From the IMG/VR virus record IMGVR_UViG_3300036828_000767, positions 1 to 53,515 of that record: a stretch of 53,515 nucleotides of DNA; one strand, written 5' to 3'. The stretch is from a virus (taxonomy: Duplodnaviria; Heunggongvirae; Uroviricota; Caudoviricetes). Position numbers and translations under genes: made by a program. This document shows positions 1 to 53,515 of the stretch, one piece after another (positions within the stretch are counted from its first letter, which is position 1; each line of letters begins with the position of its first letter). Below the pieces are notes generated by a model. That model saw only the letters and a list, made by a program, of their open reading frames with translations, did no database searches and was not told the origin of the DNA.

Positions 1-265
1 CCTGAAAAGTGGGATTGGAAGTGGTGCCGTTTCCGCCGAGGAACGTTCCCGTGGCGCCGGGTGCCAGCGAAGCCGCGGTCCGCAAAGCAGCAACAGCCGT
101 CACGTTGCTGGCGTTGTTAGCCGGGTCGGCGTGGGTGCCGCCACCAGCGAACTGTGTCAGCAACGCCACAATCAGCCCGAGCATGTCCGCCACGCTGTTC
201 ATGTCACCAGGCGGGTCGGCGGTGCCTACTGACCTGGTGTCCGGCGGAATCGAGTACGTCGGAAT
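1..265 (-). CDS. Hypothetical tail-module protein, N-terminal part (runs off left edge; possible ATT start)
   Basis: Open frame IPTYSIPPDTRSVGTADPPGDMNSVADMLGLIVALLTQFAGGG...; AGGAGGG (273-279) lies 7 nt before ATT; not in the ORF track. Confidence 0.55.
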   Translation of the reverse strand, partial: MPTYSIPPDTRSVGTADPPGDMNSVADMLGLIVALLTQFAGGGTHADPANNASNVTAVAALRTAASLAPGATGTFLGGNGTTSNPTFQ

Positions 266-295
266 AGCTCAGCCCTCCTGTGGTAGACTGTAATC

Positions 296-820
296 ATGGC
301 CGAAAGCTGGCTGCCCATTCTTGGACACGAAGGACGCTACGAAGTTAGCGATCAGGGTCGGGTACAAAGCCTGCGGCACAAGTGGGGACCGAGACAGCAA
401 CCGTATTTGCTGAAGCCTCGCCTTGGCGACGACGGCAAGTACCGTGTGAACCTTTCTAGTGGCACATCGCCCCGGACCCGTGAAACGCGGCTGGTACATC
501 ACCTCGTGCTGGAAACGTTCATTGGCCCGCGTCCTGACGGGCAAGAAGCCAGACACGGCCCCGGCGGGGGGCAGGATAACCGTCTGGTGAACCTGCGCTG
601 GGGCACGAGAGAAGAAAACCAGATGGACAGGTTGCGTGACGGAACTAGCAACCGAGGCGAACGGCACGGCATGTCCAAACTTACCGTTACGGACGTACGA
701 GCTATCCGTTACCGCCATGTTGGAGGTGAATCGCAACGAGCACTTGCTCGCCGGTTCAACGTGGCACCCGAGACTGTGCGCTCCATAATCAGAGGACGTA
801 CGTGGGCACACATCCCTTGA
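296..820 (+). CDS. NUMOD4-HNH homing endonuclease, antisense to late operon
   Basis: NUMOD4 motif WLPILGHEGRYEVSDQGRVQS; HNH_3-type VHHLVLETFIGPRP...ARHGPGGGQDNRLVNLRWGTREEN; C-terminal HTH. Confidence 0.9.
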   Translation: MAESWLPILGHEGRYEVSDQGRVQSLRHKWGPRQQPYLLKPRLGDDGKYRVNLSSGTSPRTRETRLVHHLVLETFIGPRPDGQEARHGPGGGQDNRLVNLRWGTREENQMDRLRDGTSNRGERHGMSKLTVTDVRAIRYRHVGGESQRALARRFNVAPETVRSIIRGRTWAHIP

Positions 821-847
821 TCGTTGGTAAGTCGGCACTTGGCCTCC

Positions 848-3800
848 CTATCCGGTGACTTGAACTGTGAACGGGAAATGCCCAGCAGCCTGCAAAGTGC
901 CGGAAACGACACCGTCGCTGCTAAGCGTAAGCCCCGGCGGGAGGGTGCCTGAGATAACCACCCACGTGTAAACACCGCCGCCGCCGACCGCTGTGAACTG
1001 CGCACTGTACGACTGCCCGAGCGTTCCAGGCGGCAGCGAGGTGGTGACAATTTCCAGCGCGCCTGACACCACCGAGATGGACAAAGCGGCGCTGGCCTGC
1101 ACGCTGAGATGGTCGGTGACAGTGGCCGTGAAGGTGAACACGCCTGCGAGCAGCGGCGTCCCGGAGATGTGCCCGTCGCTGCCGAGCGACAACCCCGGCG
1201 GCACCGCACCGGCGGTGACCGCCCACGTGTACGGCGACGCGCCGCCGGTCACGCCGAGGAACTGTGAGTAGCCCGCACCGACAGCGCCGTTCAGCAGGGT
1301 GACCGTGGTGATAGTGAGCCCGGCGGCGATGTTGATTGAGAACGTGCTGGTGGCGGTTTGCGCAGCGGAGTCGGTGACAGTGACGGTGAAACTGAACGGC
1401 CCCGGCACGGTGGGGGTGCCGGTGATCTGCCCGCCGGCGGACAACGACAAGCCGTCTGGGAGCGCGCCGCCGGTGACCGCCCATGCGTACGGGGTCGCAC
1501 CGCCGGACGCCGAAATGGTCGCGGTGGGGTATGCAGCGCCGAGGGTGCCGTCCGGCAGCGACGACGTCGTGATGTTCACCGGCGTCGCTGCTGTCGCGGC
1601 GTAGGTCGCAACGGCGGCGGCCCACGCGACCATCGTCCCGCCGGAACCGGGGACGATGGTGCCGGTTACCGAAGTAGGCCCGGCGGCGATGTTCGTCTGG
1701 TAGTAGGTGGCGAAGTTCAGCGTCGAGTTGTTCACCGAGCCGTCAATGTTCCACCCAGCAGGTGTTGTCCACGACTGCCCGCTGCCGGAAACCGACCAGT
1801 TCGCCGCGTAGTCCACCATGGCAAGGCCGCCGGTGAAGTTGTTCGCCGCCGAAGCGGCAACAGGAAGCGTCGTCACGGACGCTTGCGCGCCTGCGCCGCC
1901 GGTCTGGTCGAGGAACTGCACGGTCCCGGTCGGTGTGGAGTACTCGAACAGTTTGCCTTTGAAGATGAACCCGGCGGTGCTGTTGAAAACCACCGGGTTC
2001 GCGGGCACAACAGTCCCGGAAATGAGCAGCGGCGCCTGCGTCCGCGACGGCAACGCGGACTGCCGGCCGCTGCTGGTGTATCCGGTGCCGGAGCTGCCGA
2101 ACTTCACCGGCGACCTGTCACCAATGTTCGGCCTGATGAAGTTTTGCGCGATACCCGGCCCGGCGATGCCACCTGGGTTGTTGAAGTAATGCCAAATCTG
2201 CACCCGTGCCGTGCCGGAACCCGCTTGTGCGGGGAAGTCAACGGCGAGCTGCCAGTTCGGGTCAGCGGGTGTCACCACGGCGGACCCGTCGGTGAGTTCG
2301 AGCCGCGCCGACAGCATCGTCCCCCGTGTGGATGCGGCGCCGCCGGTCTGGTTGAACCAGACAAGCAACTGCCCAGCGGCACCGGTGGTGTTGGCGGACT
2401 GCTGAACTTCGGTGAACGGCGCTGACACCCCAGGCGGGGCACCCCCGGAGGCGGGGAAACCTTGCGTGACCACGTTCGAACCGGAAACGTAGATTCGTGC
2501 CGCGCCCGCGGCGGGTTCCACCGGGCCGACGGTGATGAACTCCGGGTTGCAGTTACACCTGGCGAATGACCCGTCGCCGCCGGTGATGTCAGTCCACGTG
2601 ACACCGTCGTCGCCGGTGGACCACAGACCCGATCCGAGGCCGTCGTCTTGCGCCGCAAGAATAATGTTCCCCAGGCCGTCGGTTCCCAAAGGTCCCGCGC
2701 TGGTCACCTGCGGCGGGTTCGCCACATGCCCCTGCCCGGTGACACCACCACCGGCGACGGTGCCGGTGTTCGCACCGGCCAACTGGTACAGGTTCCCCGC
2801 GGCGGACACCCATAGCCTTCCCGGCCGGGTGACGTCGTAGGCCACGGTGCCTGACAGGTGGTCGTTGGTGGTTTTGTTCCACATCAGCACCCACGTCTGC
2901 CCGTAGTCGTTGCTGCGGTAAATGCCGTTTTTCCGGTCGAAAACGAAACATAGCCCGTTGCCGTAGTAGGTGACCGGGACCTGGTTCCCTGCACTGCCTG
3001 AGGCGGCGATGGTCGCGTTCACCGGCGCGGTTCCCCACGTGGTCCCGTTCCACCGCCACAAACCGCTGCCCCACACCGCGGCGAGGAGAATCTTGTTGCC
3101 GCTGGGATGTTCAGTGAACGCCGCCGCGCCGATAGCGACCTTCCCGCCGGTGTGGACACCCAGGGCCATGGAGGTGAAGGCGTTCGGTGAGTTCCACGGG
3201 CGGGACCACATTTGCCCGCCGGAGTTGGTGTACTTCGCCCCTTGGGAGGAGTACACGGTGTTGCCGTCTTCGCTGAACGCCAGCGCCTGCCCTTCGGTGG
3301 AGCTGACCGGCGGGTTGTTGGTCAGCGTGGAAGCGTTCTCGGCGCCTGGGTTGGTGTCGTCGAACATGCACCAGTCGGAGTCGCCCCACACCACATGCCC
3401 AGCGTGGACCGGGTTCGCTGCGACCGGGTGGGCGAGGAACTGCGGCATCCCCGAGTTCGCCACCGTCCATGAGGTGGCGTTCCCGATGCTGCGGTAACCG
3501 CCGCCGGAACCGGCGCAGTAGAAGTTCGGCGCCGACGGGACTGTGGCGTCCACGGTGACCATGGGGCAGATGTAACCGCCGCCGCCGAGGTACTCATGCA
3601 ACCCGGCAGCGGGAAGCCACCACGTGTACGAACCGGTGGGCGTGGGGACGTTGGTGTGCTGCATCGTCCCGGTGAGGCTGGCGTAGGTGATCGAACCGGT
3701 GCCGGCGCCGGGGGCACCGGTCAGGGACATCAGCGTCGAAGCGACCGTGGTCGGGTTGGAGTCGCCGATGATCACCACGTGGTTGCCGCCGGGGGCGATG

Positions 3801-5884
3801 TACCCGTTGACGGTGGACCACCAGTTCTGCCCTGTCGTCCCGGTGGGCACCGATGAACCGTTCAGCACGGTGAAAACGGGGGTGGTGGACAGCGGGCCGT
3901 ACCTGTAGATTCCTTGGTTCGCCGCGGCGATATACAGGTAGTCGCCGATGCCGATGATGTCCTGCACGATCGCGGGACCGCCAGCGACCTGGGTGAAGTT
4001 CGGTGCGCCGGCGGCGTGCGCGTTGGCGCATTTCCACAGTCCCGCACCGGCGCCGGTGGAGTCGAAAAACCCGGCCCACAACGTGGTCGAGCTGGCCGGG
4101 TCGGGGACGACACAGTTGCAGAACCAGTTGTTGCCCGGTGCGACGGTAGCCATGGTGCACGCGATGGGGAAGTTGTCAGCGCCGGGCTGCCCGCCGCCGC
4201 TGGACAGCGCGGTGACAAGGTTCTGGAGGAGTGCCACCCGGTAGTCGGTGGTCTGGTTGTTTTTGAACGCCCATACGGCGGCGAACTTCCCGGACGTGAT
4301 ACTGCCACCGGCGGAACCTTCGATGGTGCTGAGGAAAACGACACCGTTCAGCGTGTTGGAGGTGACGCTGGCGTAGGAGAACGCTGCCACACCGGATGCG
4401 GTTTGGATGAAAATGTTTTCGCCGGCGCTGTTGAGCGCCGCCGCGCTGGCCACTGTGAGCGACCCGGGGCTGCCCACAGTCCAGCCGGTGTAGGTGGCGC
4501 TGGTGATGGTGGACCCGGTGGTTGTGGTGGTAGGCCCGCTCAGCGTGTTTATGTTGGGGTCGTTTTTGTTGCCGTTGTACCAGATGACATCAGAGTTGAC
4601 CTTGCCGGCGTTGAGCCGGTTCGTCATGGTGGTCTGGATGTACTGGATGTATGTGAGGAACTGGGCGCTGGTCACAGTGGCCGGGATGATCGCCGAGCCG
4701 ATTTCACCGAACCCGAATGGCAGGTTGTGGCTGTCGGCGAAGTTCCGCAACAGCCCGGTGGGGTCTTGGGTGCCTGTGCCCTGGCCGGGGGTGCCTGCGT
4801 TGTACTGGTTGGTGAAAATGCTGGCGTAGTAGTCGATGACGACTTCGTCGATGTTCGCGACGATGCCGTTCGCCCACGTCACCCACTGGGTGGGGGCGTG
4901 CCCGGCGGCGTCGTAAATAACTTTCGCGCCAAGCGCACGGATGGCTGGGGCGTACCAGTTGTGCGTGTTGTTGTAGGTGGTCTGGGTGAAACCCCAGGAG
5001 GCGTTCTGCGGTTCCTGGTAGATGACAACTTTCACCGGCACGCCGGGGTTCACGGCACCCTGCCAGAATGACACGCTGGCTTGCATCGAGGCCAGGTCGG
5101 CGTTCATCGCTGCCGCGTTCGCACCGGTGCCGGTGGTCCAGATGGTCGGCTGGTAGCACAGCCAGAATTCCACCCCAGCGGTCACCATCGACGACACGGT
5201 GGCGTTGGAACCATCAACCAGGGTGGTGGGGAAGCTGCCGAACTGGTAGTAAATCTTCTGCGCGCCGGGGGTTGCGGCGGACATCGTCTCCCCGGCGGCG
5301 GTGTCGAAGTTCTGCGCGGCAAGCAGGCGGGTCGTGCCGGTGGTGTACTGGCCGATGTTCGTGGAGGAACCGACCCGCCCGGAGGTGCCGCTGCCGCTGG
5401 CGTTAGCGGAACGGAGAATCCCCTGGTTGTACGTCCCGGCGAACAGGAACTGGGAATCGTGGTACAGCAGCCGTCCGGTGGTCCGCTGCCACCCGCTGTT
5501 CGTCTGGATGGCGTTGGTGACCTGGTTGCCTGAAAACTGCGGCTTCGTTGCCCGCATCGCCCAGCGGATGTTCCCGTCGGTGCCGATGGTCCCGGCGAGG
5601 ATGCCGCCGCTGCCAGCGTTCCCGTGTTCGCCGGTTGCCGCGTACACCACCTGCGGCGACGTTTCCGTGGTGGAGAAAATCAGCGAAGCGCATTGCCGCC
5701 AGTAGCTCGTCACGCCGATGCCGGTGTTCTGCACCGTCCACTTGTTTCCCAGCGTGCCGGTCGCGGTGGTGGTCATGTAGTAGCCCTGCGTGTCCGCGCC
5801 GCCGATGAGCATGGTCCCGTCCGGCGACAGGGCGTGCACGTTGCAGCAGCCACCGCCGTCCAGTCTGACCGGTGCGAAACTCAT
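848..5884 (-). CDS. Large modular tail spike/receptor-binding protein: BNR/Asp-box beta-propeller, clan GH-A (GH26-like) domain, three putative Ig (He_PIG) repeats
   Basis: Asp boxes YRSNDYGQTW and WSTGDDGVTW; GH-A-like IYQEPQN and PFGFGEIG; three ITTxxLPxGxxGxxY...GxLPxGLxL...G.ISGTP repeats; lies after Dit. Confidence 0.75.
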   Translation of the reverse strand: MSFAPVRLDGGGCCNVHALSPDGTMLIGGADTQGYYMTTTATGTLGNKWTVQNTGIGVTSYWRQCASLIFSTTETSPQVVYAATGEHGNAGSGGILAGTIGTDGNIRWAMRATKPQFSGNQVTNAIQTNSGWQRTTGRLLYHDSQFLFAGTYNQGILRSANASGSGTSGRVGSSTNIGQYTTGTTRLLAAQNFDTAAGETMSAATPGAQKIYYQFGSFPTTLVDGSNATVSSMVTAGVEFWLCYQPTIWTTGTGANAAAMNADLASMQASVSFWQGAVNPGVPVKVVIYQEPQNASWGFTQTTYNNTHNWYAPAIRALGAKVIYDAAGHAPTQWVTWANGIVANIDEVVIDYYASIFTNQYNAGTPGQGTGTQDPTGLLRNFADSHNLPFGFGEIGSAIIPATVTSAQFLTYIQYIQTTMTNRLNAGKVNSDVIWYNGNKNDPNINTLSGPTTTTTGSTITSATYTGWTVGSPGSLTVASAAALNSAGENIFIQTASGVAAFSYASVTSNTLNGVVFLSTIEGSAGGSITSGKFAAVWAFKNNQTTDYRVALLQNLVTALSSGGGQPGADNFPIACTMATVAPGNNWFCNCVVPDPASSTTLWAGFFDSTGAGAGLWKCANAHAAGAPNFTQVAGGPAIVQDIIGIGDYLYIAAANQGIYRYGPLSTTPVFTVLNGSSVPTGTTGQNWWSTVNGYIAPGGNHVVIIGDSNPTTVASTLMSLTGAPGAGTGSITYASLTGTMQHTNVPTPTGSYTWWLPAAGLHEYLGGGGYICPMVTVDATVPSAPNFYCAGSGGGYRSIGNATSWTVANSGMPQFLAHPVAANPVHAGHVVWGDSDWCMFDDTNPGAENASTLTNNPPVSSTEGQALAFSEDGNTVYSSQGAKYTNSGGQMWSRPWNSPNAFTSMALGVHTGGKVAIGAAAFTEHPSGNKILLAAVWGSGLWRWNGTTWGTAPVNATIAASGSAGNQVPVTYYGNGLCFVFDRKNGIYRSNDYGQTWVLMWNKTTNDHLSGTVAYDVTRPGRLWVSAAGNLYQLAGANTGTVAGGGVTGQGHVANPPQVTSAGPLGTDGLGNIILAAQDDGLGSGLWSTGDDGVTWTDITGGDGSFARCNCNPEFITVGPVEPAAGAARIYVSGSNVVTQGFPASGGAPPGVSAPFTEVQQSANTTGAAGQLLVWFNQTGGAASTRGTMLSARLELTDGSAVVTPADPNWQLAVDFPAQAGSGTARVQIWHYFNNPGGIAGPGIAQNFIRPNIGDRSPVKFGSSGTGYTSSGRQSALPSRTQAPLLISGTVVPANPVVFNSTAGFIFKGKLFEYSTPTGTVQFLDQTGGAGAQASVTTLPVAASAANNFTGGLAMVDYAANWSVSGSGQSWTTPAGWNIDGSVNNSTLNFATYYQTNIAAGPTSVTGTIVPGSGGTMVAWAAAVATYAATAATPVNITTSSLPDGTLGAAYPTATISASGGATPYAWAVTGGALPDGLSLSAGGQITGTPTVPGPFSFTVTVTDSAAQTATSTFSINIAAGLTITTVTLLNGAVGAGYSQFLGVTGGASPYTWAVTAGAVPPGLSLGSDGHISGTPLLAGVFTFTATVTDHLSVQASAALSISVVSGALEIVTTSLPPGTLGQSYSAQFTAVGGGGVYTWVVISGTLPPGLTLSSDGVVSGTLQAAGHFPFTVQVTG

Positions 5885-5887
5885 CGC

Positions 5888-6856
5888 CTACCCCAGCCTC
5901 GACACGCGCAGCCACGCCCCTGCTTCAATGGCGGTGCCGTTGGCGCTGTCACTGTTCTGCGCCCATTGCAGCACCGCGAACGCCGGGGCGGCGCCGGTGA
6001 TGATCGTTCCCGTGATGCCGATGCCTTGCAGGGTGCCGCCGCCGGCGGTAAGCCCGGTCGGCGTGTCCGTCACTGCGAACCCTGTGTTCAGGATAACCGC
6101 GCCACCTGCGGAGACGTGCGGCGCGGTGTAAAACATGGTGGTGCCGCCGGAGACCCGCCACGCCCAGGTGAAGTCACCTTCGGTTGGGCCGGGGCCGCCG
6201 GAACCTCCGGTGTACAGAAGGTTCCCCCACAGTGCGTACTTCGAGTTTGCCTGCAAGTTCAGCAACTGCAAATCGGGGTCGTCGATGAACGACGTGGCGT
6301 GCGTCCGCTGCGTGCGCGCCGTTTTGAACACGCTCACCGGGCCGATGCGCTGCCGGTAGTCGTTGATCATCGCGTTGGTGATCGACCCGGACCCGGACGG
6401 GATGTCGATGGTGGCCAGAGTGATACACGAGGGGTCCTCCGCCCGGAGGCCGCCGCCGATGTCGAGCAGCGGGACCAGGTTCCCCGTATAGCCCGGGTAG
6501 GAGCCGTTCAGCTTGTCTTGGACTTGGAGTTCGAGCCGGTGGTGGAACGTCCCGGAACCGGGCACCGTCCACCCGGTGACGTTAACCGTGCCGTCATTCC
6601 AGCACTGATAGGTGCCCTGGTTGGTGACGTCGTCGCCGACCACGTAGCCGAACCCTGACGCCACGTCCACGGACAGGTTCCCCGCGCCGTGCTGGGTGAC
6701 GGTCAAGTTGTTCGCGGTGAGGACGCCTTGTTCGCCGCCGACGCCGCTGGCCATGGAGAGCTGCGACCGCACGTACTGGCGGAATTCCTGCCCCGTGTAG
6801 GTGATCGCGGGGTCAGTGATCGCCGGCTGCATGAACGGAGGCGTATGAATAGTCAC
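5888..6856 (-). CDS. Minor tail protein
   Basis: 322 aa directly after Dit; GVLTANNLTVTQHGAGNLSVDVASG segment typical of actinophage minor tail/baseplate proteins. Confidence 0.7.
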   Translation of the reverse strand: MTIHTPPFMQPAITDPAITYTGQEFRQYVRSQLSMASGVGGEQGVLTANNLTVTQHGAGNLSVDVASGFGYVVGDDVTNQGTYQCWNDGTVNVTGWTVPGSGTFHHRLELQVQDKLNGSYPGYTGNLVPLLDIGGGLRAEDPSCITLATIDIPSGSGSITNAMINDYRQRIGPVSVFKTARTQRTHATSFIDDPDLQLLNLQANSKYALWGNLLYTGGSGGPGPTEGDFTWAWRVSGGTTMFYTAPHVSAGGAVILNTGFAVTDTPTGLTAGGGTLQGIGITGTIITGAAPAFAVLQWAQNSDSANGTAIEAGAWLRVSRLG

Positions 6857-6865
6857 GGTGGGCTC

Positions 6866-7750
6866 CTATGCGGGCCAGGCGGCGCGGAAGGTGAGCTGAG
6901 CCTGCGAACCAGAATCAGCGGAAACCGGGTGGTAGCGGATGACGTTCAAGCCGGGTTGTATCTGCCACCATGTCGAGGAGGGAAAGTCGATGAACTGGGT
7001 GACCGGCACGGAAGTGTCACTGTTCAAATATGCCGTCTGTGTCTGCGAGTCCACCAGCACATAGTCGCCGAGGTTCAGCATCAGGTCGGTGGTGAAGTTC
7101 AGGCTGGTGCCTGTCGTGTCATTGGACAGTTGCGGGGCAACGCATGGTCCGTATAGCAGTGCTTGCCAGTCAGAAGTGGTGGAACCGGCGGAAGTCACCA
7201 TAGACGGCGCAGGTTCGCTGGACGCCGGGAACACGTACCCGGCGGGGGTGATAACAGCCCCGGTGGTGGGGTCGAATTCGAAGCCGGTGGTTGACAGGAT
7301 GATTGTCGGCAAGTTCGCGACGGTGAGTCCCACCGACTCCCACACCGCGTCCGGCGCCTGCCAGGAAACCTGCACAGGCCAGTTCGTCGGGTCACTGAAA
7401 GGCTTGGTGACGGAGTCGTACCGGAGGGTTATCTGCCGGTCGGTTGCGTACTGGTCGTTGCTGACAATCAGTACTGGCCGCAGCCCCGGGTCCAGCAGCG
7501 GGCCGAGGGAATCCATGAACAGCTCGGGGGTTTGCGTCAGGCCCGGGAACAGGATCATCGACAAGGACACCGCCGACGCGGACAGATACCGGGTCACGTC
7601 GTAGGAACCGCGAGCTGCGACGCGATCTTCGGTGACCGCCCTGGCGGGTGTGGCGACGTCGAGCACCTGCGCCGACACCCCGTCAGCGGGCATGAGCACC
7701 ACGGCGTATCCCGAACTGGGATCGGTGAGGGTGATCGCGGTGACGGTCAT
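6866..7750 (-). CDS. Distal tail protein (Dit)
   Basis: Follows the TMP with a 4-nt overlap; Dit-like C-terminus (GDYVLVDSQTQTAYLN...WWQIQPGLNVIRY...LTFRAAW). Confidence 0.8.
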   Translation of the reverse strand: MTVTAITLTDPSSGYAVVLMPADGVSAQVLDVATPARAVTEDRVAARGSYDVTRYLSASAVSLSMILFPGLTQTPELFMDSLGPLLDPGLRPVLIVSNDQYATDRQITLRYDSVTKPFSDPTNWPVQVSWQAPDAVWESVGLTVANLPTIILSTTGFEFDPTTGAVITPAGYVFPASSEPAPSMVTSAGSTTSDWQALLYGPCVAPQLSNDTTGTSLNFTTDLMLNLGDYVLVDSQTQTAYLNSDTSVPVTQFIDFPSSTWWQIQPGLNVIRYHPVSADSGSQAQLTFRAAWPA

Positions 7751-10700
7751 CCGCCCATCCCCGCAGACGTCACCGCGAAGGATAGCCGCTGGCTGACCAT
7801 TGCCATGTCGGTTTCGTCCTTTACGTTCATGGTGTCGATGTGAACCAGCGGGCCACCCCGCCCGGCCTGGCTGGTACCAGGTGTCACGGTTTCCGGGCCA
7901 CGCTCACCGAACATGTACCTGCGGCCCGACCGTCCGACGCCATAGACGGGCTCGTTGATGATGCCGCCCATCGCGAAATGCTTCCCGCCGCCAGGCTTCA
8001 GCCACCTCGCTGCTTCCTTACCAAGGTCGTCACCCAGGCGCCGGAACATGGCCCTCAGCTTCGGCTCCGCCGCCAGGACACTCTGCGCCGCCCCCTGACC
8101 CGTCTGATACCCGGCGCCGTAAGCGTACGACGCCGTGCCGCGGCTGATATTCCGCTCCTGCCGGCTGATCGCACGTTCCGTGCCAGCAAGCTGACCGATA
8201 AGAGCAGACCCGCCGGACAGAATCTCCTGCCCGTACAAAATGCCCTGATCCGGGCCAAGCGCAACAATCTGCTGCAACAGCGAATTAGGTAGCTTCTTCC
8301 CGGCCAGCCGCCGCAGGACACTGTTGAACTTCCGCAACGTGGCCAGTTTCTGGCCCAGTTGCCTGCCCAGTTCCTGCCCCGCATTGATCGACTTCCCACC
8401 GACGAAAGCGCCGCCGAGACCAAGCCCCGACAAGCCCGCGAAACCGGACAGGCCCGACCGGGTGCTCTGCTGAAGCGACCGGGCCGCTGAAGCGTTCGCC
8501 GTGGTCGCATGCACGTCCCTGCGGATGCTCGCCATGTCGCTGGCCTGCTCCTCGACAAGCCGGTCCAGCTTCCGCTGCTCGCTGCCGTGGAACCGGTCAT
8601 TGATGGCTTCCAGGAACCGGTGAATGTCCGCCCACAGGTGCCCCCCGGCAACAGTCAGCCCCGACAAGTCACCGACCCCCTTGGCGTGCCCGGGAATCCT
8701 GTGGGTCGGGATGACTTGTTCACCGCCGCGCATCTTGACCAGCTCCGGCCCCTTCTCACCCACCCACGCCCACCCCGGTGCCGCACCGGAGGTGCCGTTC
8801 GCGTAGAACTGCCGGTACGCGCCGTCGGTAAATGTGACCCAGGGCGAAAAGCCGCCTGCGTCCCGCCATTTCTTCACAGCGTTTTCCGCGTTGACGAACG
8901 GGTTGAAAATATTTCCCGGCACCACCTGGCCCAGAATCTGCCACAACCCCGATGCGCCCGACGGGTTCCGGGCATCGGCCCGGCCGCTCGATTCGGCGAG
9001 CGCGATAGCCGCGGCGATATGCGCGGTCCCGCCGCCGGGGCCGCCGGCGCTCTCCCACAGGCGCTCTAGGCCGGGCAGGCCGTTGATGGGACCGTTGCCG
9101 CCCTGGCCGGCGCCGCCGAAACCACCGCGCGGAACGCCGGTGAACATGAGCGGCATCGACCGCAAGGGCACGAGCTGCGGCCCCATTCCGCCGCCCTGGG
9201 AGATGACTTTCCCGCCGAACCCGACGATGGCCACGTGACCGGGTGGTGGCCCGCCGGCGGGGGAGTTGTAGAACGCCAGGCCGCCGGGGACGGGCGGGGA
9301 ATGCTTCACCCACGCGCCCTGCGCTTCGGAGGTGCGGGGCGCGGAGATGCCATGCTGGCGGTAAATGGTCTGCACGAACCCGGAGCAGTCCGCGCCGCCG
9401 GGGACCGCGGTGCCACCCCACACGTACGGGATTTTCCCCAGCCAGCGCATCGCGTCCGCGACGATCCCCGTGCCGCCGCTGGCCGCCGCTTCGGCAGCTT
9501 TCAGCGCCTGGGAGATGCCCTTTGACATCGTGGTGACCATCATGGACTGGAACTTGTGGTCGAACGCCACCGGCGCGTCACCGGTGAGCACGCCAAGGTC
9601 ACCGGTGAACCGCGGGTTCGTCCCCACCGAACCGCCGCTGGCGAACTTCCCGGCGTTGATCCTGTTCATCATGTGGGTGCCGTACTTCGCTACCGACGAC
9701 GCCTTCACGAAGTATTCGCCACGGGAAGCGAGCACCGGCACCGTGTCACTGGTCGGCCCGCCGTGCCCGCCGACCATGCCACCCGCCGCGAACACGGTCC
9801 CGGGGTTCAGCAAAGAAGTTGACGTCCTGCCACCCTGCCCAGGCGGCGTGTACAGGCCCTTGATGGAGAACTTGCCCGTGCCTTCTTCGACGATCTGAAT
9901 GGCACGCTTCAGCGGAATCTTGTCCACCTGGGCGATCATGCCCGCGATAGCCAGGTTGCTCTTCCCCGCCGCGACCCCCCCGTCGATGATCGCCGTGTTC
10001 AGCTTGTTCTGCGCATCGTGGGCCTGCTGCGACTGCGGCCCGAACTTAGCCAGCGCCGTCCCGTACGCCGTCGCTGCCTTCGTCACACCGAAATAGGCGA
10101 AAGCTGCGTCGTTGATCGAGTTGATCAGCTTACTGGTGAGGAACTTCGATTGGGCGTCCATCGCCGATGTCAGCATCGACTCCTGAATCGTCGCCTGGTC
10201 GGTGATCTGCTGCACCTGCGCCGTAGCGTCATGGGTGTTACCCAGCCAGCCCACCAGACTCTTCAGATTGTTCGGCAACTGGTACCCGGCCTCTTGCGCG
10301 AGCGCGACCAGTTCCGCGGTGGCTGCGTGACTGCCTTTCGCGTACGGCACCAGCAGCGAGATGGAGTCCTTGACGCCCCGGTTGAACAGGTTCGAGGAAA
10401 CACCGGCGGTGCGCCACGTGTCGATCATCGCGTTGGCGTTCACCACCGACTGGGTGAACGCCTGGTTTAGCCTGATCGACGCGGGAGACAGCCCGTTGAT
10501 GGTCGCCTTCCCCGCGGACAGAAGGATGTTCAGGTGCTGCTGCGCGGCGCTGAGCCTGCCCTGCGCGGCGGCAAGCGAACCCGTTGAGGTCGCCGCACGG
10601 GTGGTGGTTGTCGTCCCCCGGGCCTGAAGGGTGTTGAGCGTGTTCTGCGCCGACGCGACCCTCGCCTGGGCGCCAGCCAGAACCCCCGCGGCGTGCGCTG

Positions 10701-13065
10701 CGGGGTTCGCCTGCACTGAGGCCAGGGCCTGCTGCGCGGCCCGCAGCCGGTCCGTGGCTGCGGTGACTTGCAGTGCTGTTGCGGGCGTGCCGGTGCTGGT
10801 GGTCGGGTTCTGCATCCGGTTGACGGTGTTCTGCGCCGACGCGACCCGCGCCTGCGCGGTGGTGATGGCCTGGGCGGCTGCTGCGCTTGCCTGGGGGATT
10901 TGCTGAAGCCCCTGGATGAACGTGCTGAACGTGGACTGGGAGCCGGTCACGTCGGCGATGAAACTGTCCCACGCCTGGTTCAGCTTCTGCATCGCCTGGT
11001 ACTGGTCGGTGGCGGTGCGGTCCAGCACCTGCAAGTCATTACCAAGCGTCCCGGCGCGCTGCCCCATCGCCTCGTAGCCCTGGATGACGCCCTGGACCTG
11101 CTGCTGGATGATCAGCCACGTCTCTTTGCTCTTGTCGAGCATCTGCTTCATCGTCACGCCGGACGCGATCAGCGCCCCCTGCGCCGACGTCGCCGAACCG
11201 GTGGTCTTAGCAACCTGCCCGACCCGGTAGTTGTACAGGGTGGTCTGGTCGTTGACCTGCTTGATCGCCGCTTCCAGTTCATTGTTCTTCTGAATCTGCG
11301 CCTGCACCGCGGTGCTGGGCGAAGAGACACCGGTGCGGATGTTCCTCGTTATCCCTTGCGGCGAATTTTGCAGCTTGGCAAGTTCCTGCCTGCCCTGGAC
11401 CAGCGACGTGGTGAAAAGGTTCGACGCATCGGTCATCTGATGCAGGCCGCCGGCCAGGGTGGGTGCGTCCTGGATGCCCTGCTGGATACCGGCGATCCAC
11501 TTCTGGGTGGCGTCTTTGCTGGTGAGGATCGCGAACGTCATCACGCCGATCGCCGCGGCGGCCAGCCCCACCCACACCAGCGGGTTCACCGCATCCAAAG
11601 CGGCCATGGCACCCGTCAAGGCGAACGTGGACGTGGTGGCAATGTCTTCGGTTGCTGCCGTCACCAGAAGGTCACCGATCCACACGGCGAACGTCTTGAC
11701 GACACTGGCAAGCCATGCACCAATTTTTGTCCCCAGCAGGAGCGAGATGCCCTTTTGCACGGCCAGTAGTGCGGTGACCGCCAGCCCGGACCAGACAATC
11801 AGCCCATGGGCGAGCATGAGGAAATGCAGCAGCGGCACCGAGTTCTGGGTCAGCGTCTCCCCGAAATGGGTCACTGCCACAGCCGCGTTGAGGAAAAACG
11901 CGGCGAAACCAGGCATGGCTTTGAGGAAGCTGCCGATGATGCCGCCCAGGTTGGCGAACACCGTGCCCAGCTTGAACACGTCCGAGGTGGCGTTTTTCAT
12001 GAACTCGGAGAACCCGCGCCCGTGGGTGATCGCTACGGTCAGTCGCGCGGCAAGCTGGTCCACCACCGTGCCGGTGCCTTTCGCCAGGACGGTGAACTCA
12101 TGCGACCGGTTGTTCATGACAGTCAGGGCGTCGCCGAACAACTGGAACACCTGCGGCTGGACAGCCTGGTGCAGCTTTTCCAGGGTGCTGGTCATGGGCG
12201 CGATTGTTTTACCGGTGGCGTCCATGACGGTATGCAGGTTTGTCATGTGGGTGAAGATCAGCTTCGCCGCGTCGGACCCGGCGACGCCGAACGCGACCAT
12301 GGCGATAGTCGCGGGGATGAGGATTGCGGCGATTTCCGCTAGCGCCTCGAAAGCCAAGTGGAAGCCGCTAATAGCCAGCGCACCGCCGAACAGCGGAACA
12401 GACCGGCCCAGAACACCCAGAATCCCGAATCCGAACCCGCCGAAAAGCCCAGCCCGGCCACCACCACCACCACCAGCTCCCCCGGCTGCCGCGCCGGCTG
12501 CCGCGCCAGCAGCAGCACCCGCGCCGGCTTTCCACCAGCCCATCTTCGACTGCATTTCATTAGCGTCAGCAAGCGCCCGCGCGTACTCGTCCATGCCGAA
12601 CGCAGCAGCTCCTGCCGCCATCCCGGCGGAATGCAGCCTCCCCGCCAGAAGGTCAGCGTTCAACGCGGCGACGTCTTCTTCTTCGGCCATCTTTTCGTAC
12701 ATGCCGACAAGCTGCGTGTCGGACATGAACGCTGCCTGCGCGGCCCGGCTTTCCTCAGCAAGAGACGCCACCAGTGCCTGTTCAGCTTTCACCCGGCGGG
12801 TCGTCCACGACGTCGCTGCGGCCTGCTGCTTGCTCAGTTTGTCCGCAGCCGCGGCGGCGGCCTCATCAGCGAGCGCGAGCTTCCCGGTAGCACCAGCGGC
12901 TGCGTCCGCTGCGGCCTGCTGCGCGGCGAGCATCTTGTTCAGGTTCTCGGTGGCGGTGTTTGCGCCACGTTCCGCGGCTTGCAACTTGACCAGGGACCGC
13001 TCAACCTGGTCAATGACAGCCGACGAATTGTTCACGGCGTTCAGGATGTAGGTCACTGTTGCCAA
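7747..13065 (-). CDS. Tape measure protein with NlpC/P60 peptidase and lysozyme/transglycosylase-like domains
   Basis: 1772 aa, Ala-rich and helical, after the chaperones; PYVWGG...DCSG...GHV (NlpC/P60); AIALAESSG...ASGLWQI (lysozyme-like); AGGAGG RBS before TTG. Confidence 0.93.
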   Translation of the reverse strand: MATVTYILNAVNNSSAVIDQVERSLVKLQAAERGANTATENLNKMLAAQQAAADAAAGATGKLALADEAAAAAADKLSKQQAAATSWTTRRVKAEQALVASLAEESRAAQAAFMSDTQLVGMYEKMAEEEDVAALNADLLAGRLHSAGMAAGAAAFGMDEYARALADANEMQSKMGWWKAGAGAAAGAAAGAAAGGAGGGGGGRAGLFGGFGFGILGVLGRSVPLFGGALAISGFHLAFEALAEIAAILIPATIAMVAFGVAGSDAAKLIFTHMTNLHTVMDATGKTIAPMTSTLEKLHQAVQPQVFQLFGDALTVMNNRSHEFTVLAKGTGTVVDQLAARLTVAITHGRGFSEFMKNATSDVFKLGTVFANLGGIIGSFLKAMPGFAAFFLNAAVAVTHFGETLTQNSVPLLHFLMLAHGLIVWSGLAVTALLAVQKGISLLLGTKIGAWLASVVKTFAVWIGDLLVTAATEDIATTSTFALTGAMAALDAVNPLVWVGLAAAAIGVMTFAILTSKDATQKWIAGIQQGIQDAPTLAGGLHQMTDASNLFTTSLVQGRQELAKLQNSPQGITRNIRTGVSSPSTAVQAQIQKNNELEAAIKQVNDQTTLYNYRVGQVAKTTGSATSAQGALIASGVTMKQMLDKSKETWLIIQQQVQGVIQGYEAMGQRAGTLGNDLQVLDRTATDQYQAMQKLNQAWDSFIADVTGSQSTFSTFIQGLQQIPQASAAAAQAITTAQARVASAQNTVNRMQNPTTSTGTPATALQVTAATDRLRAAQQALASVQANPAAHAAGVLAGAQARVASAQNTLNTLQARGTTTTTRAATSTGSLAAAQGRLSAAQQHLNILLSAGKATINGLSPASIRLNQAFTQSVVNANAMIDTWRTAGVSSNLFNRGVKDSISLLVPYAKGSHAATAELVALAQEAGYQLPNNLKSLVGWLGNTHDATAQVQQITDQATIQESMLTSAMDAQSKFLTSKLINSINDAAFAYFGVTKAATAYGTALAKFGPQSQQAHDAQNKLNTAIIDGGVAAGKSNLAIAGMIAQVDKIPLKRAIQIVEEGTGKFSIKGLYTPPGQGGRTSTSLLNPGTVFAAGGMVGGHGGPTSDTVPVLASRGEYFVKASSVAKYGTHMMNRINAGKFASGGSVGTNPRFTGDLGVLTGDAPVAFDHKFQSMMVTTMSKGISQALKAAEAAASGGTGIVADAMRWLGKIPYVWGGTAVPGGADCSGFVQTIYRQHGISAPRTSEAQGAWVKHSPPVPGGLAFYNSPAGGPPPGHVAIVGFGGKVISQGGGMGPQLVPLRSMPLMFTGVPRGGFGGAGQGGNGPINGLPGLERLWESAGGPGGGTAHIAAAIALAESSGRADARNPSGASGLWQILGQVVPGNIFNPFVNAENAVKKWRDAGGFSPWVTFTDGAYRQFYANGTSGAAPGWAWVGEKGPELVKMRGGEQVIPTHRIPGHAKGVGDLSGLTVAGGHLWADIHRFLEAINDRFHGSEQRKLDRLVEEQASDMASIRRDVHATTANASAARSLQQSTRSGLSGFAGLSGLGLGGAFVGGKSINAGQELGRQLGQKLATLRKFNSVLRRLAGKKLPNSLLQQIVALGPDQGILYGQEILSGGSALIGQLAGTERAISRQERNISRGTASYAYGAGYQTGQGAAQSVLAAEPKLRAMFRRLGDDLGKEAARWLKPGGGKHFAMGGIINEPVYGVGRSGRRYMFGERGPETVTPGTSQAGRGGPLVHIDTMNVKDETDMAMVSQRLSFAVTSAGMGG

Positions 13066-13079
13066 GTGCCTACCTCCTG

Positions 13080-13624
13080 TCAGGCCAGGCCGCGTGTCAG
13101 CGGGTTATCGGTAGCGGTACCGCTTTTTGCCTGCTCGCTTTCGTACTCGAACCAGGCTAGCCACTGGGTTAGTTCAGCGGAGTCGGTGTTGGCTAGGACT
13201 TCTTGGACTGTTCTGCCGAGCTTGACTGCGAGTGTGAAGACGAACTGGAGCCAGGGCTCCTTTCTGATTTTCCCACCATTTCATCTACGTCTTCGTCAGA
13301 CAGGCCGGACATCTTCGCGGCGACGGTGTAAATACGGTTCACCGCGGAGGCGGAATGCTCACCCAGGTCGGTGATGTCGCCGTTGGTGAACAGCCGGTCA
13401 CCCGTCTCATCGACAACAGACCAGGCGACCAGCTTGGCCCGCATATTCGCGGTGTTCATCACCGCCTTACCGCGCCGCTGCTCGATCATCGACCCTTCGA
13501 ACTCGTCACGCTGACGGCCGGACAGGCTTTTGACGATGACCGTGCCACCCCATTCAGGCACATCGACACGTTCGGTTTTCATGTCGTCGGCCTTCAGGAT
13601 TTCGTCGCGGGTGAGAATCGCCAT
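13080..13624 (-). CDS. Tail assembly chaperone, -1 frameshift (G-T) product
   Basis: The -1 frame after G GGA AAA reads KIRKEPWLQFVFTLAVKLGRTVQEVLANTDSAELTQWLAWFEYE...RGLA* and ends at 13080 just before the TMP RBS; typical T-region sequence. Confidence 0.85.
13193..13624 (-). CDS. Tail assembly chaperone (G form)
   Basis: LTRDEILKADDMKTERVDVPEWGGTVIVKSLSG motif; lies before the TMP. Confidence 0.88.
   Translation of the reverse strand: MAILTRDEILKADDMKTERVDVPEWGGTVIVKSLSGRQRDEFEGSMIEQRRGKAVMNTANMRAKLVAWSVVDETGDRLFTNGDITDLGEHSASAVNRIYTVAAKMSGLSDEDVDEMVGKSERSPGSSSSSHSQSSSAEQSKKS
13268..13274 (-). other. Programmed -1 ribosomal frameshift site GGGAAAA
   Basis: X XXY YYZ heptamer in the correct frame (GTG GGA AAA TCA) linking the G and T frames. 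Confidence 0.85.
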
Positions 13625-13709
13625 GACTTGGGCTCCTTACGTTGAAAGGCTTAAAGTCATTGTCTAGTCTGCGTGGCGAGCCGTCAAGTAGACAGAGTAT
13701 GCTGTCGAT

Positions 13710-14132
13710 ATGACACGTCCCAGCGATTTCGCCGCAGCCCGGATCAGAGCAGTCCGCCGCGCCCGCGGCCTCACCGTCGCGCAGCTCGCCGAACAATGCA
13801 CCCAGCTAGGCGCACCGCAGCTCACGCAAGCAGTCATCGACAACATCGAAACCGGCCGCCGCCACGAAGACGGCACCCGCAGGCGGCACGTCACCGTAGA
13901 CGAACTCCTCGCCCTCGCCCTGGCACTGAACGCACCGCCGCTATACCTGCTCATTCCCCCGGACGACCTCGAAGCGCCCTACCCGATCACCAGCACCGAA
14001 GTATTGCCCCGTTACCAAGTGGCAGCCTGGTTCGCTGGCGTCGGCCCAATCCTGCGGGCCATGTCTTCAGCGGGCGACACCAGGCTGTACTACGCCGAAC
14101 GGCCCCTCACCGAATCCGCGCCAGTCAACTAG
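13710..14132 (+). CDS. XRE-family HTH regulator, antisense within tail operon
   Basis: IRAVRRARGLTVAQLAEQC...VIDNIETGRR...VTVDELLALALALNAPPLYLL; TATGCT-N6-ATG leaderless promoter. Confidence 0.85.
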   Translation: MTRPSDFAAARIRAVRRARGLTVAQLAEQCTQLGAPQLTQAVIDNIETGRRHEDGTRRRHVTVDELLALALALNAPPLYLLIPPDDLEAPYPITSTEVLPRYQVAAWFAGVGPILRAMSSAGDTRLYYAERPLTESAPVN

Positions 14133-14137
14133 GAAAA

Positions 14138-14213
14138 GGGCACCAGGCAGAGCGCTTCACCCGTTACGGCCCCCACGGGTGAACAGGGGCCTTGCTGTCC
14201 GATACCTGGTGCC
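14138..14213. terminator. Nested inverted repeats between convergent genes (possible bidirectional terminator)
   Basis: GGGCACCAGG (14138-47)/CCTGGTGCCC (14204-13) enclosing TTCACCCGT (14156-64)/ACGGGTGAA (14174-82). Confidence 0.5.
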
Positions 14214-14223
14214 CGGCAGAATA

Positions 14224-14691
14224 CTAACCGTCGAGCCGCCTGGTGATTTCGCTCGCCACGTTCTCCAAAGTCCGCCTCGACGCAGGGCCATACCACGAAA
14301 CCGCCGAGTAGAAGTAGGGGTGCGGCGTCTGCTCCACCCAGTTCCCCGTATCCCCAAAGGTGGGGTGGCGCCACGGCGCCTTCGCACCTTCCATGTACAG
14401 CGGAAGCGCCTTCTGCCCGTCCGGCATCCGTGCACCGTTCACCGCGATACCAACCTGCACCTGCGGGCCGTTGACCCAAGTCCACGCCTCGACACAGTCA
14501 GCGATACGCAACCGCAAACCTGGGGGCTGCCGGTATGGGACGGTGCCTTTCGAGGGAAGGTTGAGGATCGCTGAGCGGACCTGCGGCAGCAAAGGAGACG
14601 CAGCTTGCCGTAGCCGCAGCCGCATGAGCCTGGTGATCTGGTCGTTGTTCATGCGATGCAACTCGGCGATAAGCACCGACAGTTCAGCCAT
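14224..14691 (-). CDS. HK97 gp10-like neck/tail-completion protein
   Basis: Basic helical N-terminus, WRHPTFG...W..Q.PHPYF..AV C-terminus; tail-module position. Confidence 0.6.
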   Translation of the reverse strand: MAELSVLIAELHRMNNDQITRLMRLRLRQAASPLLPQVRSAILNLPSKGTVPYRQPPGLRLRIADCVEAWTWVNGPQVQVGIAVNGARMPDGQKALPLYMEGAKAPWRHPTFGDTGNWVEQTPHPYFYSAVSWYGPASRRTLENVASEITRRLDG

Positions 14692-14712
14692 GAACCCAGA
14701 TTAGCTAGCCGA

Positions 14713-15192
14713 TTACGGGATGGTGATGTTGGTGGCGGGCAGCTTCGACGCGGCGAACGAGAACGTGGTCTTCCCCGGGTCTTCCACGGTGGAGTCCACA
14801 GCCTGGGCCATGACCCTGACCGGGAAAACGTCCATCTTCTGCCCGGCTACGTCGCCTTCCCATAGCAGCACGATGAAGCCGTTGGTGTCACGGATCAGCA
14901 ACGTCCGGGCGTCGTTGGAGTTCTGCGAGTTGTAGCAGGTGACGTCGTTGGTGGCGGAAGTCAGACGACCCGGCACCTGCGACGTGAACCTGGACCCCAT
15001 GTCCGGCACGTCCACCGTGTTCGACGTCACCGACCAGCCGGACATCGTTTCGATTTCACCGGTCAGGTCAGTACCCGCGTTCAGCTCCGGGCGTGTCGGC
15101 GCCAGGTAGTTGCCGATGACAGGCACCCAGTAGACGCGCCGGATACCAGGCGGGAAGTACCTGGTGGTCGGCGTCAGTGGCGTGGCGACCAT
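14713..15192 (-). CDS. Major tail (tube) protein
   Basis: RVYWVPVIGNYLAPTRPELNAGTDLT...GW...SRFTSQVPGR motifs of actinophage tail tubes. Confidence 0.85.
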   Translation of the reverse strand: MVATPLTPTTRYFPPGIRRVYWVPVIGNYLAPTRPELNAGTDLTGEIETMSGWSVTSNTVDVPDMGSRFTSQVPGRLTSATNDVTCYNSQNSNDARTLLIRDTNGFIVLLWEGDVAGQKMDVFPVRVMAQAVDSTVEDPGKTTFSFAASKLPATNITIP

Positions 15193-15416
15193 TACTTCGA
15201 CTCCTTATCCGCCGTCAGCCTGCGCAGCTTCGCCGGCATGTCCTCACCTGCGGTGTCATCCAGCACCGGCCCAGGGGGCGCGGCCTGCAACGCCCGGAGA
15301 CGTTCCAGCTCGGCCCATTCCTCCCGGGTCACCCAACCGGATTGCCGGTAATGGTGAAGCGACTCGGGGGGCACTTCGACGCTGCCCTGAGTCTCGGGAT
15401 GGTAGATGACGGTCAT
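15192..15416 (-). CDS. Small hypothetical protein (tail module)
   Basis: 74 aa; stop overlaps tail-tube start; HPETQGSVEVPPESLHHYRQSGW. Confidence 0.65.
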   Translation of the reverse strand: MTVIYHPETQGSVEVPPESLHHYRQSGWVTREEWAELERLRALQAAPPGPVLDDTAGEDMPAKLRRLTADKESK

Positions 15417-15418
15417 GA

Positions 15419-15769
15419 TTACGGAATCCTGATCGCCGCAACGAAAATGCTGGTGACGGTTGAATACTGCACCGCCGTGGTTCCCACGCCGTACACGTTG
15501 TCGGGAACCGGGATGAGCGCCACACCGGCGTTCACGCCAGCGGGACCTACGCCCGCAGGAACGGTCACCACACGGTTCGACACGGGCAGACCGTCATACG
15601 TGGGGCTTACCGGAAGCACCACCGTCATGGAAGCCGTGGTGCTGTTGTTGACCACAAGCAGCCCAATGCCCTGACCGGTAGGCGTCACGTCCCCGACGGT
15701 CCCACCGGGCGCAGAAGTGGTCACTGTCGCCCCAGCGTGCGGGGGACCTTGCAGGGGGTACGTTGCCAT
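15419..15769 (-). CDS. Hypothetical beta-rich virion protein
   Basis: 116 aa, Thr/Gly/Val-rich, RBS-like AAGGG, collinear with structural operon. Confidence 0.65.
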   Translation of the reverse strand: MATYPLQGPPHAGATVTTSAPGGTVGDVTPTGQGIGLLVVNNSTTASMTVVLPVSPTYDGLPVSNRVVTVPAGVGPAGVNAGVALIPVPDNVYGVGTTAVQYSTVTSIFVAAIRIP

Positions 15770-15883
15770 GCCCGTTGCCCTTTCGCTTTGCCTGGTAGAA
15801 CTCTAGCTCATTATTAGCCAGGTTAAGGCTTTACTGCGCCGAAAACAGCAGTGCCTACTGTTGCGCCATATATGATTTAGACT

Positions 15884-16456
15884 ATGAATACCCCCGACTC
15901 GGCCATGAAGTGGTGCTCCGGCTGCCAGCAATGGAAGACACGAACACGCGACTTCCAGCGAAACAGGGCTCAACCAGACGGACTACAGAACTACTGCAAG
16001 GACTGTCGCTGGCTCGTCGAACAAGGCAGGAAGGAGAAGTCCCGCGAATACACTAGGAAATACCGGCTTACACATCCGGCGGAGGAGCAGGCGCGGCACC
16101 AACGTGACTACGCGGCCAACCCTGCCGGGCACTATCAAAAGGTCAAGGAATACCGTGCGCGTCTAGCAGCCCAAGTCTTCGGTCATTACGGCACCATGTG
16201 CGCCTGCTGCGGTAGCACCGAGAGGCTCACCATCGACCACATCAACGGTGATGGCGCCGAACATAGGATCGCAATATCAGGCACCCCTACAGGCAATGCG
16301 GCAACCACCTACCTGTGGCTCATTAGGAACGACTTCCCGCCGGGGTTTCAGACGCTCTGTGGCACATGTAACCAGAGTAAGAGACGGGGACCGAGGTGCC
16401 GTATCCACTTCCGTTGCCCCTGCTGTGGAACACTCCTAGACCGACGAAAGGTATAA
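15884..16456 (+). CDS. HNH endonuclease with N-terminal Zn finger, antisense
   Basis: CSGC...YCKDC; CACCGSTERLTIDHINGDG...QTLCGTCNQSK; TATGAT-N7-ATG. Confidence 0.85.
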   Translation: MNTPDSAMKWCSGCQQWKTRTRDFQRNRAQPDGLQNYCKDCRWLVEQGRKEKSREYTRKYRLTHPAEEQARHQRDYAANPAGHYQKVKEYRARLAAQVFGHYGTMCACCGSTERLTIDHINGDGAEHRIAISGTPTGNAATTYLWLIRNDFPPGFQTLCGTCNQSKRRGPRCRIHFRCPCCGTLLDRRKV

Positions 16457-16462
16457 ATCCTA

Positions 16463-16993
16463 TCATTGTTGGGCGAATGCCTCACAGCGTATCCCGAACG
16501 TGACAACGGTAAGCAGGCCGCGGCGGTCCTGAATCGGGAAGTAGGACGCGGTGCTGCCCATCAGCATCCGGGCGACGCTGCCATTCAGGTTGTTCGGCCC
16601 CTGCACAACCGTGGACACCACCTTGATGTTTTCGTACGCAGTACGCCGCGCGGCTCGCATTCCAGCCTGATTCGTAGTACCGACACGCACCAAAGACGCG
16701 CACGCGATAGTGAACGTCTCGATCACGCCAGGGGCCAGGCCCTGCAACGCGCCCTGCGACGACACCGCCGCGTTACCGGTTTCCTCAGACATCGACCGCG
16801 ACGGGTACTCATACCCGGGCTGGAAACCGGGCCAGCCTAGTTGCAGCACCTGCGGCGCGCTGCCACCACCGATGAACCCGCCGTCGGAAACCTTGATGTC
16901 CAGGCCCTGCAACGCCACCTGCTGCTCAACCAGATCAACCAGCGCGTCGAGGGCATCCGGGACGTGGGACTCCCACGGGCGGAAAGCAGTCAT
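16463..16993 (-). CDS. Putative tail terminator/head-closure protein
   Basis: 176 aa between the adaptor and tail tube; size and composition fit, no diagnostic motif. Confidence 0.5.
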   Translation of the reverse strand: MTAFRPWESHVPDALDALVDLVEQQVALQGLDIKVSDGGFIGGGSAPQVLQLGWPGFQPGYEYPSRSMSEETGNAAVSSQGALQGLAPGVIETFTIACASLVRVGTTNQAGMRAARRTAYENIKVVSTVVQGPNNLNGSVARMLMGSTASYFPIQDRRGLLTVVTFGIRCEAFAQQ

Positions 16994-17032
16994 CTACGCC
17001 ACCGCCAGTCTCAGGTAGTATTCCATATTTCC

Positions 17033-17902
17033 TCACGCCACGGCAGGGAACGGAGGGCCGAAAAATTCCTGCGCCTTACGGGGAATCAGGTACGGGTGTG
17101 CGCTGCTCATCGCATGCAGTTCCTCCGCGCCGATCACCCCCTGCAACCCGCCGGGGCCACGCCGGGTTTCCCACAACCACTGCAACATCACCCTCGAACC
17201 TGCCAGGTAGTTGTAGGGGATGATCTGGTAACCGGCGGTGTACCCGGCGACCACCCACCCGGTGATAGGCGTGCCGCGGACCACGTTGACAATGCCGGTG
17301 GACGAATCAATGTACAAATTCCGGCCCGTGGTGTTAGCGGGAAGCGGGCCACCGTCGGACAGCCAGTTCACCACGCCGTCTTCGCTGACCAGCGTGTCCA
17401 GCGAAATCACCGGCGTCGAAGCCACCTTCATCCTCGGCGTCTGCCAGCTCCACGACCACACGTCGAACTGGTGACTTTCACCTGTCACGGCACGGCGGGC
17501 GATTACCTCGTTCTTATAGTTCTCCACACTGCGGGTGATGCCGAACAGCATTTCCCGCAGTTCCTCATCGTCGTCAGTGTTCGCGGCGTCAATGCCGAGG
17601 GACTTCTTCCCCATCGCCAAAGACAGGATCATCGGCGGCGACGCCTCGGCAACGTCGAAGGCGTCTGTGTAGCCAACATTCGGGTTTTGCGTCACCCACC
17701 GGACCAGGTGCCTGCCAGCCTGAACGGTCTGATACGAAACCCGTAGCTGCCCATGAACAGTCGATGGCAACGACACTGTCGGGGTCACCGTGGTGCCGTC
17801 CGGCAACGTGATAGTCAGCGTTACCGAACCAGGATCGGTAAGCACCCCAGCGGCGTTAAACACATCGAGTGCCGCCGGGTAGATCGAACCGAGGTCGAAC
17901 AT
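17033..17902 (-). CDS. Head-tail adaptor with N-terminal Ig-like domain
   Basis: N-terminal DPGSVTLTITLPDGT...GRHLVRW; C-terminal DDDEELREML...VENY...VAGYTAG...LQWLWETRRG. Confidence 0.7.
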   Translation of the reverse strand: MFDLGSIYPAALDVFNAAGVLTDPGSVTLTITLPDGTTVTPTVSLPSTVHGQLRVSYQTVQAGRHLVRWVTQNPNVGYTDAFDVAEASPPMILSLAMGKKSLGIDAANTDDDEELREMLFGITRSVENYKNEVIARRAVTGESHQFDVWSWSWQTPRMKVASTPVISLDTLVSEDGVVNWLSDGGPLPANTTGRNLYIDSSTGIVNVVRGTPITGWVVAGYTAGYQIIPYNYLAGSRVMLQWLWETRRGPGGLQGVIGAEELHAMSSAHPYLIPRKAQEFFGPPFPAVA

Positions 17903-17912
17903 GACACCAACC

Positions 17913-20183
17913 TTAACTGCCCTTAACGTACGGCACCGGCACCTGACCCTCACGAACCGTCGCTATGGCCGGCTGGTCAATTCCAGGTGCCAGCACCGAC
18001 CCGTATGAACTTCGCCCACCTGCTACTGAGGGCACCAGGGAAACCCCGCCATCAACGTGGGGCGCCGGGAACACGCCCGCATGAGCGAACCCGTCCGTGA
18101 CGAGCGCGACCACCGTGCCAGCCGCAGTGACCAGACCCACGCCCGCAATGTTCGCAACGGCAGACAGCCGGCCTGTGGTGACAACGTTCCCCTGGCCGTT
18201 AATGGAAACCGTTACCGATATGACCGCGGGGGCGGTGTTCACACTGCCCAGCCCGGTGATCGCCATACTGCCAAACGCGGTAACGGTCAGCAGGCCCTGC
18301 CCCGTGATGGACATGGTGGCCTGCTGAATCCCAGCGGTGACAACAGCGCCGGCGCCAGCTATCGAAGCAGGCGACGTCACCACCGCTGGCACGGTAAGCG
18401 AACCGGCACCAGCCATGGTGACCGCGGCGGCCAGAACTCCGGCGACAATGATCGACCCGGCACCGGTGAGCGTCGCCCCGTTAGCACCACCGGGGCTGGC
18501 GGTAACCGAACCAGCTCCCGTGAGCGTCAGCCCAGCGAACTGCACCGCTGCTGTGGTGACGGTCCCGGCGCCGGCGAGGCTCAGCGTGGCCGGGATAATA
18601 ATGGCCGGTGCGCTGATCGTGCCGGCACCGATGACCGTGACCCCGGCCCGAGTGATGGCCGTATTGGTCACCAGGCCGGCGCCTGCCAGTGTGAGTCCAG
18701 CAAGCTGCACAGCGACTGTGGTAACCGACCCGGCACCCGCCAGGGACAAGGCGGCGAGCTGCACCGCCGCTGTGGTCACGCTGCCCGCGCCGGTCATGGT
18801 GACCGCGGCACTCTGAACGCCGAGGACCACAATGGACCCTGCGCCGGTGATCGTAACCCCGTTGATGTTGGCTGCGGTGACCAGGCCCGCACCTGTGAGC
18901 GTCAACCCGGCTAGCTGCACCGCTGGGAGGATGATGGTTCCTACGCCCGCGATAGCCAGGGCCGCGGGGACGATCACCGCTGGTGCGTTTACCGTCCCCG
19001 CGCCGATAACTGTGATCCCGGCACTGATGATGTCGCTATTGGTGACCAGGCCCGCACCCGTGAGCGTCAATGCGGCTAGCTGAACCGCTGAAAGAGCGAT
19101 GGTTCCTGCGCCAGCGATTGACAGTGACGCAGGGATGATCACCGCGGGCGCAGCGATGGTCCCAGCGCCGATAATCGTGTTCCCGCCGCTGATGATGTCC
19201 GAGTTCGTCACCGACCCGGCGCCGGCGAGGGTGTCAATGGCGGACTGCACCGCCGTGTTCGTCAAGGCACCCGCACCGGCTAGGGTGACCGGCGACGAAA
19301 CAACCGAGGTGGTGGTCACCGCCCCCGCGCCGGCGAACCCAGCCGGGTCGTTCGGCGCCAGAATCGTCGCCGCCGTGGTTACCGAACCAGCGCCGGTGAT
19401 AGATAGCGCACCCTGGAAGGTGACCGGGCCGCCCGCATCCATCGAGGACGGCGGCGGTGCGGTGGGGCGGCGGCGCATCCGGCGCATCTTGTCCCGGCGG
19501 CGGGACACCGCGATGGGGAAGCTGTCTGGCGCTGGTGAGACAACGATCGTCTCGATGTTGCTGCTGACCGTGGTGGAAACGGTGGCGGTCTGCTGCGTCA
19601 CCGTAGTAGCGGCGGTGAGTTGCTGAGTGAGGACTGCCTGTTCTTCCTCTGCCGACCCGGAGACGTTCGTGCAGCCGTCAGCCTGGCTGGTGACCGTGCC
19701 CCCGGTGCCCCCGGCCGGAGCCACTGCGGTCACCTGCACGGACGCGGTGGTCGGCCGTAGACCTGTGATGTATATGATCAGGTCAGACGCGGTGGCCGGG
19801 GTGATCGCCCCATAGGTGATGGTCGTGGATGCGGTGCCGCCGAGCGTGTTGACGTAGACCGCGGTACCGGCCCAGTTCCCCAGCGCCAGGCAGGAGACGA
19901 TGAACGTCACCGCCGACGAAATAGTCAGCGTCGGCGTATCAGTCGCGGACCCGTCAGAAACTCGCTCGTAAACGGCAAGGTTGTCGTTAGTCTGCTGGGT
20001 CTTGTGTTTGAGCGTCCAGCCGGTCGGGTCGGTCAGCGTGACCGCGGACCCGGACCAGGCCGCCGCCAGAATCAGCTTGTCCCCGGCTACCGTTCCAGCT
20101 GGGACGCCCGGTGCCCGGGTTGCGCTGGCCGTAGTAGAAGCCGCGCCATCTTGTGCAACACCACGGAATATGACCTGCCCCAT
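17913..20183 (-). CDS. Repetitive Thr/Ala/Gly-rich virion fibre-like protein
   Basis: About 24 repeats of [LIMV][TAI]G[AVQL]G at roughly 17-18 aa spacing after a globular N-terminal domain. Confidence 0.7.
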   Translation of the reverse strand: MGQVIFRGVAQDGAASTTASATRAPGVPAGTVAGDKLILAAAWSGSAVTLTDPTGWTLKHKTQQTNDNLAVYERVSDGSATDTPTLTISSAVTFIVSCLALGNWAGTAVYVNTLGGTASTTITYGAITPATASDLIIYITGLRPTTASVQVTAVAPAGGTGGTVTSQADGCTNVSGSAEEEQAVLTQQLTAATTVTQQTATVSTTVSSNIETIVVSPAPDSFPIAVSRRRDKMRRMRRRPTAPPPSSMDAGGPVTFQGALSITGAGSVTTAATILAPNDPAGFAGAGAVTTTSVVSSPVTLAGAGALTNTAVQSAIDTLAGAGSVTNSDIISGGNTIIGAGTIAAPAVIIPASLSIAGAGTIALSAVQLAALTLTGAGLVTNSDIISAGITVIGAGTVNAPAVIVPAALAIAGVGTIILPAVQLAGLTLTGAGLVTAANINGVTITGAGSIVVLGVQSAAVTMTGAGSVTTAAVQLAALSLAGAGSVTTVAVQLAGLTLAGAGLVTNTAITRAGVTVIGAGTISAPAIIIPATLSLAGAGTVTTAAVQFAGLTLTGAGSVTASPGGANGATLTGAGSIIVAGVLAAAVTMAGAGSLTVPAVVTSPASIAGAGAVVTAGIQQATMSITGQGLLTVTAFGSMAITGLGSVNTAPAVISVTVSINGQGNVVTTGRLSAVANIAGVGLVTAAGTVVALVTDGFAHAGVFPAPHVDGGVSLVPSVAGGRSSYGSVLAPGIDQPAIATVREGQVPVPYVKGS

Positions 20184-20243
20184 GCAGGCCCTCCTGTCAG
20201 CCGCCCTGGGTGACGGTGACCGTCATCGCCACGATGGCATAGG

Positions 20244-20831
20244 TCAACTTTCCGCGTACAGCTTGGCCCAGTCAGGGGTGACCGTGTTCCCGGCGGTGCC
20301 CGCGCCGAGAATGATCGCCGGCCACAGGTACATAACCTGCTGCGGGTCGAACGTGGTGAACGTGACAGCGGTGTTGGCCGCCGGGCAGGACACCTTGAAC
20401 GGTGAGGCGAACGCCAGCGACTCCACCCAGCCTGAGGTGACCAGGGTCGAGTTCGCCCCCGGTGCGCCAAGCGCCCGCAGTTTGATGTGCCATTCGGCGC
20501 GGAACCGGGCCAGGGTCACCGCCCCGCCGGGGGTGTTGGTGCCGGAGACCGCATGCAACTGGTTGGTGGTGCTGAAGGCCGCCGGGTTGGCCTGGCTCAT
20601 GTACAGCAGGAACGCGAACGTGGGGATGGTCGCGGTGGCGGTCAGGCCGCCTTCGATTACCAGCTTCAAACTGGACGCCTGGTCGCCCAGTTTGAACATT
20701 TGCCCGGCCGGGACCGTGATAGCGGGCCACCCGTTGCACATCGTGGACCCGGGGCTGGCGGTCGGGACACTGGCCGACGCCGCTTGCGAGTAGGAGAACA
20801 GAGTCTCAACAACCCGGTCATAACCGGCCAC
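20244..20831 (-). CDS. Hypothetical virion protein
   Basis: 195 aa beta-rich ORF with GGAGG RBS in the structural operon. Confidence 0.65.
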   Translation of the reverse strand: MAGYDRVVETLFSYSQAASASVPTASPGSTMCNGWPAITVPAGQMFKLGDQASSLKLVIEGGLTATATIPTFAFLLYMSQANPAAFSTTNQLHAVSGTNTPGGAVTLARFRAEWHIKLRALGAPGANSTLVTSGWVESLAFASPFKVSCPAANTAVTFTTFDPQQVMYLWPAIILGAGTAGNTVTPDWAKLYAES

Positions 20832-20846
20832 AGGGCCTCCGTCCTT

Positions 20847-21278
20847 TTAAGCCGCGCTAACCGACACAGCGTTTTGAGCGACAGCGAACGTGTTCCCGTT
20901 CGCCACCACAACAGGGTCGCCGTTCCAGTTCCCGAACCAGCCACGCGCCTGCGACGAGTCGATGATTTCCAGCGAGTGAATGCTCCAGTTGCCGCCGGAA
21001 CCGTTCACCCACTGCACACCGGCGAAGTTCGGCAGTGTCACCGCTGAGCCTGCGGAGGAAGCAGTCGAAGCGGTAGTGAGCACGAACCCGTTAGCGGTGT
21101 ACCCGGTGCCGGTCAGTTCCGTGCCGGACGCCGCCGCGGTCGAGTCGGTGGACGTCAGCTTCATCGTCATCGCTGTCGTGGTGGCGTACTGGGTGAACGC
21201 GGTCGGCTTCGCACCTGTCGCAGTCGGCAGCGAACCGTTCAAAAGGTTGGTGATCAGCGTGTTCGAAATGCCAGACAT
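20847..21278 (-). CDS. Small virion structural protein (fibre-associated family)
   Basis: GTELTGTGY...VTLPNF...GNWSIHSLEIIDS...VVANGNTFAV pattern common in phage structural modules. Confidence 0.6.
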   Translation of the reverse strand: MSGISNTLITNLLNGSLPTATGAKPTAFTQYATTTAMTMKLTSTDSTAAASGTELTGTGYTANGFVLTTASTASSAGSAVTLPNFAGVQWVNGSGGNWSIHSLEIIDSSQARGWFGNWNGDPVVVANGNTFAVAQNAVSVSAA

Positions 21279-21281
21279 GGC

Positions 21282-21662
21282 CTACCCCGTTGCCAGTTGC
21301 ATGTTCACCGGAGACGTCGCCGTCTTCGAACCAGGAACCACCGTGATCGTCAGCGGGCGGCACACCGTGCAGCCATCAATCCCAAGCCCGCAGTGACCGC
21401 CGGGGCACGGCTCACCAACCGGGGTAAGCACCGCGCAATCCACCACCGCGCAACCGCCGTGGCCACCGGCGCAGTTGTTCGCAGCCTTACCGTGGTGGTG
21501 GTCCTGCGGGCAACAGGAACAGGCACTTCCCGCACCAAGGTCAAACGCGGCATCAGGGTCAGTGTGCGGACAATCCGGCTTTCCGCAGCGCATCGCCTGC
21601 GGGGCCATCTCACATTCGGCGTAATGCGTACGGTGACACTGGTTGCAACTGATAGCCAGCAT
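21282..21662 (-). CDS. Cys/His-rich metal-binding protein
   Basis: 15 Cys and 8 His in 126 aa; AAGGA RBS. Confidence 0.65.
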   Translation of the reverse strand: MLAISCNQCHRTHYAECEMAPQAMRCGKPDCPHTDPDAAFDLGAGSACSCCPQDHHHGKAANNCAGGHGGCAVVDCAVLTPVGEPCPGGHCGLGIDGCTVCRPLTITVVPGSKTATSPVNMQLATG

Positions 21663-21689
21663 CCGGCCATCCTTTCGTCCAGGTCAACC

Positions 21690-22199
21690 TTACTCGGCGA
21701 CCCGCCTGAGTTGGTGATTGTAGAGACCCCAGCCAGCTTTGCCTTCCGCGTTGAGTTGCTGCATCCGGGCAGAGGAAGCAGCCCTGCGCTCCGGCGTCAT
21801 AGCCCGCGAAAGAGCAACGCGCGTCTCTGGCGTGAAGTCGTAGCGCCGATGACACGAGTGACACAAAGGCACGTAGTCAGCCCACGGGGCCTTACCGTCT
21901 TCACCGTGGACCTGTGCCCATTCGTGAGCGGTCTTGCTGATACCGTCCTCGGCGCAGCGCACACATTCGTGTTCGGTGGCCTTACCCCGCAGCCTGCGCA
22001 CCCGGCGGTGCAAGTTCATATAGCCGTTACCATCGCCCAGATCAGGACGGCTGTGATGACCGCATGTACAGCTCGGCGGACACATCACTCCCTTCCGGGG
22101 ATGGCCCTTATGCCGGTTGCAGGTACACCCTGACGCGCAAGGATGACTACGACTGGCGGGGTCATGCTTACCGCACCGACAATTAGGAGGGCATTTCAT
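21690..22199 (-). CDS. HNH-type endonuclease with three N-terminal CxxxCxCxxH repeats
   Basis: LHRRVRRLRGKATEHECVRC...YVPLCHSCHRRYD; repeats CPPNCRCGKH, CASGCTCNRH, CPPSCTCGHH. Confidence 0.75.
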   Translation of the reverse strand: MKCPPNCRCGKHDPASRSHPCASGCTCNRHKGHPRKGVMCPPSCTCGHHSRPDLGDGNGYMNLHRRVRRLRGKATEHECVRCAEDGISKTAHEWAQVHGEDGKAPWADYVPLCHSCHRRYDFTPETRVALSRAMTPERRAASSARMQQLNAEGKAGWGLYNHQLRRVAE

Positions 22200-22201
22200 G
22201 T

Positions 22202-22666
22202 TTATTCGGCTATTTTCACGTAAAAGTCGAAACCGACGGCCAGCGCGGAAATCTGCCAAATCACAAGCTGGTTCACCGCCGCGCCGGCCCACAGGACGAA
22301 CTCACCAGGTGCCCACGTGAAAATCGACCCGGCACCGGGAACCGCCTGCAACTCCCACCTGCGCATGAAGTTCGCTGGCGCGGTGGGCTGCAAGGTGCCG
22401 AACGACGTGGTGACCACAGTGTGACCAGCGGCACGCCACGGCGTAAGCGCCTGCACCGTGGAACCACCGACGGTGCCTGTGCCTGCCGCGGAGGGAACAC
22501 CAATGCCAAGTTCTGCGGCGACACCGGTGACGTTGAAAATGCCAATTTCCCGGATTTCCGGTGGCCCCGTCCCCACGGCGATGGTCGCTGGGACGACGGT
22601 GCCGACCGGCCCAGCGGCAGCGCCTGTCGTCTTAGCAAGGCCGATCTCGTAGATGATTTCAGCCAT
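22202..22666 (-). CDS. Hypothetical virion protein
   Basis: 154 aa beta-rich ORF directly after the upstream gene. Confidence 0.65.
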   Translation of the reverse strand: MAEIIYEIGLAKTTGAAAGPVGTVVPATIAVGTGPPEIREIGIFNVTGVAAELGIGVPSAAGTGTVGGSTVQALTPWRAAGHTVVTTSFGTLQPTAPANFMRRWELQAVPGAGSIFTWAPGEFVLWAGAAVNQLVIWQISALAVGFDFYVKIAE

Positions 22667-22942
22667 TTATTCGCTCCGGGTGCTGGTCCTGCTGCGCGCG
22701 CCACGCTGGTCAGCGCGATGCGGGTTGGCCGGTACCGGGTCGTTCTCCGATTCCAGTTCGGCGGCCGGTTCGGGCCTGGCCACGTCGTAGTGCACCCGCA
22801 GCGGCTCGAACAGGGCCTGGTGGTCACGGAGAATCGGATGCCCGGCGGCGACGATAGTCACCCCGGCGGTCAGGAAAATCGGCTGCCCGCCGAAGTCGAA
22901 GTTGGCCGACTCCTTGGCGACGTAAAAATCTGGTGCTGCCAT
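22667..22942 (-). CDS. Small head-module protein (paralog of 49998-50192)
   Basis: YVAKES...GGQPIFLTAGVTIVAAGHPIL...LFEP; AGGAGG RBS. Confidence 0.7.
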   Translation of the reverse strand: MAAPDFYVAKESANFDFGGQPIFLTAGVTIVAAGHPILRDHQALFEPLRVHYDVARPEPAAELESENDPVPANPHRADQRGARSRTSTRSE

Positions 22943-23647
22943 TTAGTCCCTCCTGGGTATGGCGCGGAGCCAGCCATGCTGATGCCACATGTCACTACCT
23001 TCAGGGTAATGCGGGTGGCGTACAGTTTCCACATCGTGGCCGCTGGCGGTGAGCAGGGTTTCGCATTCTTCTTTCAGCCCTGGGGCGTGGAACTCTATCA
23101 GCCACTTCGTCCCGCATGCGGCCATGAGCATCTGACCGCCGCGGAGAACCGCCGCTTCGTGGCCTTCGGTGTCGATGACCACCAGGTCCGGGTCGCCGAT
23201 GTCATCGGCGAGAGTGTCGAGGGTGGTGCACGGCACCGCGTGCAGTTTCGCCTCACCCCAGTCCGGCAGCGACCACTCCATCCCGTCGGTGCCGGGGGTG
23301 ACCCATTCCCCCTTGCTGATAGCCATGGGTACTTCAGCGAGCTGCACCGTGCCGACATGGTCGGAGACAGCGACATTCATCAGCAGCGCCCACGGGATAT
23401 GCGCTTCACGTCTTTGGTCTTCCAGGTCAGGTTCAGCCCACGCATGGAACCGCTGCCGGAGGTCACCGTAGGAACCAGGTTCGGGTTCGCAGGCGATGAT
23501 GCCCCGGTACCCGAGGGCAGCGAACTGGGCGAAGTTTTCACCTTTCCTCGCGCCGATGTCGAACGCGAGGTCACCAATAAGGTCACGCCATAGGACCGGT
23601 TCGACGGAAGGCGGGTCAGATGGCACCAGAGGAGGCAGTTCAGGCAC
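22943..23647 (-). CDS. FkbM-family SAM-dependent methyltransferase
   Basis: AFDIGARKGE (motif I), IACEPEP, NVAVSD, VPCTTLDTL, LVVIDTEGHEAAVLRGG, LIEFH; GGAGGA before GTG at 23647. Confidence 0.9.
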   Translation of the reverse strand: MPELPPLVPSDPPSVEPVLWRDLIGDLAFDIGARKGENFAQFAALGYRGIIACEPEPGSYGDLRQRFHAWAEPDLEDQRREAHIPWALLMNVAVSDHVGTVQLAEVPMAISKGEWVTPGTDGMEWSLPDWGEAKLHAVPCTTLDTLADDIGDPDLVVIDTEGHEAAVLRGGQMLMAACGTKWLIEFHAPGLKEECETLLTASGHDVETVRHPHYPEGSDMWHQHGWLRAIPRRD

Positions 23648-24452
23648 TGATTCCTCCACGGACGGTGTCGAGCTGGTATTTGCCTGGTTCGCGGTGCGGG
23701 CGGAACGATTGCGCCTGGGAGAACGCAAACGACGTTTCGCTTGACGCCCAGCCTTCGAGGCGGCCGATGTTCTGCGACCTGGAAGCATCCGGCACCACGC
23801 ACAGCTTGTCATGGTTCGGCAGGATACGGGTCGCTATGTTCCAGTCCCAGCCAGAATCGAACCCCTTGGTGCCGGAAGTGCAATCCCAGTCCCAGTCCTT
23901 GGCGAACATGGGCCACCGGTCCCACCACGTACCCCAGCACCAGGCATTGAAGTACGGCGTAAGCCGCACCTGCCACTGGTCCGCGTCACCGTCATCAGCA
24001 GGCTCGTGTTTGTCCCACCCCTGCCCGCCAGGCGAATGAGCGCATACCGCAGCGACCTGCTCGTTGCTGGCGAACTCCGTTGCGGCCCAGGCGAAGTACT
24101 CCAGGATGTCGTCGGACACCACCACGTCTTCTTCGCCGAAAATCACAAACGCCGGTTCGGGGGACCAGTTCACCATGTCAGCGAACAAGGCGTCGCCCAT
24201 GTCGCCGATAGCCCTGTGCATGCCCATGTTCGGCACGGGGTCAGGGTGAACAATCACACCAGGGCGGTGCATCAGTTCGCTCTGCTGGAGGACGGCTGTC
24301 ATTTCCCGTTCCCGGTCGCTACGGCCCATCGCGACGTAGAACTCTTGCACTTCGCCGATACCCCGGGCTTGTTCCCACGATTTGACAGTTTCCCGCCAGT
24401 AGTAGGGACGCTTACAAGCGGTCGTGGCGACAGCCATGTCGGCTGGGGTCAC
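23640..24452 (-). CDS. GT-A glycosyltransferase, GT13 (GnT-I)-like
   Basis: TACKRPYY, VIFGEEDVVVSDDILEYF, AVCAHS, FNAWCWGTWWDRW, GWDWNI, VVPDASRSQNIG; start uncertain (24437-24530). Confidence 0.7.
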   Translation of the reverse strand: MTPADMAVATTACKRPYYWRETVKSWEQARGIGEVQEFYVAMGRSDREREMTAVLQQSELMHRPGVIVHPDPVPNMGMHRAIGDMGDALFADMVNWSPEPAFVIFGEEDVVVSDDILEYFAWAATEFASNEQVAAVCAHSPGGQGWDKHEPADDGDADQWQVRLTPYFNAWCWGTWWDRWPMFAKDWDWDCTSGTKGFDSGWDWNIATRILPNHDKLCVVPDASRSQNIGRLEGWASSETSFAFSQAQSFRPHREPGKYQLDTVRGGISA

Positions 24453-24513
24453 CAGGATGCACCCTTCGGCACGTAGGCCCGCACCGTGCCGCAGCGGACC
24501 GGCAGGGGGTATC

Positions 24514-24693
24514 TCACGCGCCTTCCTCATGCGCCGAATGGAACAGCCCGGTGCCGCACGCCACGCAAGCCGCCATGTTCATCGGGTCCGGCGTGAACGG
24601 GTGCTTCACCTCCTGCGCGTCCGCGGTGGTGCCGTCGATGCCGTACGCCTGACGCACCGGCTCACCGCGGTTCTCGAACTGCTGGTCAGTCAC
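24514..24693 (-). CDS. Small Zn-finger-like protein (59 aa)
   Basis: MTDQQFENRGEP...KHPF...CVACGTGLFHSAHEEGA; GTGA overlap with upstream gene; not in ORF track. Confidence 0.6.
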   Translation of the reverse strand: MTDQQFENRGEPVRQAYGIDGTTADAQEVKHPFTPDPMNMAACVACGTGLFHSAHEEGA

Positions 24694-24902
24694 GACTGCC
24701 TCGCAATTGCGGCATTACCCCAGAACATGACTTCCTCCAGATGAGTGATGGCCAGGGACTTCTCCCGGCCTTCGGGAAGCATCGCGTTCAGGTTGTAGGC
24801 GAGCACCTTGCAGCCCTGCCTCACATCGTGATGCTCGTTGACCCGGAACTGGTCCGGCGGGGGATGATGGCCGAACCTGGCATCAAGATCGTCAGGGCTC
24901 AC
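24690..24902 (-). CDS. Tad1/Acb2-like hairpin protein (candidate nucleotide-signal sponge)
   Basis: RFGHHPP...PEGREKSLAITHLEEVMFWGNAAIAR resembles the Tad1 C-terminal helix (SRENACALTHVEEALMW, recalled). Confidence 0.7.
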   Translation of the reverse strand: MSPDDLDARFGHHPPPDQFRVNEHHDVRQGCKVLAYNLNAMLPEGREKSLAITHLEEVMFWGNAAIARQS

Positions 24903-25066
24903 TTGTGACCCTTCTTCTTCTCGTCCTTGGTGCCGTCAAGCTGGAACGGCACCGCGTACCCGCCAGCGGAATCGACATCCAGTGACATGACACGCATCTG
25001 CCCGTCACCGGTACCAGCGTCCTGCACCTCGACGATCTGCGGCTGCTCAGTCTTCTTGTCGGGCAT
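24899..25066 (-). CDS. 55-aa protein carrying a copy of the major-capsid N-arm motif
   Basis: MPDKKTEQPQIVEVQDAGTGDGQMRVMSLDVDSAGGYAVPFQLDGTKDEKKKGHK; AGGAGG RBS; stop overlaps next GTG; not in ORF track. Confidence 0.75.
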   Translation of the reverse strand: MPDKKTEQPQIVEVQDAGTGDGQMRVMSLDVDSAGGYAVPFQLDGTKDEKKKGHK

Positions 25067-25075
25067 TGCTTCCTC

Positions 25076-25216
25076 CTATCGCGCGGGCCACCCGGCCTCG
25101 AACCCGGGGATACCCAACCGGAACAACCACGGCAGCGACCGGACACGCGGGTCATCCGCTGCCACCATCCCGAACGAGTTGCCGTTGCTGTACGCGCTGT
25201 TGCCATTAAGCAACAT
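25076..25216 (-). CDS. Small hypothetical protein (46 aa)
   Basis: AAGGAAGG RBS; MLLNGNSAYSNGNSFGMVAADDPRVRSLPWLF, weakly like VAAGHPILR...LF of 22667-22942. Confidence 0.5.
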   Translation of the reverse strand: MLLNGNSAYSNGNSFGMVAADDPRVRSLPWLFRLGIPGFEAGWPAR

Positions 25217-25288
25217 GACTACCTTCCTTGAACGTAGTGACCTGCCGTTATGTCGAGCGGCTAACATTTCGGCCATGGACAAGCCTTT

Positions 25289-26053
25289 TCATACACTACC
25301 AGGCCGTGGTCTGAACCAGTTTGGCGGACAACGCCGCTCCCGGACGTAGCGCGGCCACGTCCCGTCCACATCCACGGCCACCATCTGTACATCATGATGC
25401 TCACCGTGGTAGTACCCGTGCCCCCCCGCGAGGATGCGCCGTTCCAGGTCCGGCAACTCCCGGTGACATGACACTGTCAGCTTCTCGTTCTGCGCCTGCG
25501 GACCACCCAACCAGGACAAATGCCACCCACCGTCCGCAAGCAGCCGGTACGCAGGCCGCCCATCACGAACCGCAGACAGCTTCTGCCCCTTGATGTACTT
25601 CGCCAGGCCGATCACCGAACCAGGCATCGGCGCCGGGTACAGCCAGTCCACCGCACTATGACAGGTCCGCATCAGCAGCCCCGCCGGCGGCCCGCCGTAC
25701 GTCATCAGGTGCTGCGCCGGGATTTCGTCCGCGTCGGCGATCAGCACCAGGTCGTCGTCGGCGGCGAGCTTGTCAATGGTGGCGCACATGGCGTCCCGCT
25801 GGGCATGTTCACGCACCCACGGGTCCTCTGCGTCGGGCAGCTCCGGCACCACCACGTGGAATATCTTGTCCCACCACCGGTTGAACCGGCCTTCGTTCGC
25901 CGCGTAGAAAAGCGGCTTGTCCCGGCCGTGGAAATCCTGCAACGACTCGACAAGGACATGGTTCACTTCCACGCCGTATGCCTCGAACTCCTCGAACCGG
26001 CACTGGGCCATATCCAGCTCGTTGCGGAACATGAACGTGTCCCAGATCATCAT
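25289..26053 (-). CDS. GT17-family (GnT-III-like) glycosyltransferase
   Basis: DTFMFRNELDM..RF, HVLVES, KPLFY, EHAQRD, DDLVLIADADEIP, GGWHLSWLGG. Confidence 0.85.
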   Translation of the reverse strand: MMIWDTFMFRNELDMAQCRFEEFEAYGVEVNHVLVESLQDFHGRDKPLFYAANEGRFNRWWDKIFHVVVPELPDAEDPWVREHAQRDAMCATIDKLAADDDLVLIADADEIPAQHLMTYGGPPAGLLMRTCHSAVDWLYPAPMPGSVIGLAKYIKGQKLSAVRDGRPAYRLLADGGWHLSWLGGPQAQNEKLTVSCHRELPDLERRILAGGHGYYHGEHHDVQMVAVDVDGTWPRYVRERRCPPNWFRPRPGSV

Positions 26054-26766
26054 GAGATGTGCAGCCCCTCTTTAAACGCCGCCCATGTTTGCGCCGTGTA
26101 AGGCTCACCGCCGAGTTTCTCAATATCAGCGTTCAGCCCGTCCGCGCAATACGTGTCAAACGCGATCCTGTCTTTCCATGCCAGCCCCACGGACCTGGCG
26201 TACGTGTCGTCGTACTCGGCACCACCGCCGCCGGTGAAGTGCAGGTGCGGTATCTCCACGTCATGCAGGTATGTGATGCCGCATGCCTTCCCCCAGGCCA
26301 TCCACACCGGGTCCAGCCACATGTGCCTGATCGACGGCACAGCCAGGTAACCGAGCGTGGTGACAGTGTCCGCGCTGGTGAACAAGTGGCAGCACAGCGA
26401 CCCGGGCTCGCGCGGGTACTTGTCGTTGCCGAACGCGAACCGGGTCTCCTCCAGGGCATCTATCAGGTGAACATCCCACCCGTTTGTCACCGGCACGTTA
26501 TCGTCGCCGATATGGCCAAGGAACTTGTACCCCTCCGCGGCGGCGTCCTCAGCGAGCCGGTTGATCCACGGGCCTACGTTGGTGAGCGAATCACTGACTG
26601 TGTATTCAACCCCGTCCAGCCGGGGATAGCTGGCCTCATCATCAGCGTCCAGGCCAACGATGAGCCTGGTGAAGCCCTGGCACGTGCCCTGCATCGCGTC
26701 ATGCAGGCGCTGAATGTTCCGCGGGCGCCCACGTGACGGGACGATCACCGCCAGGTCTTTACGCAT
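26050..26766 (-). CDS. GT2-like glycosyltransferase
   Basis: LAVIVPSRGRP, VGLDADD, GHIGDDNVPVTNGWD, HMWLD, EIPHLH. Confidence 0.8.
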   Translation of the reverse strand: MRKDLAVIVPSRGRPRNIQRLHDAMQGTCQGFTRLIVGLDADDEASYPRLDGVEYTVSDSLTNVGPWINRLAEDAAAEGYKFLGHIGDDNVPVTNGWDVHLIDALEETRFAFGNDKYPREPGSLCCHLFTSADTVTTLGYLAVPSIRHMWLDPVWMAWGKACGITYLHDVEIPHLHFTGGGGAEYDDTYARSVGLAWKDRIAFDTYCADGLNADIEKLGGEPYTAQTWAAFKEGLHIS

Positions 26767-27691
26767 CCCTGATCACCTGATCCCAGTCTTCCACTTCGGG
26801 GAACGTGCCCCGCATCACAACATGAGCGCCGTTGGCGAAGCTTTTCACCTGCATCGAGTCGCTGGACGGATGCACCTGGCTCATACCCATCAAGCCTGCT
26901 ATTTCCAGGGCCTGCCTGTACTCCCGGTCTTTATTACCGCCGATCACGACGAACTCCACCTCGCCTGGTTCATCAGCAAGAAGCACCAGGCGGGACAGGT
27001 CCGCGGCCAGGGTCGGCTCAGCTCCGGTGACCACCGACACCAGCCGCGGGTTCGCAGGGACACCTTCCAGCAGCGCAGCGAGCTTCGCCAGGTCTTTCGC
27101 CCGTTCCCGTTCCATCTCCACCGCGTGGAAAGTAGCCACATTGGCAAGCTGATCCCGTGCCAGGGCTGTGGCGTCGCGGACCTTCCGGTGGCTTACCGTC
27201 ACCGGGATGTGCCTGGTCCGGCGGAGCTGCTCACCCAGGGCAATGATCCACATGTCGATGGAGTGGTCAAGGCTGAGCCGCCCCAGGCATTCGAACCAGG
27301 CCGCCGGGATCACCGGGAAACAATTCATCCCAAGCGCCTCGGGCACATAAGACCACAGCACCGAGAACGGCAGCCCGCGGATGTAAGCGTCCCAGCCGTG
27401 TGTCCGCATGACCGCGTCGTCGTTCCAGATGAAAAGCCAGTCACCCGTTGCGAACTCGGCCAGGTCGTTGTAATACCGGTGCAGTCCGCCGTACCCGTAA
27501 CGCTCAGGCGACACGTGGACGCGGATGCTCGGCGTGCCCGGGGGGTAGGGAATGTGGTCGTCGGGGTCAACGGCGATGCAGATTTCCACGTCGTCGGGCC
27601 GGGTGGCGTTGTTAAGCAGGGATTCGACACTGTGCCGCATCATCGTGTCCCTGCTGCGGGTGGGCAGCAGAACCGAAATCTTCTCGGTCAC
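26759..27691 (-). CDS. GT2-like glycosyltransferase
   Basis: ISVLLPTRSR, IAVDPDD, GDWLFIWNDDAVMRTHGWD, SIDMWI. Confidence 0.8.
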   Translation of the reverse strand: MTEKISVLLPTRSRDTMMRHSVESLLNNATRPDDVEICIAVDPDDHIPYPPGTPSIRVHVSPERYGYGGLHRYYNDLAEFATGDWLFIWNDDAVMRTHGWDAYIRGLPFSVLWSYVPEALGMNCFPVIPAAWFECLGRLSLDHSIDMWIIALGEQLRRTRHIPVTVSHRKVRDATALARDQLANVATFHAVEMERERAKDLAKLAALLEGVPANPRLVSVVTGAEPTLAADLSRLVLLADEPGEVEFVVIGGNKDREYRQALEIAGLMGMSQVHPSSDSMQVKSFANGAHVVMRGTFPEVEDWDQVIRDA

Positions 27692-28083
27692 GGCGCCAGA
27701 AGCGGCACATCAAGCCGCTCGGTGTCTGTTTCGTAGTCCTCCCCGGTGCGCGGCCCCCTGGTGAACACCAGCACCGTGGTGTCTTCCAGAGCCCGCCAGG
27801 CATGCGCGATACCAGCGGGCTCGCAGAGCATCGTGCCGGCGCCGAATTCCACGGGGACGCCGTCAACGGCGACGTGCTTACCAGCGACGAGCATCCGGCC
27901 GGACAGGATGTACGTCCACTGGGTTGTGCGTTTGTGAATGTGGTTGCCGCGTACCGCGCCCGCACGGGTGAAGATGTGCGTCACGCCGTCGATGATGGTG
28001 CTGCCGAACATGTTCAGCAGCGGCTGCAACGGCAAGTCCTGGATGATGCCACGGCGGTCTTCGAACCGGTCAGCCACGTGCAA
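27688..28083 (-). CDS. Cupin (RmlC/FdtA-like sugar isomerase/epimerase)
   Basis: FEDRRGIIQD, AVRGNHIHKRTTQWTYILSG, GIAHAWRALED. Confidence 0.8.
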   Translation of the reverse strand: MHVADRFEDRRGIIQDLPLQPLLNMFGSTIIDGVTHIFTRAGAVRGNHIHKRTTQWTYILSGRMLVAGKHVAVDGVPVEFGAGTMLCEPAGIAHAWRALEDTTVLVFTRGPRTGEDYETDTERLDVPLLAP

Positions 28084-29200
28084 CCTCCGCGATCTTCGGT
28101 TCGGGCAGCGGGATGATGAACTTCCCCTGGTAGCCCTTGCCGGTCAGGGACTTCATGATGTCGCCGGCGATATGCCAGGAAAAGATTAGCGCGTACGGAG
28201 GCTGGTCTGCGATGAGCTTCGCCTCATCCACAACGGGAATCTGAGTTCCCGGCATCGTCTTGCCGATTTTCTCGCTGCCGGGAACCTCGCACACGCAGGA
28301 CACATAACCAGAAATCCCGGCGAAGTGGATCAGCGGCGTCGCCCTTGTGGTCGCCCCGATGCCGTAGATGCCGCCGGAAAGCCCGCCGAGCAGCCTTCGC
28401 AGTTCCAGGCCGGCCTGGTTCGCCCGGTTGGTCAGTCCGCCGAACTGTGGTGCCTTCGCGGCGAACACCCGCATCGACCCGCCGTGGGTGTCGATATGCT
28501 CCACGGCCTTTACTTGAAGCCCGCCGTTTTCCAGCAGCCGGGTGAGCGTCCCAGGCGTGTAGTACCGCAAGTGCTCGTGGTAAACCGTGTCGATCTGCAA
28601 GCCGTGCTCCACGGCGCTGAAGTCGTGGCACTCGGTGACGAACACGCCCGTGGGGGACAGCAAATCAGCGACGCCGCAGACAAAATCCACCGGTTCCGGG
28701 ACATGCGCCAGAACATTCGTCGCGGTCACCACCTCCGCCTGGCCGTAATCCTGAACGATCCGCCACGCCAGGTACGAGGTGAAAAAGTCCTGGTAGACGT
28801 TCATGCCTTTGGACTGGCATTTCAGTGCCTGCCTGGTGGGCTCCACCGCCACCTTGGTGCACGCCTGCGGGAACGCTTCCAGCAGCGTCCCGTCGTTCGC
28901 GCCGATATCCACCACCAGGTCGTTTTCCCGCAGCAGCCACGACACCTTGTTCGCCAAGCCCTCAAAATGCCACCGCAGCGCCTTAGTGTTCCCCGAAGCG
29001 TACGGGTGATCCGGCGGGAACAGTTTCTCCTGCGGCACCGCGTAAGACAGTTGCACCAGGAAACAGTTCGTGCACCGCCGCAGCTTCAACGGGAACACTT
29101 CACTGCTGCCGTAAGCCTCAGCGACAGGCTGATCACCCATGTCAAGCAGGACCACGAAGTTATGCCCGCCGCACAGCGCGCAGGACCGAATCTCAGCCAT
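28070..29200 (-). CDS. NDP-hexose C-methyltransferase (Zn-binding N-terminus, SAM domain)
   Basis: CALCG...LDMGDQPVA...LRRCTNCFLVQL; VVDIGANDGTLL; TNVLAHV; DTVYHEHLRYY; THGGSMR; KIGKTMPGTQIPV; KFIIPLP. Confidence 0.9.
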   Translation of the reverse strand: MAEIRSCALCGGHNFVVLLDMGDQPVAEAYGSSEVFPLKLRRCTNCFLVQLSYAVPQEKLFPPDHPYASGNTKALRWHFEGLANKVSWLLRENDLVVDIGANDGTLLEAFPQACTKVAVEPTRQALKCQSKGMNVYQDFFTSYLAWRIVQDYGQAEVVTATNVLAHVPEPVDFVCGVADLLSPTGVFVTECHDFSAVEHGLQIDTVYHEHLRYYTPGTLTRLLENGGLQVKAVEHIDTHGGSMRVFAAKAPQFGGLTNRANQAGLELRRLLGGLSGGIYGIGATTRATPLIHFAGISGYVSCVCEVPGSEKIGKTMPGTQIPVVDEAKLIADQPPYALIFSWHIAGDIMKSLTGKGYQGKFIIPLPEPKIAEVARG

Positions 29201-30155
29201 TGTTCTGGTACCACGTAACAGTCGCCGACAGGCCGTCCTTGAACGGCGTCCTGACAAGGTTCCCGATGCCGGCGAGCTGGTCCATCTTCGTGGTGTCGGG
29301 CAACCGCTTCGGCGGGGAGCCCTTAGGCAGCGTCCCGGGGATCACCTTGACCTGCTTCCCGTAGCAGGCCGCTACCTCGTGGGCGACCTGCTCGATGCTC
29401 CGCTCCACCATGGTGCCGACGTGGTACACGCCGGTCTGCCCCTTCTCCAGCAGCAACGCCAACTGCTCCACACAATCGCTGATGTAGCAGAAAGACCTGG
29501 TTTCCAGGCCGGTGCCCTGGATGGGGAACGGCAGAATCGCCGCGCTGGGCTGCTCCTTAACAAGCTGGTTCATCCGCAGGCAGAACTCCGGGATGACATG
29601 CTCACGGCCCATGTCGGGACCGTAAATGTTATGCGGGCGGGCGATCACGGCCCGGTCCAGCACCCCGGTGCGCTGCCACGCCAGCGTCACCAGCTCGGAG
29701 GCGATCTTTCCGCCGCCGTAGGAGTACCGGGGGTTCAGCACATCCGGGACTGTCAGCGGCACATCCTCACCGGTAGGTACTTCCGGTGCCACCTGGTACG
29801 CCTCGCTGCTGGACACCAAGAGGAAATCACCGCAGCCCCACTGTTCGCACGCCGACATCAGGTTCAGGACGCCCCGCAGCGCCACGTCCAGTACCTGCCT
29901 GGGCTCCGCGTAGAACGTCTGCGTGCCTTGCAGGTACGCCAGGTGAATAACAGCGTCCTGACCCTGCACAGCCCGGTGGACCTTCATCTCGTCGCGGATG
30001 TCGCCAGGGATCAGGTTCACCGGGGTGTTCCGCAGCCGTTCAGCCTTCCCCCTGGACAGGTCATCCAGCACGGTGACCTCATGGCCGAGGCCGTACAGGT
30101 GCTTGCAAAGACTGCTGCCGATGAACCCGGCGCCGCCGGTGACTAGAACCCTCAT
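29193..30155 (-). CDS. NAD-dependent nucleotide-sugar epimerase/dehydratase (extended SDR)
   Basis: VLVTGGAGFIGS, VSSSEAY, RYSYGGGK (YxxxK), RPHNIYGP, RSFCYISD. Confidence 0.92.
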   Translation of the reverse strand: MRVLVTGGAGFIGSSLCKHLYGLGHEVTVLDDLSRGKAERLRNTPVNLIPGDIRDEMKVHRAVQGQDAVIHLAYLQGTQTFYAEPRQVLDVALRGVLNLMSACEQWGCGDFLLVSSSEAYQVAPEVPTGEDVPLTVPDVLNPRYSYGGGKIASELVTLAWQRTGVLDRAVIARPHNIYGPDMGREHVIPEFCLRMNQLVKEQPSAAILPFPIQGTGLETRSFCYISDCVEQLALLLEKGQTGVYHVGTMVERSIEQVAHEVAACYGKQVKVIPGTLPKGSPPKRLPDTTKMDQLAGIGNLVRTPFKDGLSATVTWYQNNG

Positions 30156-30781
30156 TACGCCTCCACGTAGCGGAAGTGCGGACTGTCTATTTCCACCCGG
30201 CCGGGCTTGGGCATGTTCGGCAGCATCCCTGCCTGGACGCTGTCACTGCTCGAATGCCGGTAGTAGTACAGAACCCTATCCAGGTAAACCTCCGCCTTCA
30301 CGTGCGGCCTGACACCGCCCCGCCAGGTGAAATCCTCCGGCCAACCCTGCGAAAAGTCACCTATTCGCGCCAGATCGGCACGTACCGGCTGCACGTGGGT
30401 CAGGTCCCGGTACAACACGCCAGCGGCCCAATCGTCACGCGGGGTGTTGACGATACTGTTCAGCACCCTCACCGGCAGGCCGCCGTCCCGGGTGTAGATC
30501 GTCTCGAATCCCACCACGTCAGGACCAGCTTCGAGGGCAGCCAAAATGACCGGCACATAGTCGTCGGCTACAGCGTCGTCGTCATCTATGAAACTGACGT
30601 ACTCGCCGCGGGCCGCATCCAGCAGCACCTGCCGGTACACGCCCACCGGCTTCTCGCCGTTGTTGTGCAGTGCGACTATCTCCACGTCATCGCCGGTTAT
30701 CTGCGACAGAACCATCCCAACCAACCCAAGGAACCGGGACTGCCGGTAACCAATCGTCGGGATCAGGATGCTCCACTTCAC
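30155..30781 (-). CDS. GT2 glycosyltransferase
   Basis: WSILIPT, LDAARGEYVSFIDDDD; GTGA overlap with upstream gene. Confidence 0.88.
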   Translation of the reverse strand: MKWSILIPTIGYRQSRFLGLVGMVLSQITGDDVEIVALHNNGEKPVGVYRQVLLDAARGEYVSFIDDDDAVADDYVPVILAALEAGPDVVGFETIYTRDGGLPVRVLNSIVNTPRDDWAAGVLYRDLTHVQPVRADLARIGDFSQGWPEDFTWRGGVRPHVKAEVYLDRVLYYYRHSSSDSVQAGMLPNMPKPGRVEIDSPHFRYVEA

Positions 30782-31467
30782 CGCAGTGCCTTCACTGTCG
30801 CGACATCCGCCGCCATCCGGTGAGCCTGCCATTCCAGGTAGGCCCGGTAGTCCCGGTGGTCGGTGTGGAAGCCTCCGGCGTCGCCGTAGGTGGCATCCAT
30901 GGAGGCTTTGCCGGTGGTGTGGTGGAGGTGCTCAACTATCACGTCAGGGTTATACACCAGGCACCCGGCGGCGTGGCCCAGGTCTGACCACACGTTGTCC
31001 ACGCAGTAATGACCCAGGGCGGGCAGGCACATCCAGCCCAGCGCACGAACTATCTCCACACTGATCACCGGCGCTGTCGCCAGGCGTTTACCCATCGCCA
31101 GGTCATCCCCGTAAGCGATACCAGGCCCGCCGGTTTTCGACACCGACATCATCAGCTTCTGGTCCCACCCCACCGTGCGAGGCAGGTGATCGTCGCCGAA
31201 CGACGCAAAATGGGTGAACCCTTTATCCAGCGCGGCCAAGGCCAAGACGTTCGTCCACCCGGCCAGAGACTTCCGTGGCCCCACCGTGTACGTCACGTCC
31301 GCCCCACCAGCGGCATCCATGTACACCGGCAGGTACACGTCGTCATCGTCGAGGCCAACCGCCACCGTGGTGTCCTTCGCCCTGGTGACACGCAAAGCGT
31401 CGATCATCCTTGCCAGCCCCGCCGGCCTGCCTCTGGACGGGACAATCACCAGCAGCCGGTACAGCAT
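30778..31467 (-). CDS. GT2-like glycosyltransferase (paralog of 26050-26766)
   Basis: LLVIVPSRGRP, VGLDDDD, SFGDDHLPRTVGWD, HYCVDNVW, VEHLH. Confidence 0.8.
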   Translation of the reverse strand: MLYRLLVIVPSRGRPAGLARMIDALRVTRAKDTTVAVGLDDDDVYLPVYMDAAGGADVTYTVGPRKSLAGWTNVLALAALDKGFTHFASFGDDHLPRTVGWDQKLMMSVSKTGGPGIAYGDDLAMGKRLATAPVISVEIVRALGWMCLPALGHYCVDNVWSDLGHAAGCLVYNPDVIVEHLHHTTGKASMDATYGDAGGFHTDHRDYRAYLEWQAHRMAADVATVKALR

Positions 31468-31471
31468 CTGG

Positions 31472-31639
31472 TCAGTCTTCTTCGCCGGAGGTGACACGCT
31501 CTGCCTCCGGGCACGGGGAAACGTGGTGAATGGACCGGATTTGACTACGCCAGAGTTTGACAATGGGCGCTCCGCAGCCGGTACAGACAAGCAAACCATC
31601 GGCGTTCCTGACCACCCTGACACCATCGGCAGGTGTCAC
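31472..31639 (-). CDS. Small Zn-finger-like protein (55 aa)
   Basis: MTPADGVRVVRNADGLLVCTGCGAPIVKLWRSQIRSIHHVSPCPE...; fills the gap between two GT genes. Confidence 0.5.
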   Translation of the reverse strand: MTPADGVRVVRNADGLLVCTGCGAPIVKLWRSQIRSIHHVSPCPEAERVTSGEED

Positions 31640-31647
31640 CGGCCCGC

Positions 31648-32847
31648 TCACAGCTTCGCCTCTATGGCGGCAAGAGCCGGAATCCAGTACTTCTCCAGCA
31701 CCGTATCCACGTCATACTCCTGAGCGTGCGCCCGGGAAGCGGCACACTTCGCCCGATACGGCCCGTCTCGTTTGTACGCCTTCTCGAACGCTTTGACAAG
31801 CTCAGCAATGAGCGGCTTGTCCCACCAGGAGTCATGACCAGGCCGCCAGTACGGTTCCGACTTCACCTCGTACGCGACCGGGCCGACCACCTCGTGCATG
31901 GCGCTGCCCCACCCGCCGGCGCCGTGCTTCCCCGGCCCGTACTGGTCCTCCCCAGTGCCCCTGGTGGACACCACCGGAACACCGCATGACAGGGCCTGCA
32001 ACGCGGGCAAGCCAAACCCTTCGGCGAGAGACGCACCAGCGTAAAGGTCAGCGATGCCGTAGTTGGACCGGAGCGTTTCCGCACGGATCATCCCGGCGGT
32101 CAGCAGGTACTGGTCGGTCCAGGCGATCCCGTCGAGGCAGCCCATCCGCGCTGCGGTGTACGGCAAGTCCAGCCCGCTGTTTGTCGTTTGCAACGTGTGG
32201 CACATCAGCAGGGCGTCAGGGTGCTTGACACGGAACCGGGAGAACGCCGCGAACAGTTCCGCGTAGCCTTTCCGGTCATGGGACAGGTTCGCCGCGTCGG
32301 TGAAGATGATGAACCGGTCGTCGAGACCGAGGGCTTCCCTGGCGGCTTTCTTATCCGCCGGCGGCACCCACAGCGTCTTGGTGTCGATGCCGTGCGGCAC
32401 ATAGGTGGAGCTGTGACCAACTTCGGCGAGCTGCTTCTGCGCGAAATGTGTTAGTGCCAGCAGGTGCGTCTTCACGCCGGCGTTTTTGGCGTTTTCCAGT
32501 TCGTTGCTGTCACGGGTGGACAGCGGCGAACAGTCCACCGGAATCCAGAACGCCACGTGACGGCCGCGGAGTGTTTCCTTCGGCAAGGCCCACTGATCCA
32601 TGAGCGCTATCACAAGGTCGGCTTTGAAATGTTCGGCGTGCTTCCCGATGATGTCGCCGCCGTAGTTATGCTGCCCGCCAGGGTAGACGGGGATGCCTTC
32701 CCATCTGGTCATCCCTCCTAGATGACCGTAAAACGACGAGATCGCCACCTCGTGACCGAGTTCAACCAGTTTCCTAGTCCATACGCCTGTCTGTACCCCG
32801 TATCCGGTGCCTGCCCAGGCGGCATTACTATGCCACAAGATACGCAT
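31648..32847 (-). CDS. GT4 (GT-B) glycosyltransferase
   Basis: MRILWHS, TGYGVQT, VPHGIDT, DRKGY, AEGFGLPALQALSCGVPVV. Confidence 0.92.
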   Translation of the reverse strand: MRILWHSNAAWAGTGYGVQTGVWTRKLVELGHEVAISSFYGHLGGMTRWEGIPVYPGGQHNYGGDIIGKHAEHFKADLVIALMDQWALPKETLRGRHVAFWIPVDCSPLSTRDSNELENAKNAGVKTHLLALTHFAQKQLAEVGHSSTYVPHGIDTKTLWVPPADKKAAREALGLDDRFIIFTDAANLSHDRKGYAELFAAFSRFRVKHPDALLMCHTLQTTNSGLDLPYTAARMGCLDGIAWTDQYLLTAGMIRAETLRSNYGIADLYAGASLAEGFGLPALQALSCGVPVVSTRGTGEDQYGPGKHGAGGWGSAMHEVVGPVAYEVKSEPYWRPGHDSWWDKPLIAELVKAFEKAYKRDGPYRAKCAASRAHAQEYDVDTVLEKYWIPALAAIEAKL

Positions 32848-33026
32848 TACGAACAATCAGGGCAGTTGCGGCCCACCCGGTCAATACGCTGGCGGCGTAT
32901 CTCGGCGACACGGATAAACACCGAAACGTTGGACCGCCAGGACTCGTTGCTGCGGCCCACGTGCCCGCAAGAGAACTGCGACAGCGGCGCGTTGACCGCA
33001 ACACTGCGACTGCTACCTTCGGTCAT
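32847..33026 (-). CDS. Small hypothetical protein (59 aa)
   Basis: MTEGSS...FSCGH...RNCPDCS; TAATG overlap with GT4 start. Confidence 0.45.
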   Translation of the reverse strand: MTEGSSRSVAVNAPLSQFSCGHVGRSNESWRSNVSVFIRVAEIRRQRIDRVGRNCPDCS

Positions 33027-33060
33027 AGACGGTGCCTTTTCTCGACTAGGCGCCGTTTGC

Positions 33061-33093
33061 GGGGCCGGGAGTTTCGCTCATGCTCCCGGCCCC
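33061..33093. terminator. GC-rich hairpin
   Basis: GGGGCCGGGAG/CTCCCGGCCCC 11-bp stem just downstream of 33125-33373. Confidence 0.65.
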
Positions 33094-33124
33094 TTCACGC
33101 CTGGCTGATACCCGATTCAGGATA

Positions 33125-33373
33125 CTACTTGTCCGCAGGCTCCGCGGGAATCTGCCCCGTAGCGGGATCGCGCTGCTCGGCGTACGGATCGCTTTGACCA
33201 TCCACGTAGGGCCGCTCCGGGTCAACCATCACCGGAACCTGCTCCCGGGGCTGGGCCGTCGGGTCAACACTGGGAGCCTGCGGGTCAAACTCCCCCTCAG
33301 ACTCCGTGCCGGACCGCTCGTCAGCACCGGCCTTCTTGCCGTCCTTGCTCTCCATGCTCTTGTTCCCAGTCAT
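33125..33373 (-). CDS. Acidic, probably disordered hypothetical protein
   Basis: 82 aa, GAGG RBS. Confidence 0.55.
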   Translation of the reverse strand: MTGNKSMESKDGKKAGADERSGTESEGEFDPQAPSVDPTAQPREQVPVMVDPERPYVDGQSDPYAEQRDPATGQIPAEPADK

Positions 33374-33440
33374 GCCTCAACCTTCCTCTTGGGGATTGAA
33401 CCACGACCTGTCTTGCCCACACGCGGAAGGCCAAACCTGT

Positions 33441-33785
33441 CTACCCAGCGGACTTCTGCTGGGCCTTCTTCCGCTGCGACCGCACCAGCACCGTCAGCGG
33501 GACACCCTGCGCCGACCACGCGATCTCCTGCTTCGGCACCGCCGCCCAAACCTCGTCGCCCTGCTCAACCTGCGTGGTGAACTGAGACGTCATCACGTAC
33601 AGGCCACCACCGCCGTCTTCGGCAAGCTCCGGGCCGCCCACGTAGAAGTTATAACCGGACGAAGCCTGAGACTGCCCCGGCAGAGGCAGGGACGCGATCG
33701 TCACTTCCAGGTCACCCGCCTCTGCCGTATACACGCACTGAGAGGTACCCGGCTCGATGTCCTTGAAAAACGTGCGCAACGGCAT
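33441..33785 (-). CDS. Hypothetical beta-rich protein
   Basis: 114 aa, AAGGGA RBS, downstream of the capsid gene. Confidence 0.6.
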   Translation of the reverse strand: MPLRTFFKDIEPGTSQCVYTAEAGDLEVTIASLPLPGQSQASSGYNFYVGGPELAEDGGGGLYVMTSQFTTQVEQGDEVWAAVPKQEIAWSAQGVPLTVLVRSQRKKAQQKSAG

Positions 33786-33794
33786 GAGGTTCCC

Positions 33795-34007
33795 TTAGGG
33801 CATGTAGTCGATGGGCAGAACCAGGCCCGCGAAGTAGGTAGGACACTGGACGAACAAAGGCGACGGGCTCACCGTACCGCTTTGCGTGAGGGTGCCGAGC
33901 TGCTGCCCCTCACGTGGATGCAGGACCACAAGTTGCCCGCCGACGACGACTTCGGCGTCAACGATCGCCTCAGCTACGTTCGGTACCGCCACCGTGCCAG
34001 ATTGCAT
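33795..34007 (-). CDS. Hypothetical protein (70 aa)
   Basis: GGAGG-N5-ATG (MQSGTVAVPNV...), TACAAT upstream. Confidence 0.5.
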   Translation of the reverse strand: MQSGTVAVPNVAEAIVDAEVVVGGQLVVLHPREGQQLGTLTQSGTVSPSPLFVQCPTYFAGLVLPIDYMP

Positions 34008-34044
34008 TACAGCCTCCAGGTCAGATACCTGATTGTAGACATGA

Positions 34045-34079
34045 AACCGCCCCTCCCGGTGCGACCGGGAGGGGCGGTT
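34045..34079. terminator. Hairpin terminator
   Basis: AACCGCCCCTCCCGGT-gcg-ACCGGGAGGGGCGGTT, 16-bp perfect stem. Confidence 0.8.
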
Positions 34080-34089
34080 CGCCTGGGGA

Positions 34090-34386
34090 TTAAGGCGCGG
34101 GCGGCGGCACCGCGGCCTGCTCGGAAGCAGCCGCAGTGTCAAGGTCAGCCACGGCAGCCTTCAGCCCGGTGAGGTCCGGGGCCACGCCGGCGGCAACCTG
34201 CGCCTCCAGGGCGGCGATCTCGGCCTTGATCGCCGCGGTCGCGGTGTTCTCGGCCGCTACGTCAGTCTCGATTTCCTGCGCTGCGGCGTTGATGTCATCC
34301 TGTGCAGTCATGATCACGTCCAGTTTCTGGTTGATTTCGGCGAGCTGCGCCAGCACCCGTTGCTGGAACACCGTCTCAATGGCCAC
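34090..34386 (-). CDS. Ala-rich coiled-coil protein (moron-like)
   Basis: 98 aa; TG-C-TACGCT-N6-GTG promoter; hairpins on both sides. Confidence 0.7.
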   Translation of the reverse strand: MAIETVFQQRVLAQLAEINQKLDVIMTAQDDINAAAQEIETDVAAENTATAAIKAEIAALEAQVAAGVAPDLTGLKAAVADLDTAAASEQAAVPPPAP

Positions 34387-34405
34387 AACGCCAGCGTAGC
34401 AAGGG

Positions 34406-34442
34406 ATTGGCCCCTCCCGTCTGCGAACCGGGAGGGGCCAAT
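34406..34442. terminator. Hairpin terminator after capsid gene
   Basis: ATTGGCCCCTCCCG/CGGGAGGGGCCAAT 14-bp stem. Confidence 0.8.
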
Positions 34443-34463
34443 TCGGTCCCCAGTGGAGAGAGC

Positions 34464-37400
34464 CTACAGGGTGCTGAGCAGGCGGAATGCGTTGGGCACG
34501 AGCACCCGGCTGTTGTTAAACCAAATCGCGAGAATCCCTCGTTGGCCGACCGGGAACCGGTTGGTCGAGCCGAACAGGTGCGGGATCAGCTCGATGCCCA
34601 TGCCGATCCGGTCCACGATCAGGAACTGGCTGAAGTCGCCCTGGAGCAGGACGAGGGAGCCAGACGAAATCGCCGTGGTCATCGTGGACAGTTCGTACGC
34701 CGGGTAGCCGTTGAACGTCGCCGGAGTACCAGCGGAAGGCCGCACCCACGAGTCGAACGCGGCCGAGGCGAGAGCCTGGAAGAGCTGACGGAACCGGTTG
34801 AAGGTCGTCTTCGACGCCAGGTAGGCGCTCTGCTGACGGAACCGGGGAGCCATCTGGTTTTCCAGGTTGTACAGGTCACCAATCGCCAGGGTCGCCGTAC
34901 CCGCCGTGTTCACCAGCGAAGCGGGGCTGGAGTCATGCAGCGTCTGGATGACACCGTTGGCGTTCGGGGCGGTGCCGTTGCCGAGGGCGAACGAAGTTGC
35001 TTCCTCAACGTCCTTGGCATCCATCAGCAGGTTCGTCATCTGGGACCGCAGCGCGCCCCAGGAGACGTCCAGCTCGATGTTGAACGGCACGAAACCCTGC
35101 ACCCGCGTGGTGCGGACGTTCGGCTGCACCAGCAGCGGGTCACCGGTCGCGGCTTCAGTTCCTTCAGCGACACGGTTGACAACCACACCAGCGGACGTCA
35201 CGCCGTCCCATTCCTTGCCGGTGATCTGCTCCACCCGGGAAATCTGGCGAAGCGGGTTGATGGCCCCATTTGAGGACAAAATCACCGTTGGGTCGAGCTG
35301 GAACGGTACGGCGAAACCGCCTGCGGAGTCCACACCGAGCTGAAGGGCTCGCTGCTCCTCAGTGTTCAGGCCATTCACGCTCAGCGACCCAAGCATCTTG
35401 CCGAACGCCCGGTCGTAAAGCGGCGAACCGGTGACCAGGACACGCCGGGCCAGGGAGCCGCCCTCGTCATCCACCCGGTCAAGCAGGTTCGCGACCGTCT
35501 CCTGGCAGTCCTCGCGGGACTTCGGACCGGAATACCGGACCGCGTCCAGGGCACGCATCGCGTGCTCCCGGTACAGGGTGGGCACCTCGTCGAAGTTGTG
35601 CGCCTTGTGCCGGATCGCCGTCAGGTCGAAAATCTGCTCCGGCTTCATCGGGTTGTAGAACATCGGCCCGGTGCCGAGACGGTCCTTGACATAGGCGGGC
35701 GCGTTCCTGACCGTGGTGCCGTAACCACCCTGGCCCCCGCCGGGAGTGAACCCAACACCGGGGAAACCGATGCCAGCGTTGTCGATGCCCTCCATGGCAC
35801 CCTCGTCGCCGCTCTCAACGATGGTCCGCAGGTACTGGGCGCGAGCCGTGGCGTCCTTAATGGCCCGCTGATGCTCGATCAGTTCCTGCTGAAGGGAAGT
35901 CCACTCGGTTCGGGTGTCGGCCGGAAGTTCGGCACCCATGTTTTCGGTGTCGATCTCTTGCAGCCGGTGCTGGACTTCCATGAGCCGCGCCTGCCGCTGG
36001 TCGATGGACATAAGTCCTTCCATCGTCTCGCTCTCCTTGATAGTGCTCGGGGGTGCCGGGTGCGGCTGCGGCCCTGGCTTAACGGCGGCCCCAGTGCTTG
36101 CGTCTGCGTTACGCGGGACGGCGGCGGCTGGCTTCCTGCCGGAACTGCTAGAACTCTTTGTATCACCCTTTGCCGCCTGAATGGCGCGTTCATGCGCCTC
36201 CAGGTGCGCCCTTGCTGCCGTCGCGTTCATCAAACCCTGAGCGCCGGCAAGGCGGCCGAGTGCATTACTGACACCATGCGCGTTCGGCGGGTCGCCTGGC
36301 TTGTAGTGGTGCGGGAGACCCCACGTGGCTTGCAACTTCGGGTCGCCCTTACGGCGGCCCGCGCAAACCGCGGCGTAAAACTTGGCCGGGTCATTCGACG
36401 CCGAACCCGCAGCCCACACCTTCCCCGCATCCCACGCGGAAGTGTCCACACTGCCATGGCTGTCATCGGCAGGTTCGGCGGCATCAGGTGCGGCACGCCC
36501 TTCCTTGTCCTTCATCGGCTTCCCCGGTACCGGCTTCTTCTGCTTCCCATCGGCCGTCCAATAATCATGGTCGGTGTCGGTGGAAGCCTTCGAGTCGTCG
36601 TCGCCGTCCTTATCGGGGTCAAACTTGCCAGCCTTCGACGCGGCGACACCAGTCGGCGTGCCCATATCGTCGGCGTCCGGCTCAGTTTCCTTCTTCTTCT
36701 TGCCCTTACCAGCGCGGCCTGAAGTACCGGGGTCGTGGTCGTGGTCGTGCAGCGCGTCGCCCTCGTGGTCGTGTTCATGGCCGTGCATTCCGTCGCCGTT
36801 GTCGTCGGGGCCGTCATAAGCGTTGTGGTTGTGGGAATGCGAACCGGTATGGGTGCCATGCGTGGCCACCGTAGTGTCACGCGCCGGTACTGGGCTTGCC
36901 ATGTCATCGGCGGCCGGTGCCGCCGTGGCCCGCTCAGCTTCCACGTCGTCGTCCCTGGCTGAATTGGAAGTCATTCCTGCGGCTCCTGTCACCACCGCCG
37001 GGTACGCCTTATTGTCCGCCTGCGCGGACGCACCAGCGTCTTCGATATGCGCCCGCAGGTGCGCCTTCGCCTTCTGCTTGCTGTCGGTGGGGAACCCTTC
37101 GATGGAATCAGCCTTCAGAAGCGCGTTCCGGGAGGCGATAAGGTTCGCCGCGCCGGGGGTGCCATCGTCGTTGACGTGGTGGTGCGGCAGGTAACCATGC
37201 TCGGGCATGTAGTTGCCGCCGTTTCCCGCACCAGCGGCCTGATCGGCAAGGGCGTACACCGACTGCATGTGGTCCCAGGACGTGGGGAACTTCAACTTGC
37301 CGATTTCGGCCTTGGGGTCGTAGTCGGTCGTGGCCACGTCGGTGTGGTGAACCGGCACACCGGTCCGGCTCTGCCCGTTCAAATTGACGATCTCCATTGC

Positions 37401-38036
37401 CTGCTCAGGCGAGATGCCCATAGCCGCTAGTTCCTTCGCCCGGACCCCCATGATTTCCGCTGTGACAAACGCGGGGATCGGCGTCGGCCCGTACTCGATC
37501 AGGGCGATTTCCTGCCGGGTCACCAACGCCAGGTCGCCGTTGCGGTCAGGCATGTACTGCCCGCGGCCCTTATCCGGCGAAGACTTAACGAATACGCCGG
37601 TGTAGCTCATGCCCCGCAACGACTGAGACTTGATCGCCTCCAGAATCCTGTCGTTCTCCGGGCCTGGGTCGAACCGGGTGACGGTGTACAGTCCCCGCTG
37701 GTCCGGTTTCATCTCCAGCGGCTTGCCGAGTGGCACCGACCACATGTCCGACGGTGTGCCATCGAGGGACTTGGCGTGGTTGTACACGGAGAAAATCTGG
37801 TCGGCGCGGTCGGCGAGGGAACGGTTAAAAGAAGCCGGGTCGTTCTGCTCGTTGTAGTGCCCGTCCTGGTCTACGATCTCCGTCGGCGTGTTAAACACTG
37901 CCGCGTAGGCGATCACGTCACGGCCGGTGCCGCCCTTACGGATGTGGATGTCGTCGAAGACGTGAGCGCGGGTGACGGTGACAGAACGGTCGCCGTCCAG
38001 CGCGCGGCGTACCCGGCGTGCACTGTCAGTGCTCAT
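34464..38036 (-). CDS. HK97-type prohead protease - linker - scaffold(delta) - major capsid fusion
   Basis: Protease YAAVFNT...YNH...GMSY...EYGP; coiled coil; capsid GVDSAGGFAVP, VAEG, FALGNG, GDFSQFLIVDRIG; internal AAGGAG-N9-ATG at 36023. Confidence 0.93.
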   Translation of the reverse strand: MSTDSARRVRRALDGDRSVTVTRAHVFDDIHIRKGGTGRDVIAYAAVFNTPTEIVDQDGHYNEQNDPASFNRSLADRADQIFSVYNHAKSLDGTPSDMWSVPLGKPLEMKPDQRGLYTVTRFDPGPENDRILEAIKSQSLRGMSYTGVFVKSSPDKGRGQYMPDRNGDLALVTRQEIALIEYGPTPIPAFVTAEIMGVRAKELAAMGISPEQAMEIVNLNGQSRTGVPVHHTDVATTDYDPKAEIGKLKFPTSWDHMQSVYALADQAAGAGNGGNYMPEHGYLPHHHVNDDGTPGAANLIASRNALLKADSIEGFPTDSKQKAKAHLRAHIEDAGASAQADNKAYPAVVTGAAGMTSNSARDDDVEAERATAAPAADDMASPVPARDTTVATHGTHTGSHSHNHNAYDGPDDNGDGMHGHEHDHEGDALHDHDHDPGTSGRAGKGKKKKETEPDADDMGTPTGVAASKAGKFDPDKDGDDDSKASTDTDHDYWTADGKQKKPVPGKPMKDKEGRAAPDAAEPADDSHGSVDTSAWDAGKVWAAGSASNDPAKFYAAVCAGRRKGDPKLQATWGLPHHYKPGDPPNAHGVSNALGRLAGAQGLMNATAARAHLEAHERAIQAAKGDTKSSSSSGRKPAAAVPRNADASTGAAVKPGPQPHPAPPSTIKESETMEGLMSIDQRQARLMEVQHRLQEIDTENMGAELPADTRTEWTSLQQELIEHQRAIKDATARAQYLRTIVESGDEGAMEGIDNAGIGFPGVGFTPGGGQGGYGTTVRNAPAYVKDRLGTGPMFYNPMKPEQIFDLTAIRHKAHNFDEVPTLYREHAMRALDAVRYSGPKSREDCQETVANLLDRVDDEGGSLARRVLVTGSPLYDRAFGKMLGSLSVNGLNTEEQRALQLGVDSAGGFAVPFQLDPTVILSSNGAINPLRQISRVEQITGKEWDGVTSAGVVVNRVAEGTEAATGDPLLVQPNVRTTRVQGFVPFNIELDVSWGALRSQMTNLLMDAKDVEEATSFALGNGTAPNANGVIQTLHDSSPASLVNTAGTATLAIGDLYNLENQMAPRFRQQSAYLASKTTFNRFRQLFQALASAAFDSWVRPSAGTPATFNGYPAYELSTMTTAISSGSLVLLQGDFSQFLIVDRIGMGIELIPHLFGSTNRFPVGQRGILAIWFNNSRVLVPNAFRLLSTL

Positions 38037-39792
38037 CCGGCCCTCCGATGGCCCGCCTGTTTCCGTTAGAGCTAACCGTAACTGGTATATGGCGTTTTTG
38101 CTTTATCACCACGGGGTCCGAGTTCGTATCGGCGGGATGTGCGGCTTCGAGCTTCACCAGCTCTTCGCCTTCGGCCGGATAGTGCTTACGAAGGTGGTTA
38201 GCGAGCCGTTGCGCATGATCCGCCGCTGATTCCAGGTGATTGCCAAGATGGTCCTGGTTGAACTCAATGTTGTCAGGCGTATTTGAATCCCGCAGATGAC
38301 CAAGGTGCCTGCGGGCGTGCGCCAGGTCATGCGACACCGTTTCCAGCAGATGCGCCGTGGAAATCTCCACATGGTCCGAACCGCCGGGCTTCACCTTCCC
38401 GCGGCTCACCTCCACCAGGTCAACCACCGGCCTCGACTTCGCCAGCTTCGGCAAGCCAGGCTGCTGCGGCTCCGACGGCGCCGCCATGCCCGGGGGCTGC
38501 AACTGCACCGACAGCAAGCCGGTGTGCTTCAGCAAGCTCATGTCATTGTTCGCGACAGCCTGAATCACCGAATCGGGTTCGAAGCCTTCCCGCACCAGGG
38601 TGGTGATCGTGGATGCTTGCGACTGCGCCACCGCGGCGATGTCCTGCGCGTCTTCCCGCATGAACGGCACCCGCGCGTCGAACCACAGGTTCGCCCCCGG
38701 CGGCACCTGCATGACCGATTCCAGCGCCGCACACGCGGACATCCACAGGTGGTACATGGTGCCGTCAGAAAAACGCCTGCGGGCGGAGTTGAAGTTCCCC
38801 GCGTTCAGCGACGATCCCTGAAGTCCCTCGGAGAAGCCCACCCAGGACGGCGGGACACCCGCCGCAGCAGCCAGCCGGGATTCGCCTTTCCCCTGCGTTG
38901 CGGCGAAATCAAGCTGCTGGAAGTCCTTGCCGACCGTGACCGGGTCCGCGCCGCCACCAAGGTAGAGAGTCTTGTACGCATTGAACGCGCCCTTGTGCTC
39001 CTCTTCCATCAGGGCCTTGAACTTCGTCACCATGTCAATGGGGATGGTGGGGTCAAACTTGATCGCCAGGTTCGGCGTCGCGGCGTTCTGGAAAAACCTG
39101 GCCTTGTGCTCCACCGCCAGCGAGTCCGCCTGCACTTCGCGGATACACGAAGTAAGCCACGACATGCCGAGGAACTGGAAGTTCGGGTCCGGCTGCGACG
39201 CGTAATGCGCCACCTCTTCCGGGAGGAAAAACTTCGCCCTGCCCGACCGCGGCCAGTACGCGTACCCGGCGACTTCGACGTCTTCGGCGTCCATCGGGAA
39301 ATCGGCGTCGAGCTGAGACCCGAGGATGATCGTCACTAGGTCAGGGCGGAGCCTGGCCAGCCGGTCGCCACGGGGCCGGACGATGTAAGCGTTCCCGGCG
39401 ATGGAATTGTCAATTTCCATCCGTGCCAGCAGGTTCGAAGTGAGACCGCCTGGCCACGGGTGCTCCAGCACCGACAGGTCGGGGGAGCCGAACAGGTCAC
39501 CAGGGTCGGAGCCCTTGAACCTGGTCCACTGGAACCTGATCTGGGAGAAAGCCTGCATCCTGGCCTGGACCAGGGCGAACACTGCGGTGTTGCCGTGATG
39601 GGCGGCGATGGTGGAGCCAACAATGCGCTCCTCCTTGACGTTGCCCATCGTGGTCTGGATGAGCGGGTACGTCAGGCCGCCGAACTCGAAAAGGGCGGAC
39701 CATTCGTCGATGTTCAGGGACATGTCACGCTGCGACGGCGCGGGAGAGTTCCGCTTAGCCACCGCGGCGTTGACGCGTTCCAGAACGCCCAT
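38026..39792 (-). CDS. Portal protein (HK97 family) with His-rich C-terminal extension
   Basis: LEHPWPG, GNAYI, LRPDLV, EEVAHY, GMSWL, FFQNAATP, FGVPP-like AGVPPSWVG. Confidence 0.92.
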   Translation of the reverse strand: MGVLERVNAAVAKRNSPAPSQRDMSLNIDEWSALFEFGGLTYPLIQTTMGNVKEERIVGSTIAAHHGNTAVFALVQARMQAFSQIRFQWTRFKGSDPGDLFGSPDLSVLEHPWPGGLTSNLLARMEIDNSIAGNAYIVRPRGDRLARLRPDLVTIILGSQLDADFPMDAEDVEVAGYAYWPRSGRAKFFLPEEVAHYASQPDPNFQFLGMSWLTSCIREVQADSLAVEHKARFFQNAATPNLAIKFDPTIPIDMVTKFKALMEEEHKGAFNAYKTLYLGGGADPVTVGKDFQQLDFAATQGKGESRLAAAAGVPPSWVGFSEGLQGSSLNAGNFNSARRRFSDGTMYHLWMSACAALESVMQVPPGANLWFDARVPFMREDAQDIAAVAQSQASTITTLVREGFEPDSVIQAVANNDMSLLKHTGLLSVQLQPPGMAAPSEPQQPGLPKLAKSRPVVDLVEVSRGKVKPGGSDHVEISTAHLLETVSHDLAHARRHLGHLRDSNTPDNIEFNQDHLGNHLESAADHAQRLANHLRKHYPAEGEELVKLEAAHPADTNSDPVVIKQKRHIPVTVSSNGNRRAIGGPDEH

Positions 39793-39798
39793 TACGGG

Positions 39799-40062
39799 TT
39801 ACCCTCCGGTGTTACGTGCAGCCTTCATTTCGCGCAGCGTCTTGGTGTCGGCGCGTGCGGCGCTCCACCCCTCAGCGAACGCCAGCGCCGTCCACACGGC
39901 AGCGAACCACACCACGGTGAACATTTTCGCGACCGCCCAGCCCATGACGAAAAGTGTCACAGCGAACAACCGGGCCACGGTTTCGATGAAACTGACTTCA
40001 CGGGCACGGGCGGTGACGTCTTCGTAGTCCACCCGTTCCAAAAAGGTTGTCATTGAGGCCAT
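39799..40062 (-). CDS. Small membrane protein upstream of portal
   Basis: Hydrophobic LFAVTLFVMGWAVAKMFTVVWFAAVWTALAF; TACGAT-N6-ATG. Confidence 0.7.
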   Translation of the reverse strand: MASMTTFLERVDYEDVTARAREVSFIETVARLFAVTLFVMGWAVAKMFTVVWFAAVWTALAFAEGWSAARADTKTLREMKAARNTGG

Positions 40063-40070
40063 GACAGCAT

Positions 40071-40110
40071 CGTAGCCGCGGCGAGCAGGCAAAGCCTCGT
40101 CGCGGCTACG
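40071..40110. promoter_or_regulatory. Hairpin overlapping the -10 of the portal/capsid transcript
   Basis: CGTAGCCGCG/CGCGGCTACG stem; minus-strand TACGAT at 40069-40074 overlaps one arm. Confidence 0.5.
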
Positions 40111-40173
40111 TTTGCCAGGCTAATTCGCCGGCGTCGCAGCGGCGCACTTCCCGGCAGTTACGGCGCCGCATGA

Positions 40174-40383
40174 CTAGCAGGCGACGCCGGTGTGCTTCAT
40201 CTCGTCGTAGCTGTTCATGTGCGCCCCGCCGGTCGGCGGATTGCTCGACATCTTGTCGTAGCTGACACCAGATACGGTGCCGGCGCCAGCCTCCCGGGAC
40301 GCCTGCTGCGCAAGCCATGCGGCGTCGCCGTTCGGGTCACCATGCGGGCCGATCTGTCCCAGCTCACCCATAGGGTCCGGCAT
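40174..40383 (-). CDS. Hypothetical protein (69 aa)
   Basis: AGGAGG RBS, collinear with late operon. Confidence 0.55.
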   Translation of the reverse strand: MPDPMGELGQIGPHGDPNGDAAWLAQQASREAGAGTVSGVSYDKMSSNPPTGGAHMNSYDEMKHTGVAC

Positions 40384-40417
40384 TTTGTCCTCCTGGTCAG
40401 CGGAGCGTCATCAGGGC

Positions 40418-40582
40418 TTAGCCTACGCGCATCGAATCGCCGTAGCGGTAACGGCCACGCAGCTTGTTTGCCATCTGCCGGTAAGCGTCTGCTTCGGCGG
40501 GTGTCGCCGCGGGGTCATTCGCCTTCGTCAGGAGTTTCCGAATCCTGATCGCCTTCAGGATGTCCGCCCGTGTCAGGACCAT
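40418..40582 (-). CDS. DUF2786-like small protein overlapping terL 3' end
   Basis: MVLTRADILKAIRIRKLLTKANDPAATPAEADAYRQMANKLRGRY; GAGGG RBS; not in ORF track. Confidence 0.65.
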   Translation of the reverse strand: MVLTRADILKAIRIRKLLTKANDPAATPAEADAYRQMANKLRGRYRYGDSMRVG

Positions 40583-42140
40583 CGCTGCCCTCAATCAGGA
40601 AAAACGGCTGCGGCGGCTTCTTGTCGCCGAAGGTGACCAGTCCATGCAACGCCAGGGTAACGCTTACCAAGGGTGTGATGTCGTATCCCGGTGCCGCGTC
40701 CCACGCCCACGCCTGCGCAACCGGCCGGGACCGCGCACCCTCCACCGCACTGTTCAACGGCACCTGCGACGGGTGCCCCAGTTCCTGATTCGTCACCATG
40801 TTGGTGAAATCGCCGCACGACTGTGCATACGCGCGGCTGGTCGTCAAAACCAGGCGGTGCTTCCCGAACGGGGTCGGCTTGTCGTCGGCAAGCGTGATGA
40901 AGCCGCGGTTCCGCAGGTGCTGCTCAAACGCGCCAGCAGGACCCGACGGGTTCAGCACCACCGCCACCGGGTTCCGCCGCTCGGTGATACCCATGAGACG
41001 GTCCAGCACCCAGCCGGTGCCAGGCAGGTGCTCGACCAGTTCCACGTGCGGCTTGCCGTCGTCCCGCCACGTCGCGATGCCGATAGCCGACACCGCACTG
41101 TCCGGCGAGATGTCCACCCCGACCGCCACAACCGGTGCCATACCCGGCCGCGAGCCGCCAAGCTGGCGCCACAGTTGCGGCGACAACGGCGCAGCGCCTT
41201 CTTCGCCTTGGTCCCACCAGCCCATCCGTTCCCGGCAGAACTCCGACACCGGAAGCGCACGCCGTTCCGCAGCGATGTACTCAAACGACAACCCGGTGCC
41301 ATTCGCTCGCCGCTTCCCCAGTGCAGGGTTCGCCATCGCCCAGAAGTCCGGCTTGTCGCAACCGCAGCCGACAGCGGTTTTCACATGGGTGCAACGGTCA
41401 CCTGCGTCACATGCCATCACCGGGTCTGGCGCGCACCATTCAAGCCATGCCAGGGAAGGCTCACCGCCGGCGCGGCCACGGTCGCGGACTTCCCGCAGTA
41501 CCTCCGATTCGACCATCCCAGCCGACGAGCCATAGAACACTTGCGGGTCGGGCTGTGCGGACATCGTCGGCAAGAGCGCACCGAGGTGAGGGGCCTTCAG
41601 GAACATGCCTTCGTCGAGCACGACCTTGTTGCCGGACAGGCCACGGCCGCCGCCCTTGGTCCTGGTGCGGAAAATGGCCCTGGCGCCGGATTTAAGCTCA
41701 ATGGCTTCTTCGCCGTGGTTGCGGACGACCTTTTTGACCTCGCGGCGGAGCAAATCGGAGTTCGTTACCAGGTCCACCATCAGGCGGAACACTTCCATTG
41801 CGGTGCCGAACTCGTGAGCCGAGTAAACGACCAGTCTGGTGTCGAAAATGTACAGCCAGCCATTGATTGCCATGATTTCCAGGGCCGTTTTGATGTTTTG
41901 CCGACCGCAAACGACGCCTATTTCGAATGCCGCGGACCTGCCGTTCTCCTTTTTAGCAAAAATGGCGTCTAGTGCGAGTCGCTGTTCCGGGTCTGGTTCA
42001 AAACCGGCAGCAGTATTCAAATCGGCGACCTCGTCGCCGAAGGTTTTATACACCGGCGGTACCCAAAGGTACGTCGGCTTTACGAGCCCCTGCATGCCGT
42101 AAGCGTACCTAGCCCGCCCAAGGCTCCAAGCTGTGTACAC
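40515..42140 (-). CDS. terL: Terminase large subunit
   Basis: Walker A-like GRQNIKT, YSAHEF, RTRTKGGGRGLSG, VVLDEG (Walker B), ANPALG, VGVDIS nuclease, DITPLVSVTLA; start uncertain. Confidence 0.93.
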   Translation of the reverse strand: MYTAWSLGRARYAYGMQGLVKPTYLWVPPVYKTFGDEVADLNTAAGFEPDPEQRLALDAIFAKKENGRSAAFEIGVVCGRQNIKTALEIMAINGWLYIFDTRLVVYSAHEFGTAMEVFRLMVDLVTNSDLLRREVKKVVRNHGEEAIELKSGARAIFRTRTKGGGRGLSGNKVVLDEGMFLKAPHLGALLPTMSAQPDPQVFYGSSAGMVESEVLREVRDRGRAGGEPSLAWLEWCAPDPVMACDAGDRCTHVKTAVGCGCDKPDFWAMANPALGKRRANGTGLSFEYIAAERRALPVSEFCRERMGWWDQGEEGAAPLSPQLWRQLGGSRPGMAPVVAVGVDISPDSAVSAIGIATWRDDGKPHVELVEHLPGTGWVLDRLMGITERRNPVAVVLNPSGPAGAFEQHLRNRGFITLADDKPTPFGKHRLVLTTSRAYAQSCGDFTNMVTNQELGHPSQVPLNSAVEGARSRPVAQAWAWDAAPGYDITPLVSVTLALHGLVTFGDKKPPQPFFLIEGSDGPDTGGHPEGDQDSETPDEGE

Positions 42141-42158
42141 AGCTTGTCACAACGTGAC
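42128..42158. promoter_or_regulatory. Perfect 18-bp palindrome plus adjacent inverted repeat
   Basis: AAGCTGTGTACACAGCTT (42128-45) followed by GTCAC-AAC-GTGAC (42146-58). Confidence 0.6.
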
Positions 42159-42209
42159 TACGCGGTGTTAAATGCCGGCAGTAGACGTTCCCGCCACCCG
42201 GAGGTTCCC

Positions 42210-42320
42210 ATGACTAGGCGTTTCATCATCGTCGTGACCACCACAGTCCTCACCGCCGCTGCCATGATCGCCAACGCCGCGGTGGCGCTCGCCGACCCGC
42301 TGATGCACTACCACGGGTAG
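42210..42320 (+). CDS. Putative secreted peptide precursor (36 aa)
   Basis: GGAGG RBS; MTRRFIIVVTTTVLTAAAMIANAAVALA/DPLMHYHG: basic n-region, hydrophobic h-region, A-x-A site; not in ORF track. Confidence 0.7.
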   Translation: MTRRFIIVVTTTVLTAAAMIANAAVALADPLMHYHG

Positions 42321-42323
42321 CGT

Positions 42324-42815
42324 TTATTCGCCCATACTGCGCAGCTTGCGGTCCCGGGCGGCGCGCAGCTCGTCGAGCTTGTTCGGCGGCTCGGTCGGCT
42401 CGGTGCCGAACTTCGCGTCCAGGCCAACCAGGCTGGCCCGGCGTTCACCGACCCGCAGGAGGGTCTGCGACGCTTTGATGGCCAGGCCGGGGTCGCCGCC
42501 CCGGCCGCAGGCGTTGCACCGGCCGCCCTGAGAACCTCGCAGCACGGTTTCCATGATGCGCTGGACCGCGTCGAGGCGTTCCACTTCCAGGGCGATTTGC
42601 ATGGCGCGTTCGCCGTCGCCGGATTCGCGGCGTTCGGTGATCGCGGCGCGGATGTCGCCGGTGATTTGGGAAGCCGCACGGGGTGGGTCGCCGGTTTCTT
42701 CGGCTTCTTGCCGTGCGATCTGCGCGGGGGATAGTCCTGCGGCGCGCAAGGAAAGGACGCGTGCCCTGCGCCGGGAGAGTTCTTCCTCGGTGGGCTTTGG
42801 TTTCCGTGTTGCCAT
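42324..42815 (-). CDS. terS: Terminase small subunit
   Basis: HTH RRRARVLSLRAAGLSPAQIA; LEVERLD; LVGLDA; KLDELRAARDRK; AAGGAGG RBS; upstream of terL. Confidence 0.75.
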   Translation of the reverse strand: MATRKPKPTEEELSRRRARVLSLRAAGLSPAQIARQEAEETGDPPRAASQITGDIRAAITERRESGDGERAMQIALEVERLDAVQRIMETVLRGSQGGRCNACGRGGDPGLAIKASQTLLRVGERRASLVGLDAKFGTEPTEPPNKLDELRAARDRKLRSMGE

Positions 42816-42914
42816 GGTGCCTCCTTCCATGCGGCATATGCAGTGTATGCTGGTGGTATGGTGTGGTATACTTGACTTAGGGAATGAACCAGACCACGCC
42901 CCAAGGAAACCACC

Positions 42915-43208
42915 ATGCTCAGCCCCGAGGACTACCAGCTTTCCATGCGGGTCAGCGCCCGTGCCAAGACCGACACCCCCGACCTGCGGACTCTGCTCGT
43001 CCACCGGCTCCGCCACGCCCCTAAAGCGGTGCTGCGACTATCCAACTCACGTGACATCGCCACCGCGGACATGGAGCATTACGGTGCGTTCTGCGAACCA
43101 TGCGGCCGGTGGGTCAGGCGCCCGGACTGGGCTGACGACTGGGAGTGTCCCTACTGCGGCATCAAATACCGGATCGAGTTCGCGGTGTTCTCCGCCGTGC
43201 ACCCATGA
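42915..43208 (+). CDS. Zn-ribbon hypothetical protein
   Basis: CEPC...CPYC; AAGGA RBS; TATACT upstream at 42867. Confidence 0.65.
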   Translation: MLSPEDYQLSMRVSARAKTDTPDLRTLLVHRLRHAPKAVLRLSNSRDIATADMEHYGAFCEPCGRWVRRPDWADDWECPYCGIKYRIEFAVFSAVHP

Positions 43209-43220
43209 AAGGAGAAACCT

Positions 43221-43775
43221 ATGCCTGAAGACATCAGGACCGCACTGCTGCGCGCCGCCGAGGAAGCCCTCGCAGCGCTTGCCAAGGCTGCGGCAGGTAA
43301 TAGCAACGACGCCGAGATTGAAGCGGGAGTGGATTGCGCCGACGCCCTGATGCGGCTCTGCGAATACGTCGTAACACTCCCCGCCGTTTCCTACAGCGAG
43401 GACGCCGTGTCCCAGGCGCTGAACTGGGCAGCAGACACGGCCCAGGAAATAACCAATCCAGAAGGCGGCGAGTCCAGCGGGTCCATCGAAACCGACGACG
43501 CCATCAACCTCGTAGTAAACCTCACCAGTGAACGCCTCAGGGGCGCCGGCAGCGCAGCGGAAGCGATCGGGTCTGCGTACAGCGAGGATATCCAGCCGTG
43601 GCACGGCTGGAAGGTCGAAGGCTGGCCCGAAGGCGAAGAATGCGCCACCTGCGGCGACGACATCCACCAGGATGACAACGGTGCCTGGCACCACGGCCCC
43701 TCAGCAGAAAACGCCGACCCTGGTCTCGACAGCACCCACACACCCGAGCCTTACGTGGAGGACGTCGGTGACTGA
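43221..43775 (+). CDS. Acidic hypothetical protein
   Basis: 184 aa, AAGGAG RBS. Confidence 0.65.
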   Translation: MPEDIRTALLRAAEEALAALAKAAAGNSNDAEIEAGVDCADALMRLCEYVVTLPAVSYSEDAVSQALNWAADTAQEITNPEGGESSGSIETDDAINLVVNLTSERLRGAGSAAEAIGSAYSEDIQPWHGWKVEGWPEGEECATCGDDIHQDDNGAWHHGPSAENADPGLDSTHTPEPYVEDVGD

Positions 43776-44199
43776 CCTGCCCACCTACGCGGTGACACTG
43801 TGGCAGCCGTGGGCCTGGGCGGTGATCTTCGGCGGGAAGGACATCGAAAACCGGACCAGGCGGATCAGCCCCTGCAACCTGCTCATCCACGCCGGACTGT
43901 CTTACGACGACGACGCCGTGGACATGATCCTGAAACTGACCGGGCGGAAGCGGCTGCCGGAACTGGCGACCCGCGGCGGGTTCATCATCGGACGGGTCAC
44001 CGTCACCGACGCAACATTCGGCACACGGGACACCAGGAGCCCGTGGGCGTTCAAAAAAACGTGGCACTGGCACCTGGAACGCCCCCAGCGTGCTGACCCC
44101 CCCATCGTCTGCCGGGGTTACCCGTCGCTATGGCGCCCCCCTGAGGACTGGGAGAGGTCATTCACCGGGAGGCCGACGAAGCGAAGGCACACATCATGA
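43768..44199 (+). CDS. ASCH-domain protein
   Basis: AVTLWQPWAWAVIFGGKDIENR...LLIHAG...GFIIGRVTVTD...PWAF...HWHLERP...CRGYPSLW. Confidence 0.88.
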   Translation: MTDLPTYAVTLWQPWAWAVIFGGKDIENRTRRISPCNLLIHAGLSYDDDAVDMILKLTGRKRLPELATRGGFIIGRVTVTDATFGTRDTRSPWAFKKTWHWHLERPQRADPPIVCRGYPSLWRPPEDWERSFTGRPTKRRHTS

Positions 44200-44426
44200 T
44201 TAGGCTCATCCACAACCTGACCCACCACCACACGTTCGGCAACAAGGACGGCGTAGGGGAGTTCCTCTCCTGCGGGTGGCGGTTCTTCCCGAACGTGCAT
44301 GTCCTGTACCGTCCCGATCTGGCGGACGCCGGGTGGCATGAGGTCGCAGACATCGACACTATGAGGAGGATGTTGGCCGCGGATGACGCGCTCGCGGCGA
44401 TGGCCATGCTGCGCGCCAGCCAGTGA
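44196..44426 (+). CDS. Hypothetical protein
   Basis: ATGA overlap, 76 aa. Confidence 0.55.
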   Translation: MIRLIHNLTHHHTFGNKDGVGEFLSCGWRFFPNVHVLYRPDLADAGWHEVADIDTMRRMLAADDALAAMAMLRASQ

Positions 44427-44671
44427 GGAGCAACCTGATGGGAACGATCTTCCGCTGTGGCAAGCACCACAAGGAAGCCTTCACCTCGAAACAGCGCGCA
44501 CTGGACCGCCTTGAAGAAGTACTAGCCGAAAAACGAATCGGAACCAGGAAGGCGCCTCACCGGGTGCATTACGACGACGGTTGCGGGTTCTGGCATTTGA
44601 CCAGTGAACACCGGCCCCGTTCAGATGTGGCCGCGGAGGAAAATCTCGCCAAGCAAAGAGGGAGGCTGTAA
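44423..44671 (+). CDS. Hypothetical small Cys/His protein
   Basis: RCGKHHKEAF...RVHYDDGCGFWHLTS pattern seen in small phage proteins. Confidence 0.6.
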   Translation: MRSNLMGTIFRCGKHHKEAFTSKQRALDRLEEVLAEKRIGTRKAPHRVHYDDGCGFWHLTSEHRPRSDVAAEENLAKQRGRL

Positions 44672-44875
44672 ATGTCGAAGAAGCCTGAGGTTGAGTACCT
44701 GACCCCCAGAGAGGTTGCCGCGATGTTCCGCGTGGACCCCAAGACGGTGACCCGGTGGGCGAAGGCTGGGAAGATCGGCTCGATCCGCACGCTGGGTGGC
44801 CACCGGCGGTACGCGGAATCTGAGGTGCGGGCTTTGCTTCAGCGGTACGAACCGCCGCAGAACCCCGAGCAATAG
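44672..44875 (+). CDS. bldC: BldC-like MerR-type winged-helix regulator
   Basis: LTPREVAAMFRVDPKTVTRWAKAGKIGSIRTLGGHRRYAESEVRALL, near-identical to recalled Streptomyces BldC; GGAGG RBS. Confidence 0.9.
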   Translation: MSKKPEVEYLTPREVAAMFRVDPKTVTRWAKAGKIGSIRTLGGHRRYAESEVRALLQRYEPPQNPEQ

Positions 44876-45082
44876 GTGGACATCTACGTTGCCGTAGCGG
44901 ACTATCCCTGCCAGGACCGGTACACACCCAGTGCCATCTTCGGAGCATTCAGCACCGAAGAAAGGGCTCGGGCGGCAGTGGAAGAAGACGCCGGACCGCT
45001 GGAATGGAAAGAAGATAGGGCCACCGACGCTGCCGGCGTTAACTTTACGGTGATGCTGGTCAGCCTGGATGAGGCTATTTGA
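44876..45082 (+). CDS. Hypothetical protein
   Basis: IYVAVAD...IFGAFSTEERARAAV, a common small phage protein pattern. Confidence 0.6.
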   Translation: MDIYVAVADYPCQDRYTPSAIFGAFSTEERARAAVEEDAGPLEWKEDRATDAAGVNFTVMLVSLDEAI

Positions 45083-46172
45083 CCGGCAGGTACTCGAACG
45101 ACCTGGTACCGAGTGAACGAGGGTCTAGGGCGCGGGCGGTCATACCGCCACGTTTTGGGCCAACACGTTTCCCGGTGCCGAGCTGACGCGATCTGACCGT
45201 GGAACGCCACCTTGGTGACGCGACAAAGTAATGCACCAGGCCGGGATGTGCGGTGACGAACCGGTACCGGTAGCCCCGGTCGGCGAGGTACTGGCCCTGC
45301 CACTCGCACAGGTGCTTGGCGATGCCCAGCCCCTGCCAGTCGGGCAGCACCACCACCCGGTGCGCCATCTGGATGTCCCGCACCTTCGGGTGGGGGAAAT
45401 GCCGGTAAGAGGAGAACGCGACAGGCCGGCCGTCGCAGTACACGCCGAAACATTTAGCCGTGGTATGGAGGGAGGCGCTCAGATAGTGATACCTAGCAAA
45501 CAGGGGCCAGATGGCGCGACTGCATTGGTGAATCTGGAGACTGATCGGCGGATGGGGTCTTTTAGACCTCCAGGCGAACTCGCCAAGCGGCATCTCAACC
45601 ACCCAATCGGGCTGAAGCCATTCGAGGACATCTTCGTGACAAGTTACCGCGATGAGCCTACGGTCTGTTTTACGGATCGCCTTTTGCAAGGCATGGGAAG
45701 CCACCCGCGCCACGTGCCTATCAACGACAGAACTGTATTCATCTATTACCGCAACGCCACCGGCAGGCGTTTCTGCGATGGCCCTTGCAACATCGGCCCG
45801 GAAGGCTTCACCGGTACTGAGCGTGGAGTAGGGCCGGACCCAGGCAGGCACGCTGCCCAGCCCCACGGCGGTCAGGAGCTTGACGGTCTCGCCTACGCCC
45901 ACCGGGAACCCGTCTATCAGCGCCTTATCCTCCGGCCAGTTGTACCGCTGAGTACATTGTGGCCATGCTTCTTCTGCAAGGAGACTCTTACCTGCCCCAG
46001 ATGGACCGGTGACAAGGCCGATATTCCACGGTTTTTCGTCGAGAGGCATCCTTACGTCAAGGTCAACTCGCAGTTTTTGGTCGAGTGGAATGTCCATGAG
46101 GCCCGCGACCTGCAACGCCCGAGGCGTCCGGGTTATTGTGTAGTCCTTACTAATTCTTATATGTGTTTCCAT
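45075..46172 (-). CDS. ABC-type ATPase fused to GNAT acetyltransferase
   Basis: GPSGAGKS, LSTGEAFR, AVIDEY, AVTCH; then YHYL...HRVVVLPDWQGLGIA (GNAT motif A). Confidence 0.88.
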   Translation of the reverse strand: METHIRISKDYTITRTPRALQVAGLMDIPLDQKLRVDLDVRMPLDEKPWNIGLVTGPSGAGKSLLAEEAWPQCTQRYNWPEDKALIDGFPVGVGETVKLLTAVGLGSVPAWVRPYSTLSTGEAFRADVARAIAETPAGGVAVIDEYSSVVDRHVARVASHALQKAIRKTDRRLIAVTCHEDVLEWLQPDWVVEMPLGEFAWRSKRPHPPISLQIHQCSRAIWPLFARYHYLSASLHTTAKCFGVYCDGRPVAFSSYRHFPHPKVRDIQMAHRVVVLPDWQGLGIAKHLCEWQGQYLADRGYRYRFVTAHPGLVHYFVASPRWRSTVRSRQLGTGKRVGPKRGGMTARALDPRSLGTRSFEYLPVK

Positions 46173-46690
46173 AGCCTTCCTTTGATGATGCTGCATACGG
46201 CACTACGGCTTATCCCAAATTCGGCAGCAAGGTTCTTCTGCTGTTCGCCTTCCTGGTGGCGCAGTCTGATTTGCCGTACGTCCTCAGCGGTCAGTTTGGC
46301 GTTGCCATGATTCTCACCCCTAGGCGAACGCTCTCCGTTACCGTCACGGATATCGCGATCCCAAGCATTTTCGGCCGCAGTGCCCCACCGCAGGTTTGGC
46401 AAAGAATTGTCGAATGGCCCAGCAGGGCCGTGCAGGGCCATAGCCCCGGGAGGTGGCGGGCCAGCGAAGGCTTCAAGAACCAGTCGTGCGACCGAGTAAA
46501 ACCTTTCTTCCTGAACGCCATCTTCGAACCGGCAGAGCCTCACCCGGATGTACCGCTCCTTGACACCACCTAGAAGCCGTCCGCCGCGCATGCCGTAATG
46601 GTGACGCCGGGGAAGACTTCGGACCCTGCCCAGATCGGAGACCTCGTAAAGATGCACCCAGCCTGGCACTGGCCGCCAACATTCCGTCAT
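46157..46690 (-). CDS. NUMOD4-HNH homing endonuclease
   Basis: WRPVPGWVHLYEVSDLGRVRS; VARLVLEAFAGP...ALHGPAGPFDNSLPNLRWGTAAEN; C-terminal HTH. Confidence 0.9.
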   Translation of the reverse strand: MTECWRPVPGWVHLYEVSDLGRVRSLPRRHHYGMRGGRLLGGVKERYIRVRLCRFEDGVQEERFYSVARLVLEAFAGPPPPGAMALHGPAGPFDNSLPNLRWGTAAENAWDRDIRDGNGERSPRGENHGNAKLTAEDVRQIRLRHQEGEQQKNLAAEFGISRSAVCSIIKGRLWKHI

Positions 46691-46714
46691 AGAGTTAACG
46701 TACCACGGGGCACG

Positions 46715-47254
46715 TCAAGTCATAAGTGCACGAACGGACAGCCCCTGGGTGGACAGCGTTTCGAGGAGGCGAAGCTGCTCATCCTCCGAGCCGCATTCAA
46801 CAATTACACCCCAGCGCATTCCGGCTTCCTCACCGTCACCGAGTTCGTCGGGGAGGGGCGGGTCGATCATCCGATCGACTTCCACTGCCGTGAACCCAGT
46901 GCCCTCGTAGTCGCCGTCGAGGTAGGAGAGGAGTTCAACGAGGGCATCCTTGTCGTCAGTCGCCAGATCGCTGATCCGGTTGTCGGCGATGTTGATACGA
47001 GCGGCCTCGTCGTCGCTGCATTTGAGGAGGGCACAGTCGCCTTCGGTGAAACCTTCAGCTTCCATGGCGTCGGCGGTGCCGTTGCCAGCAAGTATCACCA
47101 TCGAGTCGTCGTCCAGTACGCGGACAACAAGTGGACGGTACTGCCCGAGCCGTTTCACCGAAGCCCTGATCTGGTCGTCCGCATGGATGCGGGCGTTGCC
47201 GGGGAACCGGGCGAGGTCTGACAGATGAAGTCGCTGCTCTCCAAGGCGTTCCAT
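46715..47254 (-). CDS. ParB/Srx N-terminal nuclease-like domain protein
   Basis: LARFPGNARIH...IRASVKRLGQYRPLVV...ILAGNGTADA...INIADNR; TAGACT-N6-ATG. Confidence 0.88.
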   Translation of the reverse strand: MERLGEQRLHLSDLARFPGNARIHADDQIRASVKRLGQYRPLVVRVLDDDSMVILAGNGTADAMEAEGFTEGDCALLKCSDDEAARINIADNRISDLATDDKDALVELLSYLDGDYEGTGFTAVEVDRMIDPPLPDELGDGEEAGMRWGVIVECGSEDEQLRLLETLSTQGLSVRALMT

Positions 47255-47287
47255 GCCTGGAGTCTACAAAGGAAGAAGGGCCGTCGT

Positions 47288-47650
47288 ATGAATCATTCGC
47301 TTGACGTGAACGAGCGAGTCATGGTCGAGGCACGCGGTGCTCTAGCGACCCTGGAAGCCTGGAATGAGCCCATCGCCAAATACCTGTACGCCGCAGGCAT
47401 CAGGGGGGAGCGTAAGTCCGCCTACTTCTGTCCGATAACCAACTTCCTGGTCACGGTGGTGAAGGCACGCGGAGTGCCAATTCGGGAGAACATACTGGCC
47501 GTGGGACAGACAACCATGAGTATCCACGACCCGGCCGCACCGACGCAGTCGCTGATCCTGGCAGTTCGCGTCGGGAAGTTCATCGCTGACTTCGATGCAG
47601 GGCTATACCCGGAACTGGAAACCAATGCCTACAACAGCGTGGTAGTGTAG
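47288..47650 (+). CDS. Hypothetical protein
   Basis: GIRGERKSAYFCPI...FIADFDAGLYPEL pattern; divergent from the ParB-like gene. Confidence 0.65.
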   Translation: MNHSLDVNERVMVEARGALATLEAWNEPIAKYLYAAGIRGERKSAYFCPITNFLVTVVKARGVPIRENILAVGQTTMSIHDPAAPTQSLILAVRVGKFIADFDAGLYPELETNAYNSVVV

Positions 47651-47655
47651 GTTAA

Positions 47656-47817
47656 ATGTGTCCCTGCCATGACCCCCGCGTGTTCGGCCACCGGTGCAAG
47701 CACGAGCCCTGTGGCGACGTCTACGCGCCCACCGCGATGGCCGACCTTGACCCCGAACTGACCGCCATCCTCACCGCACTGAGCACGCTCGGCAACAAGA
47801 TCGGGGCCGCGGCATGA
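47656..47817 (+). CDS. Small Cys/His-containing protein (53 aa)
   Basis: MCPCHDPRVFGHRCKHEPC...; ATGA overlap with next gene. Confidence 0.45.
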   Translation: MCPCHDPRVFGHRCKHEPCGDVYAPTAMADLDPELTAILTALSTLGNKIGAAA

Positions 47818-48182
47818 AGAAGTGGTGGCTACTCTGCGCCGCCCTGGCGCTCGCCGGCATTGCTCTCTGGTGGGACAACGGCCTGCAAGGCTGGTTCGCC
47901 ATCCAGACCGGCACCAGATGCGGCACCACTGGCCCGCAGTATTGCTACTGGTCGGGGTTTGGCAGCGTCTGGCCGTGGTCGGTGTTCGTCCTCGCCCCGC
48001 TGATTACCGGCGGCATCCTTCTTTGGCGGCACCACACCTGCGCGCATTCCTGGTGGTGCTGGCGGCGGCCCGACCACCAGGTCGGTGACACCACGCACTT
48101 CATCTGCGCCCACCACCACCCAGACATCACACCCACCACCGCCAAGGAGGCGGTGGCTAAACTGAACGGAGATAGCCCATGA
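47814..48182 (+). CDS. Membrane protein with C-terminal Cys/His cluster
   Basis: Two hydrophobic segments; HHTCAHSWWCWR...HFICAHHHP. Confidence 0.7.
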   Translation: MKKWWLLCAALALAGIALWWDNGLQGWFAIQTGTRCGTTGPQYCYWSGFGSVWPWSVFVLAPLITGGILLWRHHTCAHSWWCWRRPDHQVGDTTHFICAHHHPDITPTTAKEAVAKLNGDSP

Positions 48183-48310
48183 TTCCGACTGCCCGCCCTC
48201 CGAACGTTCCCGTCTCCTGGTATCGGCGGGCGCTTGAACTCGCCACGAATTTGGGCTCATCGAGCGCGTGGCGAGAGCGTGGCGAAGAAATCTTGCGAGG
48301 CGAGTTGTGA
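48179..48310 (+). CDS. Small hypothetical protein (43 aa)
   Basis: ATGA/GTGA overlaps at both ends. Confidence 0.45.
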   Translation: MIPTARPPNVPVSWYRRALELATNLGSSSAWRERGEEILRGEL

Positions 48311-48447
48311 CCTTCTTGGACAAGCTCACTTCCGCCGAGGTGATGATCCTGTGCGTTCTGGTTGTGGTCGCCGGTGCGGCGGTGCTGATTTCCTTCGCTG
48401 AAGCCTACGGCAAGCGGGGTGGGAAGCGAGGCGGTTCGGATGGGTGA
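48307..48447 (+). CDS. Small single-pass membrane protein (46 aa)
   Basis: VMILCVLVVVAGAAVLISFA then a basic tail. Confidence 0.55.
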   Translation: MTFLDKLTSAEVMILCVLVVVAGAAVLISFAEAYGKRGGKRGGSDG

Positions 48448-48637
48448 CAGGCTCTTCGGCGGCGATGGGAGCCGGTACCAGAATTGGGCTGGCCGTCCGG
48501 CGCACTGGTGGAACATCAGCTACGACACGCATAGCCGGGCGCAGCGAGCGGTGCGGGATGTGTTCCGGCTGTTGTACGTGGTGATGATTGTCGCCTTTTT
48601 CGTGGCCTTCGTCTTCGGCGTGCTGAAGCCTCATTAG
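48440..48637 (+). CDS. Small tail-anchored membrane protein (65 aa)
   Basis: LLYVVMIVAFFVAFVFGVL C-terminal TM segment. Confidence 0.6.
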   Translation: MGDRLFGGDGSRYQNWAGRPAHWWNISYDTHSRAQRAVRDVFRLLYVVMIVAFFVAFVFGVLKPH

Positions 48638-48646
48638 GCTGTCGAT

Positions 48647-48675
48647 TTGACAGGACCATACGTCGTATGTACAAT
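48647..48675 (+). promoter_or_regulatory. Consensus sigma70/HrdB-type leaderless promoter
   Basis: TTGACA (48647-52)-N17-TACAAT (48670-75)-N6-ATG (48682). Confidence 0.85.
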
Positions 48676-48681
48676 GTAGGT

Positions 48682-48930
48682 ATGACTACCAAACAGGTCA
48701 ACCTGACCGCCAAGCCCCGTACCGCCCTCCGCAAGGTCACCGTGAACTTCACCGGCCGCGCCTGGGACTCCATCCGCCGCTCCGCCAGCGTGTTCGAGCT
48801 GACGCAAACCGAAACCATCAACAAGGCCGCCGCGCTCATCGGCGAGGCCGCCAACGCGACGGCCAACGGCGGCGCCGTGTACATCAGGCACCACGAAGGT
48901 GACAAGCTGGAGCGCGTGACGTTCCTCTAA
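48682..48930 (+). CDS. Ribbon-helix-helix-like DNA-binding protein
   Basis: RKVTVNFTGRAWDSIRRSASVFELTQTETINKA...GGAVYIR...LERVTFL. Confidence 0.7.
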   Translation: MTTKQVNLTAKPRTALRKVTVNFTGRAWDSIRRSASVFELTQTETINKAAALIGEAANATANGGAVYIRHHEGDKLERVTFL

Positions 48931-49004
48931 ACCTCTGGCCCGGCGGTTGCACAGACTTCCAGCGTTGCCTCCGCCGGGCCAGACCCATCGTCGAGGGTCA
49001 CCGA

Positions 49005-49172
49005 ATGGAAAGCAAAGAACTAGCCGCGCTGCTGCTGGTGGTTTTCGTTGGCGTGTCCGCGCTGATGGTGGCGGGGAGCCTGACCTTGCGGCAATACTTC
49101 CTGACGCAAGGCGCGCAGCAGGTTCAGCACTCGCTGCGGCACCTATGCCAGGCCAACGCCAAATTCTGCTAG
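49005..49172 (+). CDS. Small single-pass membrane protein (55 aa)
   Basis: LAALLLVVFVGVSALMVAGSL; GAGGG RBS. Confidence 0.55.
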   Translation: MESKELAALLLVVFVGVSALMVAGSLTLRQYFLTQGAQQVQHSLRHLCQANAKFC

Positions 49173-49180
49173 GGGCAACG

Positions 49181-49678
49181 ATGGTTAAGGACCACAAAGG
49201 TCAGGCGTCACCGCGGTGGGCGTTCATGAACGGCTTCCAGGTGCGGAAGGCGGACAGCCCGTACCTGGACCGGCTGCGACTCGTCCAGACGCCACTGTTC
49301 GGCGTCTTCCTGCACCGCATCCACCTGCCCGACCTGGACCATGACCCGCACGACCACCCGTGGGCGTTCTGGTCGCTGATCCTGTCCGGCGGTTACGTCG
49401 AACAGGTGTGGGCGGGGAAGAACCCCGGCTGGCGGCACGACGTGCATTCGCTGAGGTTTCACCGGCGCCGCGGCTCCCTGCATAAGATGCCAGTGAACCG
49501 GGCACACAAGATCACCGAGGTCGAAGGTGAACTATGGACTCTCGTCATCACCGGGAGGCGCTGCCGTAACTGGGGTTTCTGGACCATGGACGGGCCGGTT
49601 CCCTGGCGGGACTACCTGGGAGATGATGTGAGCGAGTACAGCGCCCTGTGGGAATCCCCTGCGGAGCGCCCGCACTAA
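49181..49678 (+). CDS. Cupin-fold protein (HDHPW family)
   Basis: YLDRLRL...VFLHRI...DPHDHPW.FWSLILSGGYVE...AHKI...WTLVITG....WGF. Confidence 0.75.
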   Translation: MVKDHKGQASPRWAFMNGFQVRKADSPYLDRLRLVQTPLFGVFLHRIHLPDLDHDPHDHPWAFWSLILSGGYVEQVWAGKNPGWRHDVHSLRFHRRRGSLHKMPVNRAHKITEVEGELWTLVITGRRCRNWGFWTMDGPVPWRDYLGDDVSEYSALWESPAERPH

Positions 49679-49693
49679 GGAAGGGCTCTCACC

Positions 49694-49783
49694 ATGCTGC
49701 TTCTGGTTATCCACCACGTCATGCAAGCGATGCAGCACCTGCACGGCCTCGTTGTGGGGCCGGACATGTACCACCACGCCTGA
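49694..49783 (+). CDS. His-rich micropeptide (29 aa)
   Basis: AAGGAAGG RBS; MLLLVIHHVMQAMQHLHGLVVGPDMYHHA; stop abuts next RBS; not in ORF track. Confidence 0.5.
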   Translation: MLLLVIHHVMQAMQHLHGLVVGPDMYHHA

Positions 49784-49792
49784 GGAGGCTAA

Positions 49793-49924
49793 ATGAACAA
49801 GGACAAAGGCAACTCTTTCAGTAACGGTCTCCGTGCGGGCGACATCGACGCATCGCAGACGCTGCCGGTCGTGCATCCTCCCGAGCACTGCACGTGCATC
49901 TGGTGCCTGGACGGCCACAAGTAA
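49793..49924 (+). CDS. Small protein with HCxCxxC motif (43 aa)
   Basis: GGAGG RBS; HPPEHCTCIWCLDGHK. Confidence 0.55.
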   Translation: MNKDKGNSFSNGLRAGDIDASQTLPVVHPPEHCTCIWCLDGHK

Positions 49925-49934
49925 ATCCACCGAC

Positions 49935-49977
49935 GCGAGACCCCGGCCTGTTTCGCCCCCAGCGGCCGGGGTCTCGC
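49935..49977 (+). terminator. Hairpin terminator
   Basis: GCGAGACCCCGGCC/GGCCGGGGTCTCGC 14-bp perfect stem. Confidence 0.75.
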
Positions 49978-49997
49978 CTAAGGCGTAATATCGGGTC

Positions 49998-50192
49998 ATG
50001 GCCAAGCAAAACGCGTTCTCGGGTGGCACCGCTGAGGTGCAGTACCAGCAGGCGGTCACGAGCGGGTTCGTGCGGGTAGGCAGCCAGGAAGTGTTCGTGA
50101 AAGCCGGTGAAACCACCGTTGGCACGAACAGTCCGCTGTACCAGGCCGCACCGCAGTTGTTCGTGCCGTTCCAGGTCACTACCTGGCCCTAA
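49998..50192 (+). CDS. Paralog of small head-module protein 22667-22942
   Basis: YQQAVTSGFVRVGSQEVFVKAGETTVGTNSPLYQAAPQLFVP; TAATAT-N6-ATG. Confidence 0.7.
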   Translation: MAKQNAFSGGTAEVQYQQAVTSGFVRVGSQEVFVKAGETTVGTNSPLYQAAPQLFVPFQVTTWP

Positions 50193-50196
50193 AAGG

Positions 50197-50209
50197 GGTG
50201 GTATACTAG
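50197..50209 (+). promoter_or_regulatory. 13-bp extended -10 element GGTGGTATACTAG (copy 1)
   Basis: Identical copy at 52612-52624, related TGTGGTATACTTG at 42862-42874; ATG 6 nt after TATACT. Confidence 0.75.
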
Positions 50210-50213
50210 GTGG

Positions 50214-50426
50214 ATGACCACCACGACACCGTCCAAACCCGTACCTGAACTAGTCGCGCAAGACGCCGTCGGGGGAGTATTCGGCTTGTGTGCCTTCGTT
50301 GCAGGGTTCGCGTTCCACTGGCCGCTGCTGCTAACCGCAATCGAAGGCGTCGCCGTCGGCCTGGTCGCCTGGTACGGCATGGGCCTGTTTTACAGTTACG
50401 CACGCCGAAGGGGGTTCGATGTCTAA
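50214..50426 (+). CDS. Two-TM membrane protein
   Basis: VGGVFGLCAFVAGFAFHW...VAVGLVAWYGMGLFY. Confidence 0.65.
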   Translation: MTTTTPSKPVPELVAQDAVGGVFGLCAFVAGFAFHWPLLLTAIEGVAVGLVAWYGMGLFYSYARRRGFDV

Positions 50427-50559
50427 GATTCTAACCGAGAAGGCCGAGGGTGCTCATGTACCCGACTGCGGCTCCTGCGGCGGGAAGGTGACCGGCGGTT
50501 CCTGCCCTCGGTGCGGCGCGGACTTCATCGGCCAGAAGAACCTCAAAAATGAGCCGTAG
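50419..50559 (+). CDS. Zn-ribbon microprotein (46 aa)
   Basis: CGSC...CPRC; overlaps both neighbours. Confidence 0.6.
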   Translation: MSKILTEKAEGAHVPDCGSCGGKVTGGSCPRCGADFIGQKNLKNEP

Positions 50560-50749
50560 CGACGACATCCTCGCCGTGCTTGCCGAGAGACCACGTGACT
50601 CGCGGGAAATCGCCCTCGCGCTGGGCCTCGGTGGTTCTCGTGCCGCCGCGTCGAACATACTCGGGACGCTCCGGCGCATGAAAGCCAGGAACCTGGTGCA
50701 GCGCGGGCAGAAAACCGAATATGGCACCTGGATTTGGGAGCCAAAATGA
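50549..50749 (+). CDS. Winged-helix DNA-binding protein
   Basis: ILAVLAERPRDSREIALALG...ILGTLRRMKARNLVQR...WIW. Confidence 0.7.
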   Translation: MSRSDDILAVLAERPRDSREIALALGLGGSRAAASNILGTLRRMKARNLVQRGQKTEYGTWIWEPK

Positions 50750-50907
50750 AAATCAAGGACCTTGATCCTGATGTCAGGGAAACTATCCGTCTCCTGATCG
50801 CCTTGGTTTGGGAACTGCATCTTTACCCGGGGCCGTTGGTCCCCGAAGCCCTGGAAAGGTTCCGCTATCTAGCCGACACGTTCGGCGTACCCCTGGAGGA
50901 AGAATGA
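50746..50907 (+). CDS. Small hypothetical protein (53 aa)
   Basis: ATGA overlaps at both ends. Confidence 0.5.
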   Translation: MKIKDLDPDVRETIRLLIALVWELHLYPGPLVPEALERFRYLADTFGVPLEEE

Positions 50908-51587
50908 CGAAGAAGGCTAAGGCAAAGCGCGTCCTGCACCTTTTCATCCTGGACCGGACCGGTTCGATGGGTGACCCGGCCGACCCCGGGTCGAAACTAA
51001 CTAAGGCCGAGGTGGCGACCACCGGCATCGCCGGGTATGTCGAGGCGCAGAAAGGAGACGGCGTCCTGTTCACCGCCTACGAGTTCGACACCTACGGCAC
51101 CGATAAGATCGCCGACAGGGCCTCGTGGTTCAACTGGACGTGCGTTCCCCGTAACGGCACCCCTCTCCTCGACGCCGTCGGCACCGTCCTCCAAACCGAA
51201 GCCCCGGCGATCGACGCGCTACCCAAGGCTGAGAAGCCGGACCGGGTGTTCGTGGTCATCGCCACCGACGGCCAGGAGAACGCTTCCAGGGAGTGGAGCA
51301 AGCAGGCCGTTGGGAAGCTCATCGCAGACCGCACCAAGGCCGGGTGGGACGTCGTGTTCATCGGCGCGAACTTCGACGCCTTCTCCGAAGCAGGCGGCAT
51401 CGGTGTCCGTCGCGGCTCCACCATGTCCACCAACACGGCGAACAAGGGCGCGTACGCGGCGTCGTTCGCGGCGACTAGTTCCGCGGTGACCCGCGCCGCC
51501 GCGGGCGGGCAGTCGGTGTCTTACACGCCTGCTGAGCGGACCTGGGCCGAACAAGGCGACGAGGCGGAGACCAAGACGGAGAAGTAG
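50904..51587 (+). CDS. von Willebrand factor A domain protein
   Basis: FILDRTGSM (MIDAS variant), GTPLLDAVG, VVIATDGQENASRE, VVFIGAN. Confidence 0.88.
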   Translation: MTKKAKAKRVLHLFILDRTGSMGDPADPGSKLTKAEVATTGIAGYVEAQKGDGVLFTAYEFDTYGTDKIADRASWFNWTCVPRNGTPLLDAVGTVLQTEAPAIDALPKAEKPDRVFVVIATDGQENASREWSKQAVGKLIADRTKAGWDVVFIGANFDAFSEAGGIGVRRGSTMSTNTANKGAYAASFAATSSAVTRAAAGGQSVSYTPAERTWAEQGDEAETKTEK

Positions 51588-51596
51588 CATTTGGGC

Positions 51597-51764
51597 ATGA
51601 CCGTTCTTCTGGCTGACGGCACCACGCGCACCGTCAACGGCGACGAGTTCTCCATCGACGAGCAGGGCAACATGGTGGTCACTTCCAGTGGCCAGTCTGT
51701 TGCCGGGTTCGCCGTGGGGCGCTGGGCCGCTGTTTATCTCACCAACCAGGTGTCCACGCCGTGA
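51597..51764 (+). CDS. Small beta-rich protein (55 aa)
   Basis: MTVLLADGTTRTVNGDEFSIDEQGNMVV...; TAGCAT-N6-ATG. Confidence 0.55.
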   Translation: MTVLLADGTTRTVNGDEFSIDEQGNMVVTSSGQSVAGFAVGRWAAVYLTNQVSTP

Positions 51765-51967
51765 CCCGTGAACTTGTGCTTCTCACGTTCCACAACTGGG
51801 GCGCGCTGACCAACTTCGACGTCAGCGAGGCGTGCGACCGTGCCCGGGACAACCCGGGGACGCGGCAGCGGCTGACCATCAGCGAGAATTGGTTCGCCGA
51901 CATCACCTACGAAGACGGCGACTATACCCTGGCGCAGGGCAGGACGATGCAAGGAGGCGGGCGCTGA
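51761..51967 (+). CDS. Hypothetical protein
   Basis: GTGA and TGATG overlaps. Confidence 0.55.
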   Translation: MTRELVLLTFHNWGALTNFDVSEACDRARDNPGTRQRLTISENWFADITYEDGDYTLAQGRTMQGGGR

Positions 51968-52275
51968 TGATTCATTCCTATTACCGGGCGCAGCAGATCG
52001 GCGGGTATTCCGGCCCGGTGGATTGTGTCCTCGCCGACGCGACGTCGTTGCGTCTTGATGCGCAGCTTCACGCTGAGGCGAACGGCAGCGGGATGGTGGG
52101 GTCGCTGACGTTGAAGGGCGGTGTGACGCACCTGTTCCACGGCGGCGACGCGGTGACGTTGCGGCTGATTAACACGCTCCCGGCGGGGATGGAGCGGAAG
52201 TTTGTGGTGTCGGGCGTGGTGACAACATCCCGCGCGGATTTCGCGCAGGTCGGCTCGGTTGGGGGCTGGTTCTGA
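51967..52275 (+). CDS. Hypothetical protein
   Basis: GGAGG upstream; TGATG overlaps at both ends. Confidence 0.55.
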   Translation: MIHSYYRAQQIGGYSGPVDCVLADATSLRLDAQLHAEANGSGMVGSLTLKGGVTHLFHGGDAVTLRLINTLPAGMERKFVVSGVVTTSRADFAQVGSVGGWF

Positions 52276-52601
52276 TGACGTGGCGTAAGTCCAGTTACAG
52301 CGCGTGCAACGGCAACTGCGTAGAGATTGACATGGACTGGTACAAGTCCAGCCGCAGTGCGTACAACGGCTCTTGCCTCGAAGTCGCTTACCGCAAATCC
52401 AGCCGCAGCAACGGCGACAGTTACTGCCTGGAGGCTGCTTACCGCAAATCCAGCCGCAGCAACTTCCACAGTTGCTGCACCGAGGCTGCCCTGCGCAGCG
52501 GGACCGTGCTGGTGCGGGACTCCAAACTGGGCGACGCCTCTCCGGTGCTGGAGTTCAGTCCGGCTGCGTGGGCGGACTTCATCGGTGGGATCAAGGGGTA
52601 G
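52275..52601 (+). CDS. DUF397 (BldB-like) protein with four tandem KSSxS...C motifs
   Basis: WRKSSYS..NGNCVE and three more copies; VLVRDSK...VLEFSPAAWADFI. Confidence 0.9.
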   Translation: MTWRKSSYSACNGNCVEIDMDWYKSSRSAYNGSCLEVAYRKSSRSNGDSYCLEAAYRKSSRSNFHSCCTEAALRSGTVLVRDSKLGDASPVLEFSPAAWADFIGGIKG

Positions 52602-52611
52602 TCACCGCTAA

Positions 52612-52624
52612 GGTGGTATACTAG
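52612..52624 (+). promoter_or_regulatory. 13-bp extended -10 element GGTGGTATACTAG (copy 2)
   Basis: Identical to 50197-50209; ATG at 52630. Confidence 0.75.
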
Positions 52625-52629
52625 ATGGT

Positions 52630-52884
52630 ATGACCACGGTCCTGCGTACCGAGCACAACGCCCGGCACGCCTACCGCTGTGACTCATGCCGCAACCCCAT
52701 CCACCCGGGACAACGGTACGAACGTATCGCCATTCCCCCCAACAGTGACATTGGTAACACTGGCTGGTTTCATCACCGGCAGCACATCCCGCCAGGGGCC
52801 TGCAACTGGGGCGAACCCGACCACGTACACACCACCACCTGCCTTGAATGCGACCAGCTCGACCTTTTCCAGGAGCCCCTATGA
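52630..52884 (+). CDS. Zn-binding hypothetical protein
   Basis: ARHAYRCDSC...IHPGQRY...CLEC. Confidence 0.65.
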   Translation: MTTVLRTEHNARHAYRCDSCRNPIHPGQRYERIAIPPNSDIGNTGWFHHRQHIPPGACNWGEPDHVHTTTCLECDQLDLFQEPL

Positions 52885-53090
52885 CAGATTGGTCTTTGCT
52901 TGGCATGGACCTTATCCCGCCGGACGATGACGAAAACGACCTGCAACAGCCTCTCGACGCCCTCACCATCGTCAAAGGCTTCGACTCGAACGGAGAAATA
53001 GCCTGGTGGCTCGCCAGGACGCCTGACCTTAACGACATGGAGACCGTAGGCATGCTCCACTGGGCACTGAAGAAGATCGAAGACACGTGA
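52881..53090 (+). CDS. Hypothetical protein
   Basis: AGGAG RBS, ATGA overlap. Confidence 0.6.
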   Translation: MTDWSLLGMDLIPPDDDENDLQQPLDALTIVKGFDSNGEIAWWLARTPDLNDMETVGMLHWALKKIEDT

Positions 53091-53302
53091 GCGTTGAGAT
53101 AACCGATGGCCAGCGCGCTGAGCTAGTAAGGGCGCTGGCCGACGCCATTTACTATCGGGGCGATGTCGAATCCGGCCCAGATTCGTGCCACGACTGTCAG
53201 ATGGACCCGGACGGCACCTGCGACGACCACTTGAACGACATGCAAATGGCCGAAACCTGGCGGGAACTGCGCGCCTTCCTGTGGCGGGAAGGAGACGAGT
53301 AG
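53087..53302 (+). CDS. Hypothetical protein (CHDC...CDDH)
   Basis: GTGA overlap, 71 aa. Confidence 0.6.
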   Translation: MSVEITDGQRAELVRALADAIYYRGDVESGPDSCHDCQMDPDGTCDDHLNDMQMAETWRELRAFLWREGDE

Positions 53303-53311
53303 TATGCCAGA

Positions 53312-53515
53312 GTGCCTATCCGGCCGGAGAACAAGCACCGGTACCCGGCTAACTGGAACGACATTTCCAGGGCGATCAAGGAACGCGCCGGGTGGCGGTG
53401 CGAATGCCTGGGCGAATGTGGCCGCGGCACCCACGACGGGCGCTGCCCCAACGAACACGGCATGCCCGCGTATGGGAGCGGGTCCAAGGTGATCCTCACC
53501 ACCGCCCACCTGAAC
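53312..53515 (+). CDS. HNH-family protein, partial (runs off right edge)
   Basis: MPIRPENKHRYPANWNDISRAIKERAGWRCECLGEC...VILTTAHLN; frame not in ORF track. Confidence 0.8.
   Translation, partial: MPIRPENKHRYPANWNDISRAIKERAGWRCECLGECGRGTHDGRCPNEHGMPAYGSGSKVILTTAHLN

Follow-up and report, generated by a model that had tools for sequence, protein, structure and literature searches.

An island of about 10 kb at positions 22943–32847, on the minus strand of the window (the whole 53,515-nucleotide stretch of DNA that was analyzed), encodes seven glycosyltransferases, an extended SDR, a C-methyltransferase, a cupin, and an FkbM methyltransferase. The best reading is that this island decorates virion proteins with a complex methylated glycan (probability about 0.55). 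By analogy, it would most likely be a much expanded form of the system with which the mycobacteriophages Che8 and Corndog coat their virions. The source phage is large and uncultured, infects high-GC Gram-positive bacteria, and is represented by a 117.5-kb record that is 93% complete. Families and folds are established for the eleven enzymes, the GT2 assignment of the 26759–27691 product being weak and at most probable. In order along the minus strand, the island contains the following features.

31648–32847, minus strand: GT4-type (GT-B) glycosyltransferase, island gene 1 (Glycos_transf_1, 6e-9; Glyco_trans_1_4, 1e-7; phrog_2170, 7e-25)
30778–31626 (start may be 31497), minus strand: GT-A glycosyltransferase of the phrog_14945 family (phrog_14945, 8e-37)
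30155–30781, minus strand: GT2 glycosyltransferase (PF00535, 1e-7; phrog_14775, 6e-33)
29193–30155, minus strand: extended SDR (PF01370, 1.5e-43)
28070–29200, minus strand: NDP-sugar C-methyltransferase, TcaB9/KijD1/TylC3 family (Methyltransf_13, 4e-12; Methyltransf_23, 2e-10; Methyltransf_14, 5e-20)
27688–28083, minus strand: 131-aa cupin (Cupin_2, 7e-9; dTDP_sugar_isom, 2e-3)
26759–27691, minus strand: probable GT2-like glycosyltransferase, weak (PF00535, 21.8 bits, just below cut-off; phrog_14945, 5e-7)
26050–26766, minus strand: GT-A glycosyltransferase (phrog_14945, 3e-34; AF2 model with GT-A fold, pLDDT 93.7)
25289–26053, minus strand: GT17-like glycosyltransferase (PF04724, 8e-22, above cut-off)
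24514–25066, minus strand: insertion of three tiny coupled ORFs that are not glycosylation genes, 55 aa (24899–25066), 70 aa (24690–24902; Acb2_Tad1_hairpin, 2e-19; phrog_1454, 4e-26), and 59 aa (24514–24693)
23640–24530 (start may be 24437), minus strand: GT13-like (GnT-I/POMGNT1-like) GT-A glycosyltransferase (Foldseek)
22943–23647, minus strand: FkbM-family methyltransferase, final island gene (PF05050, 2e-15; TIGR01444, 3e-16)

The eleven enzymes that the sequence-only reading had listed were all found on this strand, with GC3 values of 0.69–0.85 across all island frames. The genes are tightly packed and, as had been described, mostly overlapping, with overlaps of 1–17 bases at 9 of 12 junctions. 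Three features provide the context of the island.

34464–38036, minus strand: prohead protease and major capsid fusion (Peptidase_S78, 3e-10; Phage_capsid, 2e-20)
33061–33092, minus strand: GC-rich hairpin upstream of the island, stem of 11 bp (fold −41 kcal/mol, z = −3.1)
17033–17953, minus strand: head-tail adaptor (phrog_442, 3e-15)

The capsid fusion, which matches those of Rhodococcus phages REQ1 and Madraxi at 37–40%, flanks the island on one side, and the adaptor flanks it on the other. The location between capsid and adaptor genes claimed earlier is thus correct as far as the bracketing goes, but about 5 kb with seven further ORFs separates the island from the adaptor. The capsid-adaptor distance is 16.5 kb in this phage versus 0.5 kb in Madraxi, the nearest cultured relative. 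Whether the island belongs to the virion operon, as proposed, and is co-transcribed with the head genes is uncertain, because the strong hairpin, a possible terminator or attenuator, and 215 non-coding bases lie between the head genes and the island.

The succession of SDR, C-methyltransferase, and cupin genes recurs at 43 IMG/VR loci from high-GC phages, the median gaps between the genes being 11 and 5 bases, and this cassette is nearly always followed by a variable set of glycosyltransferases. A second capsid lineage has its capsid gene 2.2–7 kb upstream of island-type genes on the same strand; such genes follow the capsid gene in 35 of 35 loci (those of that capsid clade with at least 7 kb of downstream sequence), and the capsid proteins terminate in G-[AGP]-[AST]-[ST]. 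The L092/L098 lineage has the transferase set closest in kind to that of this phage, and the neighbors of its island are not head genes but a clamp loader and a pyrophosphatase. That neighborhood would suit transferases that glycosylate phage DNA to evade restriction, as would the additional match of phrog_14945 members, through a fused protein, to a family labeled “DNA methyltransferase.” DNA-hypermodifying phage transferases are known (Pyle et al. 2024, as cited in PMC12619734). Nevertheless, DNA is a very improbable target, given that no thymidylate-synthase-like hydroxymethylase or hydroxymethyl-base enzyme was found in the genome, that GT2, GT4, GT13-like, and GT17 are families of the polysaccharide/protein-glycan type, and that most loci place the island behind capsid genes.

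The individual transferases recur in related islands. Orthologs of the GT4-type enzyme share 31–39% identity with it and those of the weak GT2-like enzyme 33–45%, the ortholog of the GT2 enzyme (30155–30781) comes after the cupin in most of these islands, and the GT17-like enzyme has orthologs in L092, L098, and L104, with no homolog found among cultured phages. Conserved most widely is the 26050–26766 enzyme, which has an invariant G-D-D motif and for which the top Foldseek matches were RmlT, WrtF, SpsA, and TarP (E 1e-8 to 1e-6); the 30778–31626 enzyme is its paralog (34% identity). The GT13-like protein gave no Pfam match, even at E = 1, and its model (pLDDT 63.5) was matched by Foldseek to POMGNT1 and GnT-I (E ~1e-9, TM 0.57). 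Its E-x-D...D motif is invariant, its atlas neighbors bear GNT-I or MGAT2, and it is 32% identical to the gp8 glycosyltransferase of Microbacterium phage Magritte.

The C-methyltransferase matches KijD1 (4e-40), TcaB9 (3e-39), and MtmC (7e-37), with which its four Cys, its His, and its Y-x-E-H motif align. With these enzymes and TylC3, which are C3-methyltransferases for actinomycete antibiotic sugars, it shares a three-domain architecture, four zinc cysteines, and the catalytic His, whereas identity is only about 30% and the gene is phage-borne. In contrast to the settings of that family, its partner is a UXS-like SDR and not a set of 2,3-dehydratase and ketoreductase genes; given this pairing, the substrate is likely a 4-keto-pentose rather than a dTDP-4-keto-2,6-dideoxyhexose. 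The cupin has a His/His/Gln/His site (H48, H50, Q55, and H94, invariant in 32 orthologs) and an RmlC-like N-terminal D-x-R-G motif. Its top profile matches are oxalate decarboxylase cupin domains (3e-11), followed weakly by WxcM, RmlC, and Cap5F, and it is presumed to be a keto-sugar epimerase or isomerase.

In the SDR, which had been called an epimerase, SSSE[AV]YQ and YxxxK are invariant. The protein aligns to human UXS via the SSE, PRxxYxxxK, and RxPDI motifs, the first in the form S-S/T-E being common to UXS, the ArnA C-terminal domain, and the bifunctional UDP-4-keto-pentose/UDP-xylose synthase, as are the other two. Bacterial orthologs (41–50% identity) come after nucleotide-sugar 6-dehydrogenases, as in Arn-type pathways, and in five bacterial loci these neighbors score above the TIGR03026 cut-off. 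Motifs and neighbors argue against a plain epimerase, and the sequence points to a probable NDP-uronate decarboxylase forming a 4-keto-pentose, the alternatives being a dehydratase or a ketoreductase. The SDR profile scores about equally against dTDP-glucose dehydratases (RmlB), an uncharacterized SDR, and UXS itself, no curated model reaching its cut-off. No 6-dehydrogenase was found in the phage, so the uronate would have to come from the host.

In the proposed scheme, for which we infer substrate, step order, acceptor, and expression timing, a set of soluble, cytoplasmic enzymes would start from a host nucleotide sugar, because no nucleotidyltransferase or other sugar-activating enzyme was found in the 117.5-kb record. 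The SDR would oxidize C4 of the sugar, most likely by decarboxylating a UDP-uronic acid to a UDP-4-keto-pentose, and the TcaB9-type enzyme would use SAM to methylate the carbon adjoining the keto group. The cupin would epimerize or isomerize the product, and the keto group would then be reduced, possibly by the same SDR. The seven transferases would build the glycan on the acceptor protein, and the FkbM enzyme would O-methylate it. Hence, of the phage's “own methylated-sugar pathway,” the cassette for a C-methyl-branched nucleotide sugar stands, but what the phage modifies is a nucleotide sugar of the host, and its genes do not cover the whole route.

A different chemistry directed at the same target is possible but doubtful: the cassette could correspond to the final three steps in making mycarose or nogalose, leading from host dTDP-4-keto-6-deoxyglucose to a 6-deoxy-3-C-methyl-hexose by C-methylation, 3- or 5-epimerization by the cupin, and 4-ketoreduction by the SDR. 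Three enzymes would be enough for this route, which makes a phage dehydrogenase unnecessary, and many actinobacteria, those of the Mycobacteriales included, are rich in rhamnose precursors. Moreover, the solved relatives of the C-methyltransferase all act on dTDP-4-keto-6-deoxyhexoses, dTDP-glucose dehydratase is among the top matches of the SDR, and the cupin combines its RmlC-like motif with weak matches that also include EvaD. However, the SDR has S-S-E instead of the T-D-E of RmlB and has the UXS loop and R-x-P-D-I in common with UXS, and bacterial loci bearing an aminotransferase, where a ketoreductase is not needed, retain the SDR ortholog paired with a 6-dehydrogenase. In view of the UXS-like motifs and the dehydrogenase-linked orthologs, a mycarose-like hexose is not the favored product, and the branched sugar may rather be a C-methyl pentose.

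Glycans have been reported at the C termini of the capsid and tail-tube subunits of Che8 and Corndog (Freeman et al. 2023, as summarized in PMC12619734), and Corndog has an O-methyltransferase and three transferases within its structural operon (Cresawn et al. 2015; PMC4351075). Like Che8 (cluster F) and Corndog (cluster O), this phage carries transferases and a methyltransferase in or beside an actinobacteriophage structural module, and the short Gly/Ser/Thr capsid tails of the related lineages resemble the ends of Che8 gp6 (GS) and gp11 (GS) and of Corndog gp41 (GS) and gp49 (DS). The island differs in having seven transferases instead of two or three, with no BLASTP similarity to Corndog gp35–38, in adding a cassette of three nucleotide-sugar enzymes, one of them a C-methyltransferase, which was not found in cultured actinophages, and in following the capsid gene, whereas theirs lie between portal and protease. 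Another difference is that the capsid (LLSTL) and tail-tube (NITIP) proteins of this phage lack a C-terminal Ser motif and show no C-terminal extension relative to Madraxi or Brujita, which means that the known acceptor motif is missing from the expected proteins. The idea of a glycan on the virion is therefore backed by the capsid-gene linkage and the Ser/Thr capsid tails in relatives, but not by the capsid and tail-tube termini of the phage itself. The Ser/Thr-rich proteins proposed as acceptors are guesses.

20847–21278, minus strand: 143-aa Ser/Thr-rich Gp80-like fiber protein, candidate acceptor only (atlas PF23140 Gp80 clusters, TM 0.73); in L108, a 58% homolog is located downstream of the island
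17913–20183, minus strand: 756-aa Thr/Ala/Gly-rich protein ending in Lys-Gly-Ser, candidate acceptor only (composition and C terminus); no family match and no cultured-phage homolog

The lack of the Ser motif would also fit an island whose role during infection is to alter a glycan or glycolipid of the host envelope, blocking superinfection or stopping progeny from sticking to debris, with the cytoplasmic transferases acting on lipid-linked or lipopeptide precursors. It is common for soluble enzymes of the GT2 and GT4 types to use lipid-linked acceptors at the membrane face, and RmlT, TarP, and WrtF, matched by the conserved GT-A fold, are wall-teichoic-acid and O-antigen enzymes. Bacterial pairs of the SDR and the C-methyltransferase are located in polysaccharide loci, one of them with an ArnC-like polyprenyl-phosphate transferase. 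We consider envelope remodeling unlikely, since the island proteins all lack membrane segments, a flippase, a polymerase, and a GT-C enzyme are absent from the island, and it would be left unexplained why, across a whole capsid clade, such islands are linked to genes for capsid proteins with Ser/Thr tails. Furthermore, no integrase or resolvase was found in the record; together with the absence of membrane proteins, this makes stable, lysogenic conversion unlikely as a form of the host-surface modification raised in the sequence-only reading.

Glycosylation of the virion would have a parallel in giant viruses (chloroviruses and mimiviruses), where nucleotide-sugar-modifying enzymes, several transferases, and sugar methyltransferases of viral origin serve glycans on the virus's own particle (review PMC9614988). 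Those viruses, unlike this phage, infect eukaryotes and carry N-glycans or fibril glycans, and the term “C-methyl” is absent from that review, which describes no sugar under that name.

The term glycosylation block fits the eleven enzymes but not the three tiny, unrelated ORFs inside it, one of which is Acb2/Tad1-like. For the FkbM gene, the probable start is GTG 23647 and not 23812, given its GGAGG-type site and its overlap with the upstream stop. The 55-aa ORF resembles a piece of a capsid protein (54% over 24 residues of the capsid fusion in Madraxi).

The island, a run of glycosylation genes on the minus strand at 22943–32847, is most likely a far richer form of the virion glycosylation known from actinophages, equipped with a conserved sugar cassette, and we put the probability that it glycosylates the virion at roughly 0.55. 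The IMG/VR virus record is 117.5 kb long with an estimated completeness of 93%, and the window makes up its first 53.5 kb. On the minus strand, the gene order runs from the capsid fusion through four small ORFs, the island, and seven further ORFs to the head-tail adaptor, tail tube, chaperones, tape measure, and minor tail proteins. The sequence-only reading had put the island between the capsid and adaptor genes; this placement is right, but the adaptor does not adjoin the island, since seven ORFs lie between. The capsid-to-adaptor distance is 16.5 kb, compared with 0.5 kb in the Rhodococcus phage Madraxi.

Island genes and structural features in window coordinates
40515–42140, minus strand, large terminase
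38026–39792, minus strand, portal
34464–38036, minus strand, fusion of prohead protease and major capsid protein, 1190 aa (Peptidase_S78 and Phage_capsid), 37–40% identical to its counterparts in the Rhodococcus phages REQ1 and Madraxi
33061–33092, minus strand, GC-rich hairpin (stem of 11 bp, U tract absent) shortly after ORF 33125–33373; its 86-nt context folds at −41 kcal/mol (z = −3.1)
31648–32847, minus strand, GT4 transferase
30778–31626, minus strand, GT-A transferase (phrog_14945)
30155–30781, minus strand, GT2 transferase
29193–30155, minus strand, extended SDR
28070–29200, minus strand, C-methyltransferase
27688–28083, minus strand, cupin
26759–27691, minus strand, weakly GT2-like transferase
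26050–26766, minus strand, GT-A transferase (phrog_14945)
25289–26053, minus strand, GT17 transferase
23640–24530, minus strand, GT13-like transferase
22943–23647, minus strand, FkbM methyltransferase
17033–17953, minus strand, head-tail adaptor
14713–15192, minus strand, tail tube protein

Families, folds, and orthologues show that all enzymes originally claimed for the island are present, namely seven transferases, the SDR, the C-methyltransferase, the cupin, and the FkbM methyltransferase. The description of the genes as mostly overlapping also holds, with overlaps of 1 to 17 bases at 9 of the 12 junctions. GC3 is 0.69–0.85 in every island frame, the range typical of coding DNA in this genome; ORF 24892–25206 was not accepted as a gene, its GC3 pattern being that of the wrong frame. 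The FkbM gene, whose start was corrected and is probably at 23647, scored above the cut-offs of PF05050 (57.6 bits) and TIGR01444 (60.2 bits). Ahead of the first transferase gene are 215 noncoding bases and the GC-rich hairpin, which may serve as an attenuator separating the island from the head genes. Scans for consensus promoters and terminators gave only chance-level results, no exact minus-strand copy of the genome's TGnTATACT promoter motif was found near the island, and neither Rfam nor a megablast search of cultured phages with the island sequence returned a match.

Direct family support was obtained for five transferases (GT4, GT2, GT17, and the two phrog_14945 members), with the GT17 protein scoring 78.2 bits against PF04724 (gathering cut-off 26). 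One phrog_14945 member, modelled at pLDDT 93.7, is a GT-A enzyme with RmlT, WrtF, SpsA, and TarP as its nearest structures. The 296-aa GT13-like protein matched no Pfam family at E values up to 1, so that the Pfam GNT-I model is unmatched; its nearest folds are POMGNT1 and GnT-I (GT13; Foldseek E ∼1e-9, TM 0.57), as judged from a model with a pLDDT of only 63.5. This protein has an acidic E-D-D-type motif, in which E102, D104, and D110 are invariant, and a relative (32% identity) in Microbacterium phage Magritte that is annotated as a glycosyltransferase. Family support for the seventh transferase (26759–27691) is weak, but it has orthologues in related islands. Homologues of the phrog_14945 transferases (32–38% identity) also occur in Streptomyces BE/BK-type phages of about 130 kb (hits H33–H61), where they adjoin genes for a nucleotidyltransferase or a heptose-phosphate adenylyltransferase; this is another phage sugar module.

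The conserved GT-A resembles wall-polymer enzymes, which would fit remodelling of the host envelope. Such remodelling is conceivable, but no island protein has a membrane segment, and neither an integrase nor a resolvase was found in the record. Gtr-type and lysogenic surface-conversion cassettes, by comparison, combine a membrane flippase or GT-C enzyme with a temperate phage, and neither feature was found here. Glycosylation of phage DNA is unlikely because no thymidylate-synthase-like enzyme (PF00303) was found in the 117.5-kb record, whereas DNA-glycosylating phage systems include an enzyme that forms hydroxymethyl pyrimidines.

The C-methyltransferase matched three domain models, all above cut-off: PF08421 (N-terminal zinc ribbon, 4e-12), PF13489 (class I SAM domain, 2e-10), and PF08484 (C-terminal Methyltransf_14, 5e-20). 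This is the full three-domain TcaB9/TylC3-type architecture, and the protein matches KijD1, TcaB9, and MtmC at 4e-40 to 7e-37. Four zinc cysteines, a His, and a Tyr-x-Glu-His motif align with TcaB9 and KijD1 and are invariant in the phage orthologue; we take the cysteines to bind zinc and the His and Tyr-x-Glu-His to be active-site residues, as in the TcaB9 literature. Judging from its sequence, the enzyme is a TcaB9/TylC3-type NDP-sugar C-methyltransferase, which would place a methyl group on an NDP-4-keto sugar at the carbon next to the keto group. Cultured phages yielded only six distant matches (≤29% identity), none of them from an actinophage; the sources are jumbo phages, one cyanophage, and a contig of a fecal metagenome. 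Identity to the nearest cellular proteins does not exceed 43%; their sources are Chlamydiales, Chromatiales, Bacteroidota, and other MAGs.

Within IMG/VR, many C-methyltransferase orthologues were found (42–59% identity), and the SDR, C-methyltransferase, and cupin genes occur in this order on one strand in 43 loci, the two gaps having medians of 11 and 5 bases. In nearly all loci of sufficient length, members of the same transferase families come after the trio in varying combinations, at times with an FkbM gene as well. The fixed order of the trio and the changing transferase sets therefore identify the trio as a conserved cassette and the transferases as a variable shell. In a second phage lineage (locus L002), a transposase gene (phrog_506, 2e-42) is located at 18672–20456, at the far end of the island, which hints at a route by which transferase sets are exchanged.

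The cupin has an invariant site of His-x-His, Gln, and His that resembles the metal site of oxalate decarboxylase, and an RmlC-like D-x-R-G motif at its N terminus. When its profile was compared with the PDB, oxalate decarboxylase ranked first, and sugar epimerases were matched weakly.

What had been called an SDR epimerase is indeed an SDR, but its motifs and gene neighbourhood point to a UDP-uronate decarboxylase. These two lines are the only discriminating evidence; the curated NCBIfam models gave no assignment, and the scores of a nine-sequence profile against the PDB failed to separate RmlB (dTDP-glucose 4,6-dehydratase), UDP-glucuronate decarboxylase (UXS), and an uncharacterised SDR. 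The protein is an extended SDR with the UXS/ArnA-type features Ser/Thr-Ser-Glu, YxxxK, and a C-terminal Arg-x-Pro-Asp-Ile, and S115, S117, E118, Y146, K150, and R284 are invariant in its orthologue group. Alignment with human UXS (4lk3) shows a shared PRxxYxxxK loop, G-x-G-x-x-T-R-A-F segment, and R-x-P-D-I motif. Assignment as RmlB is disfavoured, as the Thr-Asp-Glu of that enzyme is replaced by an invariant Ser-Ser-Glu and the TIGR01181 score is 109 bits (cut-off 365).

As to neighbourhood, an SDR orthologue (41–50% identity) lies directly upstream of the nearest cellular C-methyltransferases. A nucleotide-sugar 6-dehydrogenase (TIGR03026, above cut-off) adjoins the SDR or C-methyltransferase in all five bacterial loci long enough to judge; two of these also carry genes for a DegT aminotransferase plus an acyltransferase, and an ArnC-like transferase is encoded close by in one. 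The bacterial dehydrogenase/SDR/C-methyltransferase loci follow the same logic as the Arn pathway, and in those with an aminotransferase the SDR more likely makes a keto sugar than reduces one. No 6-dehydrogenase was found in the phage genome or its relatives.

Because of these motifs and the bacterial neighbourhood, we favour a route in which the SDR would convert a UDP-uronate to a 4-keto-pentose, which the C-methyltransferase would then methylate to a C-methyl-4-keto-pentose; this is probably the chemistry of the cassette. A mycarose- or nogalose-like route starting from the host's dTDP-4-keto-6-deoxyglucose is less likely. The phage genome has no nucleotidyltransferase, so the starting point would be a host nucleotide sugar; the island's "own" methylated-sugar pathway, as first described, would therefore consist of a conserved sugar cassette acting on host material. 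A full-text literature search retrieved no paper linking a C-methyltransferase with a UDP-4-keto-pentose, and a review of giant-virus glycans nowhere uses the term "C-methyl".

The bacterial MAG loci L007, L008, L010, L013, and L016 share a conserved module of 6-dehydrogenase, UXS-like SDR, and TcaB9-like C-methyltransferase, extended in two of them by a DegT aminotransferase together with a hexapeptide acyltransferase. This gene content suggests an undescribed C-methyl (amino)pentose pathway across diverse phyla.

The link to the virion comes from related loci. A second-type capsid gene lies 3–9 kb upstream on the same strand in 22 of the trio loci. A search with this capsid type (alignment A3) returned 80 loci; island-type genes are present in all 35 whose downstream sequence reaches 7 kb or more, and in the 19 with the full trio it begins 2.2–7 kb after the capsid stop. 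Nearly all A3 capsids end in G-[AGP]-[AST]-[ST], such as GASS, GAAT, GPTT, and GGS. Phages of this clade and of the window's lineage probably infect Actinomycetota of soil. No island-free A3 members were found as a control group, and the tail-island link is therefore an association without contrast. In other lineages, the island follows just after head-morphogenesis genes (L100/L110) or adjoins clamp loader and pyrophosphatase genes (L092/L098); the GT13-like, GT2-like, and GT17 transferases of the latter are the most similar to the window's set. A PF05065 search of five island-bearing records found no capsid gene.

Passages in PMC12619734 and PMC11600133 that draw on Freeman et al. (2023) report glycans at the C termini of the proteins that form capsid and tail tube in mycobacteriophages Che8 and Corndog, and the sequences compared here end in GS, GS, GS, and DS. 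The Corndog structural operon includes an O-methyltransferase and three transferases (PMC4351075). Phage transferases in or beside the structural module are common to this type, the window island, and other lineages, whereas the Ser-bearing acceptor motif at the C terminus is present in the A3 clade but absent from the window capsid (LLSTL) and tail tube (NITIP). The latter two have no C-terminal extension relative to Madraxi or Brujita, and Corndog gp35–38 gave no BLASTP match to the tested window proteins at 1e-3.

Only a 756-aa Thr/Ala/Gly-rich protein (17913–20183) ends in KGS, which could be chance (an estimated ∼0.2 such endings are expected among ∼30 proteins); the Ser/Thr-rich acceptors first proposed thus stay candidates. 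No family or cultured-phage homologue was found for this minus-strand protein, which is also Val-rich, with many hydrophobic stretches, a 165-bp tandem duplication (18876–19199), and an N-terminal domain of ∼230 aa common to other phage proteins.

Taken as a whole, the observation is borne out, and its reading as a methylated-sugar virion glycan has partial support. More speculatively, the UXS-like decarboxylase, C-methyltransferase, and metal-site cupin common to high-GC soil-type phages might use a UDP-uronic acid of the host to make a pentose nucleotide with a C-methyl branch, a class of sugar for which we came across no description; rapidly exchanging transferase sets might then place this sugar on capsid C termini as a lineage-specific glycan coat.

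To our knowledge, the only phages known to have glycosylated virions are a few mycobacteriophages, each with two or three transferases. The island and 43 related loci suggest that some uncultured actinobacterial phages have far richer, fast-varying glycan machinery and their own rare-sugar chemistry. If confirmed, particle glycans would turn out to be typical of a large group of phages, the compact, portable branched-methyl-sugar cassette would be useful in glycoengineering, and a capsid ending in Gly-x-Ser/Thr with transferases just downstream would be a marker pair predicting glycosylated phages from sequence. A weaker neutralising antibody response has been reported as an effect of virion glycosylation in mycobacteriophages (PMC11600133).

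Three tiny ORFs break up the island. The 70-aa product of one (24690–24902, minus strand) has a clear Acb2/Tad1 hairpin domain (Pfam 2e-19; phrog_1454 4e-26) and is probably a sponge that takes up nucleotides of host immune signalling; translation of this ORF is coupled to that of the other two. A 55-aa ORF (24899–25066, minus strand) has a strong ribosome-binding site, and its residues 23–46 share 54% identity with part of the protease-capsid fusion of Madraxi, so that it may be a capsid-fragment decoy. Between the island and fibre-like genes (21282–22199, minus strand), two Cys/His-rich proteins of 126 and 169 aa carry many CxxC and CxxxH motifs and match no family except, weakly, phrog_4160.

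Follow-up and report, generated by a model that had tools for sequence, protein, structure and literature searches.

The phage proteins Acb2 and Tad1 are nucleotide sponges that share a helical hairpin. In Acb2, as represented by homolog 43 (PDB 9PTQ; 10.1101/2025.08.24.671296) and by the proteins of PaMx33 and JBD67 (PMC10312549), this hairpin carries an Arg/Thr pair that binds cyclic trinucleotides. The corresponding pair of CbTad1 (R90/T97; PDB 7UAV/8SMD; 10.1101/2023.11.15.567273) likewise binds cyclic trinucleotides and also helps to build the Tad1 hexamer, while Tad1 additionally possesses an N-terminal β-sheet domain and a gcADPR pocket with the residues N92, R109 and R113. When 84 sponge homologs were assayed, 65 proved active. 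The gene removed in the acb2 deletion of JBD67 lies two places behind the capsid gene and ahead of the head-tail adaptor gene. Furthermore, a report on N4-like phages (10.64898/2026.06.04.730250) describes anti-signalling hotspots, in which three adjacent small genes, each shown to inhibit defence, are proposed to act against CBASS and Thoeris.

Here, we describe a locus that resembles these systems in outline. It is a trio of tiny genes (ORF1, ORF2 and ORF3), the second of which occupies a late-operon slot between capsid and head-tail adaptor like acb2 of JBD67. In contrast to the N4-like hotspots, only one of the three genes comes from an anti-defence family, as judged by its sequence. We consider it somewhat more probable than the sum of its alternatives that the trio consists of co-inherited accessory genes, namely an Acb2-type sponge (ORF2), a protease-processed head peptide (ORF1) and a zinc module (ORF3), with no necessary common pathway. 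The greatest interest attaches to ORF1: in a clade of HK97-type actinophages, the capsid cut site and N-arm recur as an independent small gene product that ends in a basic tail and is under selection.

The window, by which we mean the whole stretch of DNA analyzed, comprises the first 53.5 kb of a 117.5-kb virus record with an estimated completeness of 93%. Its minus strand reads as a late operon with genes for terminase, portal, a protease-capsid fusion, sugar pathways, head-tail and tail proteins. The host is probably actinobacterial, since the G+C content is 63.6% and the cultured matches are mostly phages of Rhodococcus, Gordonia and Mycobacterium. Between its protease and HK97 domains, the protease-capsid fusion has ~690 additional residues with His/Asp-rich tracts. 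The capsid and head-tail genes are separated by ~10 kb of glycosyltransferase, epimerase, methyltransferase and cupin genes (22943-32856), and the sugar-pathway genes of this region are present in the related lineage L090 and absent from L059 and L065.

Three tiny ORFs with GTGA overlaps, as reported in the initial annotation, are indeed present on the minus strand at the coordinates given in Table 1. That annotation also placed them between two glycosyltransferases, which holds for the upstream GT17 neighbor, whereas Pfam, PHROG and NCBIfam offer no assignment for the downstream ORF. A probable fourth small ORF of 46 codons (25076-25216, minus strand; AAGGAAGG upstream) occupies the gap that separates GT17 from ORF1. 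In relatives, the same gap harbors a different 73-aa gene (L059) or a gene for a 263-aa GH16-like protein (L071), or is empty (L065), and we therefore regard it as a variable slot. On the other side of the trio (24450-24513), the window is devoid of the Methyltransf_24 gene (~185 aa) that immediately follows ORF3 or acb2 in relatives. A search for sigma-70 promoters in the surroundings of the trio found none.

Table 1. Features of the trio and its surroundings, in positions of the window
Feature	Position	Strand	Remarks
ORF1, 55 aa, ATG start	24899..25066	-	copy of capsid maturation site and mature N-arm, Lys-rich tail
AGGAGG ribosome-binding site of ORF1	25072..25077	-	5 nt upstream of ATG
Capsid-like segment of ORF1, residues 23-46	24929..25000	-	predicted cut after Arg25
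ORF2, 70 aa, GTG start	24690..24902	-	Acb2-type sponge (PF24729, phrog_1454); Arg46 and Thr53 match cyclic-trinucleotide site
ORF3, 59 aa, GTG start	24514..24693	-	unnamed module; probable zinc site formed by His31, Cys43, Cys46 and His55
Prohead protease-HK97 capsid fusion, 1190 aa	34464..38036	-	presumed processing enzyme and template of ORF1
Capsid source segment, residues 894-917 of major capsid protein	35286..35357	-	match to ORF1
GT17 glycosyltransferase	25289..26053	-	upstream neighbor of trio; family assignment (context)
Conserved ORF	23640..24530	-	downstream neighbor of trio; glycosyltransferase-like by appearance only (context)

The two 4-bp overlaps, one joining ORF1 to ORF2 and the other ORF2 to ORF3, suggest translational coupling, but not a special unit. 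Adjacent genes of this operon usually overlap by 1, 4 or 8 bases, and at least three other junctions also have 4-bp overlaps, so that we dismissed the GTGA overlaps as a sign of special coupling. All three genes are under purifying selection: in every pair of the six lineages in which ORF1 adjoins acb2, dN/dS is below 1, with values of 0.12-0.52 for ORF1, 0.13-0.47 for ORF2 and 0.09-0.55 for ORF3, which are noisy given such short genes, compared to 0.15-0.38 for the GT17 neighbor. When the window is compared with L059 and L065, dS is 1.2-1.4 for acb2, but only 0.2-0.4 for ORF1 and 0.5 for ORF3. This far higher divergence of acb2 hints at an exchange of alleles within a fixed slot; the six slot alleles are also scattered in a tree of 66 Acb2 proteins, but with its 73 columns this tree is unresolved, so that allele replacement is no more than suggested.

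The initial annotation had called the product of the middle gene Tad1/Acb2-like on the basis of a helix motif, which is present in ORF2, and a search with the hairpin profile settles its family: ORF2 matches PF24729 with 69.9 bits (cut-off 27; E 2e-19) over profile positions 1-58 of 58, and it also matches phrog_1454. Among proteins of solved structure, Acb2 homolog 43 comes nearest to it (profile E 2e-9); the match to Tad1 is weaker (E 0.005) and spans only the C-terminal part of the latter. The structural model (pLDDT 90) is a helical hairpin of two long antiparallel helices (residues 18-41 and 46-68); as it has no strands within its 70 residues, the Tad1 β-sheet domain is missing. Fold searches with this model were unspecific, the hairpin being too short, and add no weight. 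By its sequence, ORF2 is thus a member of the Acb2/Tad1-hairpin family, of the Acb2 type rather than Tad1.

Arg46 and Thr53 of ORF2 are invariant in 67 homologs and align with R90/T97 of CbTad1 and the corresponding pair of JBD67 Acb2. The gcADPR pocket of Tad1, by contrast, is not kept, with N92, R109 and R113 replaced by Lys48, Ala65 and Gln69 and an invariant Arg68 one position off; together with the missing β-sheet domain, the loss of the gcADPR arginine led us to reject the name Tad1. For the cyclic-dinucleotide site, Arg28 aligns with a lysine of homolog 43, whereas the Tyr11/Lys26 site of JBD67 Acb2 cannot be mapped reliably, because the N-terminal halves do not align; a profile comparison between the ORF2 homologs and JBD67 Acb2 was likewise not significant. 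Since the Arg/Thr pair is kept, R109 is Ala and the dinucleotide site is unmappable, cyclic trinucleotides are our best guess for the ligand. Compared to the known Acb2 sponges, ORF2 is shorter and has a different N-terminus, with Ala in place of Lys55 of homolog 43. It is otherwise a routine new member of a known and common sponge family, with 316 near homologs and homologs at the ~50% level in 383 cultured phage records. Genes of cluster E mycobacteriophages annotated as CBASS antagonists (PMC11953737) may be among these homologs, judging by their similar gene number.

ORF3 had been described as a zinc finger, and at the level of its ligands this term is reasonable: in 21 homologs His31, Cys43 and Cys46 are invariant and His55 is near-invariant (≥90%), which makes a zinc-type ligand set, although no named zinc-finger family and no Pfam family matched. 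The model of this small module has a pLDDT of 93, yet in fold searches nothing exceeded Z 2.1 among solved folds or TM 0.42 in the Atlas; weak C2H2-like matches lie at TM ~0.4, and Atlas feature searches returned nothing usable. Elsewhere, the module is either encoded alone, within other head operons, or embedded in large proteins, namely a portal-NUDIX fusion, a 2H-phosphoesterase protein and three proteins of 1,600-1,700 aa (L082 4853-9406, L081 9179-10855, L084 5888-10630, L087 5693-10633 and L089 3766-8955).

The capsid likeness of ORF1, suspected from the outset, is real. Residues 23-46 share 16 of 24 positions (67% identity; E 1e-8) with residues 894-917 of the capsid protein of this phage. 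The Smith-Waterman score is 86, whereas 2000 shuffles reached no more than 59, and at the DNA level 35 of 43 bases agree. [quoted passage not shown] HK97 itself is cut at K103/S104 (PMC10275583), and Edman sequencing of the LittleE capsid placed the mature N-terminus 8 residues ahead of a GG motif (PMC3706429). By analogy in sequence, we infer a maturation cut after Arg895 in the capsid and after Arg25 in ORF1, and the new N-terminus would then lie 9 residues ahead of the GG motif.

ORF1 is not a singular case. A profile search of 1.8 billion representatives yielded 22 small proteins of 51-117 aa, which together with the six close lineages make up a family of ~28 stand-alone microproteins; as the profile included the tail, tail-less copies may be missed. 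Their common layout consists of an unrelated, often acidic front end, followed by ~20 residues of capsid N-arm; the likeness to the capsid stops where a capsid Pro is replaced by Gly, and the basic tail begins. Arg occupies the predicted P1 position in 27 of the 28 and a positively charged tail is likewise found in 27. All 40 cultured-phage matches listed (of 51) are capsid genes. Two DNA-pattern matches (L102 and L104) were rejected as chance similarities, and a further stand-alone copy of the capsid arm, with Met instead of the P1 Arg, lies at the end of a longer ORF (L101 ~1029-1490). We also rejected the idea that the ORF1 relatives are truncated capsid fragments, because each of them is an intact short gene that has a tail of its own and is located inside a long contig.

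Being short, covered by no Pfam, PHROG or NCBIfam family and missing from most relatives, ORF1 could in principle be a non-functional remnant of a capsid-gene duplication. The selection signal, which persists over six lineages with dS up to ~1.6, largely refutes this, and the good ribosome-binding site and 28 members with the same motif boundaries and tail speak in the same direction; we therefore regard a remnant as hardly credible.

In six related lineages (the window, L059, L065, L071, L073 and L090), ORF1 lies directly ahead of acb2, and in five of these ORF3 follows next after acb2, while in L073 it is located upstream of GT17. Where the window can be compared with L059 and L065, however, the capsid is 79-82% and the portal ~90% identical, and glycosyltransferases are shared. 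As the neighbors are just as conserved and syntenic as the trio, its order in close relatives is probably one inherited arrangement. Beyond this clade, the genes part. Neither ORF1 nor ORF3 was found in any of 57 viral Acb2 loci, and the ORF1/capsid motif occurs in none of 50 Acb2-bearing records, although the same search found it in 50 of 50 capsid records; most of the Acb2-bearing records are not of this capsid type, and the control sets are fragmentary. Acb2 is likewise missing from the examined surroundings, up to 10 kb per side, of six distant ORF1 relatives, eleven other ORF3 loci contain neither ORF1 nor acb2, and none of the cultured phages with an ORF2 homolog has ORF3. Conversely, among the 50 records with this capsid motif, a stand-alone copy or Acb2 is found only in a clade member; 49 are without a stand-alone copy, and six near-complete ones have neither this copy nor Acb2. 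Many of the records are fragments, and these absences are consequently soft. Still, the originally proposed coupled cassette, in which ORF1 would act as a decoy for immune sensing and ORF2 as a sponge for the resulting signal, is not supported, because outside one clade, whose whole operon is syntenic, each gene occurs apart from the others.

We rather envisage three accessory genes, each mobile by itself, that came together a single time in a variable late-operon slot within one clade of large actinobacterial phages and were co-inherited thereafter. ORF2 would form an Acb2-type oligomer that soaks up alarm nucleotides of CBASS or Thoeris late in infection, likeliest including cyclic trinucleotides. 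ORF3 would be a small zinc-binding module, which is also found inside head-associated polyproteins, and the three products need not share one pathway. ORF1 is most likely a protease-processed head peptide. As a substrate of the phage's own prohead protease, it would be cut after Arg25, freeing a peptide of ~30 residues, the first ~20 of which match the mature capsid N-arm and the remainder of which forms the basic tail. This peptide may act in or on the head, for instance by filling a vacant N-arm site, e.g. at the portal vertex, or with its basic tail tethered towards the DNA. A complex prediction for ORF1 residues 20-55 with three capsid subunits devoid of their N-arms scored 0.00, which is no evidence either way.

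Such a role would have parallels in small proteins like PVP of P74-26 (PMC12407722) and gp4 of Patience and Adjutor (PMC11965321), whose arms complete capsid β-sheets or fill gaps. In particular, the portal vertices have no penton and are completed by arms of small proteins, and a Lys of PVP contacts DNA (PMC12407722). PVP and gp4 are, however, not copies of the capsid N-arm and are not reported to be cut by a protease.

The genomic setting of ORF1 leaves room for other readings. That 49 of 50 capsid-motif records, including six near-complete ones, have no stand-alone copy implies that ORF1 is not an essential part of the head, and its distant relatives lie mostly in non-structural regions, among small accessory genes; both observations count against a head peptide. 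Two of these family members are flanked by the same pair of ParB-like and ABC-ATPase/GNAT-like genes (L094 9013-11546; L095 8650-11551) that occurs in the window with an HNH-like gene in between (45075-47254), all names being given by appearance. Mobile, accessory and often outside the structural operon, ORF1 might instead interfere with capsids, either by poisoning or redirecting the heads of competitor phages of the same family or by tuning the size of its own. Its sequence is as close to the consensus of the wider family as to its own capsid, and satellites are reported to redirect the capsids of their helpers through capsid or scaffold homologs (PMC8569155, PMC5644958). However, no satellite features were seen, and here ORF1 resides in the operon of its own capsid gene and would risk self-interference, which makes interference a very unlikely role.

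A second point against our preferred explanation is that ORF1 and acb2 are adjacent in all six close lineages, while other surrounding genes come and go. It is this adjacency, along with the accessory surroundings of the distant relatives and the dispensability of ORF1 across the capsid clade, that speaks for a selected counter-defence cassette, in which ORF1 would bind to a host sensor for the capsid N-arm but not activate it and ORF2 would mop up the leftover signal. We keep this scenario in consideration because ORF1 is accessory and because capsids and prohead proteases trigger defences, the former having been found to activate Thoeris and Avs systems (PMC12578639; 10.64898/2026.01.04.697583). 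Nevertheless, Ser and Tyr of ORF1 stand at positions that are Gln and Phe in its own capsid, and ORF1 varies while the capsid motif is fixed; it therefore does not track its own capsid exactly. Moreover, the only sensor structure that we compared, Avs7, reads folded A-, P- and E-loop surfaces, with the N-arm absent from that paper, and co-occurrence with Acb2 is confined to one clade. Taken together, a decoy seems unlikely to us.

Alternatively, ORF1 could act on the protease rather than on a sensor. As a competing substrate or as a product inhibitor, it would keep stray prohead-protease activity in check and thereby lower the CBASS alarm, with Acb2 absorbing the remainder. Prohead proteases can activate CBASS by cutting the cyclase (10.64898/2026.03.04.709575), ORF1 shares an operon with the protease-capsid fusion, and it keeps both the P1 Arg and the residues after the cut. 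Yet conservation extends ~20 residues beyond the cut, which exceeds the needs of a protease site, and the capsid precursor already presents the same site in hundreds of copies. As CBASS activation has been shown for T4 gp21 only and not for HK97-type proteases, and as the genomic link to Acb2 ends with this clade, we think such a damper quite unlikely.

The closest parallel to ORF1, and one that again argues for a processed head peptide, is found in phage T4. Its uncharacterized gp61.1 (54 aa) has the same layout, reproducing the maturation site and the mature N-terminus of its capsid ahead of a Lys-rich end: it matches residues 57-93 of the capsid protein gp23, which span the maturation site, with an E of 6e-9. 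The gene (L186 1967-2131) adjoins that of the primase, outside the head operon. The likeness to ORF1 is one of layout alone, with no similarity in sequence (BLASTP E 1.9), and it connects two different capsid lineages with different protease specificities (Glu in T4, Arg as predicted here). The start of gp61.1 resembles a capsid-targeting tag, which ORF1 does not have. We found neither the ORF1 family nor gp61.1 described as capsid-arm copies in the limited open-access literature, so that ORF1 apparently represents an undescribed microprotein family in parallel to gp61.1.

If unrelated capsid lineages evolved copies of their capsid site and N-arm independently, those described here might serve anti-immunity, through sensor block or protease damping, and be paired with Acb2 as a two-layer late module, which we hold to be doubtful. 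As decoys or protease dampers, these peptides would represent a new route of evasion from capsid- or protease-triggered immunity; as overlooked head components, they would constitute an additional element of capsid assembly, one that might escape notice under icosahedral averaging. The comparison with T4 points more to head assembly than to a decoy, given the layout of gp61.1 and its start resembling a targeting tag. Likewise, the recurrence of one design in two distant capsid lineages, each time built on the head protease's own site, fits best with a processed, head-associated peptide, and T4 makes the role of such peptides testable now.

Follow-up and report, generated by a model that had tools for sequence, protein, structure and literature searches.

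Small copies of assembly motifs are already known, from satellites and from the targeting of encapsulin cargo. The satellite SaPI1 encodes CpmB, a 72-aa protein whose C-terminal motif copies the capsid-binding motif of the phage 80alpha scaffold (PMC5644958), and encapsulin cargo carries C-terminal targeting peptides that dock on the inner face of the HK97-fold shell, at a site made of the N-terminal element and the P-domain (PMC11664910). Internal head proteins of T4 have a capsid targeting sequence and are processed by the prohead protease (PMC3012670, PMC9958956). In P74-26 the capsid N-arm strand pairs with the E-loop of a neighbour and accessory proteins add strands to capsid sheets; the N-arm of the portal-vertex protein contributes one such strand, to the sheet of the capsid P-domain, and has a Lys that enters the DNA groove at the vertex missing a penton (PMC12407722).

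We analysed a window of 53.5 kb, the first part of a 117.5-kb IMG/VR virus record with an estimated completeness of 93%, in which a 55-aa open reading frame, P0001, repeats a segment of the phage's own capsid protein. To our knowledge, no phage microprotein family that copies the maturation site and N-arm of its own capsid, and adds a polybasic tail, has been described. The record has its own portal, capsid and tail genes, and is thus a phage, not a satellite. P0001 lies inside a long late operon, between glycosyltransferase and methyltransferase genes of the capsid-to-tail interval (Table 1); searches of the window for a promoter-like site near P0001 and for a terminator-like site flanking it found neither. 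GGAGG-like sites stand at the same place before the ATG in the window-clade loci L003, L009, L049, L052 and L057.

Table 1. Coordinates in the window of the microprotein gene, its parts, its overlapping neighbour and the capsid segment that it resembles.
Feature	Position	Strand	Basis or remark
Microprotein gene P0001, 55 aa	24899..25066	-	Open reading frame and translation; purifying selection; homologs P0003-P0008
Shine-Dalgarno site AGGAGGAA	25070..25077	-	3 nt upstream of the P0001 ATG; from sequence
P0001 N-part, residues 1-24	24995..25066	-	Net charge -3; alignments A1 and A3, charge counts
Arg25 codon	24992..24994	-	Opposite Arg896 of the capsid fusion in the alignment
Copy of capsid N-arm tip, P0001 residues 26-45, VMSLDVDSAGGYAVPFQLDG	24932..24991	-	BLASTP; invariant family columns L, D, GG, VP, QL
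14-residue core, P0001 residues 31-44	24935..24976	-	Within the N-arm tip copy
Basic C-terminal tail, TKDEKKKGHK	24902..24931	-	Net charge +3
Acb2/Tad1 hairpin-domain gene, 70 aa	24690..24902	-	GTG start overlaps the P0001 stop by 4 nt
Protease-scaffold-major capsid protein fusion P0002, 1190 aa	34464..38036	-	Source of the copied motif; Pfam
Capsid maturation-site and N-arm segment, P0002 residues 894-917, EQRALQLGVDSAGGFAVPFQLDPT	35286..35357	-	Near-invariant in 16 related capsids

The capsid protein of this phage is the C-terminal part of the fusion P0002, in which Pfam identifies Peptidase_S78 (residues 37-206) and Phage_capsid (residues 906-1187, E 2e-20), the two domains being joined by a long linker that is acidic and rich in His. 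The closest solved chain to residues 860-1190 is PDB 9LW6 (E 6e-56); the entries 9LW6-9LW8 hold a 543-aa "phage capsid-like C-terminal domain-containing protein." P0001 residues 23-46 match P0002 residues 894-917 at 16 of 24 positions (BLASTP E 1e-8), and the core of P0001 matches P0002 residues 902-915 (35292-35333) at 13 of 14, the sole change being Y/F, between genes lying some 10 kb apart. In a six-frame scan of the whole window, only the capsid matched the core at 8 or more of its 14 residues. The two stretches are identical at 48 of 72 nucleotides and use differing codons at 10 of the 16 identical residues. Both the core match and the codon divergence reported by a first-pass annotation, made from the sequence alone, were thus reproduced.

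P0001 shares with PF05065 capsids the N-arm tip motif DSAGG-aromatic-x-VP that follows the maturation cut, and is homologous to these major capsid proteins over 24 residues that include the region of the cut. It nevertheless lacks the entire HK97 fold (A domain, P domain and E-loop), and where the capsid continues with Pro-Thr-Val-Ile-Leu, P0001 has Gly and the basic tail. Searched against Pfam at E values up to 1, P0001 had no match, the HK97-fold profile PF05065 being undetected in its 55 residues. AlphaFold2 with the family alignment gave no fold (mean pLDDT 60, pTM 0.13, zero secondary structure), in agreement with the earlier description of the flanks as charged and probably disordered.

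The copied segment can be placed by two anchors. The HK97 capsid protein is cut at K103/S104, where its N-arm begins (PMC10275583), and N-terminal sequencing of the mature capsid protein of mycobacteriophage LittleE gave DLDRNNGTGGYAVP (PMC3706429). The latter puts the cut 8 residues before GGY in LittleE. In HK97 the cut would lie 9 residues before the position matching GGY; a profile alignment did not bridge the distance to the HK97 cut site. The conserved block of P0001 starts at Arg, 10 residues before GGY, and so takes in both the predicted cut and the ~20 residues with which the mature capsid protein begins. Both anchors fit the first-pass proposal that the segment is the N-arm region following delta-domain cleavage, and on their positions Arg25 is predicted to be P1 or P2 of the maturation cut. 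The pattern R[AV][LM] occurs 5 times in P0002 against 1.1 expected (P 0.005), at residues 11, 828, 865, 896 and 1177. Those at 11, 865 and 896 are conserved in homologs and are candidate prohead-protease cut sites, lending weak support to Arg-Ala/Val-Leu as a putative recurring protease site.

Six close homologs of P0001 (P0003-P0008; 49-56 aa, 71-87% identity) come from soil metagenomes. Pairwise Nei-Gojobori comparison of relatives over a 37-codon core gave dN/dS of 0.07-0.22 at dS of up to 1.7; the frame of P0001 is therefore under strong purifying selection. Together with the conserved Shine-Dalgarno site, this selection identifies P0001 as a real, functional gene. A profile of the close homologs run against 1.84 billion representative proteins had 22 significant matches, all of 51-117 aa, and a second profile search with a 28-member alignment (A3) had 56 proteins at E <=1e-3, of which at least 4 are capsid-gene fragments. 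In all, at least 50 short relatives were found. All are metagenomic, and none has a functional name, the names given at source, where there are any, being "hypothetical protein."

Members of A3 have in common a C-terminal module, Arg followed by [AV][LM]xLGxDSAGG[YF]AVP[FYK]QLDG and a polybasic tail, and the sole part common to all members of the family is [LM]xLGxDSAGG[YF]AVP[FYK]QLDG with the tail. The Arg at the predicted cut is kept in 27 of the 28 A3 members. Tails are net positive in 27 of the 28, with a mean charge of +5.3 over ~11 residues, and N-parts are net negative in 23. These N-parts cannot be aligned across the family; in P0001 conservation of the N-part is limited to the close clade (A1, A3). 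Where the capsid invariably reads QLDP, most of the microproteins read QLDG, which suggests from the alignment a single origin of the family rather than repeated captures. Many members have VPK where the capsid has an invariant aromatic (VPF/Y). One subfamily, A4 (P0041-P0056; 61-116 aa), has its own conserved, Pro/Gly-rich N-part (GRPxEHxPRV...GPLTxPGPGEQ...GAxDAVxGAPLSPP), does not conserve the Arg and mostly reads VPKQLD, with the same C-terminal module. A4 was absent from IMG/VR and from GTDB representative genomes, and a metagenome scan returned two short contigs only.

The diverged family retains the motif, and this, with the low dN/dS, bears out the proposal of selection on the peptide in place of a recent DNA duplication. 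The earlier statement that no described equivalent was recognised also held: the family matched nothing in Pfam, PHROGs or PADLOC, and in 50,697 cultured-phage records there was no microprotein, the sole matches being capsid N-arm regions of Gordonia, Rhodococcus and a few other phages. Nothing in the PDB matched a 31-aa peptide, and the ESM Atlas had no usable match. We conclude that the P0001 family consists of undescribed, metagenome-only, intrinsically disordered phage microproteins.

Among the outcomes that the first-pass annotation had named as counting against it were an absence of conservation in relatives and a motif that does not track the cognate capsid. Conservation in relatives was found, and tracking was not. 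In the four kinds of microprotein-versus-capsid pair compared, the residues read Y/F in the window and L003, GT/GV in L009, SL/FA in L057, and Y/Y with PY/PF in L058; capsids 73% identical to that of the window carry SLGTDSAGGYAVPFQLD, which is identical to the core of P0004. The small changes in the microprotein are thus independent of its capsid, and its motif departs little from the consensus for the capsid lineage as a whole. Because the capsid motif is almost invariant, tracking is a test of little power.

The gene is rare, and its position varies among related phages. Capsids 50-83% identical to that of the window carry the same motif, and no separate microprotein was found beside them in flanking DNA of up to 10 kb on each side. 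Nor was one found in five larger related records, two of which are 82-84% complete, and a search of more distant relatives for a fused or nearby copy of the motif matched capsid genes only. Cultured Rhodococcus phages with the same capsid motif lack the microprotein. Since relatives with the same motif do without the gene, it is dispensable for this capsid type.

Where the gene does occur, its surroundings differ. Context A, that of the window clade and of the more distant L127, is the capsid glycosylation island, where the gene comes after a small ORF that itself follows a GT17-like gene. Context B, found in L054, L055/L058 and L126, is upstream of the terminase block; here the gene directly precedes that for a 363-aa P-loop NTPase with a GNAT domain, which it overlaps by 4 nt in L126. 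On the P0018 contig and in L129/L130 it comes after a phage GNAT-like (PF22559) protein (context C); the A4 gene of L129 occupies 1143-1490, directly after the PF22559 gene, and that of L130 is placed likewise. On the P0015 contig the microprotein is among small genes with no known function (context D). The window has its own counterpart of the context B NTPase/GNAT gene at 45075-46196 (minus strand, 57% identity). The slot in which lineage B has the microprotein is occupied in the window by a 177-aa ORF (46157-46690, minus strand), which we take by eye to be a homing endonuclease of the NUMOD4/HNH type with an HTH, and which may explain the rearrangement. The capsid-to-tail interval of the window, 22943-32847, is a glycosylation/methylation island of ~10 kb in which GT17, FkbM methyltransferase and GT-like genes were confirmed; the islands of relatives are variable, some having epimerase, cupin or LanB-C-like genes. 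LanB-C-like and FxSxx genes on two contigs led us to consider a RiPP precursor, an idea we set aside on finding the "core" conserved and the "leader" variable, the reverse of RiPPs.

The first-pass annotation had put forward three functions, an immune decoy, a protease substrate or regulator, and a minor protein docked in the shell, and all three stay candidates here. The microprotein is probably aimed at the phage's own capsid machinery. Its C-terminal, basic-ended module, placed after a disordered region, resembles the addresses of CpmB, encapsulin cargo and T4 internal proteins, and we therefore favour, tentatively and at somewhat less than even confidence, a capsid-directed peptide that acts by N-arm mimicry and is possibly trimmed by the prohead protease. 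CpmB is likewise a C-terminal mimic with a basic end (RIIK), and competes for the scaffold's site on an HK97-fold capsid near the N-arm (PMC5644958). It differs in copying the helix-and-hook of a scaffold, where P0001 copies the capsid N-arm and not a scaffold C-terminus, and in being a satellite-encoded, phage-parasitising protein with a folded dimerisation domain, where P0001 is phage-encoded with no predicted fold. In encapsulin cargo, too, a disordered region is followed by a short, conserved peptide at the C-terminus, a likeness that for P0001 is architectural only; encapsulin peptides are of ~10 residues, are attached to enzymes and are not copies of the shell protein's sequence.

T4 internal proteins are also small and basic, have the capsid's protease site in common with it, lose an N-terminal piece and stay with the DNA. 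Their targeting sequence is conserved and N-terminal and their shared site is 3 residues long, in contrast to the variable N-part and ~20 mature-capsid residues of the P0001 family, and their protease is of the gp21 type as opposed to S78 here. Accordingly, a conserved N-terminal targeting sequence of the T4 type is missing from the P0001 family, whose N-parts do not align, while the region of the capsid-shared cleavage site is copied, its Arg kept in A3 as described above and lost in A4, with HK97 and LittleE as the sole anchors for the cut. The portal-vertex and decoration arms of P74-26 are similar in laying an extended strand on the capsid beta-sheets that hold N-arms (PMC12407722). They form part of folded proteins, and their sequences do not resemble that of the capsid N-arm; the P0001 family is known from sequence only.

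In our working model, the C-terminal module would be a capsid-directed address, a copy of the N-arm read by the partners of the capsid's own N-arm tip: an acceptor surface on neighbouring capsid subunits and, where the Arg is kept, the S78 prohead protease. The procapsid would then incorporate the microprotein or carry it on its surface, and a cut following Arg25 or beside it may leave a peptide of ~30 residues whose basic tail could contact packaged DNA or the acidic scaffold linker. Its binding, cleavage and location in the virion are what we infer from these comparisons. The ~20 conserved residues on the P' side exceed what a protease site usually needs, which makes a second partner reading the N-arm tip likely, the obvious candidate being the capsid lattice. 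P0002 linker residues 341-520 have a net charge of -17 and could attract the basic tail. The same linker (36477-37016, minus strand) contains 13 His, in runs such as HGHEHDHEGD and HDHDHD, a composition that suggests metal binding or charge-based scaffolding.

Several points count against a capsid role. The gene is rare, and its loci shift, some being accessory-like and not structural, as is typical of host-interaction genes. VPK variants, and the A4 proteins without the Arg, may differ from the capsid in binding mode and cleavage. In a normal lattice, moreover, capsid subunits already occupy all of the N-arm acceptor sites. Structure prediction was uninformative on the acceptor site, which was unreadable in an AlphaFold2 model of the capsid domain (alignment A2; mean pLDDT 55, N-arm region <50), and a complex of two capsid cores lacking the N-arm tip with P0001 residues 20-55 scored 0.00 in a prediction run without controls, a score that tells neither in favour of binding nor against it.

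A different kind of function would be immune evasion. Prohead proteases activate CBASS by cutting the activation loop of the CD-NTase (PMC12991175), and an abundant free peptide might compete with such host "tripwire" sensors for the protease, or mask a capsid-sensing receptor, which we consider a serious though unlikely explanation. In the window clade the peptide and the product of the overlapping downstream gene would make up an anti-CBASS pair of two layers. That product matches Pfam PF24729 (E 2e-19, above cut-off) and PDB 9PTQ, "Acb2 homolog 43" (E 1.4e-3), and is likely, from these matches, a cyclic-nucleotide sponge encoded inside a virion glycosylation island. The two genes adjoin in every window-clade locus while the upstream neighbour varies, the gene's patchy occurrence and its changes of locus are typical for counter-defence, and the Arg at the predicted P1 is nearly universal in A3. 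The pairing does not extend further, however. The syntenic L127 lacks the Acb2-like gene: directly after its microprotein comes a homolog of window 23640-24530 (52% identity). There are also Acb2-like genes with no microprotein, and among the other lineages for which genes were called, none has such a neighbour; the association is therefore lineage-specific and not a property of the family. An immune decoy leaves the universal polybasic tail and the ~20 conserved P'-side residues unexplained, PADLOC has no match, and a sensor presented with a mimic of its trigger should be activated rather than silenced. The tail and the architecture common to the family, both missed by the first-pass annotation, favour capsid or DNA targeting over a pure immune decoy. 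We regard as decidedly unlikely the specific form in which a free copy of the cleavage site and N-arm stops the protease or the N-arm from tripping sensors, such as protease-activated CBASS cyclases, and in this clade acts together with the translationally coupled Acb2-like sponge. If true, it would be the first phage-encoded "self-mimic" against protease- or capsid-sensing immunity, and would link capsid maturation to immune evasion.

The copied cleavage-site region, Arg included, could instead make the microprotein a regulator of maturation or assembly, either serving the fused S78 protease as pseudo-substrate or cofactor or capping capsid subunits before they assemble, and so delaying proteolysis or polymerisation until the shell is built while the basic tail tethers it to DNA or to the acidic linker of P0002. 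Premature cutting is a real risk for a protease fused in cis to its own substrate, and in the window the gene is embedded in the late operon and has neither a promoter nor a terminator to itself. A possible parallel for such tethering is the adenovirus peptide pVIc with its protease. Most phages with the same fusion architecture nevertheless lack the gene, and A4 does not conserve the Arg; we hold this role to be improbable. We think it more doubtful again that the microprotein is a substrate or pseudo-substrate of the phage's group-transfer enzymes, its N-arm-like motif or Lys tail serving as acceptor for glycosyl-, methyl- or acyl-transferases encoded nearby, which may modify the capsid too. 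In four of the five context types such an enzyme is either adjacent or separated from the microprotein gene by a single small ORF. In the window clade and L127 it is GT17, upstream of that ORF; in L054, L055 and L126 it is the P-loop NTPase with GNAT domain, directly downstream; on the P0018 contig and in L129 and L130 it is the PF22559 GNAT-like protein, directly upstream. But a glycosylation island of 10 kb is expected to supply neighbours of this kind by chance, the GNAT proteins of the various contexts are of different families and might act on DNA or small molecules, and the window's own P-loop/GNAT gene is 20 kb distant. That the sole known similarity of P0001 is to a 24-residue stretch of its own capsid gene might also mark it as a non-functional remnant of a partial capsid-gene duplication, its frame open by chance. 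Given strong purifying selection (dN/dS 0.07-0.22), a conserved ribosome-binding site and a diverged family that retains motif and tail, this is so improbable that we excluded a dead remnant.

Should the capsid-directed peptide indeed dock in the shell, it would reveal a novel means of loading or anchoring peptides in HK97-fold capsids, candidate sites being those that lack an N-arm, for instance at the portal vertex, and would provide a natural 20-residue address tag for capsid engineering. The family is in any case a reminder that annotation misses microproteins.

Two minor observations concern the genes downstream of P0001. A physical complex of the microprotein with its Acb2-like neighbour was considered and dropped, as each gene occurs without the other; P0001 itself had no match to the Acb2/Tad1 hairpin-domain profile (PF24729). 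Beyond the Acb2-like gene, and overlapping it by 4 nt, is a 59-aa ORF (24514-24693, minus strand) that has no family match; an ORF of the same size is kept in window-clade loci, and a C-x2-C...H-x2-H pattern in the window's copy makes a zinc knuckle possible.

What the first reader, a model, noticed from the sequence alone, without database searches (positions are those of the whole stretch)
44672..44875. Phage-encoded near-copy of the developmental regulator BldC
Seen: a 47-aa core differing from Streptomyces BldC at about 6 positions (comparison from memory). Known: BldC binds DNA as head-to-tail oligomers and delays sporulation. Inference: the phage may co-polymerise with or replace host BldC to hold the host in vegetative growth, or use it on its own promoters. 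Such high identity exceeds what a generic excisionase-like MerR HTH would show.
Basis: partly seen in the sequence, partly recalled or inferred. Interest (0 to 1): 0.72.

Follow-up and report, generated by a model that had tools for sequence, protein, structure and literature searches.

The report
Phage-borne copy of regulator BldC
A large uncultured soil phage of high-GC Gram-positive bacteria carries a well-kept copy of BldC, the small host DNA-binding protein that holds back sporulation in Streptomyces, so it probably tampers with BldC-controlled host genes during infection; the host is unknown and nothing shows it is Streptomyces.

Summary
The ORF at 44672-44875 (+) encodes 67 aa. Its 47-aa core differs from crystallised Streptomyces BldC at exactly 6 positions. 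It scores 104.8 bits on NCBIfam HTH_BldC (cut-off 77) against 35.6 on the excisionase domain. Its model superposes on BldC chains at 0.5-1.0 A.

All 16 DNA-contact and dimer side chains checked are kept, as are interface residues V23, I40 and T42; one interface residue is changed (L11 to Y).

The gene is the sixth of seven genes behind an extended -10 promoter in a 117.5-kb virus record. That record has no integrase and no ParA. Two related phage contigs keep the gene in the same place, with dN/dS about 0.25.

At least 54 IMG/VR contigs encode BldC-grade proteins, none in the cellular bldC neighbourhood. No isolated phage does, and I found no paper on it. This scan has flagged phage BldC before on other DNA.

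- the nearest cellular cores are Jiangellaceae and Propionibacteriales, 43/47;
- the tree is unresolved;
- no lysogeny genes were found.

The phage genome has no BldC-box arrays, which favours a host target. This is inference only.

The parts
44672..44875 (+). BldC-family gene (67 aa, single MerR-like winged HTH)
   Evidence: PDB 6ama/6amk E 1e-23. NF033787 104.8 bits against cut-off 77. Pfam HTH_17/MerR only. AF2 pLDDT 87 with helix-helix-wing-helix topology. Foldseek top hits are BldC at rmsd 0.5-1.0 A.
44660..44665 (+). Shine-Dalgarno GGGAGG, 6 nt before the ATG. The upstream gene's TAA (44669-44671) abuts the start.
   Evidence: Read directly from the sequence.
42861..42872 (+). Extended -10 promoter GTGTGGTATACT heading the rightward gene block that holds the BldC gene
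   Evidence: One of 14 forward matches (3 for the reversed-pattern control) of a motif family that lies on the + strand ahead of gene blocks. The intergenic region is about 90% conserved in L002 and L003. Function as a promoter is inferred.
42915..44671 (+). Five small upstream genes of the same block: 42915-43208; 43221-43775; a phrog_3193 gene ending at 44199; 44196-44426; 44423-44671 (phrog_3424)
   Evidence: Codon-position GC. PHROG hits. All are conserved in L002 and L003 at 58-85% aa identity. Stop and start codons overlap or abut. No convincing + strand terminator lies between.
44876..45082 (+). Downstream gene (68 aa, weak DUF7336 / phrog_3002 match). Its start abuts the BldC stop.
   Evidence: (22.7 bits, below the 25-bit cut-off). 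Conserved in L002.
42324..42815 (-). 163-aa gene directly upstream of terL, a probable small terminase. It occupies the slot that a TerS reading of the BldC gene would need.
   Evidence: Position next to terL at 40515-42140, which matches phrog_9 at 1.6e-58. There is no Pfam hit and only a phrog_645 hit, so its identity as TerS is inferred from position.

Best explanation
The gene is a BldC captured from an actinobacterial host and kept by a lineage of large phages with no detectable integration or partition genes.

How it most likely works:
1. It is transcribed by host RNA polymerase from an extended -10 promoter, as the sixth of seven small genes in the rightward arm. Expression is therefore probably early or middle.
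2. The protein has every residue that BldC uses to read an AT-rich minor groove plus a C-G pair, and to stack head-to-tail on 9-bp direct repeats.
3. It therefore most likely binds the host's BldC operators, alone or in mixed filaments with host BldC. It raises or fixes the BldC signal regardless of the host's own control.
4. In a sporulating host this would keep developmental genes repressed and hold the cell in the growth state that supports phage replication.

Shown: family membership, fold, residue conservation, phage context and purifying selection.
Inferred: expression timing, DNA target, co-assembly with host BldC, and the benefit to the phage.
For: - Family and fold.
- Kept residues: E16, F21, R22, D24, K26, T27, T29, R30, W31, K33, K36, L43, G44, H46, R47, R48 and interface residues V23, I40, T42. 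Their roles are given in PMC5859096. All are invariant in 80 of 80 cellular orthologues.
- Phage context: two syntenic relatives carry the gene. dN/dS is 0.22-0.27. WIN+L002+L003 form a clade (SH-aLRT 94) nested among cellular BldCs.
- Age of capture: the best cellular match is only about 82% nucleotide identity, so this is an old, maintained capture.
- No own-DNA target: no phased BldC-type boxes were found in the 117.5-kb genome.
- No integrase.
- A general habit: 54 of 58 viral proteins reach about 77 bits or more on NF033787. None of the 57 viral loci shares flanking genes with the 80 cellular bldC loci.
- Rationale from the literature: BldC represses whi genes and delays development (PMC6428758). 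Streptomyces development contains phage spread, and developmental genes are repressed early in infection (PMC10117723). Phages are known to borrow WhiB and Lsr2 (PMC8612146).
- Other host-derived regulators: this phage also carries a WhiB and a DUF397/BldB-like gene.
Against: - The host is unknown. BldC also occurs in actinobacteria that are not known to sporulate, and its role there is unknown.
- No host operator could be examined.
- BldC sites are degenerate and read largely by DNA shape (PMC5859096). The absence of consensus arrays therefore does not exclude binding to phage DNA.
- Interface residue L11, which is L in 80 of 80 cellular copies, is Y in this phage lineage. Mixed filaments might therefore behave differently.
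- Expression timing is inferred from a promoter motif only.
Confidence: 0.45

Rival explanations
1. It is the phage's own regulator or architectural protein. It binds direct repeats on phage DNA to time phage genes or to coat or compact the genome, as the MerR-like Gp36 does in mycobacteriophage D29.
For: D29 Gp36 is a small MerR-like monomer that binds direct repeats and affects phage gene expression (PMC12266134). Earlier notes of this scan report BldC-box arrays in other BldC-encoding phages (not checked here). A conserved run of four units of about 10 bp with a GTAT core lies at 42833-42872 in the divergent terS/early region.
Against: There are no chains of two or more phased A[AT]TT-N4-C sites (expected 0.45) and no phased TGTCC in 117.5 kb. 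TRF finds no 9-11-bp arrays of that kind. The GTAT units overlap the extended -10 promoter motif, and the other 12 promoter copies lack upstream repeats. Gp36 resembles BldC in structure only and binds GC-rich repeats.
Confidence: 0.25
2. It is an anti-BldC. The phage copy joins host BldC filaments but, because of its altered interface residue (L11Y) and diverged tails, caps or distorts them. This would de-repress or misregulate BldC targets rather than reinforce them.
For: L11 packs against F21/V23/W31 of the neighbouring protomer (PMC5859096). It is L in 80 of 80 cellular copies but Y in all three phages of this lineage. A15R, S/T38G and R50A are also absent or rare in cells. Both tails diverge from the conserved cellular tails.
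Against: Tyr is still hydrophobic. All other interface residues and the E16-R22 pair are kept. No structural or binding data exist. De-repressing development would seem to work against the phage (PMC10117723).
Confidence: 0.1
3. It is a recombination directionality factor (excisionase) working with an integrase.
For: TIGR01764 'excise' is over its cut-off (35.6 against 28.8). phrog_66 is the best PHROG hit. BldC and Xis share fold and filament habit (PMC5859096). In 9 of the 13 other BldC-carrying viral records that hold a tyrosine integrase, the gene lies within about 2-6 kb of it (coordinates).
Against: No tyrosine or serine recombinase is present in this 117.5-kb record. Only 4 of 20 near-complete BldC-carrying viral records have a tyrosine integrase. 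The BldC score is far above the excise score. Xis is only rank 16 by fold.
Confidence: 0.04
4. It is a DNA-recognition subunit for packaging (TerS-like or gpNu1-like wHTH), or a functionless passenger gene.
For: phrog_57 'terminase small subunit' matches at 3.5e-6. The gpNu1 DNA-binding domain appears among the fold matches at rank 40. The gene lies 2.5 kb from terL.
Against: It is only 67 aa with no oligomerisation domain. It is on the opposite strand from terL. A separate 163-aa gene sits directly upstream of terL. Purifying selection and conserved position in three phages argue against a passenger.
Confidence: 0.04

Closest known systems
BldC of Streptomyces coelicolor / S. venezuelae (SCO4091; PDB 6AMA, 6AMK; NCBIfam NF033787; PMC5859096, PMC6428758)
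   Same: Same size, 67 against 68 aa, and a single MerR-like winged HTH. The core is 41/47 identical. All named DNA-contact residues and 10 of 11 interface residues are identical. The model superposes at 0.5-1.0 A.
   Different: It is encoded in a phage operon, not at the chromosomal bldC locus. L11Y, A15R, T38G and R50A are changes absent or rare in the sampled cellular copies. The N- and C-terminal tails are diverged. The host, and hence any link to sporulation, is unknown.
Phage-encoded WhiB and Lsr2 of actinobacteriophages (Sharma et al. 2021, PMC8612146)
   Same: These are host global regulators captured by actinophages, with phage sequences nested within bacterial clades and apparently multiple acquisitions. 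This phage also has a WhiB.
   Different: It is a different protein family. That survey lists 'MerR' domains as common in actinophages but does not mention BldC at all (0 occurrences). No isolated phage in INPHARED gave a match above 50% identity to this query. The one tested, Microbacterium phage Noelani gp24, scores 64 bits on NF033787, below the 77-bit cut-off.
Mycobacteriophage D29 Gp36 (PMC12266134) and Pukovnik Xis (PDB 4J2N)
   Same: They are small monomeric MerR-like wHTH proteins of actinophages that assemble cooperatively on direct repeats.
   Different: They resemble BldC in structure only. Gp36 binds GC-rich GCGGC repeats. Xis works with an integrase, which this phage lacks. By fold, Xis matches at E 1.7e-2 against 3e-7 for BldC.

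Membership tests
BldC family (NCBIfam NF033787 HTH_BldC) | Score over the curated cut-off of the family model | tested here: met
   104.8 bits against a cut-off of 77, covering profile positions 2-49 of 49.
BldC family | Consists only of one MerR-like winged HTH (about 68 aa), with no coiled-coil dimerisation or effector domain | tested here: met
   67 aa. Only HTH_17/MerR/MerR_1 match over residues 9-58. The AF2 model shows H12-19, H23-31, a wing and H49-58.
BldC family | Fold matches solved BldC better than other MerR-like proteins | tested here: met
   Foldseek ranks 1-7 are 6ama/6amk chains, with TM (target) 0.88-0.92 and rmsd 0.5-1.0 A. The next is RacA at E 2e-3.
BldC family | DNA-contact residues K26, T27, T29, R30, W31, K33, K36, H46, R47, R48 (PMC5859096) | tested here: met
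   All are identical at offset -2.
BldC family | Head-to-tail interface: F21, V23, W31 against I40, T42, L43, G44, plus the E16-R22 pair | tested here: met
   All are identical.
BldC family | Interface residue L11, invariant in the sampled cellular orthologues | tested here: not met
   It is Y9 in the window, L002 and L003. Cellular copies are L in 80 of 80. This is a conservative hydrophobic change of unknown effect.
BldC family | Cooperative head-to-tail binding to AT-rich 9-bp direct repeats (AATT-N4-C) | not testable with these tools
   It needs EMSA or fluorescence polarisation, or a co-crystal. Only the residues could be checked.
Cellular bldC orthologue (chromosomal locus) | Lies in the conserved cellular bldC gene neighbourhood | tested here: not met
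   The neighbours are phage genes. None of the 57 viral loci shares flanking ORFs with the 80 cellular loci.
Excisionase / RDF (TIGR01764; Xis) | Partner integrase in the same element | tested here: not met
   PF00589 and PF00239 find nothing in the 117.5-kb record, which is 93% complete.
Excisionase / RDF (TIGR01764; Xis) | Domain model over its cut-off | tested here: met
   35.6 bits against 28.8. This is a generic domain-level model. The other two BldC-like HTH proteins tested here also pass it, so it does not discriminate.
Small terminase subunit | wHTH plus an oligomerisation domain, encoded next to terL on the same strand | tested here: not met
   67 aa with an HTH only, on the opposite strand, 2.5 kb from terL. 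Another 163-aa gene occupies the slot upstream of terL.

The most novel reading that the evidence does not exclude
Capturing BldC is a widespread, undescribed strategy of uncultured soil actinophages: at least 54 IMG/VR genomes carry it, mostly without a tyrosine integrase. The phage copy enters host BldC filaments. In this lineage it does so through a retuned interface (L11Y). It thereby takes over the timing of the host's BldC regulon, which in sporulating hosts blocks the developmental escape from infection. That would make BldC a third class of phage-borne actinobacterial master regulator beside WhiB and Lsr2.
Probability: 0.35. Interest if true: 0.7.

Novelty: new member of a known kind. 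Interest (0 to 1): 0.5.

Why it matters
BldC is a key brake on Streptomyces development, and its role in other actinobacteria is unknown. Development is also a recognised layer of antiphage containment (PMC10117723). A phage-made BldC would be a direct molecular link between infection and developmental timing.

It is easy to test: a 67-aa protein, known operators, known mutants and solved structures. The phage copies also form a natural mutational series at the DNA-binding and interface residues (L11Y here; K36R and L43P elsewhere). That series could show what sets BldC filament assembly.

I found no paper describing phage-encoded BldC in the searchable library.

Tried and rejected
- **BldC operators on the phage genome.** I searched for phased AATT-N4-C, A[AT]TT-N4-C and looser sites at 9-11 bp, and for TGTCC / TGTCCGA phasing. 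Nothing exceeded Markov-simulated controls. TRF found no such arrays.
- **The 10-bp GTAT units at 42833-42872.** They are conserved in relatives, but they overlap the extended -10 promoter motif and are unique to this promoter. I do not claim them as an operator.
- **Naming the donor or host from the tree.** There are 68 usable columns and 69 of 100 inner forks are unresolved. Nucleotide identity to any sampled cellular bldC is at most about 82%. No tRNA is present in the window. The host stays 'an actinobacterium'.
- **Host contamination of provirus calls.** Rejected: no viral locus shares flanking ORFs with cellular bldC loci.
- **TerS identity of the 163-aa gene.** It has no Pfam hit and only phrog_645, so it is left as 'probable', from position.
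- **Lysogeny markers.** No integrases and no ParA were found. There is only a weak XRE-type HTH at 13743-13862.
- **Not run.** Serine integrases in the other viral records; the last seven viral loci in the integrase census; a full HMM census of IMG/VR.

Full report
**1. Observation**

The window holds an ORF at 44672-44875 (+) of 67 aa. It has an ATG start, a GGGAGG box 6 nt upstream, and the stop codon of the preceding gene abuts its start. Codon-position GC is 0.63/0.47/0.82, the pattern of real genes in this 64% GC genome.

phmmer against all PDB chains returns only BldC as a strong match: 6ama at E 1.1e-23 and 6amk at E 5.1e-23. In the printed alignment the 47-aa core LTP...RALL differs from 6ama at six positions.

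**2. What the DNA is**

The window is the first 53.5 kb of a 117,515-base IMG/VR virus record, linear and 93% complete by CheckV.

- Terminase large subunit (40515-42140), portal and a capsid-protease fusion lie on the - strand. They resemble genes of Rhodococcus and Mycobacterium phages.
- From 42.9 kb onward nearly all genes are on the + strand.
- The BldC-like gene is the sixth of seven small, tightly packed genes (42915-45082).
- That block sits behind a conserved intergenic region which ends in GTGTGGTATACT (42861-72).
- This motif is one of 14 forward copies of an extended -10 type signal. The copies precede gene blocks on the + strand only, against 3 for the reversed-pattern control.
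- The neighbours are typical phage genes of unknown function: phrog_3193, phrog_3424 and a weak DUF7336/phrog_3002 match. They are followed on the other strand by an ATPase-GNAT protein (phrog_11143) and an HNH endonuclease.

**3. Family membership**

- NCBIfam HTH_BldC (NF033787) scores 104.8 bits against a curated cut-off of 77.
- The generic 'excise' domain scores 35.6.
- Pfam sees only HTH_17/MerR.
- An AlphaFold2 model (pLDDT 87) has the helix-helix-wing-helix order of BldC.
- In Foldseek, ranks 1-7 are BldC chains (rmsd 0.5-1.0 A, TM 0.88-0.92). RacA follows at E 2e-3, Pukovnik Xis is rank 16 and the lambda gpNu1 DNA-binding domain is rank 40.

**4. Functional residues**

Schumacher et al. 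(PMC5859096) name the residues BldC uses:

- *Phosphate and base contacts:* K26, T27, T29, R30, W31, K33, K36.
- *Wing in the AT-rich minor groove:* H46, R47, R48.
- *Head-to-tail interface:* F21, V23, W31 against L11, I40, T42, L43, G44, plus the E16-R22 pair.
- *Mutations that reduce or abolish binding:* R30A, H46E, G44E, E16R.

The phage protein keeps every one of these at offset -2, except L11, which is Y. In 80 cellular orthologues all these positions, L11 included, are invariant.

The phage lineage also has A15R, L37I, S/T38G and R50A. These are absent or rare in cells. Both of its tails are diverged.

**5. Relatives**

*Same phage lineage.*
- Two IMG/VR contigs (L002, L003) are the same kind of phage. 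They share terL at 86% aa identity and the same order of small genes.
- Their BldC-like gene is 75-79% identical overall and 85-89% in the core.
- Pairwise dN/dS is 0.22-0.27.
- The three copies form a clade (SH-aLRT 94) and share Y9 and the KIG motif. This points to one capture followed by vertical descent.

*Other viral contigs.*
- A pattern scan of IMG/VR found 57 viral loci with BldC-like genes.
- 54 of 58 proteins, the window's included, reach about 77 bits or more on NF033787.
- None of the 57 loci shares any flanking ORF with 80 cellular bldC loci, so they are not host DNA swept into provirus calls.
- Only L002 and L003 share synteny with the window.

*The tree.*
- Viral rows are scattered among cellular ones and sit on longer branches.
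- With 68 columns most forks are unresolved, and strongly supported branches force only two changes of label.

*Nearest cellular copies.*
- The window's core is 43/47 identical to Jiangellaceae, a Propionibacteriales MAG and Actinopolymorpha, against 41/47 to Streptomyces.
- Nucleotide identity to any sampled cellular gene is at most about 82%.
- The donor and the host therefore cannot be named, and 'Streptomyces' is not supported.
- BldC-family genes occur widely in Actinomycetota, including Nocardioidaceae, Cellulomonas and Nanopelagicaceae.

**6. Rivals**

*Excisionase.*
- The record has no tyrosine or serine recombinase and no ParA. It has only this one HTH_17 gene.
- Across 50 other BldC-carrying viral records, 13 have a tyrosine integrase. 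Among the 20 records at least 90% complete, 4 do.
- In 9 of those 13 the BldC-like gene lies within about 2-6 kb of the integrase (coordinates). An RDF-like or att-proximal use cannot be excluded for that subset, but it does not apply here.

*Packaging.*
- The protein is too short and on the wrong strand.
- A 163-aa gene occupies the slot upstream of terL.

*Own-genome regulator.*
- D29 Gp36 is a precedent, and earlier scan notes report BldC-box arrays in other phages.
- In this genome I found no phased AATT-N4-C, A[AT]TT-N4-C or TGTCC sites beyond simulation, and no tandem arrays of that kind.
- A conserved run of four units of about 10 bp with a GTAT core sits at 42833-42872. It overlaps the promoter motif and is not repeated at the other promoters.
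- BldC sites are degenerate, so this is weak negative evidence.

**7. Most likely mechanism**

The phage makes its own BldC from a host-type promoter. With an intact DNA-reading surface and a nearly intact stacking surface, the protein binds the host's BldC operators, alone or mixed with host BldC. It holds the BldC regulon in the state that suits phage growth.

In sporulating hosts that state is the vegetative one:
- BldC represses whi genes and delays development (PMC6428758).
- Development limits phage spread, and developmental genes are repressed early in infection (PMC10117723).

The phage also carries a WhiB (108206-108406, behind another copy of the promoter motif) and a DUF397/BldB-family gene (52275-52601). 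Borrowing host regulators fits its habits.

I give this reading 0.45. The others: own-genome regulator 0.25, dominant-negative 0.10, RDF 0.04, packaging or passenger 0.04. The rest is unassigned.

**8. Novelty**

- Phage capture of host global regulators is known for WhiB and Lsr2. That survey lists 'MerR' domains as common in actinophages but never mentions BldC (PMC8612146).
- Three full-text searches found no paper on phage-encoded BldC.
- Among 50,697 deposited phage records, the only match above 50% identity is an unverified human-faecal scaffold (MT836007), which scores 104.5 bits on NF033787. All matches in isolated phages are at 50% identity or below. The one tested, Microbacterium phage Noelani gp24, scores 64 bits, below the cut-off.
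- This scan has flagged phage BldC before on other DNA.

I class it as a new member of a known kind: a true BldC, in the known category of phage-borne host regulators.

Noticed in passing
L006:5001-5438 and L007:5001-5438 (IMG/VR 3300001403_000017 and 3300025634_000001): A BldC core is fused to a C-terminal extension of about 80 aa (146 aa in all) in a 105.7-kb phage with direct terminal repeats. Pfam sees only the HTH, so the extension is unassigned. L019, L020, L043 and L046 also give long ORFs (141-181 aa), but their starts were not checked.
   Followed up: partly
L014:3555-3707 and L039:5294-5434: Two viral contigs (131 kb and 132 kb) each carry a second, more divergent BldC-like copy (59% and 66% identity to the query) beside the first.
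   Followed up: no
L006, L007, L017, L019, L025, L028, L041, L044, L046: In 9 of the 13 BldC-carrying viral records that have a tyrosine integrase, the BldC-like gene lies within about 2-6 kb of it. In temperate phages some BldC-grade proteins may double as excisionases, or sit as att-proximal accessory genes.
   Followed up: partly
alignment A2 (57 viral BldC-like proteins): Positions invariant in 80 of 80 cellular BldCs vary in the viral copies: K36R in 20, L43P in 14, R22 replaced in 16. L43 is the core of the head-to-tail interface, so a subset of phage copies may not stack in the BldC way.
   Followed up: partly
window 42833-42872: Four head-to-tail units of about 10 bp with a GTAT core lie in the divergent region between the probable terS and the rightward genes. 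The last unit is the extended -10 motif. The whole 98-bp gap is about 90% conserved in L002 and L003, more than most of the neighbouring small genes.
   Followed up: partly
window 48647-48675: A near-perfect sigma-70 type promoter (TTGACA, 17 nt, TACAAT; 11 of 12) lies on the + strand. It is of a different type from the 14-copy extended -10 family.
   Followed up: no
window 52275-52601; genome 108043-108406: A DUF397 (BldB-family) gene has three extra partial N-terminal repeats of the domain. A WhiB gene is preceded by GTGTAGTATACT, a copy of the promoter motif. Both are further host-type regulators in the same phage.
   Followed up: partly
L155:2582-2770 (MT836007.1, unverified 'Bacteriophage sp.' from human faeces): It encodes a protein scoring 104.5 bits on HTH_BldC. 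It is the only deposited phage record that matched this query at above 50% identity. The record is unannotated, and its viral nature and host were not checked.
   Followed up: partly
L064 (CAIKNE010000072.1, 2.8-kb contig of a 'Burkholderiales' MAG); L136 ('Chloroflexia' MAG): BldC genes of actinobacterial type appear in bins assigned to other phyla. This is probably misbinning.
   Followed up: no
window 13710-14132: A lone + strand gene sits among - strand virion genes, with a weak XRE-type HTH match (24.1 bits when summed). It is the only repressor-like candidate seen in a genome without an integrase.
   Followed up: no
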